Positions 1 to 64,000 of a DNA stretch of 64,000 bases are shown here, piece by piece; the stretch's first letter is position 1; each line of letters starts with the position of its first letter. The notes under the pieces were generated by a model. The model ran no database searches. It was not told where the DNA came from and saw nothing but the letters and a program-made list of their open reading frames with translations. The stretch comes from Perna viridis (lineage: Eukaryota). The DNA lies in NCBI GenBank assembly GCA_037379345.1, contig CM074513.1, forward strand, positions 13,082,001 through 13,146,000, read 5' to 3'. The position numbers were made by a program, and so were the translations under genes.

Positions 1-360
1 TCTTAGAAAATATGCAAGGCTCTAGGTTTAACGGTTTGTCTATATATCGTAATAGGACGACAAAACGCTTTTGGTCGTAAAGTTTTAAAATATGAACATT
101 TCATTTGAATGATGTTTTTCGTCCAATGTCGTGAAAACGGCCGAAATGTAAATTGTGTATGTGATAAAAAAAAAATAAAATAAAAAGACCAAATGATAAT
201 CATTGGAAGAATGTGTCGGAATGCTATACGTCATTCGCATCGCATGCAACCAAAACAGCGTGAACAGTGATTTTGCTACACATTTTGTGAGAATATTTTA
301 ATTTTCGTCATGCAGTCCCATTAAAGTTAAGTTAAGTTTAGAACTTGTGTTAATCAATAT

Positions 361-2072
361 TTAGATGCCGATTAAAAGGCTTTGAGGTGTTTAATTTTGA
401 AACGTATGAAAGTTTTAAGTAGGTCAATGAGTGTCAATGCTACATCTGTTGTCAAAGACCCCGATGAATCCAAAATATTGTCTACTATACAGGACAAAGC
501 CCCAAAAGCCTTGTCTTTGTGCTGCAAAACGCACTACAACCAATGTTTATTATCGGATGTAGAAGTAGAAAATAGTAGCAGTAATAAGACCTACACTGCT
601 ACCACGCTCTCCTACGAAGAAATAGTGGAAAACCATAAATCCGTGCTGTCCTCTTTTGGTCTCTCTACTAAAGACGATGATTGTGATCTACCGTCAATGT
701 ACTGGATTTCTAAACTGCATAAGAATCCATACAAACAACGCCACATATCTGGATCTGCAAAATGTACCACTACACCTCTTTCATCACTTTTAATTTCTAT
801 ACTCACAGCTGCCAAAAAGGGTCTCCAGTTCCACCACAACACGTGTCGCCCATGTAGTGGTACTTATTCAATATGGATCCTCGAAAATTTGAAAGATCTT
901 CTGGAAATCCTCAATTCAGGATTATTATCATAATACAATAACATTAAATCTATGATTTTTCAACCCTTTATATTTCTATTCCTCATACTCAGTTAAAATC
1001 CAGACTCAAAAATGATTATACATCGTTGTTACTCCAGAAAAGACGGAACACCTAGGTACAGATACGTAGTATTTGGTAGAGATTCCTCCCGCTTCGTAAA
1101 AAACGATTCCAAATCTTCTTCTAAATATACGAAGATGTTTTCAAAATGCTGGAATTTTTATTGACTACATATTTGTCCAGTGTGGTGGACGCATTTTTTC
1201 AACAAACGGTCGGCATTCCAATGGAAATAAATTGTGTTCCTCTACTCAATGACCTTTTTCTTCACTTTCATGAGGCTGACTTTGTAGCTAATTTGATCCA
1301 AAGGAAAGGAACATCGTGTAGCCATATCCTTTGATCTCAGTTTCCGCTATATAGATGAGGTATTATCGTTAAACAATCCTAGCTTCGGAGATTTGATACA
1401 TCGCATTTAACCAAAAAAATGAGATAAAGGACACTACAGACACAGTAAAGTCGGTCATATCTTGACCCTACATTTAGAGATCGTTGGAAAAGGAAAACTA
1501 TTGACCAAACTAAATGACCAACGTTATGACTTTTCATTCTGTAGTGTTAACTTTCCTTCATCTGTGGCAACATCCCTTCAGCACTTGCGTATGGCGGTTT
1601 CATATCATAATTCAACCGTTATACCAGGGTTTGCCTAACTACACAAGCTTTTTTGTACCGCGCTAGACTTCTTACAATTAGTCTTCTTGTACAGAGTTAT
1701 GGTGCTGAAGAATTCAATCATCACTCAAAAGTTTTTGTAAGGTCGTCATCATGAATTCGTGGATCGGTATGGTGTACCCATCTGCATCATGAGAACCGAT
1801 TTGTTCAATGTCATAGTTTCGCTTTCCTCTTTCCCTGGTTTGACTTTCATGAGCAACTCGGCGGGTGTTTCTAGAAAAGCAGAGGACGCTACCCTAAAGG
1901 TGCACCTGGTCCATGCTCACAATTTTTAGTGGAGTCGAGTTGCCAATTTACTTTTGTTTCTTTGTAAGTACTATTTTGGTTATCATATTTTTTGCTGTGT
2001 GTGTATGTTTTTCCTGTCTGGTCTTAACCCCTGGATTACGTTCTTTTGATTTCCGCTAGGATCTTGGTTCCC
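361..2072 (+). mobile_element. Decayed Penelope-like retroelement (RT C-terminal, no downstream GIY-YIG; Naiad/Chlamys-type layout), 5' truncated
   Basis: RT motifs lie across several frames: YWISKLHKNPYKQR (ORF 382-933), QTVGIPMEINCVPLLNDLFL (ORF 1146-1334), FRYIDEVLSLNNP (~1342-1380), then a CGNIPSA..YG.FIS thumb. Many frameshifts and stops. The 3' UTR (1810-2072) is shared with 8 other copies in the window. Confidence 0.85.
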
Positions 2073-2553
2073 GGTATGATTAATCTTTCATTCTGGTGGC
2101 CTTATATGGACATTCATTATCTCATATATACATAAAGCGGGCGTCAGTTGACAGTCAGTCTCGGCATATGACAGATGATGATGTTGGTGATGATGATGGC
2201 GATGATGGCAACTCATTCAGTGAGGAAAGCAGGGATCGAGAAACGTTAACTTTATATGTGTTGCAATAAATAAATGGTATTAAAACAGAAGAGCTAGAAT
2301 ATTACATGCAAAGAATATCTTCATAAATAAGGGGTGTCTTTTTTTAAACAAGAGGGGTATATATATATTTTTTTTCTGTGTTCATTGGTCAGAGCACAGG
2401 GGCTTGCTCCCACTATCAAATATAGACAAACTAATAAACTAGATTCTGACTGCATATTTCATAGTGAGAGAAAGCCCCTGTGGTCAGAGGCCCTGTCGGT
2501 AAGAAATGATCTACACTCATTGTATCATATTCATATAAATATATACGAATTGC

Positions 2554-2923
2554 GTTGCTACAAGATTTCAGTCATCACTACAGAAGTTTTATGGTCCTCA
2601 TCGTGAACTCGTACACCGTTACGGTGTATCCATCTGCACCATGAAAACTGATTTGTTCAACGTGTGATAGGTTTACTTTCCTCTTTTAGTCTACCCTACC
2701 GTTACATCTAGTCCATCGTCGGCTCCCAGTTTTTAGTGGAGCCCGAGTTGCTCATTTACTTTTGTTACTTTAAATGCAATATTTTTTGTTAATTTTTTAT
2801 TCATTATTGTTTGTGTCTGTTTTCCATGTCTGGTATTTGTCCCTGGATTACATTCGTTTGATTTCCGTATAGAGAATATATAAATCCTCGATTTCTGCTA
2901 GAATCATGGTCCCCTTCATTGCT
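2554..2923 (+). mobile_element. 5'-truncated copy 2 of the Penelope-like element, with an internal deletion
   Basis: Aligns to 59000-59396 (SSLQKFYG...TMKTDL plus 3' UTR). Lacks the 62 bp between two TACCC motifs. Confidence 0.85.
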
Positions 2924-3109
2924 CATTCACAGTATGTTATTTGCCATTTACACAAACATGTATTACTAATTATAAACGCGAAAATATTTCTTTTTATGTT
3001 TTTGAATCAATATCAGTGACAAAGAAAACGTTTCTCTTTGTCATTGTAAATGAATAGAATAAATGAACATGCTCGCACTTGCTATTGGGTTATGTCCCCT
3101 TCTGCTAAT

Positions 3110-3382
3110 CACATTTCCGTAATTTTCCGGAGGATTAACCGGAAGTTGAAGGGAATTCCGTTCATTTCCAGCTTCAACCTGTTTGGATTAACATGAAATT
3201 AAAAAAATCCTGTACATAGTGAGTGTCTTTTACCGTTACTTCAATTATATGGAATTTGTAGTCTCGTCTGCTTTATAATCGTTGGGGAATCCCTTCATGA
3301 CGTATTCACGGAAATTTTATATATGGCGGCGCGAATTCTATTCGAGTCACGTGATCAAATGATATTGTGAGACCATTTCCAG
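3110..3382 (+). promoter_or_regulatory. Housekeeping-type promoter and probable non-coding exon 1 of UBAP2L
   Basis: Locally CpG-rich. ETS ACCGGAAGT 3138-3146, YY1 ATGGCGGC 3323-3330, E-box GTCACGTGAT 3346-3355, donor CCAG|GTAAAA after 3382. The next acceptor tttcag at 4097 precedes ATG 4139. Confidence 0.6.
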
Positions 3383-4138
3383 GTAAAATCGGGTTCCCTG
3401 GTAAAATTTTGTTATTGATTGACTTTTTCCTTTATTTGAATCTTTTACTTTCTCATGAACTATGTGTTTGCATAATGTGTCCATGTGAAAACATGTTTTT
3501 GTCGAAATTTCCATTGTCTAATTTATTTTGCGTGTGTGAATGACGAAAGAAATCCAGCATGGCGTCACATGGTTTCCTCTTTGGTTACTAATCAAATCTT
3601 TTCAGGGTATAGAATTAAATATCACAAGTACCGTTTATTAGATTCGTTTATTTCAATTTTATATGAATTGGCTGCCTTATTCTTCCATTTTTTAACCCTT
3701 TTTGTTGTCACGAGAATAAAATACTTCCCGTTTCTGATGTCAACATTTGACACTCGGACCAGACGATAATCTTATTTTCTCTCAGAAAATTCCCTATTCA
3801 TCGAAAATGTTTTGCAATCCTTTTCCCATAGTACTATTATGTAAAACAGTTTTATCAAAGGAAGTGTCTTCGGCTACCCATGTTTTTTAGTTGGACTGTA
3901 GTGTGCTGTTCTTGTACAACTTTTATCATGAAGATGCTGACACAGGAATTAACTTGTACAAATGAAATGCAAACCCATTTAATGATGCACATGAAATAAC
4001 CCTTATTTGTAGCTGTCACACTTGCAAATGTTTATAATTTCCGAGAAATGATTACGGATTAGACTGCCATTGATAATTTGCTTTGCTTTCATTTCAGTAT
4101 CTGATTTGTATATAGTGTTGTGTAAATAAGTGTACAGG

Positions 4139-7100
4139 ATGAGTGCTGCGGTGTCTTCATCGCGGGGGAACACGCGATCTTCGAAGGAGAAACATGGTAA
4201 ATCCACCCCACAAACACAAACGAAAGCTGAGGGCCCTCCTCAGAAAATTCAGGTAAGGAAGTCACAATGTATATGTTTACCACCCTTGAACCATTAATAA
4301 TTAATTATAGTGTTGATGGTATGACTATTGAAACTTTCATTACCATGCAAGACAATAAATTATTATTATAATTCATGGGTGATGGAAGGGCATTCCCTTT
4401 AATTTTCCCATTTTTGTTTCAGAGTTATGGAACTCCAAAATTTGAGAAAGAGTTTTAAAGTGTAAAAACTAAAGTTTAAAAGTTCATGCTCCTCAATTTT
4501 GTAAAAAGAAAGTACTGGTAGTGGTAGGCAAATTAGTAAGAAAAAATGTCTGAATGGGGAGTCGAGTCCTTGGTTGGGCTTATTAAAATGATGCTTTGAC
4601 CATCCTTTCTGTAAGACCGACTGTATGTTCATTTAAGGTTCCAAAACCATGGATTTGAGTTAACATTTTACTTATTTTCACAGGCGACTCCCGAACAGAT
4701 TAGGCTTGCACAGCTGACAAATGATACCAACTCATTAGATGAGACAGCATTTAAACAAAAAGTTAAACAGGTACATGTTTACATACTTGTAATACCATTA
4801 TATAACCTGTAGCTCTATGTCTTTATCTACTAACTTTTAAAAATTATGAGGGCTAGTTATTGCAGTCATCACAAATTCATACATATTCAGAAATTAGTGG
4901 ACATTTGGTCCCCCAAATATTTGACTGAAGCAGCCTTTACTGGGTCAAAAAATTTTGCTGTAATTTCAGTTCCAACATGGTTTTAGATGTTAGAAAGAGT
5001 AAGGGTTTGTTCACTGATTTGGTTCCAGATCAGTGTCAGACTTCTGCTGGAAAATGAGTTTATTTCAGTCAGAGACTTCCTGTAGTCAAATATAGCTAAA
5101 GATTGATTTAAAATACTTGTATGTATAAGTAAGCACAAATTGCAGTGTTCAGTCTTTTAAACAAAAGAGCTTTTGAGACAGATTGAATGAACAGTACATG
5201 ATGCAGATAACTCTTGTACAAATTCAATCATAGCCTTAAGGAATCCTTTACAATTTACAATGTAGGCATACTATTGACATCAAGATGTTTTTAGACTAAT
5301 TAAACAATACCTAAATGCTCTTGACTTAGATACTTGAATGATTAAAGTAAATCTCTTAATGAGGATAATGCTAGGTCTGCTTAAAATAGAAAAATCGGTA
5401 AAAACTGAAGAGTCAGCAGTGGGATTATTTAAATACATCAAAATCCAAAAACATGGCCTAAATGTGAACACACAAAACGGGCAATCTACAGATATTACAG
5501 ATTTTTTTTTTTTGTGACGAGTGTAAGGTCAAGTCCAAATTTTGCTTTTGTTTATCTTAAATTGCAGTCATTTTTGGCAGAATTTCATAGTGAAAATCAG
5601 GTTATAGTATGGTGAATGTTAGGAGGGTAGGCAGAAATTATTTTTGTAACACTTTTCCTGGCAACTACTAATATCCCTTGGTATTTGGTATACAGCATCA
5701 GGTACGGGTCCCATATTGTTGAATCTGATTTCAAGCCTGTCTGTTATCTACTTTTTGTTCAATGAAATTCTGCCATTTCTGTCTTTGACCCATTATTGTA
5801 ACGAAAGTTCAGGCTTTGTTATTCACAATTCTAATTATAACACTGGAAAGTCTAGTTTGCTGTCAGTTTGACTGCTAGTTGATATCACTTGATGGTTTTA
5901 TACTTAGTTATTACTAATGTAGTACTGGGGATTTAAGACGTAACTGGTCATATGAACACATTTAGTGGACAGGAAAGTGCTAGAGCCAAAAAAAATGTTA
6001 TGCTTCCGGTCACCCTACCAACCATCCTTCGGAGACCCTACCCAAAAGGTTTTACTTACAATCTTGAATAAAAGCCTGCCTACTGTCTTGAAGGGAAAAA
6101 AAGAAAATAAAGGTTAGGTTTTTGTTCTTTATTTTTTTTTCCATTCTAGATGGGAAAACGAAGACATACTGCTGTTTGTATTTAGAATTGATTTTAAAAA
6201 CACGTGTGCTCTTGGTCATGGACTTGCATGTAGTCTATTACATGTTTAATCTTTGCAGATTGGTTTTTATTGTATTCTGAGTTGGGTGTCTCACTTATTT
6301 ATTGTATTATGAATTGGCTGTCTCACTTATTTCAAAATTTAAAATAATAAAAATAAAAGTTTTTAAAAACCCTTTATATCAACCCTGCAAAATTTTAGAG
6401 GGGTGATCGTAAACAAATCATTTTTTTCTGGCCTTGTCATTTTTGTATTTATCATGAGTTTTATTTGTTTATTTTAAATCTAGGTGATGGATATCACTGG
6501 TATAACAGAAGAATTAGAAGTAGCTATAGCTTTACAGGACTGTAGTAATGACACAGAGAAAGCAATTAACATGTTGATAGAAGGCAATATGATGCAGGTA
6601 AATAGCAAAAATTTTTTTATTTTAGTCAACACTGTGTATAAATGTACATGTAGTTGAAATAGTGTGGTTTGCAGGATTTTTGAAAACTTCATGGATTAAA
6701 TTAGGAGAATTTGTATTAATCTAGTTCATTTTGGACCTCACTCAATAATTTGTTGCATGTTAAAAAGCAGTGAACCAATGCTGAAAGCAGGAATCAAATG
6801 CCAAATGTGTGCTCTTTACATGCATAATATAAGGTAAGATTGTTAAGTTATCATCTTTAAAATCAAGTGATATTATCATTTTTGTTTAATATTTTAGGGT
6901 GAATGGAAAGAAACAGGAAAAAAAAAGAAGAAGGCTCCTCCGCCAACAAAATCAGAGCCATCTACAAATCATGTTGATGAAAAGACAGAGGAACCAGAAC
7001 AAACACCAGAGAGAGAAAAGATTCCAGACAAAGACCGGTCAGAAAATATTTCAAGGAGAGGAAGGCGGTATGACAACAGATATGATTCCAGACCACCACG

Positions 7101-10100
7101 TTTAGCTGCCCGAGGAAGGGGAAGAGATAGACCAAATAGAGACAATAATATAAATAATGACAATGATGCTGGAGAATTTGGTGGAACCTTTGGACAGGAA
7201 AGAGGCTTTGATGGTCGTGGGCGTGGTAGAGGAAGAGGAGGAAGGGGTAAGGATATCAATCTTATTTAAATTTGAATATTCTATTACTCTTCACTCGATA
7301 CAAGATCTAACATTCCTCATTTATAATAAGCTTTCAAAAGATTTCCATACATTCCAGTGTTGTTAGGTGTCATGATATGTATGATTTAGAAGTGAAAGTT
7401 CTGTCCGTTTCAAACTTCATGCAAGGATGTAATCGAAGATCTTATTTTGATGGGGTAGTTTGGATATGAAATTTCAAAACATTTTTAATTTAGCAGTGTG
7501 AGAAACCATTTTTTTTCCCAACTTGCCATTCTGGCTAGTGGAATATTGATCTTGCTAGCCAAATATGAATTCAACTAGCCACATTTTTGGTTTTTTTTTC
7601 TGTACTATCATCTCTTTTCTCTTGGATTTGACTGTCTTCTGCCTTTCTTTTTCTTTCTTCAACTATCTTTTCATTTGTTTTAAATTTATCAAAAACTTTT
7701 CCACTTTCGAATATTCGCTCCCATTTAAGTTTTTCATGTTCTTTACAGTAACAAAATAAGTACTCCATTTCTGAACTCGTATTTTAATTATATTTCAACA
7801 GATTCATCATTATGAAACAAGAAAATCAATTGCTTCTTGTTCATTTTTATTTTGACAATAAACAACTAATTTGCAAGGTAAAAAATCTTAAATTACCAAG
7901 ATAATTTAGTTTGAATACTAATACGAGATCAGGACTGTCACCTAGGTTTTGGCACATCCCACTTACCGGAAATTCAAATGGCAGTTCATGAACAATGCTT
8001 TACAAGTGAATAAAATTGTGCATATCATGCCAAAATTCATTTGACATATTCAAGCTAAACTTCTGAAAATGTCGGGAACATTTTTTAATGAATGATGTTA
8101 TTAGGGATGTTTTACTAAATAGCCTGTTGGCTGGTTCATTTTCCTTGGAACTTGCCAATCAAATGACAGTCACCTAATTGACGAGTGTAAGCAAATGAGA
8201 ACTCGCCAAAATACACATCTACTCGTATTTGGCGAGCTGGCGAGCAGTGGTTCCTCACACTGTATAGTCAAATATTTGACAGTCAGTAGGGCAAGTGTCT
8301 TTCTTGTGTTAGTGTATAGCTAATTTGTGTGGCTTACCATGCTAAAAGAATTATGAAAAATTCCAATTCAAATATATTTAAAGTTAAAAAGCAAAAAAAA
8401 AATATCTGTTCATCTCTTTGTTTTGCAGAAATGTGGTTTATGCAAATTGATTTTATTTAATGAGTGTAGTGTATCCTTTGTATATTCATAGATTGGGTAA
8501 CAATTTGAGGTCATCCCTTGATTCCTATTATACAAAAACACAAAATGAAATAACTTAGTTTTGGATTGTTATTGCATTTTCTTATTGAAAACATGACCTG
8601 CTTTGCTTATAATTATTGATGATCTCATTTTTTTGTTACATTCAAACACTGCTATAACGTGTCTAAAACAAATCTCAGTCACAAAATTTTTATAATTATG
8701 TAATGTGCTGTGTCAGTATTGTATATTGTGGTAATACCTTTTATTCATAGGAGGATCAAGGCGTGGAAGAGGAAGGTAAGTTGTTACTTAAGTATTGCCA
8801 CATTTAACAGTTTATAAATTTTTACTGCTTCATCTCATCTAGTGTGCCGTGTTTATTGTCCATAATTTATCACAGAATATAGGCTGTTTCCTATAGAAAA
8901 TTTAAACAAAATCTAATTTTCCATAAATTACAGTAAACTCAGGACTTATTAGAGGTGCATTTTTAAATTTTTTCTTGAATTTAAGGCATTCAAATAGTTC
9001 CTTGTACTGTTCAGACAAGGAAGTTTTGATTGTCAGATTTTTAATTTGTAAGTTAATGGTGACATTGGAATACAATGAAGATCTGGCAGCAGGATTATAT
9101 CAGAAATTGTTACACTTATATTTGTTGTGATTCTGATAGGTGAAACCTTGAAATGGTTAATTTGATTCCATGACTGTAACTTACTCATGGTATTAATAAG
9201 ATATAAATTTGCTGAGATAAAAGAGATAAGGACAAAGAAAATATGCATACAAATTTGAATGTGGTTGTCTTGAGGAATTTATCTGTTTAACTTAAAAGGA
9301 ATTATTTAAAGTTTGATCTGTATGAATAAAGTAATGCCATGTAAGTAAACTGCTGTCCGTTACAAATGGTATTATGAAGTTTAAGAAAAAGAGAATGTTT
9401 TACTAGCAAGCATTGTACATGTAAATGTTTCCTTTTGGCAACCCAAATTTTGTTGCATCTGAGATGGTCTGTTGTTTGTTCAGGAGTTTCAATTCACAAT
9501 CCAGCAGAGATCGACAGCCACAAAAGTTTGAAAAGGGACCACAGATTGATACATGGACCAATGAAACAGCAGAAAATGCGGAGAAGGAGAACAATACAGG
9601 TTTATATGATTTGTATATATAAAGCAGAAAATTCTCTGAAGGAGGTAGACCTAGGGTAAGGGACATAACTCTTGAAATCAGTGATATGTTTTTATCATAT
9701 TCAATTTCACCAAACCTCTCAAGCTTTTGTTTGAAGCAGAATAAAATCAATCCAAGTTAATTAGATGCTTACATAAGATGCATATAAAATGCTGTATACA
9801 AACGTTTCAATGATTTTTAAGAGTTGTGTCCACTACCCTAGGTCTACTTCCTTAATCAGTGTACATTTTGTATGCATTTAATTTTTATTTTATTCTTGTT
9901 TAAAAAGGATCAAGATGCTGAAATAGAAAAATTTAAAAAGGATGGCTTCTAGACCTGTGGACAAGTAGAATTAAGCTTACTTGTGTACTCGAATTCACCT
10001 CAGCCTGTTTTAAATTTGTTTAAATTATCTTTTAAATTACTCATAAGTTCCTTTACAAAAAATGCCATTTTATTCATGTCGTTCTGTACTACAACTCTCA

Positions 10101-13100
10101 TACAATTATTTCTTGTTCTTACCTCCGAGATCAAAATATTTCCATATTTATTTTTTTCTATGAGAATTTTGAATGTACTGTTTATCCGCCATCTTGTTTC
10201 TATGGATATTTTTAGATGTTCCCTATTATCTCACAATTGAAGAGCTGAAATACCATGATTTCCCGCCATATTTCTGCTCTTAACCTTTAGTGGAAGAAAA
10301 AACCTTAAGTTTCGAATGAAAATGTTACAACTGGTACCCAATATGAGACTTACTACATGTAGTATTGAATTGGCCGGGAACCAGAAATATGACGGGAAAT
10401 CATGGTATTTCAGCTCTTCAATTGTGAGATAGTAGAGAACATCTCGAAATATCCATAAAAACAAGATAGCAGATAAGCAATGCGTTCAGTGCAAACTTCT
10501 CATAGAAAAAATAAATATGGAAATATTTTGATCTCGGAGGTAAGAACGAGAAATAACTGTATGAGAGTTGTAGTACAGAATGACATAAATAAAATGGCAA
10601 GTTTCTTATGGGATGGGAACTTTTGAGTAATAAAAAAATTAATCTAAAAAAACTGCAAACAGGCTGAGGTGAATTCGAGTATAGTGGTAGAGGCAAGATT
10701 TGATTCCTGGCCAAGTCAAATTAAAGATTTGGTTAGCATGTTCAATATCATATGAAAAAGTGGCAGTCTTGCACAAATTTTAGTACACTTAATTGATGAA
10801 ATGGTCTACTTAAGAAAGCATGGAATATCAGCTGAAAAATGTTCACCCTACAAGAAATCATATTCAACTAGGAATTTGAACAATTTAAAAAATTTGTGGG
10901 GAAAACATGTAAAAAGTACTTCCCATTGGTGTTGAAAAATTCACAAATACTTTTATATTAAAATATTTAAAGAAATGATGCAGTCAACAGGTTTTTTTTT
11001 TCTTTGCTATGTATGGTATTCATCACCCAAAATATGAAAGCATGCTCATTTTTCTTTTTTGTTTTGTAGGTCCATGGGGAGATGGTATAGAAGATTGGAA
11101 TGATGACACATGGCAAGGAAATGTAAGTATTCACCCGCTTTGCAGCATTTGTTACTATTGAAAGGATGTGCTTAATTAGCTTTTGAGACTGCAAAGACCT
11201 ACATCTCTAAGTTTGTTCATTTGTTGGTTGTATGTTAAAGAGCTCTCTGTGAATTCATAAATCTTGATTAGTAAATACTACCTATCAGTTAACTGTTAAT
11301 TTTGCACTCTGCTGTAATGCTTAATGATGATAGTTATGTTGGATGGAATACTTTTTTTTAAGAATTATTGGAATGTGCACTCACATCATGGACAGGTCTG
11401 ATTTGAGTAAGATTAATGGGAACACTCCTTGCAGTAAGGTGGAATATTCATGTGTTATTTCAGATTTTCTTAACTATGTGCTGTAAATTCAGAAATTTTG
11501 TGTGCATTTATTTTTTGCGATTCAAGTCAAAAGGTTAAAATGTGTAGTTTTTTATTTTTGTGAATCACCACTTGAAAGGTAAAAATCTGGAAAACATCTA
11601 ATCAAGTCAGTCCCTTATTGCCATACATTTTCTTCACCTTTAAGGGGGATCAATCTGTATTAAATGTATTAGTGATAAAATTTAATTTCAGTTGATAGAA
11701 GTCTACAAAATAAGGAAGACAATATCACATACTGTCTGTGTAGATGAGTTGCATGATTGGGTGTGTTGGAAGGTCAATCATACTACTTATAATAATATAA
11801 AATCCATATATAAAGTTGTTGTTGGTTTCATGCTTTCTAGTTTTTGATGAACGCAAGCTTATTTGGAACGTTATATCTCAAGTTTAAAATCATTGGCTTG
11901 CTGAATATTGTCTAGTTGAAAGAAATTGCTTAAGGTGCTTTTGAAAGACACTTAAGAAACAAAGTACACAAAATTACTTTAATTGAAGAATATTGTTAGA
12001 GAAACTGACTGTATATCCTGATTGACAAGTTTGATTGCTGGCCATTGCATTTTTCATATTAATAAAAAAAACAATACATTAATTTCTTAATTCATTGTAT
12101 ATTCTGTTAGAAGGCACCTATCAAAATGATTTTTTTAATATATTTTTTCTTGAAATCCACTTGTGATAAACTCCATTTCTAAGTGATTCACATTTCAACC
12201 TTTTGCTTTGGAAAAAAAAGGGATTTTTGCACTTACTTGTATATAATGTATAAAGGCGGACTTGAAAAACATTTACTCACTGAAATATTTGTCAAATGAT
12301 AAAGTAGTAGCAGTTGGAAATTTCATGTTCTTTCTGTAGTATTTGCTGACACTTAAAACGTGTGCATGTACTAAATCTTTGGAATGGTCCCTGTATGCAT
12401 TTATCTCCTAAAATTCTTTAAAAGTCACAAATTTTACTGGAAAACTTTGACATTTTGACGTAAACTATCTGCTCGGGAGGCAAGATACTTTAAACTTGTA
12501 ATGATCTTATTTCCATATGCTATTTAAATGTTAATTTGTAAATGTCATTTTGTGAAAAGTTTAATACTCAATATTTTTGTCATATTCACAATTTCAGAAT
12601 CAGAAGTCTAAGGTAGGACAAATACTGCACTTCATATATGTCTGGTGTCAGAAATGGGATACAGGTCTACTGTAGAATATTTAGAATAATTTATTGTCAA
12701 TTTTTTTCTACTGAATCAGCATTCCTTAAAAAAAGAGTTCTTGCCTCCCACCATTATAGGAATTTTATCTTTTGAAATGAGGTTATGATGTTCTGAATTT
12801 AGGGGCTGTTCCATTGAAAAGTTTTTAACTTACTTGAGGATGTAGGCTGAATAAGTTTCTTTGTTCAGGTAGCTGGCATTTTATCCAAAAAAAAAACATT
12901 GAAGAACATCTGTTGGCGGTAACCTTTTTTCACAGTCTCTTCTAAAATACGGAGTCCTAGGATGAAAAAAATGCTTGTTTGTGAAAATCTGCTACAATTA
13001 TATTTGCATGTTAAAAGGTTTCGATGAGCAATGCATGATTTTATGTTGTGTCAATTATTAATTCTACATGTACTTAAATGCAACCATTACAGATAACTTT

Positions 13101-16100
13101 CCCCTATTGTACATGTATATAGAAATTTCAATACACAATCTATTTAAAATTTGTTGACTGTATCTCTTTTTCAGTAAAGAGCACTGGAGAAATTACTTTT
13201 TAAGATTATTCTTGATATAATAATTTTGTTGCTTTATTTATAAGTATCCTTTTCTTGAATATGTATTTACACCGCCTATTGCAAGCCATCTTTTTTCCAG
13301 TTGACAGAAACTAAAGTGTTCGAGTCCAGTGTGCAGAGTAGAGATCCAGAGCCCATTTCAGACTCAACAAATACAATCGGACAAAGGTATCTGTTATATG
13401 TTGCTTAAGAGTGAAGACTATTGTGTACTGTAAATTCCCAAAATTTATTTCAGTGTGTTTATCATTGAGAGAAATGGTTCTTGTTTGCAATCCCAATAAA
13501 AAACCTTGTCATTGTGCTTAAATGTAAATTACTGATGCTGGATTTTTCAAATGTACCTCATTTATCCTGAAGTGATGTTTTAAGATAAGTTATAAATGTA
13601 TGCAGTATTTTTTTTTTAATTTATAGTGTTAATAGAATTTTATTCCTGTCTTTATCTTAGAAATGAGTTTATGCTTTGTTGAGGCTACTACTCTTCTTAA
13701 GATTTTAGTACATCTACATTTATTTTATCGGACATATTTTGTTTCTTTGTAAGAATTGACCTTGGTGCATTGCTACAGAAACCTACCAGTGAATCTCAAG
13801 ACTCCTATTTGTCACAGTATAATCAGCAGGCGACAGAGACTATAAAAAATACTATTGGGGTAAGTACAGTGTACATTGATAAATTGTTGCTGACTAGAAA
13901 AAATCATGTATGACAAAAAATCGTAAATGTGAGGAAGTACAGTAATTTATGGATGGCTGGAGTTTAAAGAAATCCAGAATGTTGAAAAAGAATCTCCTTC
14001 TGATATTATTATATTCCAGTAATTTAAATGTGTTTGTTTTTATGCTCTCAATATTTTGATTTCTTTGATCCACTAAATACTTGATTTTATTAATTACAAT
14101 ATTTTACAGATTGGTTCAGCATCCAGACAGCCCTTATCCAGTCAAATGGGTGCTTCATCCTTGACCAATCATTTGTCAACAGGTCCTCTTGGAGGACATC
14201 AAATACAGTCGTCCTCACTAGCAGATTCTATTTCCGTTTCCTCACCGTCCTCAGCAGCTGTAGATGCTCTGGTGTCATCACTTACACAAAATTCCAACCT
14301 TGGTTCAGGAGTTGATGGCGGAACAATTGACCTTACAGCATTGACACAGACCACAACAAGAGCTAATCTCGACTTGAATTCCCTGTCACAGAACAGGCAA
14401 ACTGTGCCATTGGACTTGACATCCATAGCACAAAGTCGACAAAGTGTTCCAATGTCAATGACATCACAAGCTGATTCCATTTCATCTGCACAGCAGAGAC
14501 CAAAACCACAAAGGTCTAAACTGCCTCCACCTTCTAAGGTACAATATGTGAAAATTAAGTGACATGGCTAAAAAATTTGTAAAACTCTTAATAGATATCC
14601 TTGTAGCTGTAATTTGTCTGTGCTCAAATGAATATTTCTATGTAAATTGAGCTGAAAAGGAAGTTTTGATTGAAATAATTTTCATGCTTTTCTGCTAGGG
14701 CAGATGACATTTCAAAAGAAATGATGGCCTTGAGTTTCAAGTACATGTCTTTATGCATATTTTTAGTAGACAGGTAGAATTTTTCAAAAGAGAAAATAAT
14801 TTGTGGATGTATGGTGGGTGGGCAGCTGCATAACATTGTTCAAGCAATAAGTTGCAAAGTATTTGATAGATGGACTAAATGAAGGTCAGGCAAAATTTTT
14901 ACAATGAAAATATCATTTTTGTAGGGACTTTGACACTAATCCATGCAGTAAATTAAGAAGTATTTGTCAGATTGTTTTCAGATTCTGATATGTGGTTTCC
15001 GCAAGACAAAATGAAGGTCAAGTTCGATGTTTACAGATATCACTTCTGTAGTTCCCAAGTTGCATTTTGGTTGTCAAAATAGAGATTTTGATCCTTGTCT
15101 GTGCAGTAACTTGAAATGTATTTGGCAGATTCTTTTCAAAATTGGCTAAATTGTTTCAGGGCTATTCCAGTAAAATTTTTCTGGAGGTGATGGTACGCCA
15201 CTTAAATATTTAAACCTTGGTTGGGGTTATTTCTGATACTTTTTAATGCATTGCAAAATTGAAATTAATTCTCTTGGTAGTACCCATTATGAATTGTGGT
15301 CCTTCACCCCCTTCAGGGACACTTTACTGCAACAGCCGTCCTGTTACAAAGTGAAAGTCTAATTCCATTTTACAGATATTGCTTTTCTTGTTCCTGATTG
15401 GCAGTCATTTTTGTTTAGGAAATAAGGATGTTCACAATTCTAATTTTGATGTGGGAAAATATGGTTTGCTGTCAAATTGACTATCTCTTGTTACTCTTGA
15501 TTTGTAAGGGAAGATAATTATAAAGTAATTTGGATGATTTTTATACAATGAAATATGCATTCAATAAATATATTTTTGTAGATTCCAGCATCAGCTGTGG
15601 AAATGCCTGGTCATCGGTCAACCAACAAAGTAGATGTCCAGTTTGGTAACTGGGAGTCATCGTTTGGATTTGGAAATGGCGAGTCAATAGTTCCAGGTTT
15701 AACCAATTCAGATACAACAGGGTGAGTTAGGTACACAAACATGAATAGCTTAGCTAAGAGCTGTATTTCATAAAAGTAAGCTTAATGTTAATGTAAAAAT
15801 ATATATTTTTTTTTTGTTTGTAAGATGGTTAATTTCTGTGAATGGTTTTTTCCATTTTTGTTTGCTTTTGTGTATTTTTCATAGTTTTATTTGGTATATT
15901 TAGGAAGTTTCCATCCTATAATTTAATGGTTCAATTTCTGTAAAAAAAATTTTCAAGGGTATACTTATTTTATATTTGATGTTATATTTCTTATTACCAG
16001 AATCATTTTAAATTTCATCAATGAAATGAGAAAAGTTGCCAGTAATACACTTTTTAAAAAGAGAACAAAATGACTGTTTTTATACCCCATGCAATGAAGT

Positions 16101-19100
16101 TGCAAAGGGTATATTGTTTTTGACAGTTTTCCTGACTTTTTTCTAAACGCTTGCAGATGTTGACATAATTTTGGTATATAAGTTCACCAGGATAAGTTAC
16201 AGGTCAAGTGTACGTTTTGTTTCTCTACAGTGATATTTACTTTGGATTGTCTAAAACTCAAAGAAATCACTGTCTGGTAACTACCATACTGAGTAACAGA
16301 ATTTAGTTAGAACATAAAGGTCTAAAGCCTAAAAAACACTTTTATTTCTTTTTTTATCGGGGTCCTTCTACATGTACTTCATTTACAAACAAATTTACAT
16401 GAGTATCCAACATGGGGACGCGTGGGGTATGTGAGCACGCTCAATAAGGTTCTTTAATCAGATATATAATGGCTTTATGAATCAATGTACAGAAAACATT
16501 CCATATCATCCTAATTAGTATCTTAACAAAAATAATTATCAACTAAAAATTGATTTCTATTGAAATGGAACCAAAAAATTAAATGGTTTCAGTTAAATAC
16601 TTCTGACGGTTCCATGTCGGTTTTAAAAGCTCAGTAGAGCTTGTGTTGTAATGTTTTACATGTACAGACTTTAAATTAAGCTTTTGAACTTTGGACTTTG
16701 AACTTCCTGATTTACTTCAACTTCAAACTAATTGAAATTTGTTATTATACTTAAATAAGCAATTATGAATATCATGAAAAGATGGAAGATCAAAATACAT
16801 TATAACTAATCGATTATACCATTCATCTAAACTTTCAAATTTAGACTAAAATATCCCCGTGCAGGTCCGGGTGCTAAAAGAATAGGCCTGCAGCAGCGCT
16901 CAGCTTGTCGTATAAGGCGACTAAATAGTGCTCAGAAACCTAGCCGGGGGCTAGGCGCTCTGCCCATAGAGCAACTGGGATGTGTGCCCCAGGTGGTTGA
17001 ATGGGGTACCCCTCGCGTGTTACATGCTGGGGTTGTCAGGCTATAATACGGAAAACCTGACCGCAAACCATAGTGGTGCACCGTGTTGGGAAACATGCCA
17101 CGTTCCTCGCACGTTAAAGGACCCTGCTGTGGTATTCGATAGGAGTAGGAACCCTTGCGCTCCGCCACAGGAGGCTAAATTACCCGACCTTACCCATTCC
17201 CCCTTTTTCCAGTGGCAATCAAAATTTGTCGACCCCATCCCTTTTTCATTTCATGTTCATTGTCTGAGTATAGCTGAAATATTGCTGCTCGGACGTTAAA
17301 CCTCAACAAACAAACAAAAAATAGACTAAAATAAACTTTCAAAACGAAATTTAAATTTTACAATTCCAGTATTTATACATTTTTATATCAGTTCACGTAG
17401 AAATATAATTATTTATTCATAACTGATTAATTAATTTCTCATGGGAGGTGAGGGGGGCTTTTGTCCTGATCCCACCATTACTTAAAATAGAACATAGGGG
17501 TCAGAGAGCAGTTTTGCACATATTTCCAAAACCATCAGATTAATCTTGTTTTGACAGGTCAAAAGTGTTCAGCATGAGATCTATCTTCATTTAAATGTTT
17601 GTGCAAATCTGTCGAACCATGTTTATAGAAATTTTTTTGCTTAGTTATTCCTTACAAAAATCTTCTCCTCTGAAACTACTGGACAGAATTCAATGAAAGT
17701 AGATATGAATGTTCTTAGATATGAGCATTATGAATTTTTATCTAAGAAAAAGCCTGGGCGTTTTTACACAAAATAGAATGTGGTTCATTAAGTCAGGTGT
17801 ACAATTCAGGTTTCCTGAATAGAGCCTATAGGTGAACCCTTTCACTCAAAAAGTCTATTATTAATTTTTTTTGTGAAATATAATTAAGTCATTATAAATT
17901 AAAAGTCATTAGGAGTTGTATCTTGAAAATATATTTTCCACTGCCTATTTTGGTTAACATTATCTTAACTGATTAGATTATAGGCTTGCTCATATATTTC
18001 AGTTCTCAGCAATCTGGTCTGAGCAATCATCTACCAAAAGTTAGTCAGCAACAAAATGAGTCTGTGATAACATCGTCGATGATGACACCGCCACCTAGTG
18101 CCGGTACATCTGTGATATCAAGCCAGGAGTCACCTAGGACCAACATGTTTCATAACTCTCCATACACAACCCCAACAAAAAAAGACCAGAATTCTCTCTC
18201 ACAGAATCAGGTATTGACTTTGAAATTGATGACAGGAAATTAAACAGAAAATTTGGTAGACTATTATTATTATTATAGGGAAGATACAAAACAGGAGTCT
18301 TCCTGTGAATTCAGATGTGTTCCATCTTTTGTTGTTTTTTTTTTAATCTCTAATCATAGGCAAGACTAATCTGTCATAGTTTTTTGGTATATTTGAATGA
18401 TTGATAAATAAAATTATTGTTGAAGAGACCCCAATTAAAAATCTATACATCATAAAGTGGCAGTAATATGAAACAAAATGTTTGTCAATGAAATGATGGA
18501 ACATATCACTGTTAATATTTTTTTTCAATACAATGTATTAAGAGATGACTTCAATATAATAGTTAAGACTGTTGAATTTATTATTCCAGATGAATCCTGA
18601 TCCTATTCCATTTCCAACACAAACAGATCGAAAATCTAGTCCCATGATGGCTCCACAGAGACCAGGATCAACTCCAGGTTTATCTCAAAGTGAGTTTAAT
18701 ACATAAACAGGGTAAGGTACTTCGAATTTTCTACAGATAATCGAAATAAGAATAATTGTACTGTTGATGTAAAGATTGGAACTTTATAGGCAAAAATTGA
18801 CTTCGAAAGAAAATTTCATTTATGAAGAAAAATAAAGGATTGACTGGAACTTTCATTTTCAGTGAATTTTTTGTTGATTTAAGGGATGCAAGAAATTCCT
18901 GCTGTACATTTGTATTGTCCTAATTTTGATTTGAGTGTGATTTATGGCTAAATTATTTTTTTTATTGTAGGTACTTTGTCCTCCAGCAATCCAGAGAACT
19001 CAACATTAGGTTCTTTCTCACAAGGTGGATTTGGTGCAAATCCTTACCAATCACAGAAATCTTCAGCCATAAGTGGTGCAGCTGGTCTGTCAAATTCTTC

Positions 19101-22100
19101 TGGACTATCAAGTTCACGTGGGCTTTCATCTTCAGATCTGAGTGCTACAAATAGACTTACTAATTCTGCTGGATTACCAAACAAGTCTGATTATTCACAA
19201 TTGCCTGCTTCCTCTCAGAGCTCCTTCCAATCTCAGTACCAGTCAGGAGGAAACCAGTTTCAATCTAGTCAGAACCAGTTCCAAACTGGGCAGAACCAAT
19301 TTCAAACTGGTCAAAATCAGTTTCACAGTGGACAGTCCCAATATTATGGGCAATCAGGCACATCATTCCAAAGGGAATCAAGTTCCTTCTCAGGAAATCA
19401 AGGCCAATCAAGCTCATTCTCTGGGAGTCAAAATCAGGGAGGCAGTTTCCAAAATAACCAGAATGGCCCAAGTTCCTATCAGGGTGGTCAAACGCAATCA
19501 AGCTCCTACCCAACGACAAACTCATTTTCCTCAAGTAAGGGGAGTTCATTCCCAGGAAGTCAGAGCACTGGACAAAATCCTCCAGGAGCTTACCCAGGAA
19601 ATCAAAGTTCAGCTGGAAGTTTTAATCTGACTGGTAATCAAAATCAAGGAGGTTCATTCAGTGACATGAAAGGTCAAACTGGCTCATATAGTGACCCTTC
19701 AAACCAGAGTGGATCATACAAAAGCCAGAGTAGTTCATTTAGTGACCCATCTGGTCAATCTGGATCTTATAGTGATAGGCAAAGCCAGAGTGGTTCATAT
19801 TCAGATAGACAAAATCAATCTAGTTCATATGGTGATAGATCGAACCAATCATCAGGCTCGTATGGTGATCGCCAAGGTCAGTCTGGTGGCTCTTTTGGTT
19901 CAGATAGATCAAGCCAGTCAGGTTCTTATCCTGGAGGTAGTTCATTTAGTGGAGTTTCACAAGCTTCTCAAAATTATAATAGTGCTAACCAAAGTGGACA
20001 GAACTCACTGTATCAGGCTGCTGTGTCAAATGCCTACCAAGGACAAAGTCAGCCTGGATCTATATACCATCAAGGTGGTTCTTCCCAAACCACTTCATAT
20101 ACGCCACAAGTTTCTACTAGTTATGGAAGAGACTCACAGTCAGGAACATTTTCCACAAATGTTTCACAGTCAAGTAACAGCTATCAGCGGGATGGTAGCT
20201 CTGCAGTGACTCAATCTTCATTTTCATCCAATACCTTTGGAACAAGCAGTCACCAGGGCAGTTTACAGTCAAATCTGCAGTCAGCTGGACTTTCTGCAAA
20301 CAAACTCGGTGAAACTTTGTCTAAAATGAGTGTAAAGGACTCAACCATGGATACCAGACAATCTCCTTCACAGGTAAGTTATACAATAAGCAAAATTTCT
20401 CTTGACAAATGGTGATCAGTTAAATGAAAATTAACATCTTCCTATTTCTGTAATTGAGGACGACAGATACCTGATGCACTATACTCGATGTCACATACAA
20501 CACATTTTCGAATTGAAGCTCTACTTTTGAAACCGTCGGGACTTACTGCTAGAGTTGTCTCTCTTTTATTTAATCTGAAGATAGTTCACATATATGCATG
20601 ACGTGTTAGTACCAACGAGTCGCTTATTAGCTTAAATCATGCGTAACAAATCCTTACGGGAAAATCCCATACTAATATCTGCCATGTTGGTTTCAACGGG
20701 ACGATTTGTTTACAAATGAAGTTTGTAAGTTCCCGTCAAACTCCGGTGACAATCGTCTGCTTGATCAACTTCTCGGTATTGTACGTTGTTCGCGTAAAAT
20801 AAATCTGAGATATTTGAAATAATGCCGAAATGCATTCTGGGTTCTTCGGTTTTTGGACAAACCATTTAAACATAAACAACATCTCTTAGCAACCTGATCA
20901 CTGTAAACATGGCCGACTTTTTACAATGTAAATATTGGCACAGAGAATTAAAATCTTACCGAAATTTAACAATTCAATGTTTAGGGAGAAGCCGTTTGGC
21001 TAAACGAATGAGCAAGTTTTTAAGACAATTTAAACGACAGTAGGTGTCAATGAAGTCGTACAAAATATTTTTATTCAAATTTTAACAGTATCTTATTTAT
21101 GTAATGCTGAGTATAAAGGAAATGTGTTCTGTCTTCGACTTGATAATTTTAACACATAGGCAGCGTCTGTTGTATAATATGAAGAAACTAGTCCTATTGG
21201 GATCAAAATAAATCATTGCAACTCCATTCATTGTTTTACCATGGGCTGGCCATTTGTCGCATTGTTTCTCCCAGAGCAATGGAGATGGGGTTAAATAACG
21301 ACATAAATAGCAAGCCCATGGTAAAACAATGATAAAATGGAGTTTCTGTAAATTATTTCCTAATTACAGTGATTTGATGTTGGGGTAGAAACAGTGCTAC
21401 ACTTATAATATTTAACTCAAGTCTAATTTCATGTTGAACTCTTGAAAAGCCTGCTACTACTAGCATTGTGACCATATACATTTTTATATGTGAAATTCTT
21501 TCTTACAAAGAGTATCGTAAGTCTTAGATATTAAAAAGATTTTAAAGGTTTTAAGCAAGATACATGTAGAAAAGATTGTTTTCTTGATACACTCAGCTAA
21601 GTTTACAATGATATTGTTTGCCTTGAAGTTTCCTCTGATGAACATTGTTCCAATCTCTTTAAAAAGATTAAAAATGTATCCCTTAGAAGATAAATTATTT
21701 CCCAGTTGTTGGTCAAAGTACTGGATATGGTGTATATATCCAAAATTACTATGATAAACTGTTTATGACTGTATATTTTTGTTGTTACTTTATAATATTA
21801 ATTAATTTTAGTGGAAAATTATAGATTTAAAAAAAAAATAATATACACATGTAGTTAACTTTTTTTATTTCTGATTCCCTCATTTATAAAAAAAAAAAAG
21901 GAAAACATTGTCACTTCTTGTACCCAATAAGTTCTGTGAAATTATTCTAATTGATAAGTTTATAATAATAGTTAATCATGATGTGAAATCATGTTTTTGT
22001 AGTTTGATAATTCTTCATCTGCGACAACTGCTAATTTGACATCTACAACAACTTCTGCTTCTTCTGTGTCCACTCCATCCGCAACAGCATCGGCTACGAC

Positions 22101-25100
22101 GACAACAGTTCACTCAACAGCAGCCAAAGTTTCAACAGCTAGCAGCAGTAAGTATACAGACATTATTTGACAGTATGTTACAATGAAAGCTGACAAATCA
22201 CATACTTTATTTATTGGCATATATAAATCAGAAGCTAAATTTTAACTCTCTTAATTAAATAATGCAAGAAATTTAAAATTTACACTAGTATTACATTGAT
22301 TCTTCTTCAATTGCCATGACTGAGATTTTCAGTCACTAAGACTATGTTCTAATTTGAATTCAAAAGAAATGATGTTTACATATGTAAAAGTACGTATTTT
22401 TTTAATGCCTGCCTCATTTTCAACTTTCTGCTATTTCAGCGAGTAAAGCTCCACCAAACTTGCCACCTGGAGTGCCATTACTAAGTCATCAGTACATCAT
22501 GGGTCAAAATTTAGGACCTTATTTTGTAAGTATAGCTTTATTTTTTTAAACAGGGTATTTGTATGTTTTTAGGGTATTTCAACATGTTAAATCATTTCAT
22601 TTTGCAAATTGGTCATGATTTATTATTCAACGACATGATAAAAGTGCACAATTGGAAGAGAGTAAATACATTTCCTAACAGTAAAATACATGTTTTGCAG
22701 AAGGTTTAAAAACTGAAAATTACAAGCAAGAGTAAATCCATGGACAAAATATGTTAGGTCCGTAGACATATAGCATATTGTATAACACTAGAGTACACGC
22801 AGGAAAGCAAACAGCACTTACTCCACTAAGAACTGAGATTAACTCTGATGATCTGGAAGGTCGAGCATTTTAAATTTGCTTCCTGCAAAACAATGATTTG
22901 TACAATTTTTACAAACCGAGTATATTTCTGGGGGTCGTAGATTTCTTTTTAGAAAAGAATATTTTAGTCAATACAAAATTGCTTACTGGTGCAAATGAAC
23001 TTGTTCTCCCACAAGTTTACTTAAGCAACAAACTGATGATGGTATTTAAATGTTATCCTTCTGCTATCATTCTATCTACAACACATTTTGGATGCTTCTC
23101 TTCTAAAACCATCTGACAGATTGTCTTTTTATTGGATACGATGTATTGTTATAAAGTGCAAACTACACATTCAGGCATTATCAACAAATTTTGTTGAGTT
23201 CGTGATAATGGGACTCCGAAACTACTAAGTCTCTTCAGTGGATGAAGACATATGGAAGCATGTAGCAATTTTCTATACATGGACATATAAAACAGAATGA
23301 TAAAACAGATAATACTGTACAACAGTTTTAAGTTCAAAAATACAGTACAGCTTTTAGTAGAAACTTCCACCACTTTCCTTTCAGGGTCTTCAACAGCCAT
23401 TGTATGGGTATGAAGATTTACAACTGCTTCAACAGAGGTTGCCACCAATGGTATGTATAAAATTGTTCACATTTTTATGCTTCCACTTTGAAAAGTGTCT
23501 TGTACTAGGATATGAAGATATTTTAGATGTATTAAGCATTTTTATGCTTCCTCAGTTAAAATAGGGATATATTGTTTTACCCCTGTCTGTGTTGCAAGTT
23601 TTCAGTTGATATTGCAAAACGCACCATCTGTGGCAATATCTCTTCAGCACCTGTGCTTGGAGTTTTCATATCACATTCATATGTTATTCATGTGTCCAGA
23701 GCTTGCTGTAACTAGGCAGACTTTTTGTACTGTGCTACACTTCTTACAATTAGGTTTTTTTTTAACAGAATTATGTTGCTAAAAAGTCATCACAACTGAA
23801 GTTTTATGGTTGTCGACATGAACTCGTCAACTGTAATGTATCCATCTGCACCATGAGAACCGATTTGATCACTATGTCGTAGTTTTTCTTTTCTCTTTGT
23901 TTACCCTGGAAGTGACATTTTATGGACGAGGCAGGTATTTCTAGAAAGGCAGAGGATGCTTACCCTACCAATGCACCTGACACATGTATGCTACTAGTTT
24001 ATAGTGCAGTTTGGGTTGCTCATTTCCTTCTGTTTCTTTGTACATGTTATTTTGGTTATTTCATGTTCTTTGTTGTGTGTCTGTTTTCCTTGTCTAGTTT
24101 TTATCCTCAGATATCTTTGAATATAGTTCTTTTTTATTTTCAATGGAATGTTAGTTCTCTTGATTACTCTTTTACAGAGGGTCTGACTTTATTTGTTTCA
24201 TTATTGAGGACTTGTATTTATCTAACAAAATAGCTGATTTCACTCACTTGGTTCGTACATGTGCATTCAAATGGCCTGTGTAGGTTTTATTGATGATTGG
24301 CTTCAAAGGTACTTTTTAGCTGAACTGGCCAAAGCTCTTCTCCTCTGAAACTACTTGACTAATTAGAACCAAACTTGGTATGAATGTTCCTTGGTGTATC
24401 CTGCATAGAACTGATGTGGGGATTTTTGATTCGTCAAAAAACATGGCCGCCATTACTAAAAATAGAACATAGGGGTCAGACAGTAGTTTTTCACAGGTAT
24501 CTCCAAAACCGTAAGGTTTATCCATATTCTGTCAATAGCTGAAATGATCCATATTATTAGGACTACAAAAATCTTCAGATTCCTTGTAAGAGTTATTGCG
24601 CTTGAAAGGGGAAAAATTTTTTTTTTTTAATAGTTTTCAGTCAATATCTTTAAAACTATGATAGATTAAAAGAATCTTGTGATAGTCATACCAAAGACTT
24701 CTTGAGTCAAAATTGTTGGACAACTTGTTTAATTTATTGCCTTTGAAAGGCAAAATTCAACAAGGTGAGCAATTCAGGCTCCTGGGAGCCTCTTGTTCAT
24801 TAGCCCTTTAAGTTTCTTATGTTGTTTTTAGATCTGTAAAGATGAGTTTAAAAGATATAGGGCCAGAAAAACTGTATGAATTCATTTTAAGTAACTTATG
24901 TCAATTAAGATTAAATGATCTTTTTTTGCAGAACTTACAGAATTATAACTATGATATGACAGCATTTAGCAATGTACCAACAACACTGAATACAAGCAGA
25001 GAACCAAATCCATTGGCTGGTAATATCCCATATTCAGGTACTATAATAGGTACCATGAAATTATTATTATAAAAACTAGTTGTTTAATATAATGATATAT

Positions 25101-28100
25101 GTTGCCTCATGTTTGTCTGACTCCTCTTTGGTAAAAAGTCAACATGTTAAAATAAAAATCAAATTTGAATGCCAGATTAAAAAAAAAACGTGTACTGATA
25201 CTATTTTATTTCATTATATTGTATTTTAATATGGCACAAGATCGGTTTTGTGGTCATTTCTTGAGGTATATTTCATGGAGATGTATTAAACTTTAACACA
25301 AGGTTTCTTACCACTTAAAGCTTACTGCTTGGGGTCAAGAATAAGCATTTTTTTTCTATATAAAACTGAGTGAAAGTTGCTTATTTCTTAACCAATTTCA
25401 AAGGGGTTGAATTTAAAGTCTTCAGTATTCATCTGGTTAGACTTTGTATTTTGTTCTCAGTAAGTTCTTATCAGGGGCTAAAGGGTCAATATTTGAACAT
25501 TATTTGTTTTCATTGAAAAATAATTTTGAGGGTTTGAATGCTGAATCAATCCATGTTCCATATAACATTAATTTTCACCAAATTTTGTGATATGCTGTAT
25601 GAGTAGGGGTATTAAATTTTTACAGTCTTTTATTTTAATTTTCATGAGGTTTTATTTTTTTGATTCTTTGGACCTTATGAATTACAGCGAAAATTTCCTG
25701 CTATACGGTATTGAAGTTTTCTATTTCTATCTAGGAATTCTATGATTGATTGTTGGGATTTAATGCAGCCTGAGCAGCAATATTTCAGGGAAATCTATGT
25801 GTAGGATTATTTTTGCTGATATTTTGTGACCACAACTATAGCAAACATTTTCAAGTGTATAGCATGTACATTAAGAAGCCAATAAACCATTGCATCACTT
25901 AGCCTGAAAACTTATATCTACCTCATCTATTATATATTTCAGGATCAGACAATAAATTAAACAGAGTGGAAGCACAGTCACCTATTCCTACTACACAACA
26001 GCAATCAACACAGTCTCACCAACAACATCAGTTTATTAACTTGCCATATGGTTATTGTTATCCAGGGACGGTCTTACCAGGAGCACCTACACCAATGGGA
26101 TTCCAGTATCCCCCACAAATGATTCCAGTAAGTACAGCTGGAATGGTTCTGTAAATCTGACTCTTTCACCTACATGGGGTTGTCAGTTTTTGACAGAATA
26201 CATTGCAAAAAATGCATTTCAAAAAGAAACTAAGAACATTTTACATTACTTTTAATTTGTTTTGTATTTTTGGTGAAACACATGGCTACATATTTAGCAG
26301 TAGAAGATGTAAGGCTTGTAAGTCTTGCCCTATGACGCTACGATTTCAAGATAATAGGTCCCAAATTCCCATTCAAATGCATCAAATGTGGTTATTGAAA
26401 GAGCAAGACTACAATCATTATCAATGTCAGACCTGGTGAAATCATTTTTCAACCTGATCCGACAACCTAACAGAATCTGCTGGACCAAACAATTGTCTGC
26501 CGGACAGAAAAAAAACAAGAATTTTGAATTGCTTTTATACTCAATTTGGACGCCATCTTTAAACCGGAAGTTCAGGTTGAGGCATGCCTAATAAAAAAAA
26601 TGTACCAGGCATCTGGTCTGGAAATCATACAAATTTTACCCGACTGGCGGCTAAAAGTACCTGTCATGTCCGACAAATTTCGCCATGACTGCAGTGTAAA
26701 AGTGATGTGTATGCAATGGTAAAAATGTGATTCTTAATTTTTTCTTCACTGCAATAAGTTAATAATATCACAATATAGGAAACTGATAACTATGCATCAA
26801 ATTGATATACCCAGAAGTAAAGTAAATACAGATCAACCTTCAGTATTAAATGCTTTCAACAGTAAATATACAGATAAGAAATAAATGGAGAGTACAACTT
26901 GTGCGTTCTATTTTTTAAAATAACCACTAAATTGAAAATATTTTATGCAGAATATTCCTTCTCGCCAAGAAATGACCTTTTGTGTCTCCTGACTTTTAAC
27001 TCTGTTATATTGATTATAGAAAAGACATATGATATATGCAGTTTAGTTCCTACCCGATATCAACATCCTGAGCAGAACTTAGATTTTTTTTTGCTCCCAT
27101 AAATGTTAGTGAGAGTTTTTGTTTGAAAAACCCTTTGATTTAAGTGATTTGAAATTTGGTTTGCAGCTTCACTTTTGTGATTTGTTCATGAAACAAAGAG
27201 TGTTTACCGTTTAATCAAGCAATTCTTTGATAGAGATTTTATACTTTGACTAAAGGTAAATCTAGCATTTCATGTCTTGTATTATGTTATTATAGGTTCC
27301 CCCCGTAACGAATACCGCTGCTCCACATGCTGCTGGTACAACAGGAAATGCTCAGTTCCAAAAACAGACATATGGATCTCACTCTTATGGAAGTGGCAAA
27401 GGTTATTATTCTGAAAGTTCATGTATTAGTGTTAATTTCTGGTATGCTGGAAGTAAAAATAGTATCAATCAGTTGTACACACTGTAAGCTAAATTTAAGT
27501 AGAAATCTGTAAAAAATTTACTAGAAGGTAAAATGTAGAAAAAATGAGTTCAATCAAAAATATATCAACATTTTTAGCTCACCTAGCCAAAGGCCATGTG
27601 AGTTATTGCTGTCACTTGGCGTCTGTCTTTGTTGTTCATCGTCGTTAGCAGTTTTTCAAAGCTCATCTCTTCTGGCACTACTTGACTAATTGAAACTAAA
27701 CTTAGTATGAATGTTCCTTGAGGTATCCTGCATAGAACTAATGTGGGGAAATTTGATCCATCAAAAAACATGGCTGCCATTCCTAAAATACTTAAAATAG
27801 AACATAGGGGTCAGACAGTTTGTATATGTCTCAAAAACTGTTAGGTTTAGCCAAATTCTGATATGGGAGAAAAGTTGGGTGTTAGGTTTATCCAAATTCT
27901 TTCAACTGCTGAAATAATCCTTATTTAAAGTCCTACAAGTGTCTCCAACGGATCAAAGTTGTCAGACGACTCCTTGTAAGAGTTATTGCCCTTGAAAGGT
28001 GAAAAATCGGGGTCTATTTAACAGTTTTTTAACGAGCAACTCGGCGGGTATTTCTAGAAAAGCAGAGGACGCTTACCCTACTGGTGCACCTGGTCCATGC

Positions 28101-31100
28101 TCCCAGTTTTTAGTGGAGTCCGAGTTGCTCATTTACTTTTGTTACTTTGTATGATTTTAGTTACTTTATGTTCTTTATTGTGTATGTCTGTTTTCTATGT
28201 CTGGTCTTTGTCCCTGGATTACATTCTTTTGATTACCGCTATAACCTTGGTTCCCTTGATTACTCCTTGATATCTATGATAGATGAAATAAAACTTTCTG
28301 TTGCTGAAATGATCCTTATGATAAGACCTACAAAAGTTTGCTGGGATCAAACGTCTGCCATTACTGAAATACTAAAAATAGAACATAGGGGTCAGACAGT
28401 TTGTATATATCTCAGAAACTGTTAGGTTGAGCCAAATTCTGATATGGAAGAAAAGTAGTGTGTTAGGTTTATCCAGATTCTTTCAATTGCTGAAATAGTC
28501 CTTTTTTCAAGTCCTACAAGTATTTTCAAGGGATCAAAGTTGTCAGACGACTCCTTGTAAGAATTATTGCCCTTGAAAGGCAAAAAATTATGTTTTTAGT
28601 AGTTTTCAGCCAATATCTTGAATACAATAATAGATAGGATGAAACTTTCAATTGATGAATGATACTTATGATAAGATCTACCAAAGTCTTCCTTGAGTCA
28701 AAATTGTATGACAACTCCTTGTTTGAGTTATTGCCCTTGAAAGGCAAAAATTTAACCAGATGAGCAATTTATTCTCCTTTGGGCCTCTTGTTTATAGTCT
28801 GACCTGAGTAAGAATATTTGTTTACCTTGAAAATAGGACATATTTTAAGAGCATAAATAAACTCAAAATAAGATATATTTTGAAAAAGTCAAGTCACGGA
28901 ATAGATAAAGGAGCTGAATCATTAAATATTCAAGTGTGTTATGATATAATGTACTATAAATAAATCCTACTTTGAAAATGGGCATCTACATTAAACTCTC
29001 AGGATAGCAATGTGATTACTGTAAAGTTATTTATTTTAATGGTGTGCTAATTTTTTGCTATATTCTAACAGCATATAGCACTAATAATTATTTTTTTAAA
29101 CAATGATACTGCGAACATGTTCATTTGACAGAATCCGTGAATATTAGCAACCAAGAAAATTAATGTATTTACAGTAATAATTGTAATAGAGTCAATCCAG
29201 TTAGATATCCAATCTAAAGGGAACAGGCATATATGACGTGTTTTTGTCCCCAGTACTATATTTTCCTACTTTGTTGAAAATACAACAAAAATTTTCCAAG
29301 AATAAAGGGTTGGGCTGCTTTGAAAGCAAGGAACAAAATCACTGTATACCAGTAAAATTTATGAAATGAACATTGTTGGTTAGTATTTGAAAGTGTTTTT
29401 GCACAGTTTGTTAATCTACATGTAGATTCATTCAATAGGGTCTTATTTAGAGACAAACAGGTGCATTACACTTCAGATGTTTCATTTTACAGGATATGAT
29501 GATATAACCCAGCAGGTGAATGACTTTACCAAATCCACGTATCTGAATCAGTCACAGAACAAAGTGTCAGCAGTTTCAGGTTTGTTAAATGGTTAGCATC
29601 ATGTAGTATGTATATGTTACTTAACCCTTAGTTTTAGCACTTCATCTTCTCTATTGGGTGATTGCAGTAAAAGTCTCAATGATTAAATAGATGTCATCAA
29701 ACAAATTTTCTGCAGATGATCAGAATTTTTTCCTGGAATAACCCTAAGAGGTATTGTGTTATATATGTGGTTAAATATCTGAGTTTATTACACATTCATA
29801 AATTCTAATGGGAGCATTTAATGGAAAATTTTTGTTCACTGTCTGCATATCTGTACAATTGAACTTGAAATACGTTACCACATTTTTTTTAAGGTTATTA
29901 TCGTTTTTTTATACCAAAGGTTTTCACTTAAATGCTATAGTCATGGCATACAAGACAAGCAATAGAGAAACTATTTTTTTCTATAGCTCCGTACTTACAC
30001 AATTTTAACTGATGTTAATTGAAATTTTCCAAGGCAGTTCCTTTTTTGTTAGGTTAAAGTAAGATATGATAATGTATGTTGAATTAGTGCTTTAGTTAAT
30101 CAAAAATTCATCATAAACAAATGTTTGTAGGTTCAGCCACCCCTGTTACGGCTGACTTGTCTGGCACAGGACTGAGTGGTGTGACTGGATATGGTAAAAC
30201 ACATACACAGGTAGGATATTAATCAGAAATTAATCAGAATTCGAATGTTATTTTTATTTAAAAAAAAAAAAAAAATGGATTGTCACCATAGAACATGTAT
30301 GCAATTAAACAGTACAAGTTACAAAACATGTAAACATAAAATTATAATCAACTGCATGCCTCCATCCAATTGAATCTAATAATTAGGTTTAATCAGGCCT
30401 TTCATTAAGAGGCAGTACCAGGTACTTTTACCCTTATAAACTACTGAAAGGTATTCCAGAATTTTAAAATTTCATATATTTTTATTAAACAAAATGATGA
30501 AAAGTACCTCCTACAAAACCAAAGGTACCTGCATTGCAAAATAAATAATGAAACCCCTGTTTGTTACATAGCACCAAAATAGGAGCACCTCTCGGATTGA
30601 ATAAATGGTCAACTCTCTCGGATGTTGAGTCAACTGAGGAAGTTGAGTTATTAATTACAATGACAAAAATATTTTCTTTTGATTAATAACATTGATTGTC
30701 AAAATTTCACATCTGTTACTGTACATCACACTGATGCAATTTTACAATAATATATGAAATATCAAATTCCTCCCATGTGAATATATATTGAAATTGAAAG
30801 TTTATCATAATTAATGAAAAAGGTTCAGCATTCTTGTATAAAGTTTAAAGCTCTTTAATTACACATACCTTTTGTTACTTTAATCAACCAGCAACTTCAC
30901 ATTTACTTGTTCAATGTATTTGCTGTTTAAGAAACTATTTCCAAAATATTGATATAATTGACTGCATAGTTCATTTGTTAATATGACGTCCTTAACACGC
31001 TTTGAGACCACAGCTGTGGTTGATTTTCGATTGCCATATGAGCAGCACACGACTTATTTGGCATGGCTTGTGTGTGTGTGTAAATTACTGTCCACTTTAA

Positions 31101-32470
31101 TCATGTAAACAAACACTCCTGACATTCCGATATGTATCAGCTGTTTTCATTCATTGCAGAATTAGTGTGAATGAACATCAAATTCATATTTAATAAAGAT
31201 ATTAAATGTTACGTTTTAGAAAAGTTTAACATATATTATATTCCGCGAAAATCGCTTACACATACTCAGTAACACTCGCCACGTGCCACAAGCGCCATCA
31301 TGTTTGAAGCCAAACAATAACAATCATCAATGAATGAAACATTGTACCAGTCCATATGAGAACACTGTGACCTTCTAATGACTATTGCCATATCTAAGAT
31401 TATTCTACTTTATTCACCTTTTACTTCATTATGAAAAATGCAAAGCAAAGTATCACTATTGACTATTTCAACTGACATAGCTAGTGTAAAGTGTACCGGG
31501 GATGATTTTCTTCCGTTTTTTAGTGGATTTCCGCTATTTCAAATTCGGATTTTACTGTTCTGATTCCTTTTTTTATTGTATACTAGTATTTACTTCCAAT
31601 TTTGCCAATTTCCGCTTTGTTTGTTGACCTCATAAAATCATGCCTGGTTTACAGTCAAATATGTACAAATATAGTGCATTTAAGGTGACTGTAATAGGTC
31701 ACAAAAATGTAAAAAAGTACTGTTATTGTCCTATTAAAATCTAATTAAATCACACAAACTCCATTATATCATTGCTATCGCTCGAGGTAAAATAATGCAG
31801 CATAAATGGTTAGCCCATGGTAAGACAATGATAAAATGGAGTTTCCCTGATTTATTTTTTAATTGTAGTAAAAAATGTATGATATATTTGTATTGCAGCC
31901 ATTTGCTACTGGAAGTCAAGCTGGCAGTCATATTGGTGCCCCAACTAATCCTTATGGAGCGGCTCAGTTTATTCCATTGATGACACATCAGCCTCCATCT
32001 CAACTGCATCTACAAGGGTTACAGCAGGTAGGTATCCATCTATTTGTTTGTCCATTAGCATCTTACTAATTTTACATGTCGTTAACTATGCAACTTACTT
32101 ACCATAGCCACTTGATATTTTGAGAGAAGCTTTTTTGTATGCCATATTGTGGGATTTGATGACACCAAAACTTCCTATTTGACAACTTTGTCAATATTTT
32201 GATCATGTGGTGAGCTGAGTACTTAAATTGTCTAGTTTTCATGGGTTTTTTTTGGCGGGGGAGGGGGGTGTTACAGCATCACAGCTGTTCATTTTTTTTT
32301 TTCGGATGGTATTTCAGAATTCTATATCTTTTCTAATATGAAGAATTTTTTGTTCACAGGACAACAGTACTGGATCCAGTGCAAGAATCCACTCCCAGCA
32401 GACTAGTTCCCAGGCAAAGACAGTCACACCAAAGGGCTATACCACCCAGACTTATTGGGGAACCAGTTAG
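4139..32470 (+). CDS. UBAP2L: Ubiquitin-associated protein 2-like / lingerer orthologue, 24 coding exons, ~1476 aa
   Basis: Exons: 4139-4252, 4684-4770, 6484-6597, 6898-7246, 8751-8775, 9484-9599, 11070-11122, 13301-13386, 13754-13859, 14110-14538, 15582-15721, 18003-18210, 18590-18689, 18971-20373, 22003-22147, 22440-22525, 23385-23450, 24932-25037, 25943-26127, 27296-27401, 29493-29579, 30131-30210, 31899-32027, 32360-32470. All GT-AG and phase-consistent, total 4431 nt. Diagnostic motifs: ATPEQIRLAQ, UBA (DITG..VAIALQDCSNDTEKAINMLIEG), WKETGKKK, RGG box, LTETKVF, RIDLGALL, DUF3697 SKIPASAVEMPG..VQFG..FGFG, KAPPNLPPGVPLL, YGYEDLQLLQQR, C-terminal YWGTS*. Confidence 0.95.
5983..6434. mobile_element. 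MITE-like element in UBAP2L intron
   Basis: Imperfect terminal inverted repeats GCCAAAAAAAA...GGTCACCC / GGGTGATC...TTTTTTTCTGGCC. Confidence 0.5.
7494..8262. mobile_element. hAT-like non-autonomous DNA transposon
   Basis: TIRs CAGTGTGAGAAACCA / TGGTTCCTCACACTG, with subterminal CTCGCC/GGCGAG repeats. No clean TSD. Confidence 0.6.
9641..9851. mobile_element. Kolobok-type MITE (GG...CC termini, TTAA target)
   Basis: ~40 bp TIRs GGAGGTAGACCTAGGGTAAGGGACATAACTCTTGAAATCA / TGATTTTTAAGAGTTGTGTCCACTACCCTAGGTCTACTTCC. Flanks are TGAA and TTAA. Confidence 0.7.
9986..10681. mobile_element. Foldback MITE, ~295 bp inverted arms with ~100 bp spacer
   Basis: Termini TACTCGAATTCACCTCAGCCTGTTT / AAACAGGCTGAGGTGAATTCGAGTA. 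The arms stay complementary to about 10280 and 10380. TA dinucleotides at the ends. Confidence 0.85.
16854..17321 (+). mobile_element. Full-length SINE-like retroposon with non-tRNA head, Meta-like core and (AAAC)n tail
   Basis: GC-rich island with a 12-bp TSD TAGACTAAAATA (16842-16853 and 17322-17333). The core GCACGTTAAAGGACCC resembles the MetaSINE domain. The tail ATAGCTGAAATATTGCT..GGACGTTAAACC..(AAAC)n is typical of mollusc SINE 3' ends. Confidence 0.85.
17480..17830 (+). mobile_element. Partial Helentron-type non-autonomous element
   Basis: Shares AAAATAGAACATAGGGGTCAGA and TCTTCTCCTCTGAAACTACT blocks with 24313-24797 and 27571-28793. Confidence 0.55.
19252..19932 (+). repeat. Coding tandem repeats within the 1403-nt UBAP2L exon
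   Basis: Four 21-nt units encoding NQF(Q/H)(S/T)(S/G)Q at 19252-19335. About ten ~30-nt units of the QSGSYSDRxx type at 19645-19932. Confidence 0.85.
21205..21365. mobile_element. Short palindromic MITE; a related internally deleted copy lies at ~31745-31865
   Basis: ACTCCATTCATTGTTTTACCATGGGCT / AGCCCATGGTAAAACAATGATAAAATGGAGT. The right arm recurs at 31812-31850. Confidence 0.6.
23625..24170 (+). mobile_element. 5'-truncated copy 3 of the Penelope-like element
   Basis: Starts at the ICGNISSAP thumb-coding region, includes the 3' UTR module, ends TTGATTACTCT. Confidence 0.85.
24313..24797 (+). mobile_element. Helentron-associated non-autonomous element (HINE-like)
   Basis: Begins TTTTTAGCT. 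Ends with subterminal AGGTGAGC, then hairpin AGGCTCC-TG-GGAGCCT, then CTTGTT. Internally homologous to 27571-28793. Confidence 0.75.
26428..26690. mobile_element. hAT-like MITE
   Basis: TIRs CAGACCTGGTGAAAT / ATTTCGCCATGACTG. Confidence 0.5.
27571..28793 (+). mobile_element. HINE-like element with an internal ~205 bp duplication and a nested Penelope-like fragment
   Basis: 5' TTTTTAGCTCACCTAGCC..GGCCATGTGAG and 3' AGATGAGC...GGGCCTCTTGTTT. Segment 27794-27999 is repeated at 28375-28580. Confidence 0.75.
28026..28265 (+). mobile_element. Copy 4 of the Penelope-like element (3' UTR only)
   Basis: Near-identical to 59155-59396; ends CCCTTGATTACTC. Confidence 0.9.
29017..29175. mobile_element. 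Tc1/mariner-type MITE (TACTGT...ACAGTA)
   Basis: TACTGTAAA..ATT.ATTTT / AAAATTAATGTATTTACAGTA. Same terminal type as 56562-56771. Confidence 0.5.
30394..30559. mobile_element. Short hAT-like MITE
   Basis: TIRs CAGGCCTTTCATTA / TAATGAAACCCCTG. Confidence 0.45.
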
Positions 32471-33720
32471 GTAGACCAATGAGGAACATTGAGGACAGGC
32501 TTAAATGGGAAAATGGCCGCTCTTTATTTTGTTGTCTTTTAAACAAATTTTTGTTTTGGTGTTATTTGTCACACTGCTGGGGTTTTTATTATGTGGTTTC
32601 CATGAGAAGTTCCCCCTACTTCGGTTGTCGAGTAGAAAATATTTTCGTACGCCTTTGAAGATGCTGTGGATTAATTGTAGTTTTTATGAATTTTTTTTCT
32701 GCTTATTAATATTGTTAAGTATTGGAAATGGTCTACATTTTGATGTATAACATCACTGTATATTAATTAATCCATTGTAATCAAGCTAGATTGTGTTGAA
32801 TGTTCTTATAGAATATTGTTTTTGTGGGTGCCTTAATTGTTTCCCTTCAAGAAAGGGGTTAAGGAATGGCTAAAGGTATCTCTCAGAATTGTCAAAAATC
32901 AGATTAACACATGTGTCACCTTTTCATGAGAAATGAAATGTAGAGAACTTGTAACCCTTTAATATTACCCAAAGATTGTAGTTTTAGATACTTATTTGAT
33001 GAGAAGGGTTGTATTTTTGATATTTGGCAAAAGGTTGCACATTGTTGATATGTCTCTTTTATCACATTGATGGTGATGTTTTTTTTTAAATGCCCAAGCA
33101 CATTTCAGAGTTCATTTTTGCGTGTAAATATTTTTGTATAGTGGACAAGATCATTTTTCTTCACTGGACATTTCTGGGAGATAATCTTTGAAAATGAAGC
33201 TTGATTATTTTTTTTTCTCACCGTTATATTTTTTTGACTGCTGTTGGTTTGAATATTTTGTTGCCGTCTGTATAGTATTTTGTTATATATATTAGAGAGA
33301 TTAAATGAATTTAGAAAGTGATGTAATAGTATGTTGAAGAAACTTATTTTATTATAATTAAGCCATGGTTACAATAGTACGTTAAACCTGGAAGAGAGAG
33401 GCAACTTTATTTTTTAAGATAACAATTGAAGTTCAAAATAATTGAATGAACAGCAGATTAAATTTTTTTTTGTTATTTTGTGTGGATATTTTTCTTAATT
33501 ACTTGATGTTCGATGTATACCTTATAAAACTAGTGTGCATGTGTATAAATTCATTGTAAAACATAGATATCATCTGTAATGTCATTGGCTAAAAAGTTTA
33601 TCTTGTAGGAAATTTTTTTGTAAATATATAAATATATATGATCAAGTATGGTAAAACTAACAAAAAAAAATTGCCTTTTAAAGTGGAGCATTGCGTACTG
33701 TAATTTCCTATTGTGCTCAT

Positions 33721-33726
33721 AATAAA
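33721..33726 (+). terminator. Probable poly(A) signal of UBAP2L (3' UTR ~1.27 kb)
   Basis: AATAAA at the end of a U-rich tract that follows the stop at 32470, with GT-rich sequence downstream. Confidence 0.55.
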
Positions 33727-34240
33727 GAGAAAAATAATGATACTTCCCTGTTGTAGTTAATTATACTCAGTCCCACTTAAGTAGGTGGTATATTGGAAAA
33801 TAGTTTTGACCTCCTGTCTCTGACTTTCATCATAATTTTTATGGCACCCATGGTTGGATGGATAGATGAAAATTCTCTATGTGGCTTTAAATAAATAGAG
33901 TATACATGTAAGGGATTTTTACCTCCTAGGTCAAATTGAGATGTAATCATACACAAGGGAAAATGTACCACTTCGCCTTTACTTCCTGACAAAATCACAA
34001 TAGGAAAATGGTAATATGGTAAAACCAAGAAATGCACCAGCACATAATGTAAATACATGATAGACCTGAATTCTTATAGAGATCACCAAAAAGGTCATCA
34101 ACAAGTATAAACACAGCTCTGAAAGGCACCAGCAACAAAAGGACAATAAAATAGAACTGGTGAATTTTGAATAAAGAGTTATCTTACAGAGTCTATGGGT
34201 TTTGTTATGTAGAATCCCTAATTAACAATGTAGTATGAAA

Positions 34241-34246
34241 TTTATT
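34241..34246 (-). terminator. Candidate poly(A) signal of the DEG/ENaC gene
   Basis: AATAAA on the minus strand ~360 nt past the stop at 34606. Confidence 0.4.
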
Positions 34247-34605
34247 AAGTATCAAGTACATTTTTCTAGTTACTGCTTTTCTTCTTAATTTTTTAGTTTG
34301 TTATTACATTGTATAATATTATGTCTTATACAGCATTGACTAGTGAGTACTTGTATATGAACAAAATACAAGGAAAATTGGCCCTTCCCTGGGAAACTTA
34401 TTTCATATTTTGGTGTGTGAGGTGCGCACTACAGGCCTGTGACTTCAGTAAAGCTTTGTTTAATTTGAACACATGTTTTATTATTGCTTTTTGGCAGATA
34501 TTATATACAATAATAAGTCACAAGACTTTAAAATGTCATGACGTCTATTCAGGAAAAATAGTCCATGATAATACTGTATTCGTATATAGTGTCAAGGGAA
34601 GATAA

Positions 34606-37600
34606 TCACAAGTAGTATGGCCCGCTGTACTGATACTTAGATGGGGATGGTGTACCATATGTTTTAATGGCATCAGCTGGGGACATGTGTTTGTTCCTTG
34701 AAGGAAATAAACTAACATCACCCTCAGCAGGCATGAGTCTAGCTGTACTACGGTAATCAGAATTATCAGGTGTTGAACACCTTGGCATAGGACTGTTGGT
34801 TCGGCTGTAATCAACATAGTTAAAAAGGGGGAATTCACCACCTCCATGATTAGAATTGATGACTGTGGTGTACGGTCTTCTCAGTCCAGATCTTTCCCAC
34901 GGATGTGAAAACAATTGATCTTCCAGAAAATCTTGTTTAGATTCTGTTCGTTTATTATTTGACTTTCTTTCCTCCTCTATAGGTGCCAGGTGTGAAGGTC
35001 GACCGTTTCTTTTCAAGTCTGGCTGAGTAAAACGATTTGGTCTCTGTTCTTTGTGTCTGTCCTTGTATGCTTGCCATGTGATCGATGTAATCTCAGAGCT
35101 GGCTATGTTTTCTATTTCCATCGTTGGTTCTGCCCTTTAATACAAAAGATGGTTGTTATTTGAGTTATTGCATCGGACATACTTAAAATATTACAAAATA
35201 TAGTGTATCAGTTAAGGCAAAAGAAGTACCAGTCCATATAAAATTCAGACACTGCACATGGTGTAGAAAAACCCATGGATCAGACGATGCTTTTTTGGTC
35301 TACATATGCTATATGTTTATGTTACAATTGTACTCCCTGTATTTAGATCTATTTCTGAGAAAACTACATTTTAACTTCCCACTAAAAGCAACCAAATCAT
35401 GAATGATAACTCTTGCAAAGTGCTAATTTCACGTTCAATCTATATAAATTTTATCTCAAAAGCCCAACACTAAATGAAAAACTAAGACTGGTTATGTGAC
35501 CTATAACGGTTTCTGAACAAGAAATAAAACTTAATACAGTGAGTTTTTGACATGCATGATTTACCTCCCGTCTGATTTGTATAAAGACTGTTACTTAATT
35601 GGACAGATCCAGAGATTTTGAAATTGGGGAAGGTCCAGGCTATTTGTTTATTTTTGCCCAAACTACAGGAGAAATTTAACAAAATTGCCCAACAAAAGGT
35701 GTGTTTGAACCCTCCCCTGGATACGCCGCTGTCAAATTTAAGTTGTTATGAATATGTTGAATGAGCCTTACCTTCTTTTTATGGCAGTGTTGAAAAGGAA
35801 TTTTACCAGTAACCATAGCAACTGGAACACAGATATGATAGACATCCCAACAAACAGGGCAGAAAGACCCCCAATCTGCGATAGAAGGTCTAGTAACTGA
35901 AAAAAAAACAGTAATATACATCAGAAGCAGATTTATGTTTATCGTGTAAAATGAGTTCAGAAACACGTCTTCCTAAATCGGCCACTTTAATTTAGTGAAG
36001 ATTTTAAAAAAAAACTTATGACCAAATTATCATCAATATTTAACAAAATCGCACCCGCGCACAGATGCAACAAATACACTCAATTAAAAAACGAAAATGA
36101 AATTTAATGGCGAAAATGCTGTTTCGACTAAAGGTTCTTGAAAATAGGGAAAGAGAAAGCCTATTAGCCGTTGTTTACTTACTGATGTCAATCGACTCTC
36201 ATTTATCTCTTCGTAAACTTCAGGTTGAAGAAATATCGTTACATAGGCCAAGGATGACTGAATTGATGATTTGTTGAATCCTTGACCCAGCAGAGATGAT
36301 TCCAAGTGCTCAAGATATTCATTTGATGGCCATGGCAGTGTTGAGCCTGTTGTTTCAAATTTTGTTTCGCTGAAATGATAAAAAAAATCACTATTTCAAT
36401 TTATCAATACAATGTTGTTAAAGCGCATGCATTGTTGAAGTTCGGGGTTGGACAATCAAGGAAAAGTACACTGGCCACTCAATTTGAATATAAATATTGT
36501 ATGCGCTAATCTTGCTAAATAAATGATAGAGAAAAATTTTTTCCGACGCAGTCGGTATAGTTTCGCTTTTTAGCCTTTGACCTTAAGGACGCTCTTCTAT
36601 GGAAACGCAAATCACATGATCGCACTTATGTTTCCCGATTGGCTAAATACGGCTAACCTAGTGGCGTTCGAAAAAAACTATCGAAAATTTGAAATAGCGT
36701 TCGAAAAAAAACAATCGAAAATTTGACATTGCGTGCAATGTGTTATCTGAAAAAGAACAAAATTTCAATGTGTCGATTATCTTTTTTTAAAGATAGTGTT
36801 TGTTTTCAGTATAAATATTTTTTTTTTCAAAAGGCTAGTCTCGATTTTTCAATATTATTAAAATAAGACCTATCAGTTGTTCCATTGCAGCGATATTAAA
36901 ATAATTATATTCATACTACATTCCAATGAATTATTACATTTTTTTTGTCCACGTGGCTTGTCACAAGAAAAAAGTCGAAGAGGTGAGAGGTGGACGATAT
37001 ATTTACATAAGTTTTGATTGAGAATACACTTACCTGCACTTTGGTTTACAGTCGCATTCCAGTGACCCCATAGAAAGTAATTTCTTCACTGTTCTTGGAC
37101 AAACATCTATGAAAATATAGGGTTAAAAAACTCGTTTAATTCTTATTTACATTTTCTTGATGTTTTCATTTACTCCTATATTTTTAACTATATACATGGT
37201 TTCTACGCACTTGTGCTATTATAATTAAGTAGTCGGTTTATATATATTGTAGGATAATTTTTTTTTAATTTTAAGGTGTCTAAATACAATAAAAGTTTAT
37301 TTCTGGCCAATAATAAGGAAAGTTGAAAGTTGACTCTAAATTTTGAGAAACCACAGAGATACTCTAAAAACGTGACTTACATTGAAACTTATCATTAACC
37401 TGACACTGCGGTCCTGTCTGTCTGTCTGTATGGCACTGACAGTATTTAAACGTCAAAATATCCAGACAGCTCCGCTCACAAACCTGTAACATTTTTAGAG
37501 AACTTTGATTTGATCATTGTTTACACACTGTTTCATTGACATAATTCAGTTTTTAGTTCGCTTTTTCGTGCTGCTGGGCTTAATCATGGATAATAGAAAT

Positions 37601-40600
37601 CTGACGACTTGAAAAGAGTCATTATAAATGTTTACTTTTGTCGAGAAATACGGGGGTTAAAACCATGATGATGTCTGTGAAGATTTAGTTGTGGCCTCCT
37701 TCATTTTTGTACAACAAAAAAATGCTGACCAAATCATTAATTTTACAGAGTAGCAATACCCAAGGAGATTACAACGATCTAAGCCTTGCCACTTACCAGT
37801 CGCGTATATAACGATAGAAGGGGTTCTTATCTACATGTATGGAAGGGGGAAATAACTTCCGAAGTTTAGCATGACTTTCACAATATCCACAACAATTATG
37901 TGTTGTGGTAGGAACATCTTGTAAGTTATCAGCGGTGGAACCGGAAATTCCAAAAAGGGAACCCGCTGACTGTCTATGATGGGGCTCACTCCACTGATTT
38001 CCCTTATTTTTCTGTATGATATACCAAAATTTCCCAGCAAGCAGCACCAGGAGGTGCAGAACCCCTTTGGACCCACCTTTGGTTCTGTTCACTGAATTGT
38101 CTTACCCGAGGATTTCCTGTTTCACTGCAATCAGTAGTGCGTGTAATTGATGCAACCTTCAAAATAAAAAAAAATAAAAAAACAACGAGTTTGATGAAGA
38201 ATTATATGACTTTCTCCATTTCAAACAATAACGTAAATTTAGTTGAAAACTAGTCTTATATCCAGACTGGTTTATTGAATAAATTATTAAAGCGAATTAT
38301 GAATTGTGCTGATTATGCGAAAGCTACAGTGTTTCACAAAAAAAAATTATGAGCAAGGTTTTAAGCTGAGACGAAGAACTTGCTTTTTGGTTATTAAAGT
38401 TGAAAAGTTGACCGTATTGACTATGTTTCACATTGATTCTGAACCACTAAATTTAATCTTGACCACTATGCCACAAACCTTTCTATTGCGTATTATCAGA
38501 TGATTGGCTGGGGAAACGACGTGACGACTTGATTGGTCGATAGACTGGTCTGAGGAAAATATAAAGACACCTAGTCCATTACTAGGTGTTAATACTGGAA
38601 CAGATTCCTGAGGCTCAACATTTAGTATCAATGATACAAAATCTGTAATGGGTAATATAGATCATAGAAACATATTGTCAGTGGGCAATCGGTATTGACA
38701 CCAATACAATTACACCGTCACCAGAGTAATATCGTAAATCTCATTTTTATTGTTGACAGTTTTACACTGAGTAGATGTCTTTTTTGGAGAAAAGTATTTC
38801 AATAATCTTATTCTTTGTTGTGTGTGTCTGTTTTCCCTGTCTGGCATTTGTCTATGGGTTGCATTCTTTAAAACTCCTCTAGAATCTTGGTTCCCTTGAT
38901 TACTCTAGTTAAATTGTGATGCTAATAATTTCATTCATAATTTTCTTACAACATTTAACTGAATGATACATTGTTATGCAAAGTCAGGAGTTGGTCTTTT
39001 TCCAATGTCGTAAAGTTTCGGAGGTAATGGTCAATTACTGCTCTCTACACTGAGAATTTTCAATAAAAAATCTAGGTACCACCTTCCCTTTAATTACAAC
39101 ATTGGTAAACAGATCCATTAATGATCACAGCATAGCAATGTCTTTCTGTTAAGCGTCTACTTAAATGCCATAATATTATTATCTTGATATGCCAAGATAC
39201 AGCTTTTTTTTTCGCCATTGAAATGGTAAAGTTGCAAAATATATCGTCTGCAAAGAGTTAAAATGAGAAACTGTCGATAGCAGAAATAAAATTTACGCAC
39301 AACTCTTTGGTACTCAGTGACAGTGATATTATGCATCTCCTGCTATGGATACATCATACGTCGACTAGCCAGGCTGATGTAATGTTTGACGGACGTGTAG
39401 ATATAATACCGCTACATTTACAATTCCCTTTGTACAATACATCATTCATTTATTTAGTATAAACCTACTTCAAAGTCCTTAGGACAGTTGTTATCAGAAA
39501 CAACCCTTAACGTGTAACCTAAGCCTTTAAAAAGGTCACAGAAACGTTTTAAATATTATCAATAATTCATATTCTCCTCGAGCATGTAATTGAAGCAAAG
39601 ACAATATTTCAATTTATTCGCACTTAGAAAATAATTGATTTTTTTTCTGAAACTTTACCTGTGTAACTTGAAGCGTTTAATGTTGCGCAGTTGCCTAGAT
39701 CTTGGTCTGTATTGGTTGTCACGCTGAAAATACAAAAGATACCTAATCAAACGCAAAGAAGATAAAAAAGCTTCATGGAATTTATTGAACTTGAAGGTAT
39801 TTTAGTTAAATCGATGTAAAAATGTTGTGAGCAGTTGTATAGCAAGATGATGGAATACACGTGTTGAAAAGCATGCAGTGAATAATTCTTTCATTAAAAA
39901 GTTCCTTTGTCAACATTTCTACACGTATGGGTAAATGGGAAAATGCTCCATCACCAATTTGTGAATAGTGACTTAGATCGTACTTATTCTAATGGTATTT
40001 TCACTATATAATCTTGCAATATCCAAGCTCTAAATGATACATTTACATATTCAGATATTACGTAATGGGGTGGGGGGGGGGGGTTCGTATATTACTTTGT
40101 ATGTCTTCTTCTTTAGTGATGGAATGTACTTTACGGTCATGTAGAATCCTTACAAATGACTGAAATATCTTGAGATAGGAAAAATAAACAAGGGAAAACA
40201 ATTCTGAAGGTGCCATAACTTGTGTTATTTTTGATTTGTATTGTTTTTTGTTTGATATGGAGTATTTACAGGTTTAGCTTTTCGAAGAACAAAATAATTG
40301 TTAACACGATTATGCGATATTTTTGAAAATTTCTTACGTAAGGTCAAGTAGTTGAATTTGATTTGCTATGTAAGTAAAGTGAGTATATCAGCTTTTCCTT
40401 ACACCTATCAATACAAAAGCATACAAAGAGCATAAAACCACATACTTTCACAAAAAAAAAAAAAAAACTAAACTAAACTAAACAAAACAATAAAAGGGAA
40501 GCACACAATACAAAGTAAATTATCAATGAAATATTAAAAACCAAAATGATTAAACGGTCGGGTTATTACTAAAAGGACATTCACAATGGGCGTGAATTCG

Positions 40601-43600
40601 TGACAGGTTTTCCTATTATGTAAAAATACTTTCAACTAAATGAAAGTCATATCTAGTTTGTAATGGTTTCTTTTGGCATTTAATTGTCTCTACACCTTAT
40701 GATTCTTTAGAAATGATGACAGTCCTTTTCAATCAATTCAACAATGTCGTATATTTATAAAGTGCACATTCATCCTAGATTTATTTGTATCTGCTTACAA
40801 AATGTGCATTACTTTTTCAAATATTTATTTTGATTCTGTTAGTATTCTATTAAAAAAAAACAAAAGTAAAACATACAAACAAAACAAACAAACAAACTAA
40901 ATAATCATGCTTCTTGTAAATGCGTCGCATTCTCTTTGAAATTGATATAACAGATATGGAGGTGATAGTGTACTTGGCATCAGTTGTGAACACTGATTTT
41001 GCGCAACTGACATGAGTGAGACATTTTGAGCATATACTACATTATAGCACTAAAGTAAAAAAAACAAAAAAAAAAACGTTAGAACGTGATCTAAAGTCCA
41101 AGCCATAACAGTAAATAGAAGATTATGAACAACACTCATGAAGACAGGGGGTTAGTCTTATAAATGAAACCAAATTAAAATGGATCAACAGTTAAATTTT
41201 GATGCAGTTTGTTCACTTTCGTGTGTAGTTATGTACTGCCCTCCCCTTGAGTTTCCCTGCCCAACGACAATTGTTCAGACTTAATCGGAAATTGACCTCT
41301 TATTACAATCCGCCTTTCTTCGGTAATGATTTCACGTCTTCAGATGTGTTGAATGATTTCAAGCGACGTTATCAGATTGTCAAATGACGTTATCATTAAA
41401 TTTGATAATGTCCGAGAATTTCGAAAGGCCTGTTTGCAGCGGTTGGTAATAGATGAAACGAAAGACTGCCGCTGCGTGGAGCTTGACTATACAAAATATA
41501 TATATAATCTCGATCCTAAAATATATGGCCCATGATGTAACCTAGTTGTATAATTCAAATTAAATCGCATGACCCCTAAAGCTAATCTTGTTATAAATAT
41601 AAATACAAAATGTATGTAATTTATTAATGCAATCATAATTTCTAATACAGTTGATTTACTGATTACTAAAGCCTGGGAGCATTCGACACAGTAAGAGAAC
41701 AACCATTCCATTTTATTGGCGGAACATGGGTTCCGAGCATATTTGTCAAATAATTAGACAGGACTAAGACCCACAGTACGAATTTAATGAAATTGATCTA
41801 CATGTAACGTCCCAGTTATAACATGCTTTTGCCTTAAAGGTTAATCATTCTAATTTAAAGAATCCAGGAGATTTGATAGTTGCCTCCGCTTTTTCCGCCT
41901 AAGTCAATCTAAACAATATCAATAGTCTATTTAATCATGAATGAGAGTTGCAAATGTCGATTAAAAGCTGTTTTATACATAATAGTGAAATGTGTTAAAA
42001 TATATAATAGATGGCGTGCAGAGCCACTGTCACCAAAATCTCATTTTTTAATGTCTACAGTTCTCCATTTTCAATTTCAACAGATAAAACCTTTTGAAAT
42101 ACATGTATTTCAATAAAACTTAACGTTAAATCTGGTCAAATTGTATTTATTACAGTTATAGCTTTCTCTAAAAGATTAAAAGAATGACACATTGTTATAC
42201 CAAGTCAGAAATTGACCGATTTTTCCAACGCCGAAGAGTGTCGAAAGTATTGGTCAGTTAGAGCTCTCCATACCGAAAAAATTTTGCTTTCCTTATAAAG
42301 TATTGTGGTGGTGGTGGTGGTGTGTGTGTGTAAGGGGGGGGGTCACTATCCGATTTCAGCATAAATTAAAACGCTCCTTTTTATTAGTCATTTAGTTAAA
42401 GAAAAGTATATAATGTTCATTTTTACCGAGTTTAAAAAATTATTTCTATTGAAATACTTTTTTTTTTTAAATGCGTCTTTTGCGAAAAGTAGAATTAAAC
42501 AATGTTGACAGTAAAAATAAATTTTGTGCACAATACTTTGATGACAGTGAATAAATATACTAAGTATGCCCCAAGCGAGTAAGCGTGAGTGTTGTTAAAT
42601 GGCATTTTACTAATAGGCGCGTTTCTATGATGAATCTACCGAATATCTAAATATCTTAGACATCGACGAAAAATTCGTCTGATTCAAGTGGTAAATCGAT
42701 AAAATAGTTTATAATGTCCAAATGATCTTACGTTTATTGTAGTGACTCGTTGAACTACCAAATGTATGAATTCTAGAATAGCGAAAAGATCCAAACCAAA
42801 CTGATAAAAAAGAAGACAAATATAAAGAATTCTCCTACGTAAGGAGCTAAATAAATGAAATCCCGCCCACTTTAAAGTTCAAATATGGAAGAAGCATATA
42901 TAGAAAAACAATGGAAAATGAAAACGAGGTTCAGACATAGGTATACTACAATACGTCCGTTTAAAGATGAGCGTATTAAATGCATATCGTGGTTTTAAAA
43001 TTACAAGTGTGACAGAAACGAAGAAGTAAGCTAATGAGGTATAATTACATGTACATATCATTTAAAAACAAGGATACAATAATTTTTAATAGAAATCCCC
43101 AGTATTCTCTGCGTGTAATGATTCATAAAAAAATAGACATATAACGATATCGCATTGTTTTGACACAATTAAATACTTATATTTCATATTCACTAAATTT
43201 TATGGATGAATTTTAATAACTTGTGTAGGACTACGAGCCTTTTGTACAAACATGCAGTTAATATTTTTGCAAAATCATCAACCTATTAAACGAAATGAAT
43301 AATTTGTTTAAACTTTTTCCTCTGACACTTGAGATGCGACAAACGAATTGTACCTCCCCAACGGGAAGACTAATTACGTACGTTGCGTCAAAGACATATT
43401 GTGTATTATTATATAATTATTCCTTTGTGTCTCTTTGAAGGTTGCGAAATATGTAGATTTCAATAGATACTAAGCGACGTATGTATAAACCTGGTTATTA
43501 GTCATGGACTATGAAATTGAATTAATGAAAACGAAATAAAAACTACCAATTTATGGGCTTATTCAGGAGAATAAAGGGATAAACTATACCAATAAAGTAT

Positions 43601-44999
43601 ACCAAGGTTTAGAATACAAAGTATGCTTGAGACCGGTGTTTCAAAGGACGAAAACGTATAAAGAAGAATATGGTTATAGTAAGGAAAAAATGAATCTTGC
43701 CCTTGTATTGACGACGAACTCGTTATCCATTCGCGTATTTGTATCGTTCGAGAAAAATATATACTCAAACTGGTACCATTCGTGGGAGGATGCATGTGGT
43801 GATCCAGGAATTGAATATGCTATACAGTCAAAGAAATTATGAAACATATCATGCCCTCCATAAATCTAAAGATATACAAAAGAACCCCTTTCTTTGAATA
43901 TTATAGGGAATGAAATCAGGAAGTTTGTAATGCAACCCGGTTACCACAGACAACTTACCACATAGATAAAAACAAACAACTTACAAAGAAAACAAACAAA
44001 CAAATCTACATAGAGTTGCAATAAAATCCTCAACTATAAAATTCTTTACAAGTAATATAATGAAGGACGTACACTGACACATACAGTTACAATAGAAGCT
44101 AATGTTACAACAAAAATCTTTGTAATGTTTTAGTCAATAAAAAAGAATGGGAAAACAAAAAAATTGTGTATATTTTCAAATGAGTATAACAAAATGCACG
44201 CATAACTGTACATATAAGTATTTTACCTTGATTGACAATCTCTTCCATTGCTTTCACGGCACTGGACTACCATGTCGTTTGGCTGATGTCCAAATTGCCG
44301 AATTTCAGACAAAGATGGATTAACAGCATCCCTCCATATTTCAAATCCATATGTCTTACTAGCTCCATACAGACTCTCCCAATCGTCGGACTTCGTCATA
44401 CCAGCATATGGAAGAAAATCGTGGTTAAGGTCGGACACGAAGTCATCAATACCACCACCTAAAGCTCGTTGTAGTATCGGCCAAATTTCTTTAGTTTCCA
44501 ATAATAATTTAGCAGATGAATATTGTTGAGGATTGAATGACCCAAAGTCTATATTGGCAAGTTTTGACAGTCTGGATGATTGCAACAATTTCGACCTTTT
44601 GAAAACATTTAGATTGCATATAGAAATGTACGTAGAAGGAATTCTTTTATTAGAAAGTGTTGAAGATTTGAGCTGTAAATAGTTATCCTGATTAATGTAA
44701 CCGTTGATTGACAAATACAACATAAAAACTAAACCCCCAGCTGAAACCAAAGCGATCAAGAACCACACCGCGCACTCTAGACTGTTTCTAGTCGAACCGG
44801 CGAAGTGCAAGCCATGAATGTCAAGAGCCCGTAACCAGTATTGCATTTTTGCTCTTTTTGAGTTGTTTGATTTTGCACCAAGTGATTTCCATTCGTTCGA
44901 TTGCATTTTTTGGTCTTTCTGTCTTTGCTTATCACTGTCTGTTAGCGAAGTAAAATATCGTTCACATCTATCCTTCCAGTTACTTCCTTCCTCGTCCAT
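34606..44999 (-). CDS. Divergent DEG/ENaC/ASIC-family (amiloride-sensitive-type) ion channel subunit, 9 exons, ~689 aa
   Basis: Exons (minus): 44999-44227, 39723-39659, 38642-38479, 38156-38106, 37483-37381, 37106-37034, 36369-36183, 35896-35772, 35134-34606. All GT-AG and phase-consistent, total 2070 nt. Motifs: pre-TM1 DIHGL, TM1, ISICNLN, GHQPNDMVVQC, GNCATLN, LILNVEPQE, a 10-Cys thumb (DC..CERSC..CQC..C..C..CDCKPKC), WPS, TM2 LLSQIGGLSALFVGMSIISVFQL. Confidence 0.92.
37930..38081. mobile_element. Degenerate GC-rich MITE in channel intron
   Basis: Termini CAGCGGTGGAACC / GGACCCACCTTTG form an imperfect inverted repeat. Confidence 0.45.
38810..38906 (+). mobile_element. Copy 5 of the Penelope-like element (extreme 3' end)
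   Basis: Ends ATCTTGGTTCCCTTGATTACTCT. Confidence 0.8.
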
Positions 45000-46658
45000 T
45001 TTGATACAAACTCTTGATGGGGTTTCTCTATTGTTGTGCTAGGCAGCTGTTCAGGTTTCAAAAGGCTTAGTCGTAGTTGTTCATATACGCATAACTTTCA
45101 AAATGTCTGCTGTTTTTTTTTTATCTATTTGGTAGACAATTTTATATTCTACGCCCGTCTGAATCCGTAAATTAATACAAGATGTCTGATGAAGCCATGG
45201 CCAAATATTTGCCTCTTACAATCGTTAATTCATGAATAAGAGTATGCACCTGAAATTCCGAAACTACGCATACACAGTTTCGGAAGAAATATTGTTAATA
45301 GATCCAAGATTTCTACGAAGTATACATACTAAGTACCCAAAAAACCGCTTTTCGTTTGGGCTATTTAATGGTTTTAAATCCAGCGGTGAACTCCGTCTAC
45401 TAAAATTAACACCCAAGTGTTTTAAAATAGTTGACTTCTTCTGCTAAATACACTTAATCCATATGTTCCGTCTGCATATAAGATTTAGAAGTTAAAAAGC
45501 TAAATTGCAATCCCCGTTACTTCACAGCTAATTGTCACCGTAGAACTATTGTATAGCAAATAACAAATCTCATTTATATTCCACGGTTAGTTGACTCCGA
45601 TTGATTTAAAAATATATATATAAATTCAATAAATCTAATGATGTAACAGTCATTACTAAAAAGATAACTATATATCGCCTGAAGTTTCAAAGACAAGTAC
45701 CCTTAAGACTTTTAAAGCGATTATCACACTGATTAAACCACATTTCCAAAATTAATATAGATCATTTGGAATTTTAGGTATTTTAAAACATCTTTAAATC
45801 AATACTATTTCCAAGGATGTTGTATTCAATAATGGAATCTACAATTCAGTTATATTCTTGCATTTGAATAGTAGCGGGTATTTTATTCGACTTCACACAT
45901 ATCGTCGGTAAACGCCAACAACGAATTCGAATTAGTACATGCTTAAAAATACAATGACATTTTTATTGTGACATTATCTCCCATGAAACAATAGTATTGG
46001 TTTCAAGGTGTAGATTTCAATAAAGAATAATCTTAAAATCTCGTGTCATGTTACATGATCTTTTGACAATGAGTCGCTCATTCATGATACATGATAAAAG
46101 TCACCACGTCATTTAAACAACAGAAATTATGAAATATAAAATTACACTTTTTAATTGTGAAACAATGATTCCATATCGTGTAAAATATTTTAAGCCTGGG
46201 ATAGGCTATCTAAAAACGTCCTTACGTGGCAAAGCATAATCAGCATTTTCAATTCTTTAAACAATCCTGATAAAACGAAATTGATATTTAAATGCACTTA
46301 CACTACAAACTTCCTTCTTGAAATTTATGATTTGATTTTCTTTTAAGTGTAATACTTCAATTGTTGTTCCATTGTTTTATTTTTGTCGATAAAAAACTAT
46401 TAAGTATCAAAAATCAAGTAAAAAACGAGCAAGTTAAAACATCAGGTTTGGATTAACATGTTAATAAAACAAACCAATGAATCATAACCGACTTCCGATG
46501 AACAAACAAATTGCAATCATGTAAATAACATGTTAAATGCACCAAATAGAAACCTGGCTAATCTGAAACCTTTAGTCTAACTTATAAAAATCCTTGGAAT
46601 CATGTTTGATCTGACAATTTTTCGCACTTACAAATTAACATTTGCATTGCTGTTTTCA

Positions 46659-46736
46659 AGAGTAATCAAGGGAACCAAGGTTATAGCGGTAATCAAAAGA
46701 ATGTAATCCAGGGACAAAGACCAGACATGGAAAACA
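46659..46736 (-). mobile_element. Copy 6 of the Penelope-like element (extreme 3' end)
   Basis: AGAGTAATCAAGGGAACCAAGGTTATAGCGGTAATC... is the reverse complement of the shared 3' terminus. Confidence 0.85.
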
Positions 46737-47793
46737 AAATAAAACCTTGAATAAAAACAAAAACAAGAACAGAAACTGCACCTATAAAAGACAAGATTTT
46801 GTAGTCTTGTAGTCTGAATGTTAATGTGTTTGTGAGCAGAAAGATTCCATTGTATATTGGAAGCAAAAAATAAAACACAACTTGAAATATACATTTTCCC
46901 CCTTTTTTTGCACAATATTGGTATACTGTCAACATACTATGAATAAAAAACATTTTTTTGGTCCACAATTACTAAACCATTACTTCTTACAAAAATTAAT
47001 CCAAGCATCCCTTTTCATGATATAAAAGAACCTTGTATTAACACCAGTTCCCTCACTAATGTTTGAGCTAAAATGCAGAAACTAAGTGTCTTTAAACACA
47101 CACCATCACAATTTTATACTATTATTCATCTCAAATTGTTGGAGTGGTAAAAAAAAATCATAGATTTTCAGATCAACTGGAATTACTACTATTAACATAA
47201 GTTGATATTGTGCATATTCTTCAGCAAAATGTTTTGCCAAGGGTTACTCCCCACCATTTTGTAAATCCCTGAATCTGCAACTGTTTGGTAAAAAATAATC
47301 AGACACAACTTATTTTTATTTTTATAGTACATTCTTGTCCTTTTTGATATTAGTGTCTGCCTCTGTAAGAATCAGGCAGTGGATGAAACATGGTATGAAA
47401 AAACCCAACATTTTGAAAAGTTAATTTAGACTATTTGCACCATCAGAATCAAGGGAGAAAAGACAAGATTGTCCATATCATTTTGGTAAATTGAGTTATA
47501 ATTTCATTGAAATGCTCTGAAAATGAACATTTCAATGGCAGATAAGGTTGTCAAAAACCTAATTTATCTAACATTCTATAGACAAAGTTTTGAGAAAATC
47601 CAGTGATGCAGAGATCACATAATAGTCTTTTCAAATTGAGAAAGCATCATTGTATCAGATCATCGGATTTTTGATATGCATGTTTCTGATTTTTCCCATT
47701 TTGCCTGATTCTTCCAAAAACTTACACTAAAATACTCCACGTCTGCTCATAAGTGACAGTATCAACACCACATTTTTAAAAACAGATACAATA

Positions 47794-50700
47794 TCAAGAA
47801 TCTTTAATTCTTTCAACAGGATTGAAAAATTTTTGTAAACAATATGGTATAACAACAGTAACAATATTGGTCATAGTGAAGAATTTTAGGAATCCTCCGG
47901 CATAAAACACAGCTTCATTCTGATGAGGGATTTTGTAAGCCTCAAGGGACAGTGTCACTACAATACTGAGAAAGATCTGTAGAATTTTAGCTGAGGGTCT
48001 TCTTAACTCTCTGTCAACACGAAAGCATTTGGCTAAAAAGAGGGCAACTCCAAAACCTGTAAAGAGAGAATATAACAATGTTATTAATTAAATCTCATAA
48101 AACAAAATGAGTAGTATATAACAATGATTCCCTGCTTGGCACTTTTCAGTCTGACATTAAAAAACATTAACTTTTAAATGTTCACATAAGACAATCAAGG
48201 TTCAATTCTTGGTTCTCAGGCGATTTCTCATAAAAATCAATGAGTGAGACAGACAATATATTTTTCCAACCACTTAAAATCTAAAAAAGTGGTAAGGTAT
48301 CTATTTGATTTTGTATTTTTAATGTGTTTTTTTTTGTGTGTTTGTTATGGGTAATGAGTCAACTTAAAAGAGTAGGGCAGGACCAGAGAAGCTACTTACC
48401 TTAATATAATTATGATATATGTTTCATGATGATAAGACAAATCTTCAAAATCAACCTAAGGTGAGATAGATGACAGATATGCACACTGACCAAAAACATA
48501 CAGAATAACTAGAGTTTTGAAATTTAGACAGAAAATATATGTCACGAGGCTCGAAATTGGTGTTTTTCTGTTACAGTCCCTGAATCAATCCATTCAGCTA
48601 TTTGAGAAATTGATCACAGTCGGTATATCACACAGTTATAGTTAAAGGGATTGGTTCAGGTACTGTTATGAGCAATGTTACAGTCAACAAGGGGAATACT
48701 GTCAACAGAAATTTCTGATATTTTTTAGTACCACTGCAGTAGCCTCATATGTTCCCATATATAACATGGTTGCCTTTGTATAGAAAAGTTCGAGAATATA
48801 TAGAAAGTGGGGCTGTTTTTCATGAAATACTCTATTTTCCTTTTGAGACTTGTAGTCTCTTGTACTGGGCAAACCTATATATAATAATTTTCTAACACTG
48901 TATTCAGACTTTTTTTCTAATTTTATTAGTGAAGGGGAAGGTGGAAATGTAGAAACCAATTTTATGTACCTTTTTCCCTTACCTGATAATGTTGATATAT
49001 CTCTGTCTACACTGAAGAACAAAGAAGTATCTGGATGAACCCAGTCCTCTTTGGCACACCACTTCACAGCCTTGGCAATGGACCAAAAGGGGTCAAGGCC
49101 AATAGAAAGTATCGAAAAATAGGTCACTGCAACCATGATCAGTAATATTATCGACCAACCAAGATAGTGTCTTAAACTTAATTTGGATACATGTTCATGC
49201 TTGATGACTTCTCCAAGAATAATTCCTGTAATTAGAGAAACAAATGTGTATTATTACATAGATGGGTATAACTTGCAGATTTTTCATGTCAGGAGACTAA
49301 ATTTACTTTCAAGAGTGGAAGGTACTGGACTTTTTGAAGTTTCAAATCAAAGGTCCACTTGAGTAAATCAAAAGCCTAAAAAGGTGTCAATGAATAATTA
49401 AAATAGCTGAAAGTCCCAGACATGAGTAAATGAATTTCCCAGACCTCAGACCTCAGACCCAGCAAATTTGCAACCCCTGTAAGTGTATGTAAAATCAAGA
49501 GTCGCAATCAATAACTTATTATTTATTCTTAATTATTTTCCTGTAAAAATGTCATAAAAACTGCTTTCAGATCATGTGACATTGTTTACAGTGGAGTGCA
49601 GGTAAAAGACTTTTAATTAAGTACTTCTCTGTATAAGAATCAGACAAAATGTGTATAAGTTGTGGCACAACTTAAAAAAAAATAATTCAATTATCCAAGT
49701 ATTTATACCTGATAACCTGCAGAAATAACCATCAAAACGTTTGTAAAGTTTGCCTTCGTAAATATTTATAGGTCAAATTTAGTTGAAATGCACTATGGGA
49801 AAATGGTGGTAAAATTTTCCTGTACTTTTTCCCTACATAAGCAGTAAAAAAATATCACAGATAATTCATCATAAATTTAAATAGGTTTTCAGTTGGTTAG
49901 ATGTATTGAATGTATTTGAGACATAAAGACCAAATTGAGAAACATTATGTTCCATCTATTGCCTGATTCTTACACAAATTTGGAATCTATATAGTAATAG
50001 GATATTTAATTGGAAATCGCCACTATCGTAACTGTTGCCCCTCATGACAAAGAACTAATGTAATAAAACTTGCACAGTGAACAAGCTCTGTGCACTTGTT
50101 CAATCATTGCATTCTTAAGAGCTAATGGAAATATTCACGACATTATCCAATGAATATTTTAACTTGCTGAACTCATCTTTTAAATAACTATAAATTCAAT
50201 ACTCAAATATGGACTCCACAAGCTTCAACTATAAATCTTGTGGATTTTGCCAAATTTAATTGTCTATCTAAATTGTCTTCATTCACTTTCCGAAGAAATT
50301 ATATTTTCATAAATTGATGATACAAATAAAAACAATTTGACCACATTTGTCTGTATGATGGGAGGGGTTCCTTGTAAAAACATGTTTCAGTAGTGTACTT
50401 CAAAAATAAGTTCAAAGGGACATAACTAATAAAAAAAAATTAAGGTATAAAAATTTCCTGATAATATATATAACTACATATTGTGCCCTTACTACAAACC
50501 AAGATTGATGAAATTTTGCTTCATAGTACGAGGGTTACAATGATAAAAGAGGACTGGTGGATGGAGAAACATTAAAAAAAACATTTTACAGTCCATACAT
50601 CACTGCATGGGATATACTAAATGAGTTATATGGCAGGAGTTAATAATAAATAGCATGAAATTGATATACCTGTACATGCACAGACATGTGAGTTATCGTA

Positions 50701-53700
50701 TCTGTAGATTTTAACCTTTGTTTGCATTCGTCAAATCTGATCATCAAACAATACTTCAAATCATGGTTTTAATGACTTCTGAAAAGGAAAGTTACTGAAT
50801 CCTTCGAGTGCCAGCCATTAACAATATGAAAGCTTTACTCACCTGCAACGGTTCCTGCGACAACTTGGTGTGGGAAATGTGTTGCTATAAATAGTCTGGA
50901 TACATTAACTGCTAACAGCAATAAACCATAACAAAACCAAATAAAAAACTTCAATATTGATCTACAACAGAACATGCAATATAATACTTATTTTACTTTT
51001 TTAGAATTCAAAAATTACTGAACTGTTTTATTTATGCAGATTATTTGACTAGGTATTTCACCTCAAATTTTACCATGGCAACAGACCTTGATTATTTAAA
51101 AAAAATTAAGAATTACAATAATAAATGCACAAAATAAATGAACAAGAGACTCTCCAAGAGCATGAATCGCTCACCGGGCAAATCATGCCATATTAAATCA
51201 GTAAGTAAAAATATCATGCTTTGTTACCATGTTTGACTAAAAATTTTGAAGAGAAACATACATCGATGAATGCTGTAAATTCAACTGAGTACCTAAGGCA
51301 CTGTACAGGCACTGTAAAATGTTGGAAATGCCTTCAAAGTATTGTTTTAAAAAGAACCTCTGGAAAAAATTAAACAGGAGCCCTGTTTAAAAAGAAATGA
51401 GTCGCAGTACAGTTTCTTGACATGGCAGCTTCGCATTGCATTTTGTAGTAACAACTGAATTTAAAATAAGTAACACTGAAATAAGTGACATACAAAATTA
51501 CAAACTGAGATTATTTTATCAACTATTCATATTTAGAAAACAGCATACTTTTTTTTCATTTCACCAGATTTATGCCACGAAATGAAATGGTGAAATGTAG
51601 TTGATAATATAAGATAAATTGGATTTGACATTCAGAAAATCTTTCTTGATCTTAAAAATAGAGGTTCAAAATTTGTCTGAATTTCAAATGAAGTCTTAAT
51701 TCTTGAACATTTCCAAAGGAAATTTTCAGTAAAACTCTCATTAGCTGAATCACCTGTTAGATGGCAGAGAATTACCTGTTAGATGGCAGAGAATTACTTG
51801 TTAGATGGCACAGAATTACCTGTTAGATGGCACCGCATGTTTGACTAGAGATCTCATCATTACATACATCACTGCTGATGTTATCATAGCATGTCCAGAT
51901 GGGCTTCCTGGTAATAATAAAACACATAATGTTAAGGTAAATTTTCATGATGTACTATTTTTCAAAATTTATTACACTATGAAACTGTTAACATGAATTT
52001 TCAAGATGTACTACTTTTCATTATTTTTCACACCATGAAACACTGATGGTGATAATATTTCAAAACTACAAAAAGATAAAATGATACCTGTGATTATGTT
52101 AATTTGAAAGAATCAGCAAAAATTAATACATTTTCAGCAGTGTATAAAGCAGAAAATTTCAAAATCATGTCATGAAACTGGGCTCATTTAGTAAAGCTTG
52201 GAACCAGAGTTAGTCGATAGAAGAAATGGAGTACAATGGTCAAAATCTTTGGAAATTAACAATTGTCAGATAATAAAAAATTGATTCAGCCTCCATTGGA
52301 CATGCAATGGCAGATCAAGATACATTGTATTCTACAAAAAGCGGGACACGGACTGGCCTAATTTACTTTTGATTTGAGCTGCACACCTTAACTTTTTTTA
52401 ATCTCACCCCATTTTATCCCCTAAAATCTTTAGCCTGAAGTAGAAACATTTGCAAAAATGAAAAATATATACATATATAGTTTTTCTTGCCAAAGGTTTT
52501 GTAGTAACCATTTAATTAAAACAAACTCTTTTTCAGTACCCTAAATATATGTTATTTAGAATTTGTATGGAACATTTATTTAAATTATTCTTTCAAGATA
52601 ATAGGTAAAAAAGAAGTCCTGCAAAATATTCTTACTTCGGCAAAATTTTCCTCATTTTAGAATAGAAGAATTTGAAATAGACAAGTATAAAGAAGTGCTA
52701 AAACTTAAATAGATGACACATCTTACAGAAGTGCAAAAGGCTATTACTACCACAAACCAAATTTCAGTAAAAAGGTAAATGCTACATGAATGACTAAAAG
52801 CACAAGGATTAAGCTAAGCATACATGCATGCCTGTCAACTGACCCATAGCATGTGACATGCTTGTCACCTGATTCATATCATGTGACATGCCTGTCACAT
52901 GACAAGATCACATGCCTGGTCCAGTTTCACAGGTAAGTGAGTACTGTTCCAGTGACACAGGATGCATCACATGATCATGTTGCTGTATCTCATGAATCCA
53001 CCAGTATGGACGCTCCCCATGAAGTACCCTGAAGCACATAAAAATGTTTTGAAGTTGTTTTGATCAGAATAATGCAAAATTTGAAATAAGTGATTTATTA
53101 AAATAGTATATTTAATTTTGGATGCAAAGTAGCTTAAAGATGTTTGCTGCTCATGTTCAGTCATTTTTATCAGATTTTAGGACTCCTCTGATTTATCCAT
53201 TTCAAAGCATCAAAATTTTGTCCAGTGACCCTTACATTTCTTTTCATAATTTCATTGAACACACCTGAAAATGTTATTTGACAACGAGAAGTTTTATGAA
53301 ATTCCTGTTATTTCTTCAGTTTTTTTTTTATAGATAAAACCTACTAAGGCAAAACATACAGAAAATCCAGAGAAATCCTTTTCCCACCAAAATTTCAAAT
53401 GCTTATATCTCAAAAACAAGCACATTGACCCATAATTTTTTTCTTATTAAATGGTTCTAGCATGAAAGACCGTAAAAGGTTTCACAACCCTTAGATATTT
53501 ATGTAATTTTTAAACAGAGCAGTGAACACCCTTAAACATTTTATGATGGAATTTGTCATGAATTTTTCAAATGAATCCTTTGAACAAAATATATTTAAGG
53601 TGAAAATTATGAAAGAAAGGTAGAATCTCCCTTTAAAAGAAAACAACAGAGCTGTCATTTTTTTTTTTCATTTCAGGAGAAGGAAGATCATACGAAATCT

Positions 53701-55550
53701 CCGGAGAAGTTTAATACTTTGAAGAATTTTTTTAACAACACCTTTAAAAAAATCCTTCCACCCATAAATCACCCTGCAAGAATTTTAGGTGGACTTCAAT
53801 ATTCTTATTTTTCTGCATTACCCGAAGGCTTTAATATGATTATTAAAAATACTCCTCAGAAGTTTTGTTTCTCATTTAGTATTTGGTTGTTCTTGTGAGT
53901 TGTTTAAGTAGCAGTCTTTATAAAAATCAGACAGGTGATTCATGTCAAAAACCCACATAATTCACTTGTTATTTCTTGTTCATAATCCGTTAGACCAAAT
54001 AATCAATCATAGTTTTTCATTTCTATGTAGGTGCAGCACTTTTGAGATAAAATTTATATAGATTGTACATGAAGTTAGCACCGTGCAAGAGTTATGGCTC
54101 TTGATTTTCTTCTATTTGGTCGATTTTAGTGAGAGATTTATGTATGATTTTCTCAAAGTGCAGATCTAAATACATAAAGAACTTCTGTTACCTCAAAATG
54201 TAGCATCTGAAGATTGTAGAAACATTTGTTTGGTGGGTTTTTCTACACAATGTACCACAGGCAGTGCCTGAATTTCATACAGACTGGTACTTGAAAATTC
54301 ATTCCATGTTTTATTATTCACAAAAACTTTGACATATAAAGAGAAATAACTACCTGTATAATATGTTACAAATTATATTACACATTGATTTTCATTATCA
54401 TATTTCACAAATAGATATACATTGTACTACCAGTGATTTTTCTAGGCTTTGACATATTAATCATTGACTTATCATTTTCTCAAGTGACTAAAGCTTTTTC
54501 CTGGATTTTGACTCACTTTAGTCAAAATTTGTATGTATTTGTATAAAATCCACAAAAAGTGACTAAAGCTTTTGAAATCCTGGCAAAAACACTGTTACTA
54601 CACATACATTGAAAATGAGAATTTTGACCACGATGTTGCCTATAAAGTCATCAGACACAAAAGTGTATACCAGTACTTAATTTTTCTGCGAAAATGAAAT
54701 TTTTTAAAAATCTGCCCCATTAGAACTACAATTTCTTTGTCAAGTAAGAACATACCATTTCAAAACAGCATTTGCCCACTCAGAAATACAGGCCAACCAT
54801 ATAACTTGTATGCCTGTATGTCTGTGTATGCAATATGACAAGGGGAAGTAAATCAGAAAGGCGTATCTTGGATCACCCACTGTTGTTATAAACTGCATAA
54901 CATCACTGTAATGCTAGAAAAGACATAAAAAAGAATACTTAGTCATGCACATAAACAATATTATATAAATATTCTATTTTATTAAGAACAGATATTTCTG
55001 AATGTCAGGCAGGTCCCATACAAATTACAAAGGTGATTTTTTTATTAATTTCACAAAATCCTTAACAAATCAAAGAGACTTAAATGCACATAAGTTTTAC
55101 GTAAGCTTTGTGAAACAATGCAAAGGTATTTATCAATAGCTGTACTTAAGAATTTATAGATATCAGAATCAGACCCTCAGTGATATCTTTGGAACAGGTT
55201 ACAAAAATTCTGTTTACAGTTAAAAGAATACCGTAATAAGTAACAGGTCTACCAGCAACTCAAAGAGACACTTTATAAGGAAATGCAAGTACAATATGAA
55301 ACAAAATGAATTATAAGAGATTAACTTACAACGTATAAAAAAAAAACCTCTATAAAACCTGTGGCAATATTTTCTAGTTAATTCAAATGACATTTTATAA
55401 TTTCACATACATGTACATGTGCATTATTTGCCTTTTAATACATACTCTAAATAAATGTTGAATCTTGTGGATTAACATGACACCCTGTAAATGGACATAG
55501 TCCATAGCTCCTGGTTCGACCAGGTCCAGCAGCTGGTTTAAGTATTCCAT
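47794..55550 (-). CDS. G6PC: Glucose-6-phosphatase catalytic subunit (PAP2 superfamily), 7 coding exons, ~362 aa
   Basis: Exons (minus): 55550-55446, 54913-54756, 53028-52916, 51907-51820, 50961-50843, 49225-48983, 48056-47794, total 1089 nt. Phosphatase motifs KWVLHGERPYWW, TCETGPGSPSGHAM, SRLFIATHFPHQVVAG, also WSIAKAVKWCAKEDWVHPDT. The intron after exon 3 has a GC donor. An acceptor at 55572 implies an upstream non-coding exon. Confidence 0.95.
51752..51833 (-). repeat. 22-bp minisatellite (3.7 copies) spanning a G6PC exon/intron junction
   Basis: Unit ACCTGTTAGATGGCAGAGAATT at 51752, 51774, 51796 and 51818. Confidence 0.9.
52827..52919 (-). repeat. ~30-bp degenerate minisatellite abutting the GC donor of G6PC
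   Basis: Units start CATGC(C/T)TG at 52827, 52857, 52887 and 52911. Confidence 0.75.
53138..53531. mobile_element. Kolobok-type MITE with TTAA flanks
   Basis: TTAA|AGATGTTTGCTGCTC ... GAGCAGTGAACACCC|TTAA. Confidence 0.6.
54431..54594. mobile_element. hAT-like MITE
   Basis: TIRs CAGTGATTTTTCTAGG / CCTGGCAAAAACACTG, flanks GTACTAC / TTACTAC, internal AAGTGACTAAAGCTTTT present twice. Confidence 0.6.
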
Positions 55551-56561
55551 TATCTAGTATCACGGCGACCTCTACAACAGAAAGCTATAGTTTAACATGA
55601 AATGCACCAATGTAATCAAAATACTGAAAGTCTAGCAATGGGGGACACCCTCCTTTTTTATAGGAAAACTTGTCATTTTCATGTGTAAAATTGACAAAAA
55701 AATGTCCTAGCAACTGCCTTTTTTTGAGGAACCTTGGCAGGCACCCCCCCTTTTTTCAAAGTATCTGGGTCTGCCCTGCCTGGTAAATTTCATGATTGTT
55801 AATTTTTGCTGGTATTGATGTTTTATCATTTTTTAAAATAGTTTTTTAAATGTTATATCAAACAATGTAAGTCCTATGCACTCTGATTTATTCCAATGAT
55901 GACTATATTCTTTAAAAGACCCTCGTTATACATTCATATATAATTTGACTAGCCCCTATAATGCTGCAGAAAGAAGCAATTTTGTTGAAGCAGTGAACCC
56001 AGATCAAAGTTGATATGAGCTTTTTCTGGAAGTTCTGAACAAACTTGGTACTAGAAACAACTTTTTTTTCTAGAATTTCAATCAGATATTTCTATGTTGG
56101 TTTGGCAAAGGAAACAAACATTTTTGTTTTGCCTAATATGTATCTCCATAAATGTACAAGTAGCTATTTTTCAACTTGGCTGCCTATTTTTCTTTCTAGG
56201 TCTGAGTCTATTGTTTACTCAGTGGGCAACCAAATATGAAAATAAAGCTCTGTGGAACCCAAAGGGATTATTAAACCTACTGGTAAAGTTCAGATAATGT
56301 ATGCTTTAAGCTTTGCCTATGAGGAACGAAGTTATCTGTACTTAAATACATTTCACACAAGATAATGTGCCATTATGTTGTTATATCCCTGATGTCTTGT
56401 CCAAAGGAAATTTGTGAGACTGTCACTTTATAATAACACATCTATATATGTGCATCTGTGTTAAAAGCTCAAACAATCACATCCTATCTGCTTACATGTT
56501 ACTTCTGACAGAAGGATTTTGTGTCATTCATGTTTTGACAGGATCTATGTATATGCTCCCA

Positions 56562-56771
56562 TATTGTGAAAGTACTTTAATTCGTGGATACCAATTTTTG
56601 TGGATTAGGGAAGAAACACATGTTAGTGAATTCTTCAATTCGTCGTTTTTAAGTGTTTAGTTTACACATTAATGGAAATCTCCTTTTTGTTGGAAACCAA
56701 ATTTTGTGGTTAGGCCTATCCACAATAACCATGAAAATTGATACTCCATGAACAAAAATACTTTCACAGTA
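56562..56771. mobile_element. Tc1/mariner-type MITE
   Basis: TATTGTGAAAGTA / TACTTTCACAGTA termini with TA ends. Confidence 0.6.
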
Positions 56772-56933
56772 CTTGCCAACTTTAGAAAATCAACATGGGG
56801 TTTTTAAGTGATACACTGTGTGAATGAACAATTTCCCACCATATTTTGCAAACTGTGGGGTTTTTCTCAGTTGAACAAGTGTTTATGAAATATGGACAAG
56901 TGACTTATTCCCCTTTGATAATTTCTTCTTGAA

Positions 56934-57142
56934 AGAGTAATCAAGGGAACCAAGGTTATAGCGGTAATCAAAAGAATGTAATCCAGGGACAAAGACCAGA
57001 CATGGTGAACAGACATACACAACAAAGAACATAAACTAAAATAATACATACAAAGTAACAAAAGCAAATGAGCAACTCCAACTCTACTAAAAACTGGGAG
57101 CATGGACCAGGTGCACCGGTAGGGTAAGCGTCCTCTGCTTCT
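56934..57142 (-). mobile_element. Copy 7 of the Penelope-like element (3' UTR); a short copy 8 lies on + at 57292-57356
   Basis: Reverse complement of 28060-28265. Confidence 0.88.
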
Positions 57143-58539
57143 CTATAATGTATTTCATATAATTTGAAGTACTAACACCATTAAAAAGAAATGAATGCCA
57201 TTTCTGCATTTCTGATAATATTTTGAATTAGATTTCATGGAAAGACTTGTGTGTAATTTCCACAATGATTCACCTACTGTCTGATTCTTCCACCTGGTCC
57301 ATGCTCTAAGTTTTTAGTGGAGTCATTTAGTGCTCGTTTACTTTTGTTGCTTTGTATATATCCTGCACAACTCTTTGGGACTCCTGCATTAGTGTAGACC
57401 AACTTGGTCAAATGGTTCTGAATGAAGATATGTTCTAAATTAAATAACCCATACTTGTACCGTACCAAGTTTTCCTGTACCCAATTTACAGCTTTTTTAT
57501 TATAACAAGATATTTCCAGATGGAAAGTATGTACAATTTATCCAATCACATGATGGCTAGCATTCAATGGTTTTTAAAATGTTTTTCAAATTTGATTTAA
57601 AAAGTTCGGCAAATGAGACATGAATATGAACGTACTTACAAAAGAAGTGACACACATCTATTGATAGGCCATCTCTAGCTATATATACTTCGTCCAATTA
57701 GGGAGAAACCATTTGTGTAATGGAGGTGGGGGGAGACTAGGATAAAATTTGAAATAAAGTAAGGACACACCAATCCAGGGAAAAAAATAGTCAGGACAGC
57801 ACAGGCCCTGAAAAAAAAATGCACGATGCAAATTTTGGCTGGAAAATTTATGGTTAATTTTGAGAGAAAAAAAGGTGCAGGCAAACACTTGAAAAAGATA
57901 TCCAGGATCTAACTTTATTTGAAATAATTTGTGTTTTGGGGGGGGGGGGGTGATAACTTTTTTATGTAGAAAATGAAATAAAGGGAAACCATTTTTTTAT
58001 GAAGAAAATTACAAAAAGTGAACGTCAGATTTTTGTTTGTATAATGTCTGGCCAAAGAGCTGGTACTTGGTAAAGGAGTTTAGTACAAATCATGATGGTA
58101 AAACATAAATGTTTGATGAAATTGATGAAGAAAAACAGAGAAATGAACATGAGGATGATATTGATGCAAAGGTGTCAAGTCTTCCACTTTTGGAGGGAAC
58201 CTCCCAATATTTCATTAAAATTTTAACAACCTCATGCTTACATGTGCATGTCAAAGTGGGAGATGAATCCACATTTGTGAAAAATTCTCCCCTTTCAACT
58301 TAGATTTGTGATCTTGTCAAAACATGTTATGAAAACGAAAACTCAGTAAATCACATTTATGATGATGAAAAAGAAGAAAAAACTTGTGTGACAAGATGTT
58401 CAGGGACTGGGAGGAAAGCAGGACCATCATTGGCATCAAGAAAAGTAGACTTAATATGTGTTGCAATAAGTAAATGGTATTTGAACAAGAAGTTTCAGCT
58501 TTAGAGGGGTGTACAAATTGTTTTCTATGTTCATTGGTC

Positions 58540-58669
58540 CACAGAGACTTGGTGAGTATTTTTAGTAACATATATGCCCGCTAGGCAATGGGAACCTCGG
58601 AGGTTTTTCTCCGAGGTTTCCATTGTCTAGCGGGCATATGTTACTAAAAATACTCACCAAGCCCCTGTG
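58540..58669. mobile_element. 130-bp near-perfect hairpin MITE (CA...TG termini, 7-bp TSD; P-element-like)
   Basis: CACAGAGACTTGGTGAGTATTTTTAGTAACATA...CCTCGGAG-GTTTTT-CTCCGAGG...TATGTTACTAAAAATACTCACCAAGCCCCTGTG. Flanks ATTGGTC / ACTGGTC. Confidence 0.8.
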
Positions 58670-58789
58670 ACTGGTCAGAGATGAGGAGTCCCCAACCCGT
58701 AATGGTAAAAAATAAATGATTTGCAGTGACTTGTCTATTTCACATGTAACAGTAACACATCCTTCTCACACATGTTTACTTTTTTTTCA

Positions 58790-58878
58790 AATATAACCTG
58801 AACAAAACGTCACATTTCATGAACCCATGATAACTTACTCCAAACCGGAAGTTAATAAACAGTTACAACCTTTCACGA
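58790..58878 (-). promoter_or_regulatory. Candidate G6PC promoter / non-coding first exon
   Basis: ETS ACCGGAAGT ~58844-58852, a TGACGT half-CRE, and minus-strand donor-like sites GA|GTAAGT (~58838) and CAG|GTTATA (~58798). G6PC needs an upstream exon. Confidence 0.35.
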
Positions 58879-59401
58879 CTTCGGCACCTGCATATGGAGT
58901 ATTCATATCACAACTTATACGTTATGCCAGAGCTTGCCAATACGCAGACTTTTTGTATCGTGCTAGAACTCTGACAAATAGGCTTCTGGAACAGGGTTAT
59001 GTTACTACAAGATTGAAGTCATCACTACAGAAGTTTTATGGTCGTCATCGTGAACTCGTGGATCGTTATGGTGTATCCGTCTGCACCATGAAAACTGATT
59101 TATACGACGGGTCAAAGTTTTCCTTTCCTCGTTTGTCTACCCCGGACTTGACTTTTTATAAGCAACTCGGTGGGCGTTTCTAGAAAAGCAGAGGACGCTT
59201 ACCCTACCGGTGCACCTGGTCCATGCTCCCAGTTTTTAATGGAGTCCGAGTTACTCATTTGCTTTTGTTACTTTGTGTGTATGATTTTAGATGCTTTATG
59301 TTCTTTGTTGTGTATGTCTGTTTTCCATGTCTGGTCTTTGTCCCTGGATTGCATTCTTTTGATTACCGCTATAACCTTGGTTCCCTTGATTACTCTTCGG
59401 C
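58879..59401 (+). mobile_element. Copy 9 of the Penelope-like element, best-preserved RT C-terminus plus 3' UTR
   Basis: ORF SAPAYGVFISQLIRYARAC..DFLYRARTLTNRLLEQGY..RLKSSLQKFYGRHRELVDRY. Direct repeat CTTCGGC at both junctions. Confidence 0.9.
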
Positions 59402-59739
59402 TAATAATAATTTTCCGAATCGCGGTTAGCTTGAAATGGTTCCCCATTTCAATACAACTGAGTAATCTAAATACCCCCCGACAGAAAAATCCCCTACATT
59501 ATACCAAAATAATTATAATTAACATCCTAAACAATTGTCTACACATGACATCAATTTTTGGTAAATATAAAATATCAAATATAAAAGCTATATGAAATAC
59601 AACGATATTTTAGAATAAAAAAAAAAGTTTTCATTACTTATCTTTGGTGTCCCCTTTTGGGCGTTGGGGTGTAAAATATATGTGAAGTTATGGCAAGTTA
59701 AAGTGTACCAAAAATGAGTGTTTTCTAAAATAAAAAAAA

Positions 59740-60377
59740 GATTTTTTAATATTACAATTTTGGTTTCTAACATTACAAAAACCTTTTATTAATATTAAAA
59801 AAATCAATTGAATTTCTAATACTACAGAAGATATTAGAAAATGGATTTGTTATATTCAATTACAATTTTTTAATATTAGAAAATCATTTTGTAATATTAA
59901 AAAATGTGATTGACTTTGCAATATTGCAAAGTGAATTTTTATTATTACAAACTCATTTTCTAATATTACTAAATGTAAGATATTTCGTTACATTACTAAA
60001 TCAGGAATTTGTAATATCAGAAAATGAATTTTTGATATAGCAAAATGAATTTCTAATATCAAAAATATTTTCTGATATTAAAAAAAATGGTTTTGTAATA
60101 TCAAAAAATTATGTTTTCTAATATTAAAAAAGATTTTTTGGATATTACAAATTCATTTTCTAATATTACAGATTTGACTTCTAATATTACAAAACCCTTT
60201 TTTTAATATTAAAAATTCAATTGAATTTCTAATTAAAAAAAACGATTTTTAATATAAGAAATTGATTTTCTAATATTAGAAAATGGATTTGTTGTATTAA
60301 ATTTCGATTGTTTAATATCAGAAAATAATTTTGTAATATTAAAAAGATGTGACCGATTTTGCAATATTGCAAAGTGA
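59740..60377. repeat. AT-rich satellite-like array (TAATATTA/AATATTAC subrepeats, ~420-440 bp higher-order duplication)
   Basis: 59763-59935 recurs at 60179-60377, with dense palindromic AATATT cores. Confidence 0.75.
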
Positions 60378-63300
60378 CTCCTTCCTCTACTTGATGAATA
60401 TATGTAAGAATGATGATGCATATCTAAAATTAAAAAAAAATGTCATGTGTTTATGCTTCACTACCATGTATGAGGCAATCACCCCTATACAATGCAGAAA
60501 AGCAAAAACGGATGAAAATACTTAATAACTATCTAGTCAAGCGACTCGATAAAAAATAAAATCCTGATAACGTTCAGGTTTTCTAGTCTGTCTCTCTGAA
60601 CGACGTAATACAGGCTCATCATGAACCTGCTCTATGGCTTCAGTATCATCTACACTTGAATCATGTATAGATTTATCACTTCCGGTAAGATCAGTAGTAA
60701 CATATTCTGATACGCTTTCACGATTTGACGGATCTATATTTTGACTAATAGTGTCTAACTGAGACACACCTAAATCATGATAAGTGTTTACAGTTGAAGG
60801 AGTATTATTGCCATTTCCTGACGAAGCTTCATTTTCAAACATATAAAATCTATCTCCTGACCCAGATATACTGCTATAACTGGATGTTCCTGGAATAAAT
60901 ATCTCCGCTAATGGATTCAAAGGATCAAGGTTTTGTTGCTTGTCCCTTTTATCCATAGCAGGTACAAAATCGTTTTCTGAATCAGACCGACTCTCTGTGT
61001 CACAAGCAATATTATCACTATCCCTTATGCTATTCCTAGCATCTGAAACTCCCTGGTCTATATTTAAAAGTTCATCATGTGACTTTTGTTCAGAATCTGG
61101 TTTTGACTTAGACGCAACACGTTTTTGTTGCTTGACGTCTGACTCAACATAAACTTGTCTACAGGAACTGATGTAATAGGTAATATCATGTTCCTATGAA
61201 CAGTTTTTGGTCGAGCGACCAAATTCTGACTTTAAATTAAACACAGGGATTTCAAGATCTGGTTGGGATACGACAATGTATGGCTCTCTACTCCGTCTAT
61301 TCTGTATCTTGTGCCTGCCTTAGAAACCAACGTTCTTAACCAACACCCGATCACCAGGAAGTAGAACGGACTGACGGACTTTCAAATCATACTTATTTTT
61401 GTGACGTCTACTGGCTTTGGCTGCTGACTTTGCGGCTGTTTTGTAAGCAAAACTAAGCCGTTTTTCTAAGTTGGATATGTAAGCCGAATAGTCTTTGCTC
61501 GCTGCCATATTTTGCTGATGACCTAAAAATGCATTCATAGCTAGACGAGGGTGCCAGCCAAACATAAGATAATGAGGACTGTAACCTGTACTCTCATGTC
61601 TTGTAGCATTATATGCATGTACAAAAGGTGCTACGAAGCTATTCCAACCAGACTTTTTGTCATCATCTAATGTACCTAGCATATTTAAGAGTGTCTGATT
61701 GAATCTTTCGCACTGTCCGTTCCCTAGCGGGTGATAGGGTGTAGTTCTAGATTTTTTTCACACCGGCAAATTTACACAATTCTGATATGAGCTTGGATTC
61801 AAAGTTCCGACCCTGGTCGCTATGAATCCTAGATGGAAAGGAATAGTGCTATACAAAATGCTCAAATAGGCATTTTGCGGTAGTTTGTGGTGATTGATTT
61901 TTTTGTGGGTTTGCTTGTGCGTACCTCGTAAAATGATCGGTAATCACAAGAATATTTTCATAACCACCTTTAGATTGCTCTAACGTAAGGTAATCAACAC
62001 AAACTAGCTCTATTGGTTGGGTAGTACTACTTACCAGCTCAGCTGCAACCCTAGGTCTTGTTTTGCGTAAAATGCACTTTTCGCAAGTGATAACCTTCTT
62101 ATCTACATCCAAAATCAGGCCAGAAATACCGTGACTTAACCAAAGACAATGTCCTATCACGACCCTGGTGACCAATATCATCATGGAAACTCCTCAGAAC
62201 AGTATCTTTGTACACAGATGGTAAAACAAGCTGCAGAATGGTTTCATTGTATAGATTATATTTTCTGTACAGTAAACCATCCCTCAGTACAAACTTGTCC
62301 CACTCTCTGTGTAACTTTCTGACTGTGTCTGTCTCCTTGCCAACCAGCCGCTTAGTCAACCTATGCCCAAACTCAAGTAAATCTAAAATCCTAGACATAG
62401 CCTTATCAGACCTCTGCTCTCTAACCCAGTCTAACTTACTGAACTCCCCAAAATCGAAATGACCCAAAGATGATATCTGTAGAAAGTGATAGACACTCAA
62501 CTACTATCTGGTACTGATACTACAGTTGCTGAACAAATAGCTTACCACAACGTTGAAGACCTCATGTGCCTCTGGTCTCACTTTTGACAGTATGTCAGCA
62601 TCTACGTTGGACTTACCGGTTGTATAAACCAGTTGGAAGTCATAATTAGCAAGAGATGCTACCCAACGATGCCCTGTAGCGTCCAACTTGGCCTTCCCCA
62701 AAACGTAAGTACGGGGATTATTATCTGTCCTTATCTGAAACTTGTTGCTATATAAATACTCATGGAATTTGTCTGTCACAGCCCACTTGAGAGATAAAAC
62801 TTTTCTGTTGTGTGCCAGATAGATCTTTTCAGAGCCTCTCGGACTACGACTAGCGTATGCTATAACCTTTTCCTGACCTTCCTGACATTGATAAAGAATA
62901 GCACCTAGGCCATCACCACTAGCATCAATGTTCAGTATAAAAAGCAAAGAAAAATCAGAATAAGCCAAGACTGGAAGACTCGTCAATTTATGTATAATCT
63001 TATCCATGGCATTCTGTTGGTGTTCACCCCAAACCAAGGTGTAGGTTTGACTTTCTTTTTAGTTTTTACCTTTTTATTCGGTATCAAATCAACATATCGT
63101 TCAACGGTTTCACGATTTTGGCATAATCTTTCACAAACTTACGGTAATAAGACGTAAAACCGAGGAACCTACGTAGATACTTAATGTCCTTAATTGCGGG
63201 CCAATCTTTAACAGCAGAGATCTTATCTGGGTCGGTCTTAATACCCTGAGCAGATACGACAAACCCTAAATACTTCACTTCTTCCTTCAGAGACTCGCAT

Positions 63301-64000
63301 TTGCTGCCTTTCAACTTCAGACCGTTCTGGCTAAGTCGCTTAATCTAGCTTAGTCTAACTTCTCGAAATGCTCTTCGATGGTCTTAGAAAAAATAACGAT
63401 ATCGTCGAGAACTATCAAACAGTCTCGTAAATGTGCCTCGCCCATGCACTTCTCCATCAATTTCTGAAACGTGGCACCCGCGTTAGTCAAACCGAACGCT
63501 AAACGGTTGCACTCGTAAAATCCCAACGGACCTAGGTTAAACGCTATCTTATACTTATCCGACTCCTTCAGTGAGCACTGCCAGTAGCCCGACCTTAAAT
63601 CAAGTTTTGTATAAAACTTGGAACCTGCTAAACAATCGATGGTATCGTCGATACGATGAGGACCATACGAATTTTTAATCGATCTCGAATGTAATTTCCT
63701 GAAATCAATACAAAATCTAATCGAGCCGTCCTTTTTGCGCACGAGTACGATATTCGATGAAAATGGACTTTTAGATTCACGAATGCATCCTGCTTCCATC
63801 ATTTCCTTCAAATGTTCCTTCACTTCGTTATACATGGACGGAGGTATACGACGATAAGGCTCTTTAAATGGCGTATCATCCATAATCGGAATATCATGCT
63901 CTACAAGATCGGTGTGTCCTATATCTGTAGGTCCAGTGGAAAATATCGTTCGCTACTTGCTAAGTAACTTAACTAAGCCGTCACGCGTCGGATTTGAAAG
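60378..64000 (-). mobile_element. Decayed Ty3/Gypsy LTR retrotransposon pol (RT-RNaseH-IN), running off the window
   Basis: RT PFSSNIVLVRKKDGSIRFCIDFRKL, LDLRSGYWQ, FGLTNAGATFQ, VLDDIVIFS. RNase H DASGDGLGAIL..AYASR..TDNNP. Integrase H2C2 HDDIGHQG, core DHFTRYAQA, HSDQGRNFES, YNATRHESTGYSP. Tail LRRSERQTRKPERY. Several frameshifts. PPT-like AGAGGAAGGAG at 60388-60378. Confidence 0.93.

Follow-up and report, generated by a model that had tools for sequence, protein, structure and literature searches.

Penelope-like elements outside the Naiad clade provide one of the closest described systems. Their hammerheads lie in the pseudo-LTR (pLTR), carry a palindromic helix III and are thought to be active as dimers, according to the sections of PMC4209133 and PMC6765202 considered here. 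The Naiads, in turn, are described as a Penelope-like clade without canonical hammerheads, an absence read as a hint that ribozymes might only be carried along as passengers; four families have SECIS elements (PMC8557442, in part). In the part of PMC11167929 that deals with it, the only in vitro reconstituted Penelope element inserted without needing hammerhead cleavage, and no reads ended at the cleavage site.

What, then, occupies this position in a Naiad? In the window, the 64,000-nt stretch of Perna viridis DNA that we analysed (CM074513.1; all coordinates are positions within it, on the forward strand), a module in the 3′ UTR/pLTR of a Naiad precedes a U/G-rich tract close to the 3′ end.

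Naiad copies in the window and the genome

At one locus of this kind (L032), a GIY-YIG frame lies upstream of the reverse transcriptase (RT) frame as an N-terminal endonuclease, and a 524-nt pLTR stands directly 5′ of the body in a partial tandem; its Pfam matches (PF01541, E 0.0013; PF00078, E 0.0067) are both below the curated cut-offs. DCSCK (CxC) and PADKA (DKA) are present in the translations of L032 and L033. The N-terminal GIY-YIG, CxC, DKA, C-terminal RT and partial tandem are shared with the published Naiad description, whose sections considered here do not report the module, yet whose consensus sequences contain it (PMC8557442). When the own genome was searched with a distant RT as query, 27 of 30 loci again belonged to this one family.

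Exact matches to the terminal 35-mer put the copy number of the family in the Perna viridis genome at 9,138 or more. The copy examined most closely, copy 4 (28027..28265, plus strand), is 5′-truncated, consists of 3′ UTR only and ends at the fixed 3′ terminus of the family (28265). Two further copies lie on the plus strand. In the longer, decayed one (376..2090), RT remains including the DKA motif are accompanied by a module at 1851; the other (58879..59397) has the C-terminus of the RT, with its module at about 59160. A covariance model whose training set included this same Naiad family recovered all five copies listed in the initial annotation (28043, 59169, 1860, 23930 and, on the minus strand, 57103-57139; E 2e-14 to 5e-8). 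Two of them do not contain the closed module, however: the old copy at 23925 (23625..24170, plus strand) has a decayed module that has lost its 5′ stem strand, and the one at 57070 (56932..57148, minus strand) is cut inside palindrome 1. The supposedly fixed distance of about 135 nt to the terminus is right for this family with its end at 28265, but published consensus sequences have, judged by eye, shorter and longer tails.

A deeply conserved RNA fold with two palindromes

A palindrome-blind pattern search of metagenomes yielded 120 loci in 37 clusters; Naiad RT was found upstream in only 34 of the 120, many loci being short. The pattern fixed the core bases (CAG, GCUYACYC), and their invariance in the alignment is therefore circular; the alignment itself (A1) holds 24 hand-picked sequences and favours intact copies. 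Across the metagenome loci, the closing stem, a 5-bp helix P2 and palindromes of 10 nt and 6-8 nt all covary, and with its conserved core and its spread across phyla the module is a deeply conserved RNA fold.

The closing stem P1 joins 28034..28044 to 28120..28130, with 11 bp here, as first described, and 13 bp in intact copies; among 23 candidate partners, its own comes out on top in 13 of 23 families, the means being -14.1 vs -8.5 kcal/mol. P2 is formed by a variable 5-mer (28066..28070) and its 3′ strand (28093..28097), and crosses the GGGUG helix as a pseudoknot. It keeps 4.19 of 5 pairs, against 2.78 with shuffled partners (37 clusters), and two-sided change is seen at all 5 pairs in the 24-family alignment. 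The loop-less palindrome 1 (28051..28060, 10 nt) has 99% of cells paired and two-sided change at all 5 pairs, with 15 different perfect palindromes among the 120 loci. Palindrome 2 (28079..28086, 6-8 nt), which carries one C-to-T change in this copy, occurs as 9 different perfect 6-mers in the same loci (4.2 nt, against 2.7 nt when shuffled). The peripheral hairpin arm (28100..28118), whose CTCC (28100-03) and GGAG (28115-18) had been correctly placed, varies in length and sequence between families, and most of the 24 are predicted to form it. The initial annotation had neither of the palindromes (28051-60, 28079-86) nor P2 (28066-70/28093-97); the hairpin AGG-ACGCTTAC-CCT that it proposed does not hold up, with 58% of cells paired over 24 families and zero two-sided changes.

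Between these helices lie the conserved segments. C-GGGUG (28045..28050) ends in G in 72 of 77 family copies, the base being mutated to A in this copy, and its leading C stands in 102 of 120 loci, though absent from the search pattern. Two alternative partners are available to it, CACCUG (6 bp; 28087..28092, a position already noted as CACCTG) and YACYC (5 bp), the latter within the conserved GCUYACYC (28071..28078), which is also present in published Naiad consensus sequences. Pairing with CACCUG is favoured by one published consensus that has CACCCG in its place and by one GCTTACTA consensus, pairing with YACYC by C/U changes opposite G. The CGGGUA variant was rejected as a subfamily, occurring in 3 of 77 copies only, and thus makes no choice between the two core pairings. 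The (A/G)GCAG linker (28061..28065), with its conserved CAG, can pair through its first three bases with GCU at 28071-73; the outer pair is A-U in 17 and G-U in 7 families, and the middle pair is mismatched in 4 of 24.

Single sequences fold only modestly (z -2.64 on the plus and -5.26 on the minus strand; other copies -1.7 to +1.2), so it is covariation that carries the case. The compensatory changes in P1, P2 and the palindromes, along with the lack of identity to any catalogued Rfam motif, support the initial proposal that the 3′ UTR of this Naiad-type element contains a conserved RNA, acting in cis, that had not been described. RT recruitment, processing and catalysis had been named there as roles, without a choice among them.

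The two palindromes are the main clue to the mechanism. At the centre of palindrome 1, the adjacent bases keep their complementarity in 106 of 118 unselected loci and in 22 of 22 cells, 9 of them with both sides changed, and the predicted energy is 0 to -4.3 kcal/mol for the hairpin but -8.4 to -25.3 kcal/mol for the self-duplex. Since such central bases cannot be used within one strand, their retention implies that the RNA likely dimerises; two module copies would pair through the palindromes, each of which is a predicted inter-copy duplex. Retroviral dimerisation-initiation palindromes are also variable self-complementary stretches that pair two genomic RNAs, but they sit in a 6-nt loop on a hairpin, whereas the module has two loop-less palindromes inside a pseudoknotted core. 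The same data bear on the idea that the module acts alone, either as a monomeric RNA element of tiny hairpins (3′-end protection, termination, export or translation control) or as a promoter signal in the pLTR DNA. Its position before the U/G-rich tract near the 3′ end would suit such roles, and pLTRs do contain promoters (PMC8557442, in part). Yet a hairpin would not need the complementary loop bases that are kept, its predicted energy is near zero, and a protein that reads the DNA would be hard to square with palindromes of at least 15 different sequences. The few palindrome mismatches in published consensus sequences are, by eye, G-U on the sense strand, which also speaks against a DNA signal, although this bias is weak in the metagenome set (7 G-U, 4 A-C). 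We consider action as a monomer or at the DNA level very unlikely.

Candidate catalysis by paired copies

Self-cleaving RNAs usually have a small fold in which a conserved core sits inside freely varying helices, and the module's small fold and conserved core in varying helices support a ribozyme reading. Further support comes from other Penelope-like elements, which place putatively dimer-dependent hammerheads at the same site, Naiads being without them, and from other Naiads, which carry a twister-like two-palindrome fold there. We give roughly even chances to the module being a dimer-dependent self-cleaving ribozyme of undescribed fold in one Naiad branch. From a partial tandem such as that seen in L032, a transcript would arise that has a module close to both of its ends. 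Crossing to its partner via palindrome 1, each chain would build P2, place its GCUYACYC strand (the candidate active-site strand if we infer catalysis) at that helix and return through palindrome 2; cutting would be confined to this two-copy form. Our guess for the cut site is the U-A step (28074/28075). The cuts would release unit-length RNA, which could circularise and serve as a template read from an internal start, a route already proposed for Penelope elements that carry hammerheads.

How does the module compare with the known self-cleaving RNAs? With Penelope-like hammerheads it shares the pLTR/3′ UTR site, a palindromic element proposed to force tandem copies into dimers, and varying helices around a conserved core (PMC4209133, PMC6765202, both in part). 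It differs from their minimal type-I form in lacking CUGANGA/GAAA, in having two palindromes rather than one and a pseudoknot, and in its length of about 100 nt. The hammerhead core had been reported missing, and CUGANGA is indeed absent from 23 of 24 families on both strands, the single match, in L085, not being common to the others; the UGA/GA quartet and apical AA of SECIS elements are equally absent from the aligned core, and neither motif gave an Rfam match. Rfam searches returned chance matches only for the region, the window and 20 related loci. As for pistol, hatchet and hairpin ribozymes, none of 4,227 Rfam families matched beyond chance (E of at most 5-10), a result that applies to the models in Rfam. 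HDV-like ribozymes are built as a nested double pseudoknot that includes P3/L3, P1.1 and a catalytic C; here the P2 strands are separated by about 22 nt, too few for P3-L3-P1'-J4/2, and Rfam gave no HDV-like match. Twister ribozymes are recognised by their L4 loop, T1/T2 pseudoknots and U-A cleavage loop (PMC5408937, in part). Compared with type P5 (RF02684) in that source, the module is without the L4 loop, the GAGG/YAA internal loop and the T1/T2 partners, and its core is unrelated; an L4-like word appears in 1 of 24 families, unshared, and there is no Rfam match.

There is some likeness in sequence to twister-sister, in which the cleaved strand G7 C8 U9 C10 A11 A12 faces the opposite strand G36 C37 U38 A39 G40 with the pairs C8-G40 and U9-A39 (PMC11620745, in part). 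GCU(U/C)AC and GCAG of the module resemble these two catalytic internal-loop strands, and in a rearranged ribozyme of this type they could form the internal loop across two copies, with a cut at Y-A. This is improbable in our estimate: no Rfam match was found, the opposite strand is shorter by one base, the two strands are linked by a 5-mer whose own partner lies elsewhere, and 6 of 24 families have A-C at the pair with which the flanking helix would open. Measured against twister-sister and TS-like RNAs (5+6-nt internal loop, C-A cut), the flanking stems are out of place within one copy, though perhaps not in a two-copy arrangement, and the module has a pseudoknot and palindromes.

Several points count against the ribozyme reading: the module matches no known ribozyme family, hammerhead cleavage was dispensable for insertion in the reconstituted Penelope element, the minus strand is energetically better folded than the plus strand, and the 5′ ends of 100 unselected copies give no cut-site signal. 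Per kb, 2.9 ends fall in the module and 3.0 in the 100 nt preceding it; the 15-nt window with the most ends is unremarkable (P 0.77), and 9 ends lie 220-250 nt from the terminus where 5.3 are expected (P 0.08, uncorrected). RT stalling at the closing stem was rejected on this flat distribution, and the suggestion that copy 4 begins at an RT stall or at the start of a processed RNA was not sustained, as there is no pile-up at the stem.

The lack of a cut-site signal would fit a non-catalytic dimer scaffold, in which paired modules whose core binds Naiad protein would hold two RNA 3′ regions, or both ends of one RNA, together so that both target DNA strands are primed. The palindrome covariation supports a scaffold equally, inverted and rearranged pieces adjoin several copies, and one Penelope protein, a predicted dimer, carries out both cleavage and extension on the two strands (PMC11167929, in part). 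The same source, however, maps the PAc RNA needed for insertion to the ORF start; the module is also found 3′ of an unrelated LINE protein, and related Naiads have a different, twister-featured fold in its place, a swap that a protein-binding site would not readily make. On balance, a scaffold, the main rival to the ribozyme, appears rather unlikely to us.

Spread of the module and possible selection for pairing

Of the 54 Naiad consensus sequences that have been published, 12 contain the module, and these are cnidarian, bivalve and hemichordate in origin. It also stands about 265 nt 3′ of the stop codon of the unrelated LINE, which has a restriction-like nuclease motif (L043; P0001, 99% identity), a case of one family and two near-identical loci. 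This could be an inserted Naiad fragment; it also fits a protein-independent cassette and is to that extent support for the ribozyme reading, as is its occurrence in two units, L095 and L100 (796 and 987 nt), which have a terminal direct repeat, lack a Pfam match and resemble retrozymes. Viral contigs gave no pattern matches and no RT relatives. Among 14 pattern matches in prokaryotic genomes, 13 are without the covarying features, which counts in favour of the dimer reading, and the remaining one is a 407-bp contig that resembles a Naiad consensus by eye, so that bacterial occurrence is unsupported. A literature search within open full text found no paper whose title or abstract opening indicates the module.

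Five other Naiad consensus sequences carry, by eye, a twister-like fold with two palindromes in the same place. It shares with the module its position, the closing stem and the succession of two palindromes, the first of them 10 nt long; Rfam gave it no score, the twister reading being one of sequence features judged by eye. The Perna viridis genome contains 186 sites of this fold, against 13 in the control, three of them 3′ of RT remains on the same strand. Its copies are decayed, which left an RT tree of elements with one or the other fold uninformative. Going beyond the ribozyme reading itself, the module may, with more doubt, represent a new ribozyme class, an obligate domain-swapped dimer with two palindromic helices in cnidarian, mollusc and hemichordate Naiads, whose slot is exchanged with twister or hammerhead.

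That a two-palindrome fold and a twister-like fold of the same design occupy one slot suggests, in place of the passenger view, that the pairing of two copies is what has been selected, and an open question on the mobility of these elements would become testable using an RNA of 100 nt. If the reading as a new ribozyme class is true, Penelope-like elements would need a cut that is made only when two copies meet, by whatever chemistry. Should catalysis be absent, its two covarying palindromes would still make this natural RNA dimer a compact structural target.

The repeat, its host element and its surroundings

To what kind of element does the module belong? The repeat is represented in the window by about nine pieces, among them copy 4 at 28027-28265 (+), which is truncated at its 5' end. 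In the 723-Mb genome the last 35 bases of this repeat match exactly at 9,138 sites, the reversed control at none. The stems named in the initial annotation are present in the window sequence, within the module at 28034-28130 (+); the fold energy of single copies is modest and differs between them. The module follows the RT stop at a distance of about 45 nt. At locus L032, a 524-nt pseudo-LTR including the module is followed by a body, interrupted by frameshifts, with a GIY-YIG frame, CxC, DKA and a C-terminal RT, features diagnostic of Naiad Penelope-like elements in the available part of Craig et al. (2021, PMC8557442). If transcription begins within the pseudo-LTR ahead of the module, as is presumed, each transcript would include two modules.

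An older second family in this genome (L301, L373-L394) carries the same module with different palindromes and P2. Element pieces also occur inverted or displaced, adjoining 5' or 3' ends (L210, L212, L222, L270 and others), or with internal deletions ending within the module (L219, L226, L243, L300). In Naiad families of bivalves and hemichordates, the body opens at its 5' end with another conserved non-coding motif, CTGCTGGTGG ... GTCCCCGAG. This motif is found on the minus strand just after the pseudo-LTR of L032, about 150 nt past the module in L112, and at the 5' ends of several consensus sequences in the accessible PMC8557442 supplement, and could be a protein-binding or initiation site.

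Copy 4 sits inside another repeat (27657-28007 and 28302-28795) whose 234-nt block flanks it on both sides. Several fold-back (MITE-like) repeats and a palindromic minisatellite lie at 9986-10681, 21206-21358, 58540-58669 and 59722-60377, and broken pol pieces, which we take to be from an LTR retrotransposon (RT, RNase H, integrase-like), at 60537-63952 (-). Host exons of a long S/Q/G-rich gene, presumably UBAP2-like, span 6898-27400 (+), the last recognised one just before copy 4; those at 44223-45038 (-) and 48702-49250 (-) we assume to be ENaC/degenerin-like and glucose-6-phosphatase-like, respectively.

Structure and palindromes of the module

Among 37 cluster medoids, which include decayed copies and one chance match, the free segments between the core words are not random, as palindrome lengths and 5-mer pairing exceed shuffled values. 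The mean palindrome measures 7.1 nt in the first segment (3.4 shuffled; maximum of 2,000 shuffles 4.3) and 4.2 nt in the second (2.7 shuffled; maximum 3.6), and pairing of the 5-mer that follows CAG with the five bases that follow CACCUG reaches 4.19 of 5 positions versus 2.78 for swapped partners, a signal that falls on shifting the register. In 24 hand-picked family representatives, 95% of cells are paired and 117 changed on both sides, counts liable to inflation by relatedness and fitting; none of 500 shuffles reaches either value and slid controls pair at 37-47%, and the count of pairs showing two-sided change is unexceptional (75/500 shuffles). Each family has its own closing stem, which in most of them directly adjoins the conserved C. 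The AGG/CCU hairpin proposed in the initial annotation did not hold up, being paired in 58% of cells and without covariation. The module is almost certainly a real RNA structure of the sense strand.

Palindrome 1 is loop-less: the adjacent bases at its centre complement each other in 22 of 22 alignment cells of the family representatives (AU, CG, UA, GC and once GU) and, among the matches listed, in 106 of 118 loci taken without selection. In these loci at least 15 different perfect palindromes occupy site 1 and at least nine site 2. As adjacent bases cannot pair within one strand, and as the predicted energies give almost no gain for a hairpin and a strong two-copy duplex, two module copies probably pair with each other. 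Having two palindromes, the chain would exit its own core, act in that of its partner and come back, in a domain-swapped arrangement. Within the core, GGGUG has two candidate pairing partners, CACCUG and YACYC.

Distribution and a second fold

The module core occurs in 12 of 54 Naiad consensus sequences of the PMC8557442 supplement as available to us. Five were identified from headers (two Clytia, two Saccoglossus, one Ptychodera); the other seven, assigned by file order only, would be five bivalves, a second Ptychodera and probably a fish. A search pattern built on consensus sequences of this source, with four short core words fixed and all between left free, matched at least 120 metagenome loci, most named rows among the matches listed coming from one assembly, and no viral contig; with a narrower pattern, this genome has 403 matching sites and the control none. 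Among the matches listed, 34 of 120 metagenome loci have a same-strand Naiad RT no more than 450 nt upstream, with identity as low as 32-36%. Of 14 control matches in prokaryotic genomes, 13 are without long palindrome and P2; the fourteenth (L191), a 407-bp contig in a bacterial genome, resembles an animal Naiad 3' UTR consensus by eye and is probably contamination.

The last 520 nt of five other Naiad consensus sequences in the accessible supplement (Naiad_Mgal, Bpla, Mphi, Scon and Mmer, from Mytilus galloprovincialis, Gigantidas, Modiolus, Sinonovacula and Mercenaria) were seen without the module, and their 3' ends display a second fold with twister type-P5 features and two palindromes in place of the first helix, as read by eye against the available part of PMC5408937. 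Its pattern matches this genome 186 times versus 13 in the control (L336-L369, e.g. L353 near 1500 and L364 near 1326). These sites are old: the loop word survives in 10 of the 34 examined. Their first palindrome is still enriched (4.6 nt versus 3.0), three of them follow RT remains in the same orientation, and none has an Rfam score. A conventional-looking twister at L370:1500-1565 (G000:C3:2746868-2746916) gave the best Twister-P5 match, at 22.1 bits, under the cut-off.

Self-cleavage or scaffold

Checked against Rfam, neither the region nor the whole window nor 20 related loci gave more than chance matches, consistent with the undescribed RNA proposed initially; twister-sister apart, the module does not match the known ribozyme and RNA families examined, and no description of its fold was found in the open full-text literature searched. 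To twister-sister it has sequence likeness on both strands, the stems being out of place in a single copy but conceivably arranged across two; that it is a self-cleaving variant of this family has a low probability. Other Penelope-like elements carry hammerheads in the corresponding repeat, the pseudo-LTR, with a palindromic helix III thought to enforce cutting as dimers (PMC4209133; PMC6765202, as far as accessible). The module likely works like these dimeric hammerheads; taking all folds together it would somewhat probably self-cleave, and the chance that it is a self-cleaving ribozyme of undescribed fold may be put at about even. Naiads are reported to be without hammerheads in the available part of PMC8557442; in coral and nematode Naiad 3' regions of its supplement, hammerhead-like words (CTGATGA or CTGACGA with GAAAC) were noted by eye.

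A strong rival is a non-catalytic dimer scaffold. RT stalling, or the start of a processed RNA, at the stem had been suggested initially; however, the first 100 copies on contig C1 that have the exact terminal 35-mer show no concentration of 5' ends in the module (2.9 per kb versus 3.0 just upstream), the 9 ends on its 5' side versus 5.3 expected being not significant (P 0.08). The Penelope element PAc, reconstituted in vitro, inserts normally with its hammerhead mutated (PMC11167929, available part), and the core invariance in the alignment is partly a product of the fixed words of the search pattern. Together, these points keep the scaffold a strong rival to self-cleavage.

As with the hammerheads and the twister-like second fold, occurrence of the module in other elements counts towards a ribozyme reading. 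In L043 (941-1296) and L155 it lies in the apparent 3' UTR of a LINE; L043, an internally deleted copy with 99% identity to the LINE protein P0001 (C2H2 finger, RT and, by eye, a restriction-like nuclease motif), retains the last 12 residues and then the stop, about 265 nt before the module. L095 (796 nt, with a TATC run at its end) and L100 (987 nt) carry it in units that have a terminal direct repeat and no Pfam match; the repeats of both units may be shaped by assembly, as each reaches a contig end; L069, L142, L149 and L152 likewise bear the module without a recognisable ORF. Such ORF-less elements are possibly non-autonomous, retrozyme-like passengers of Naiads.
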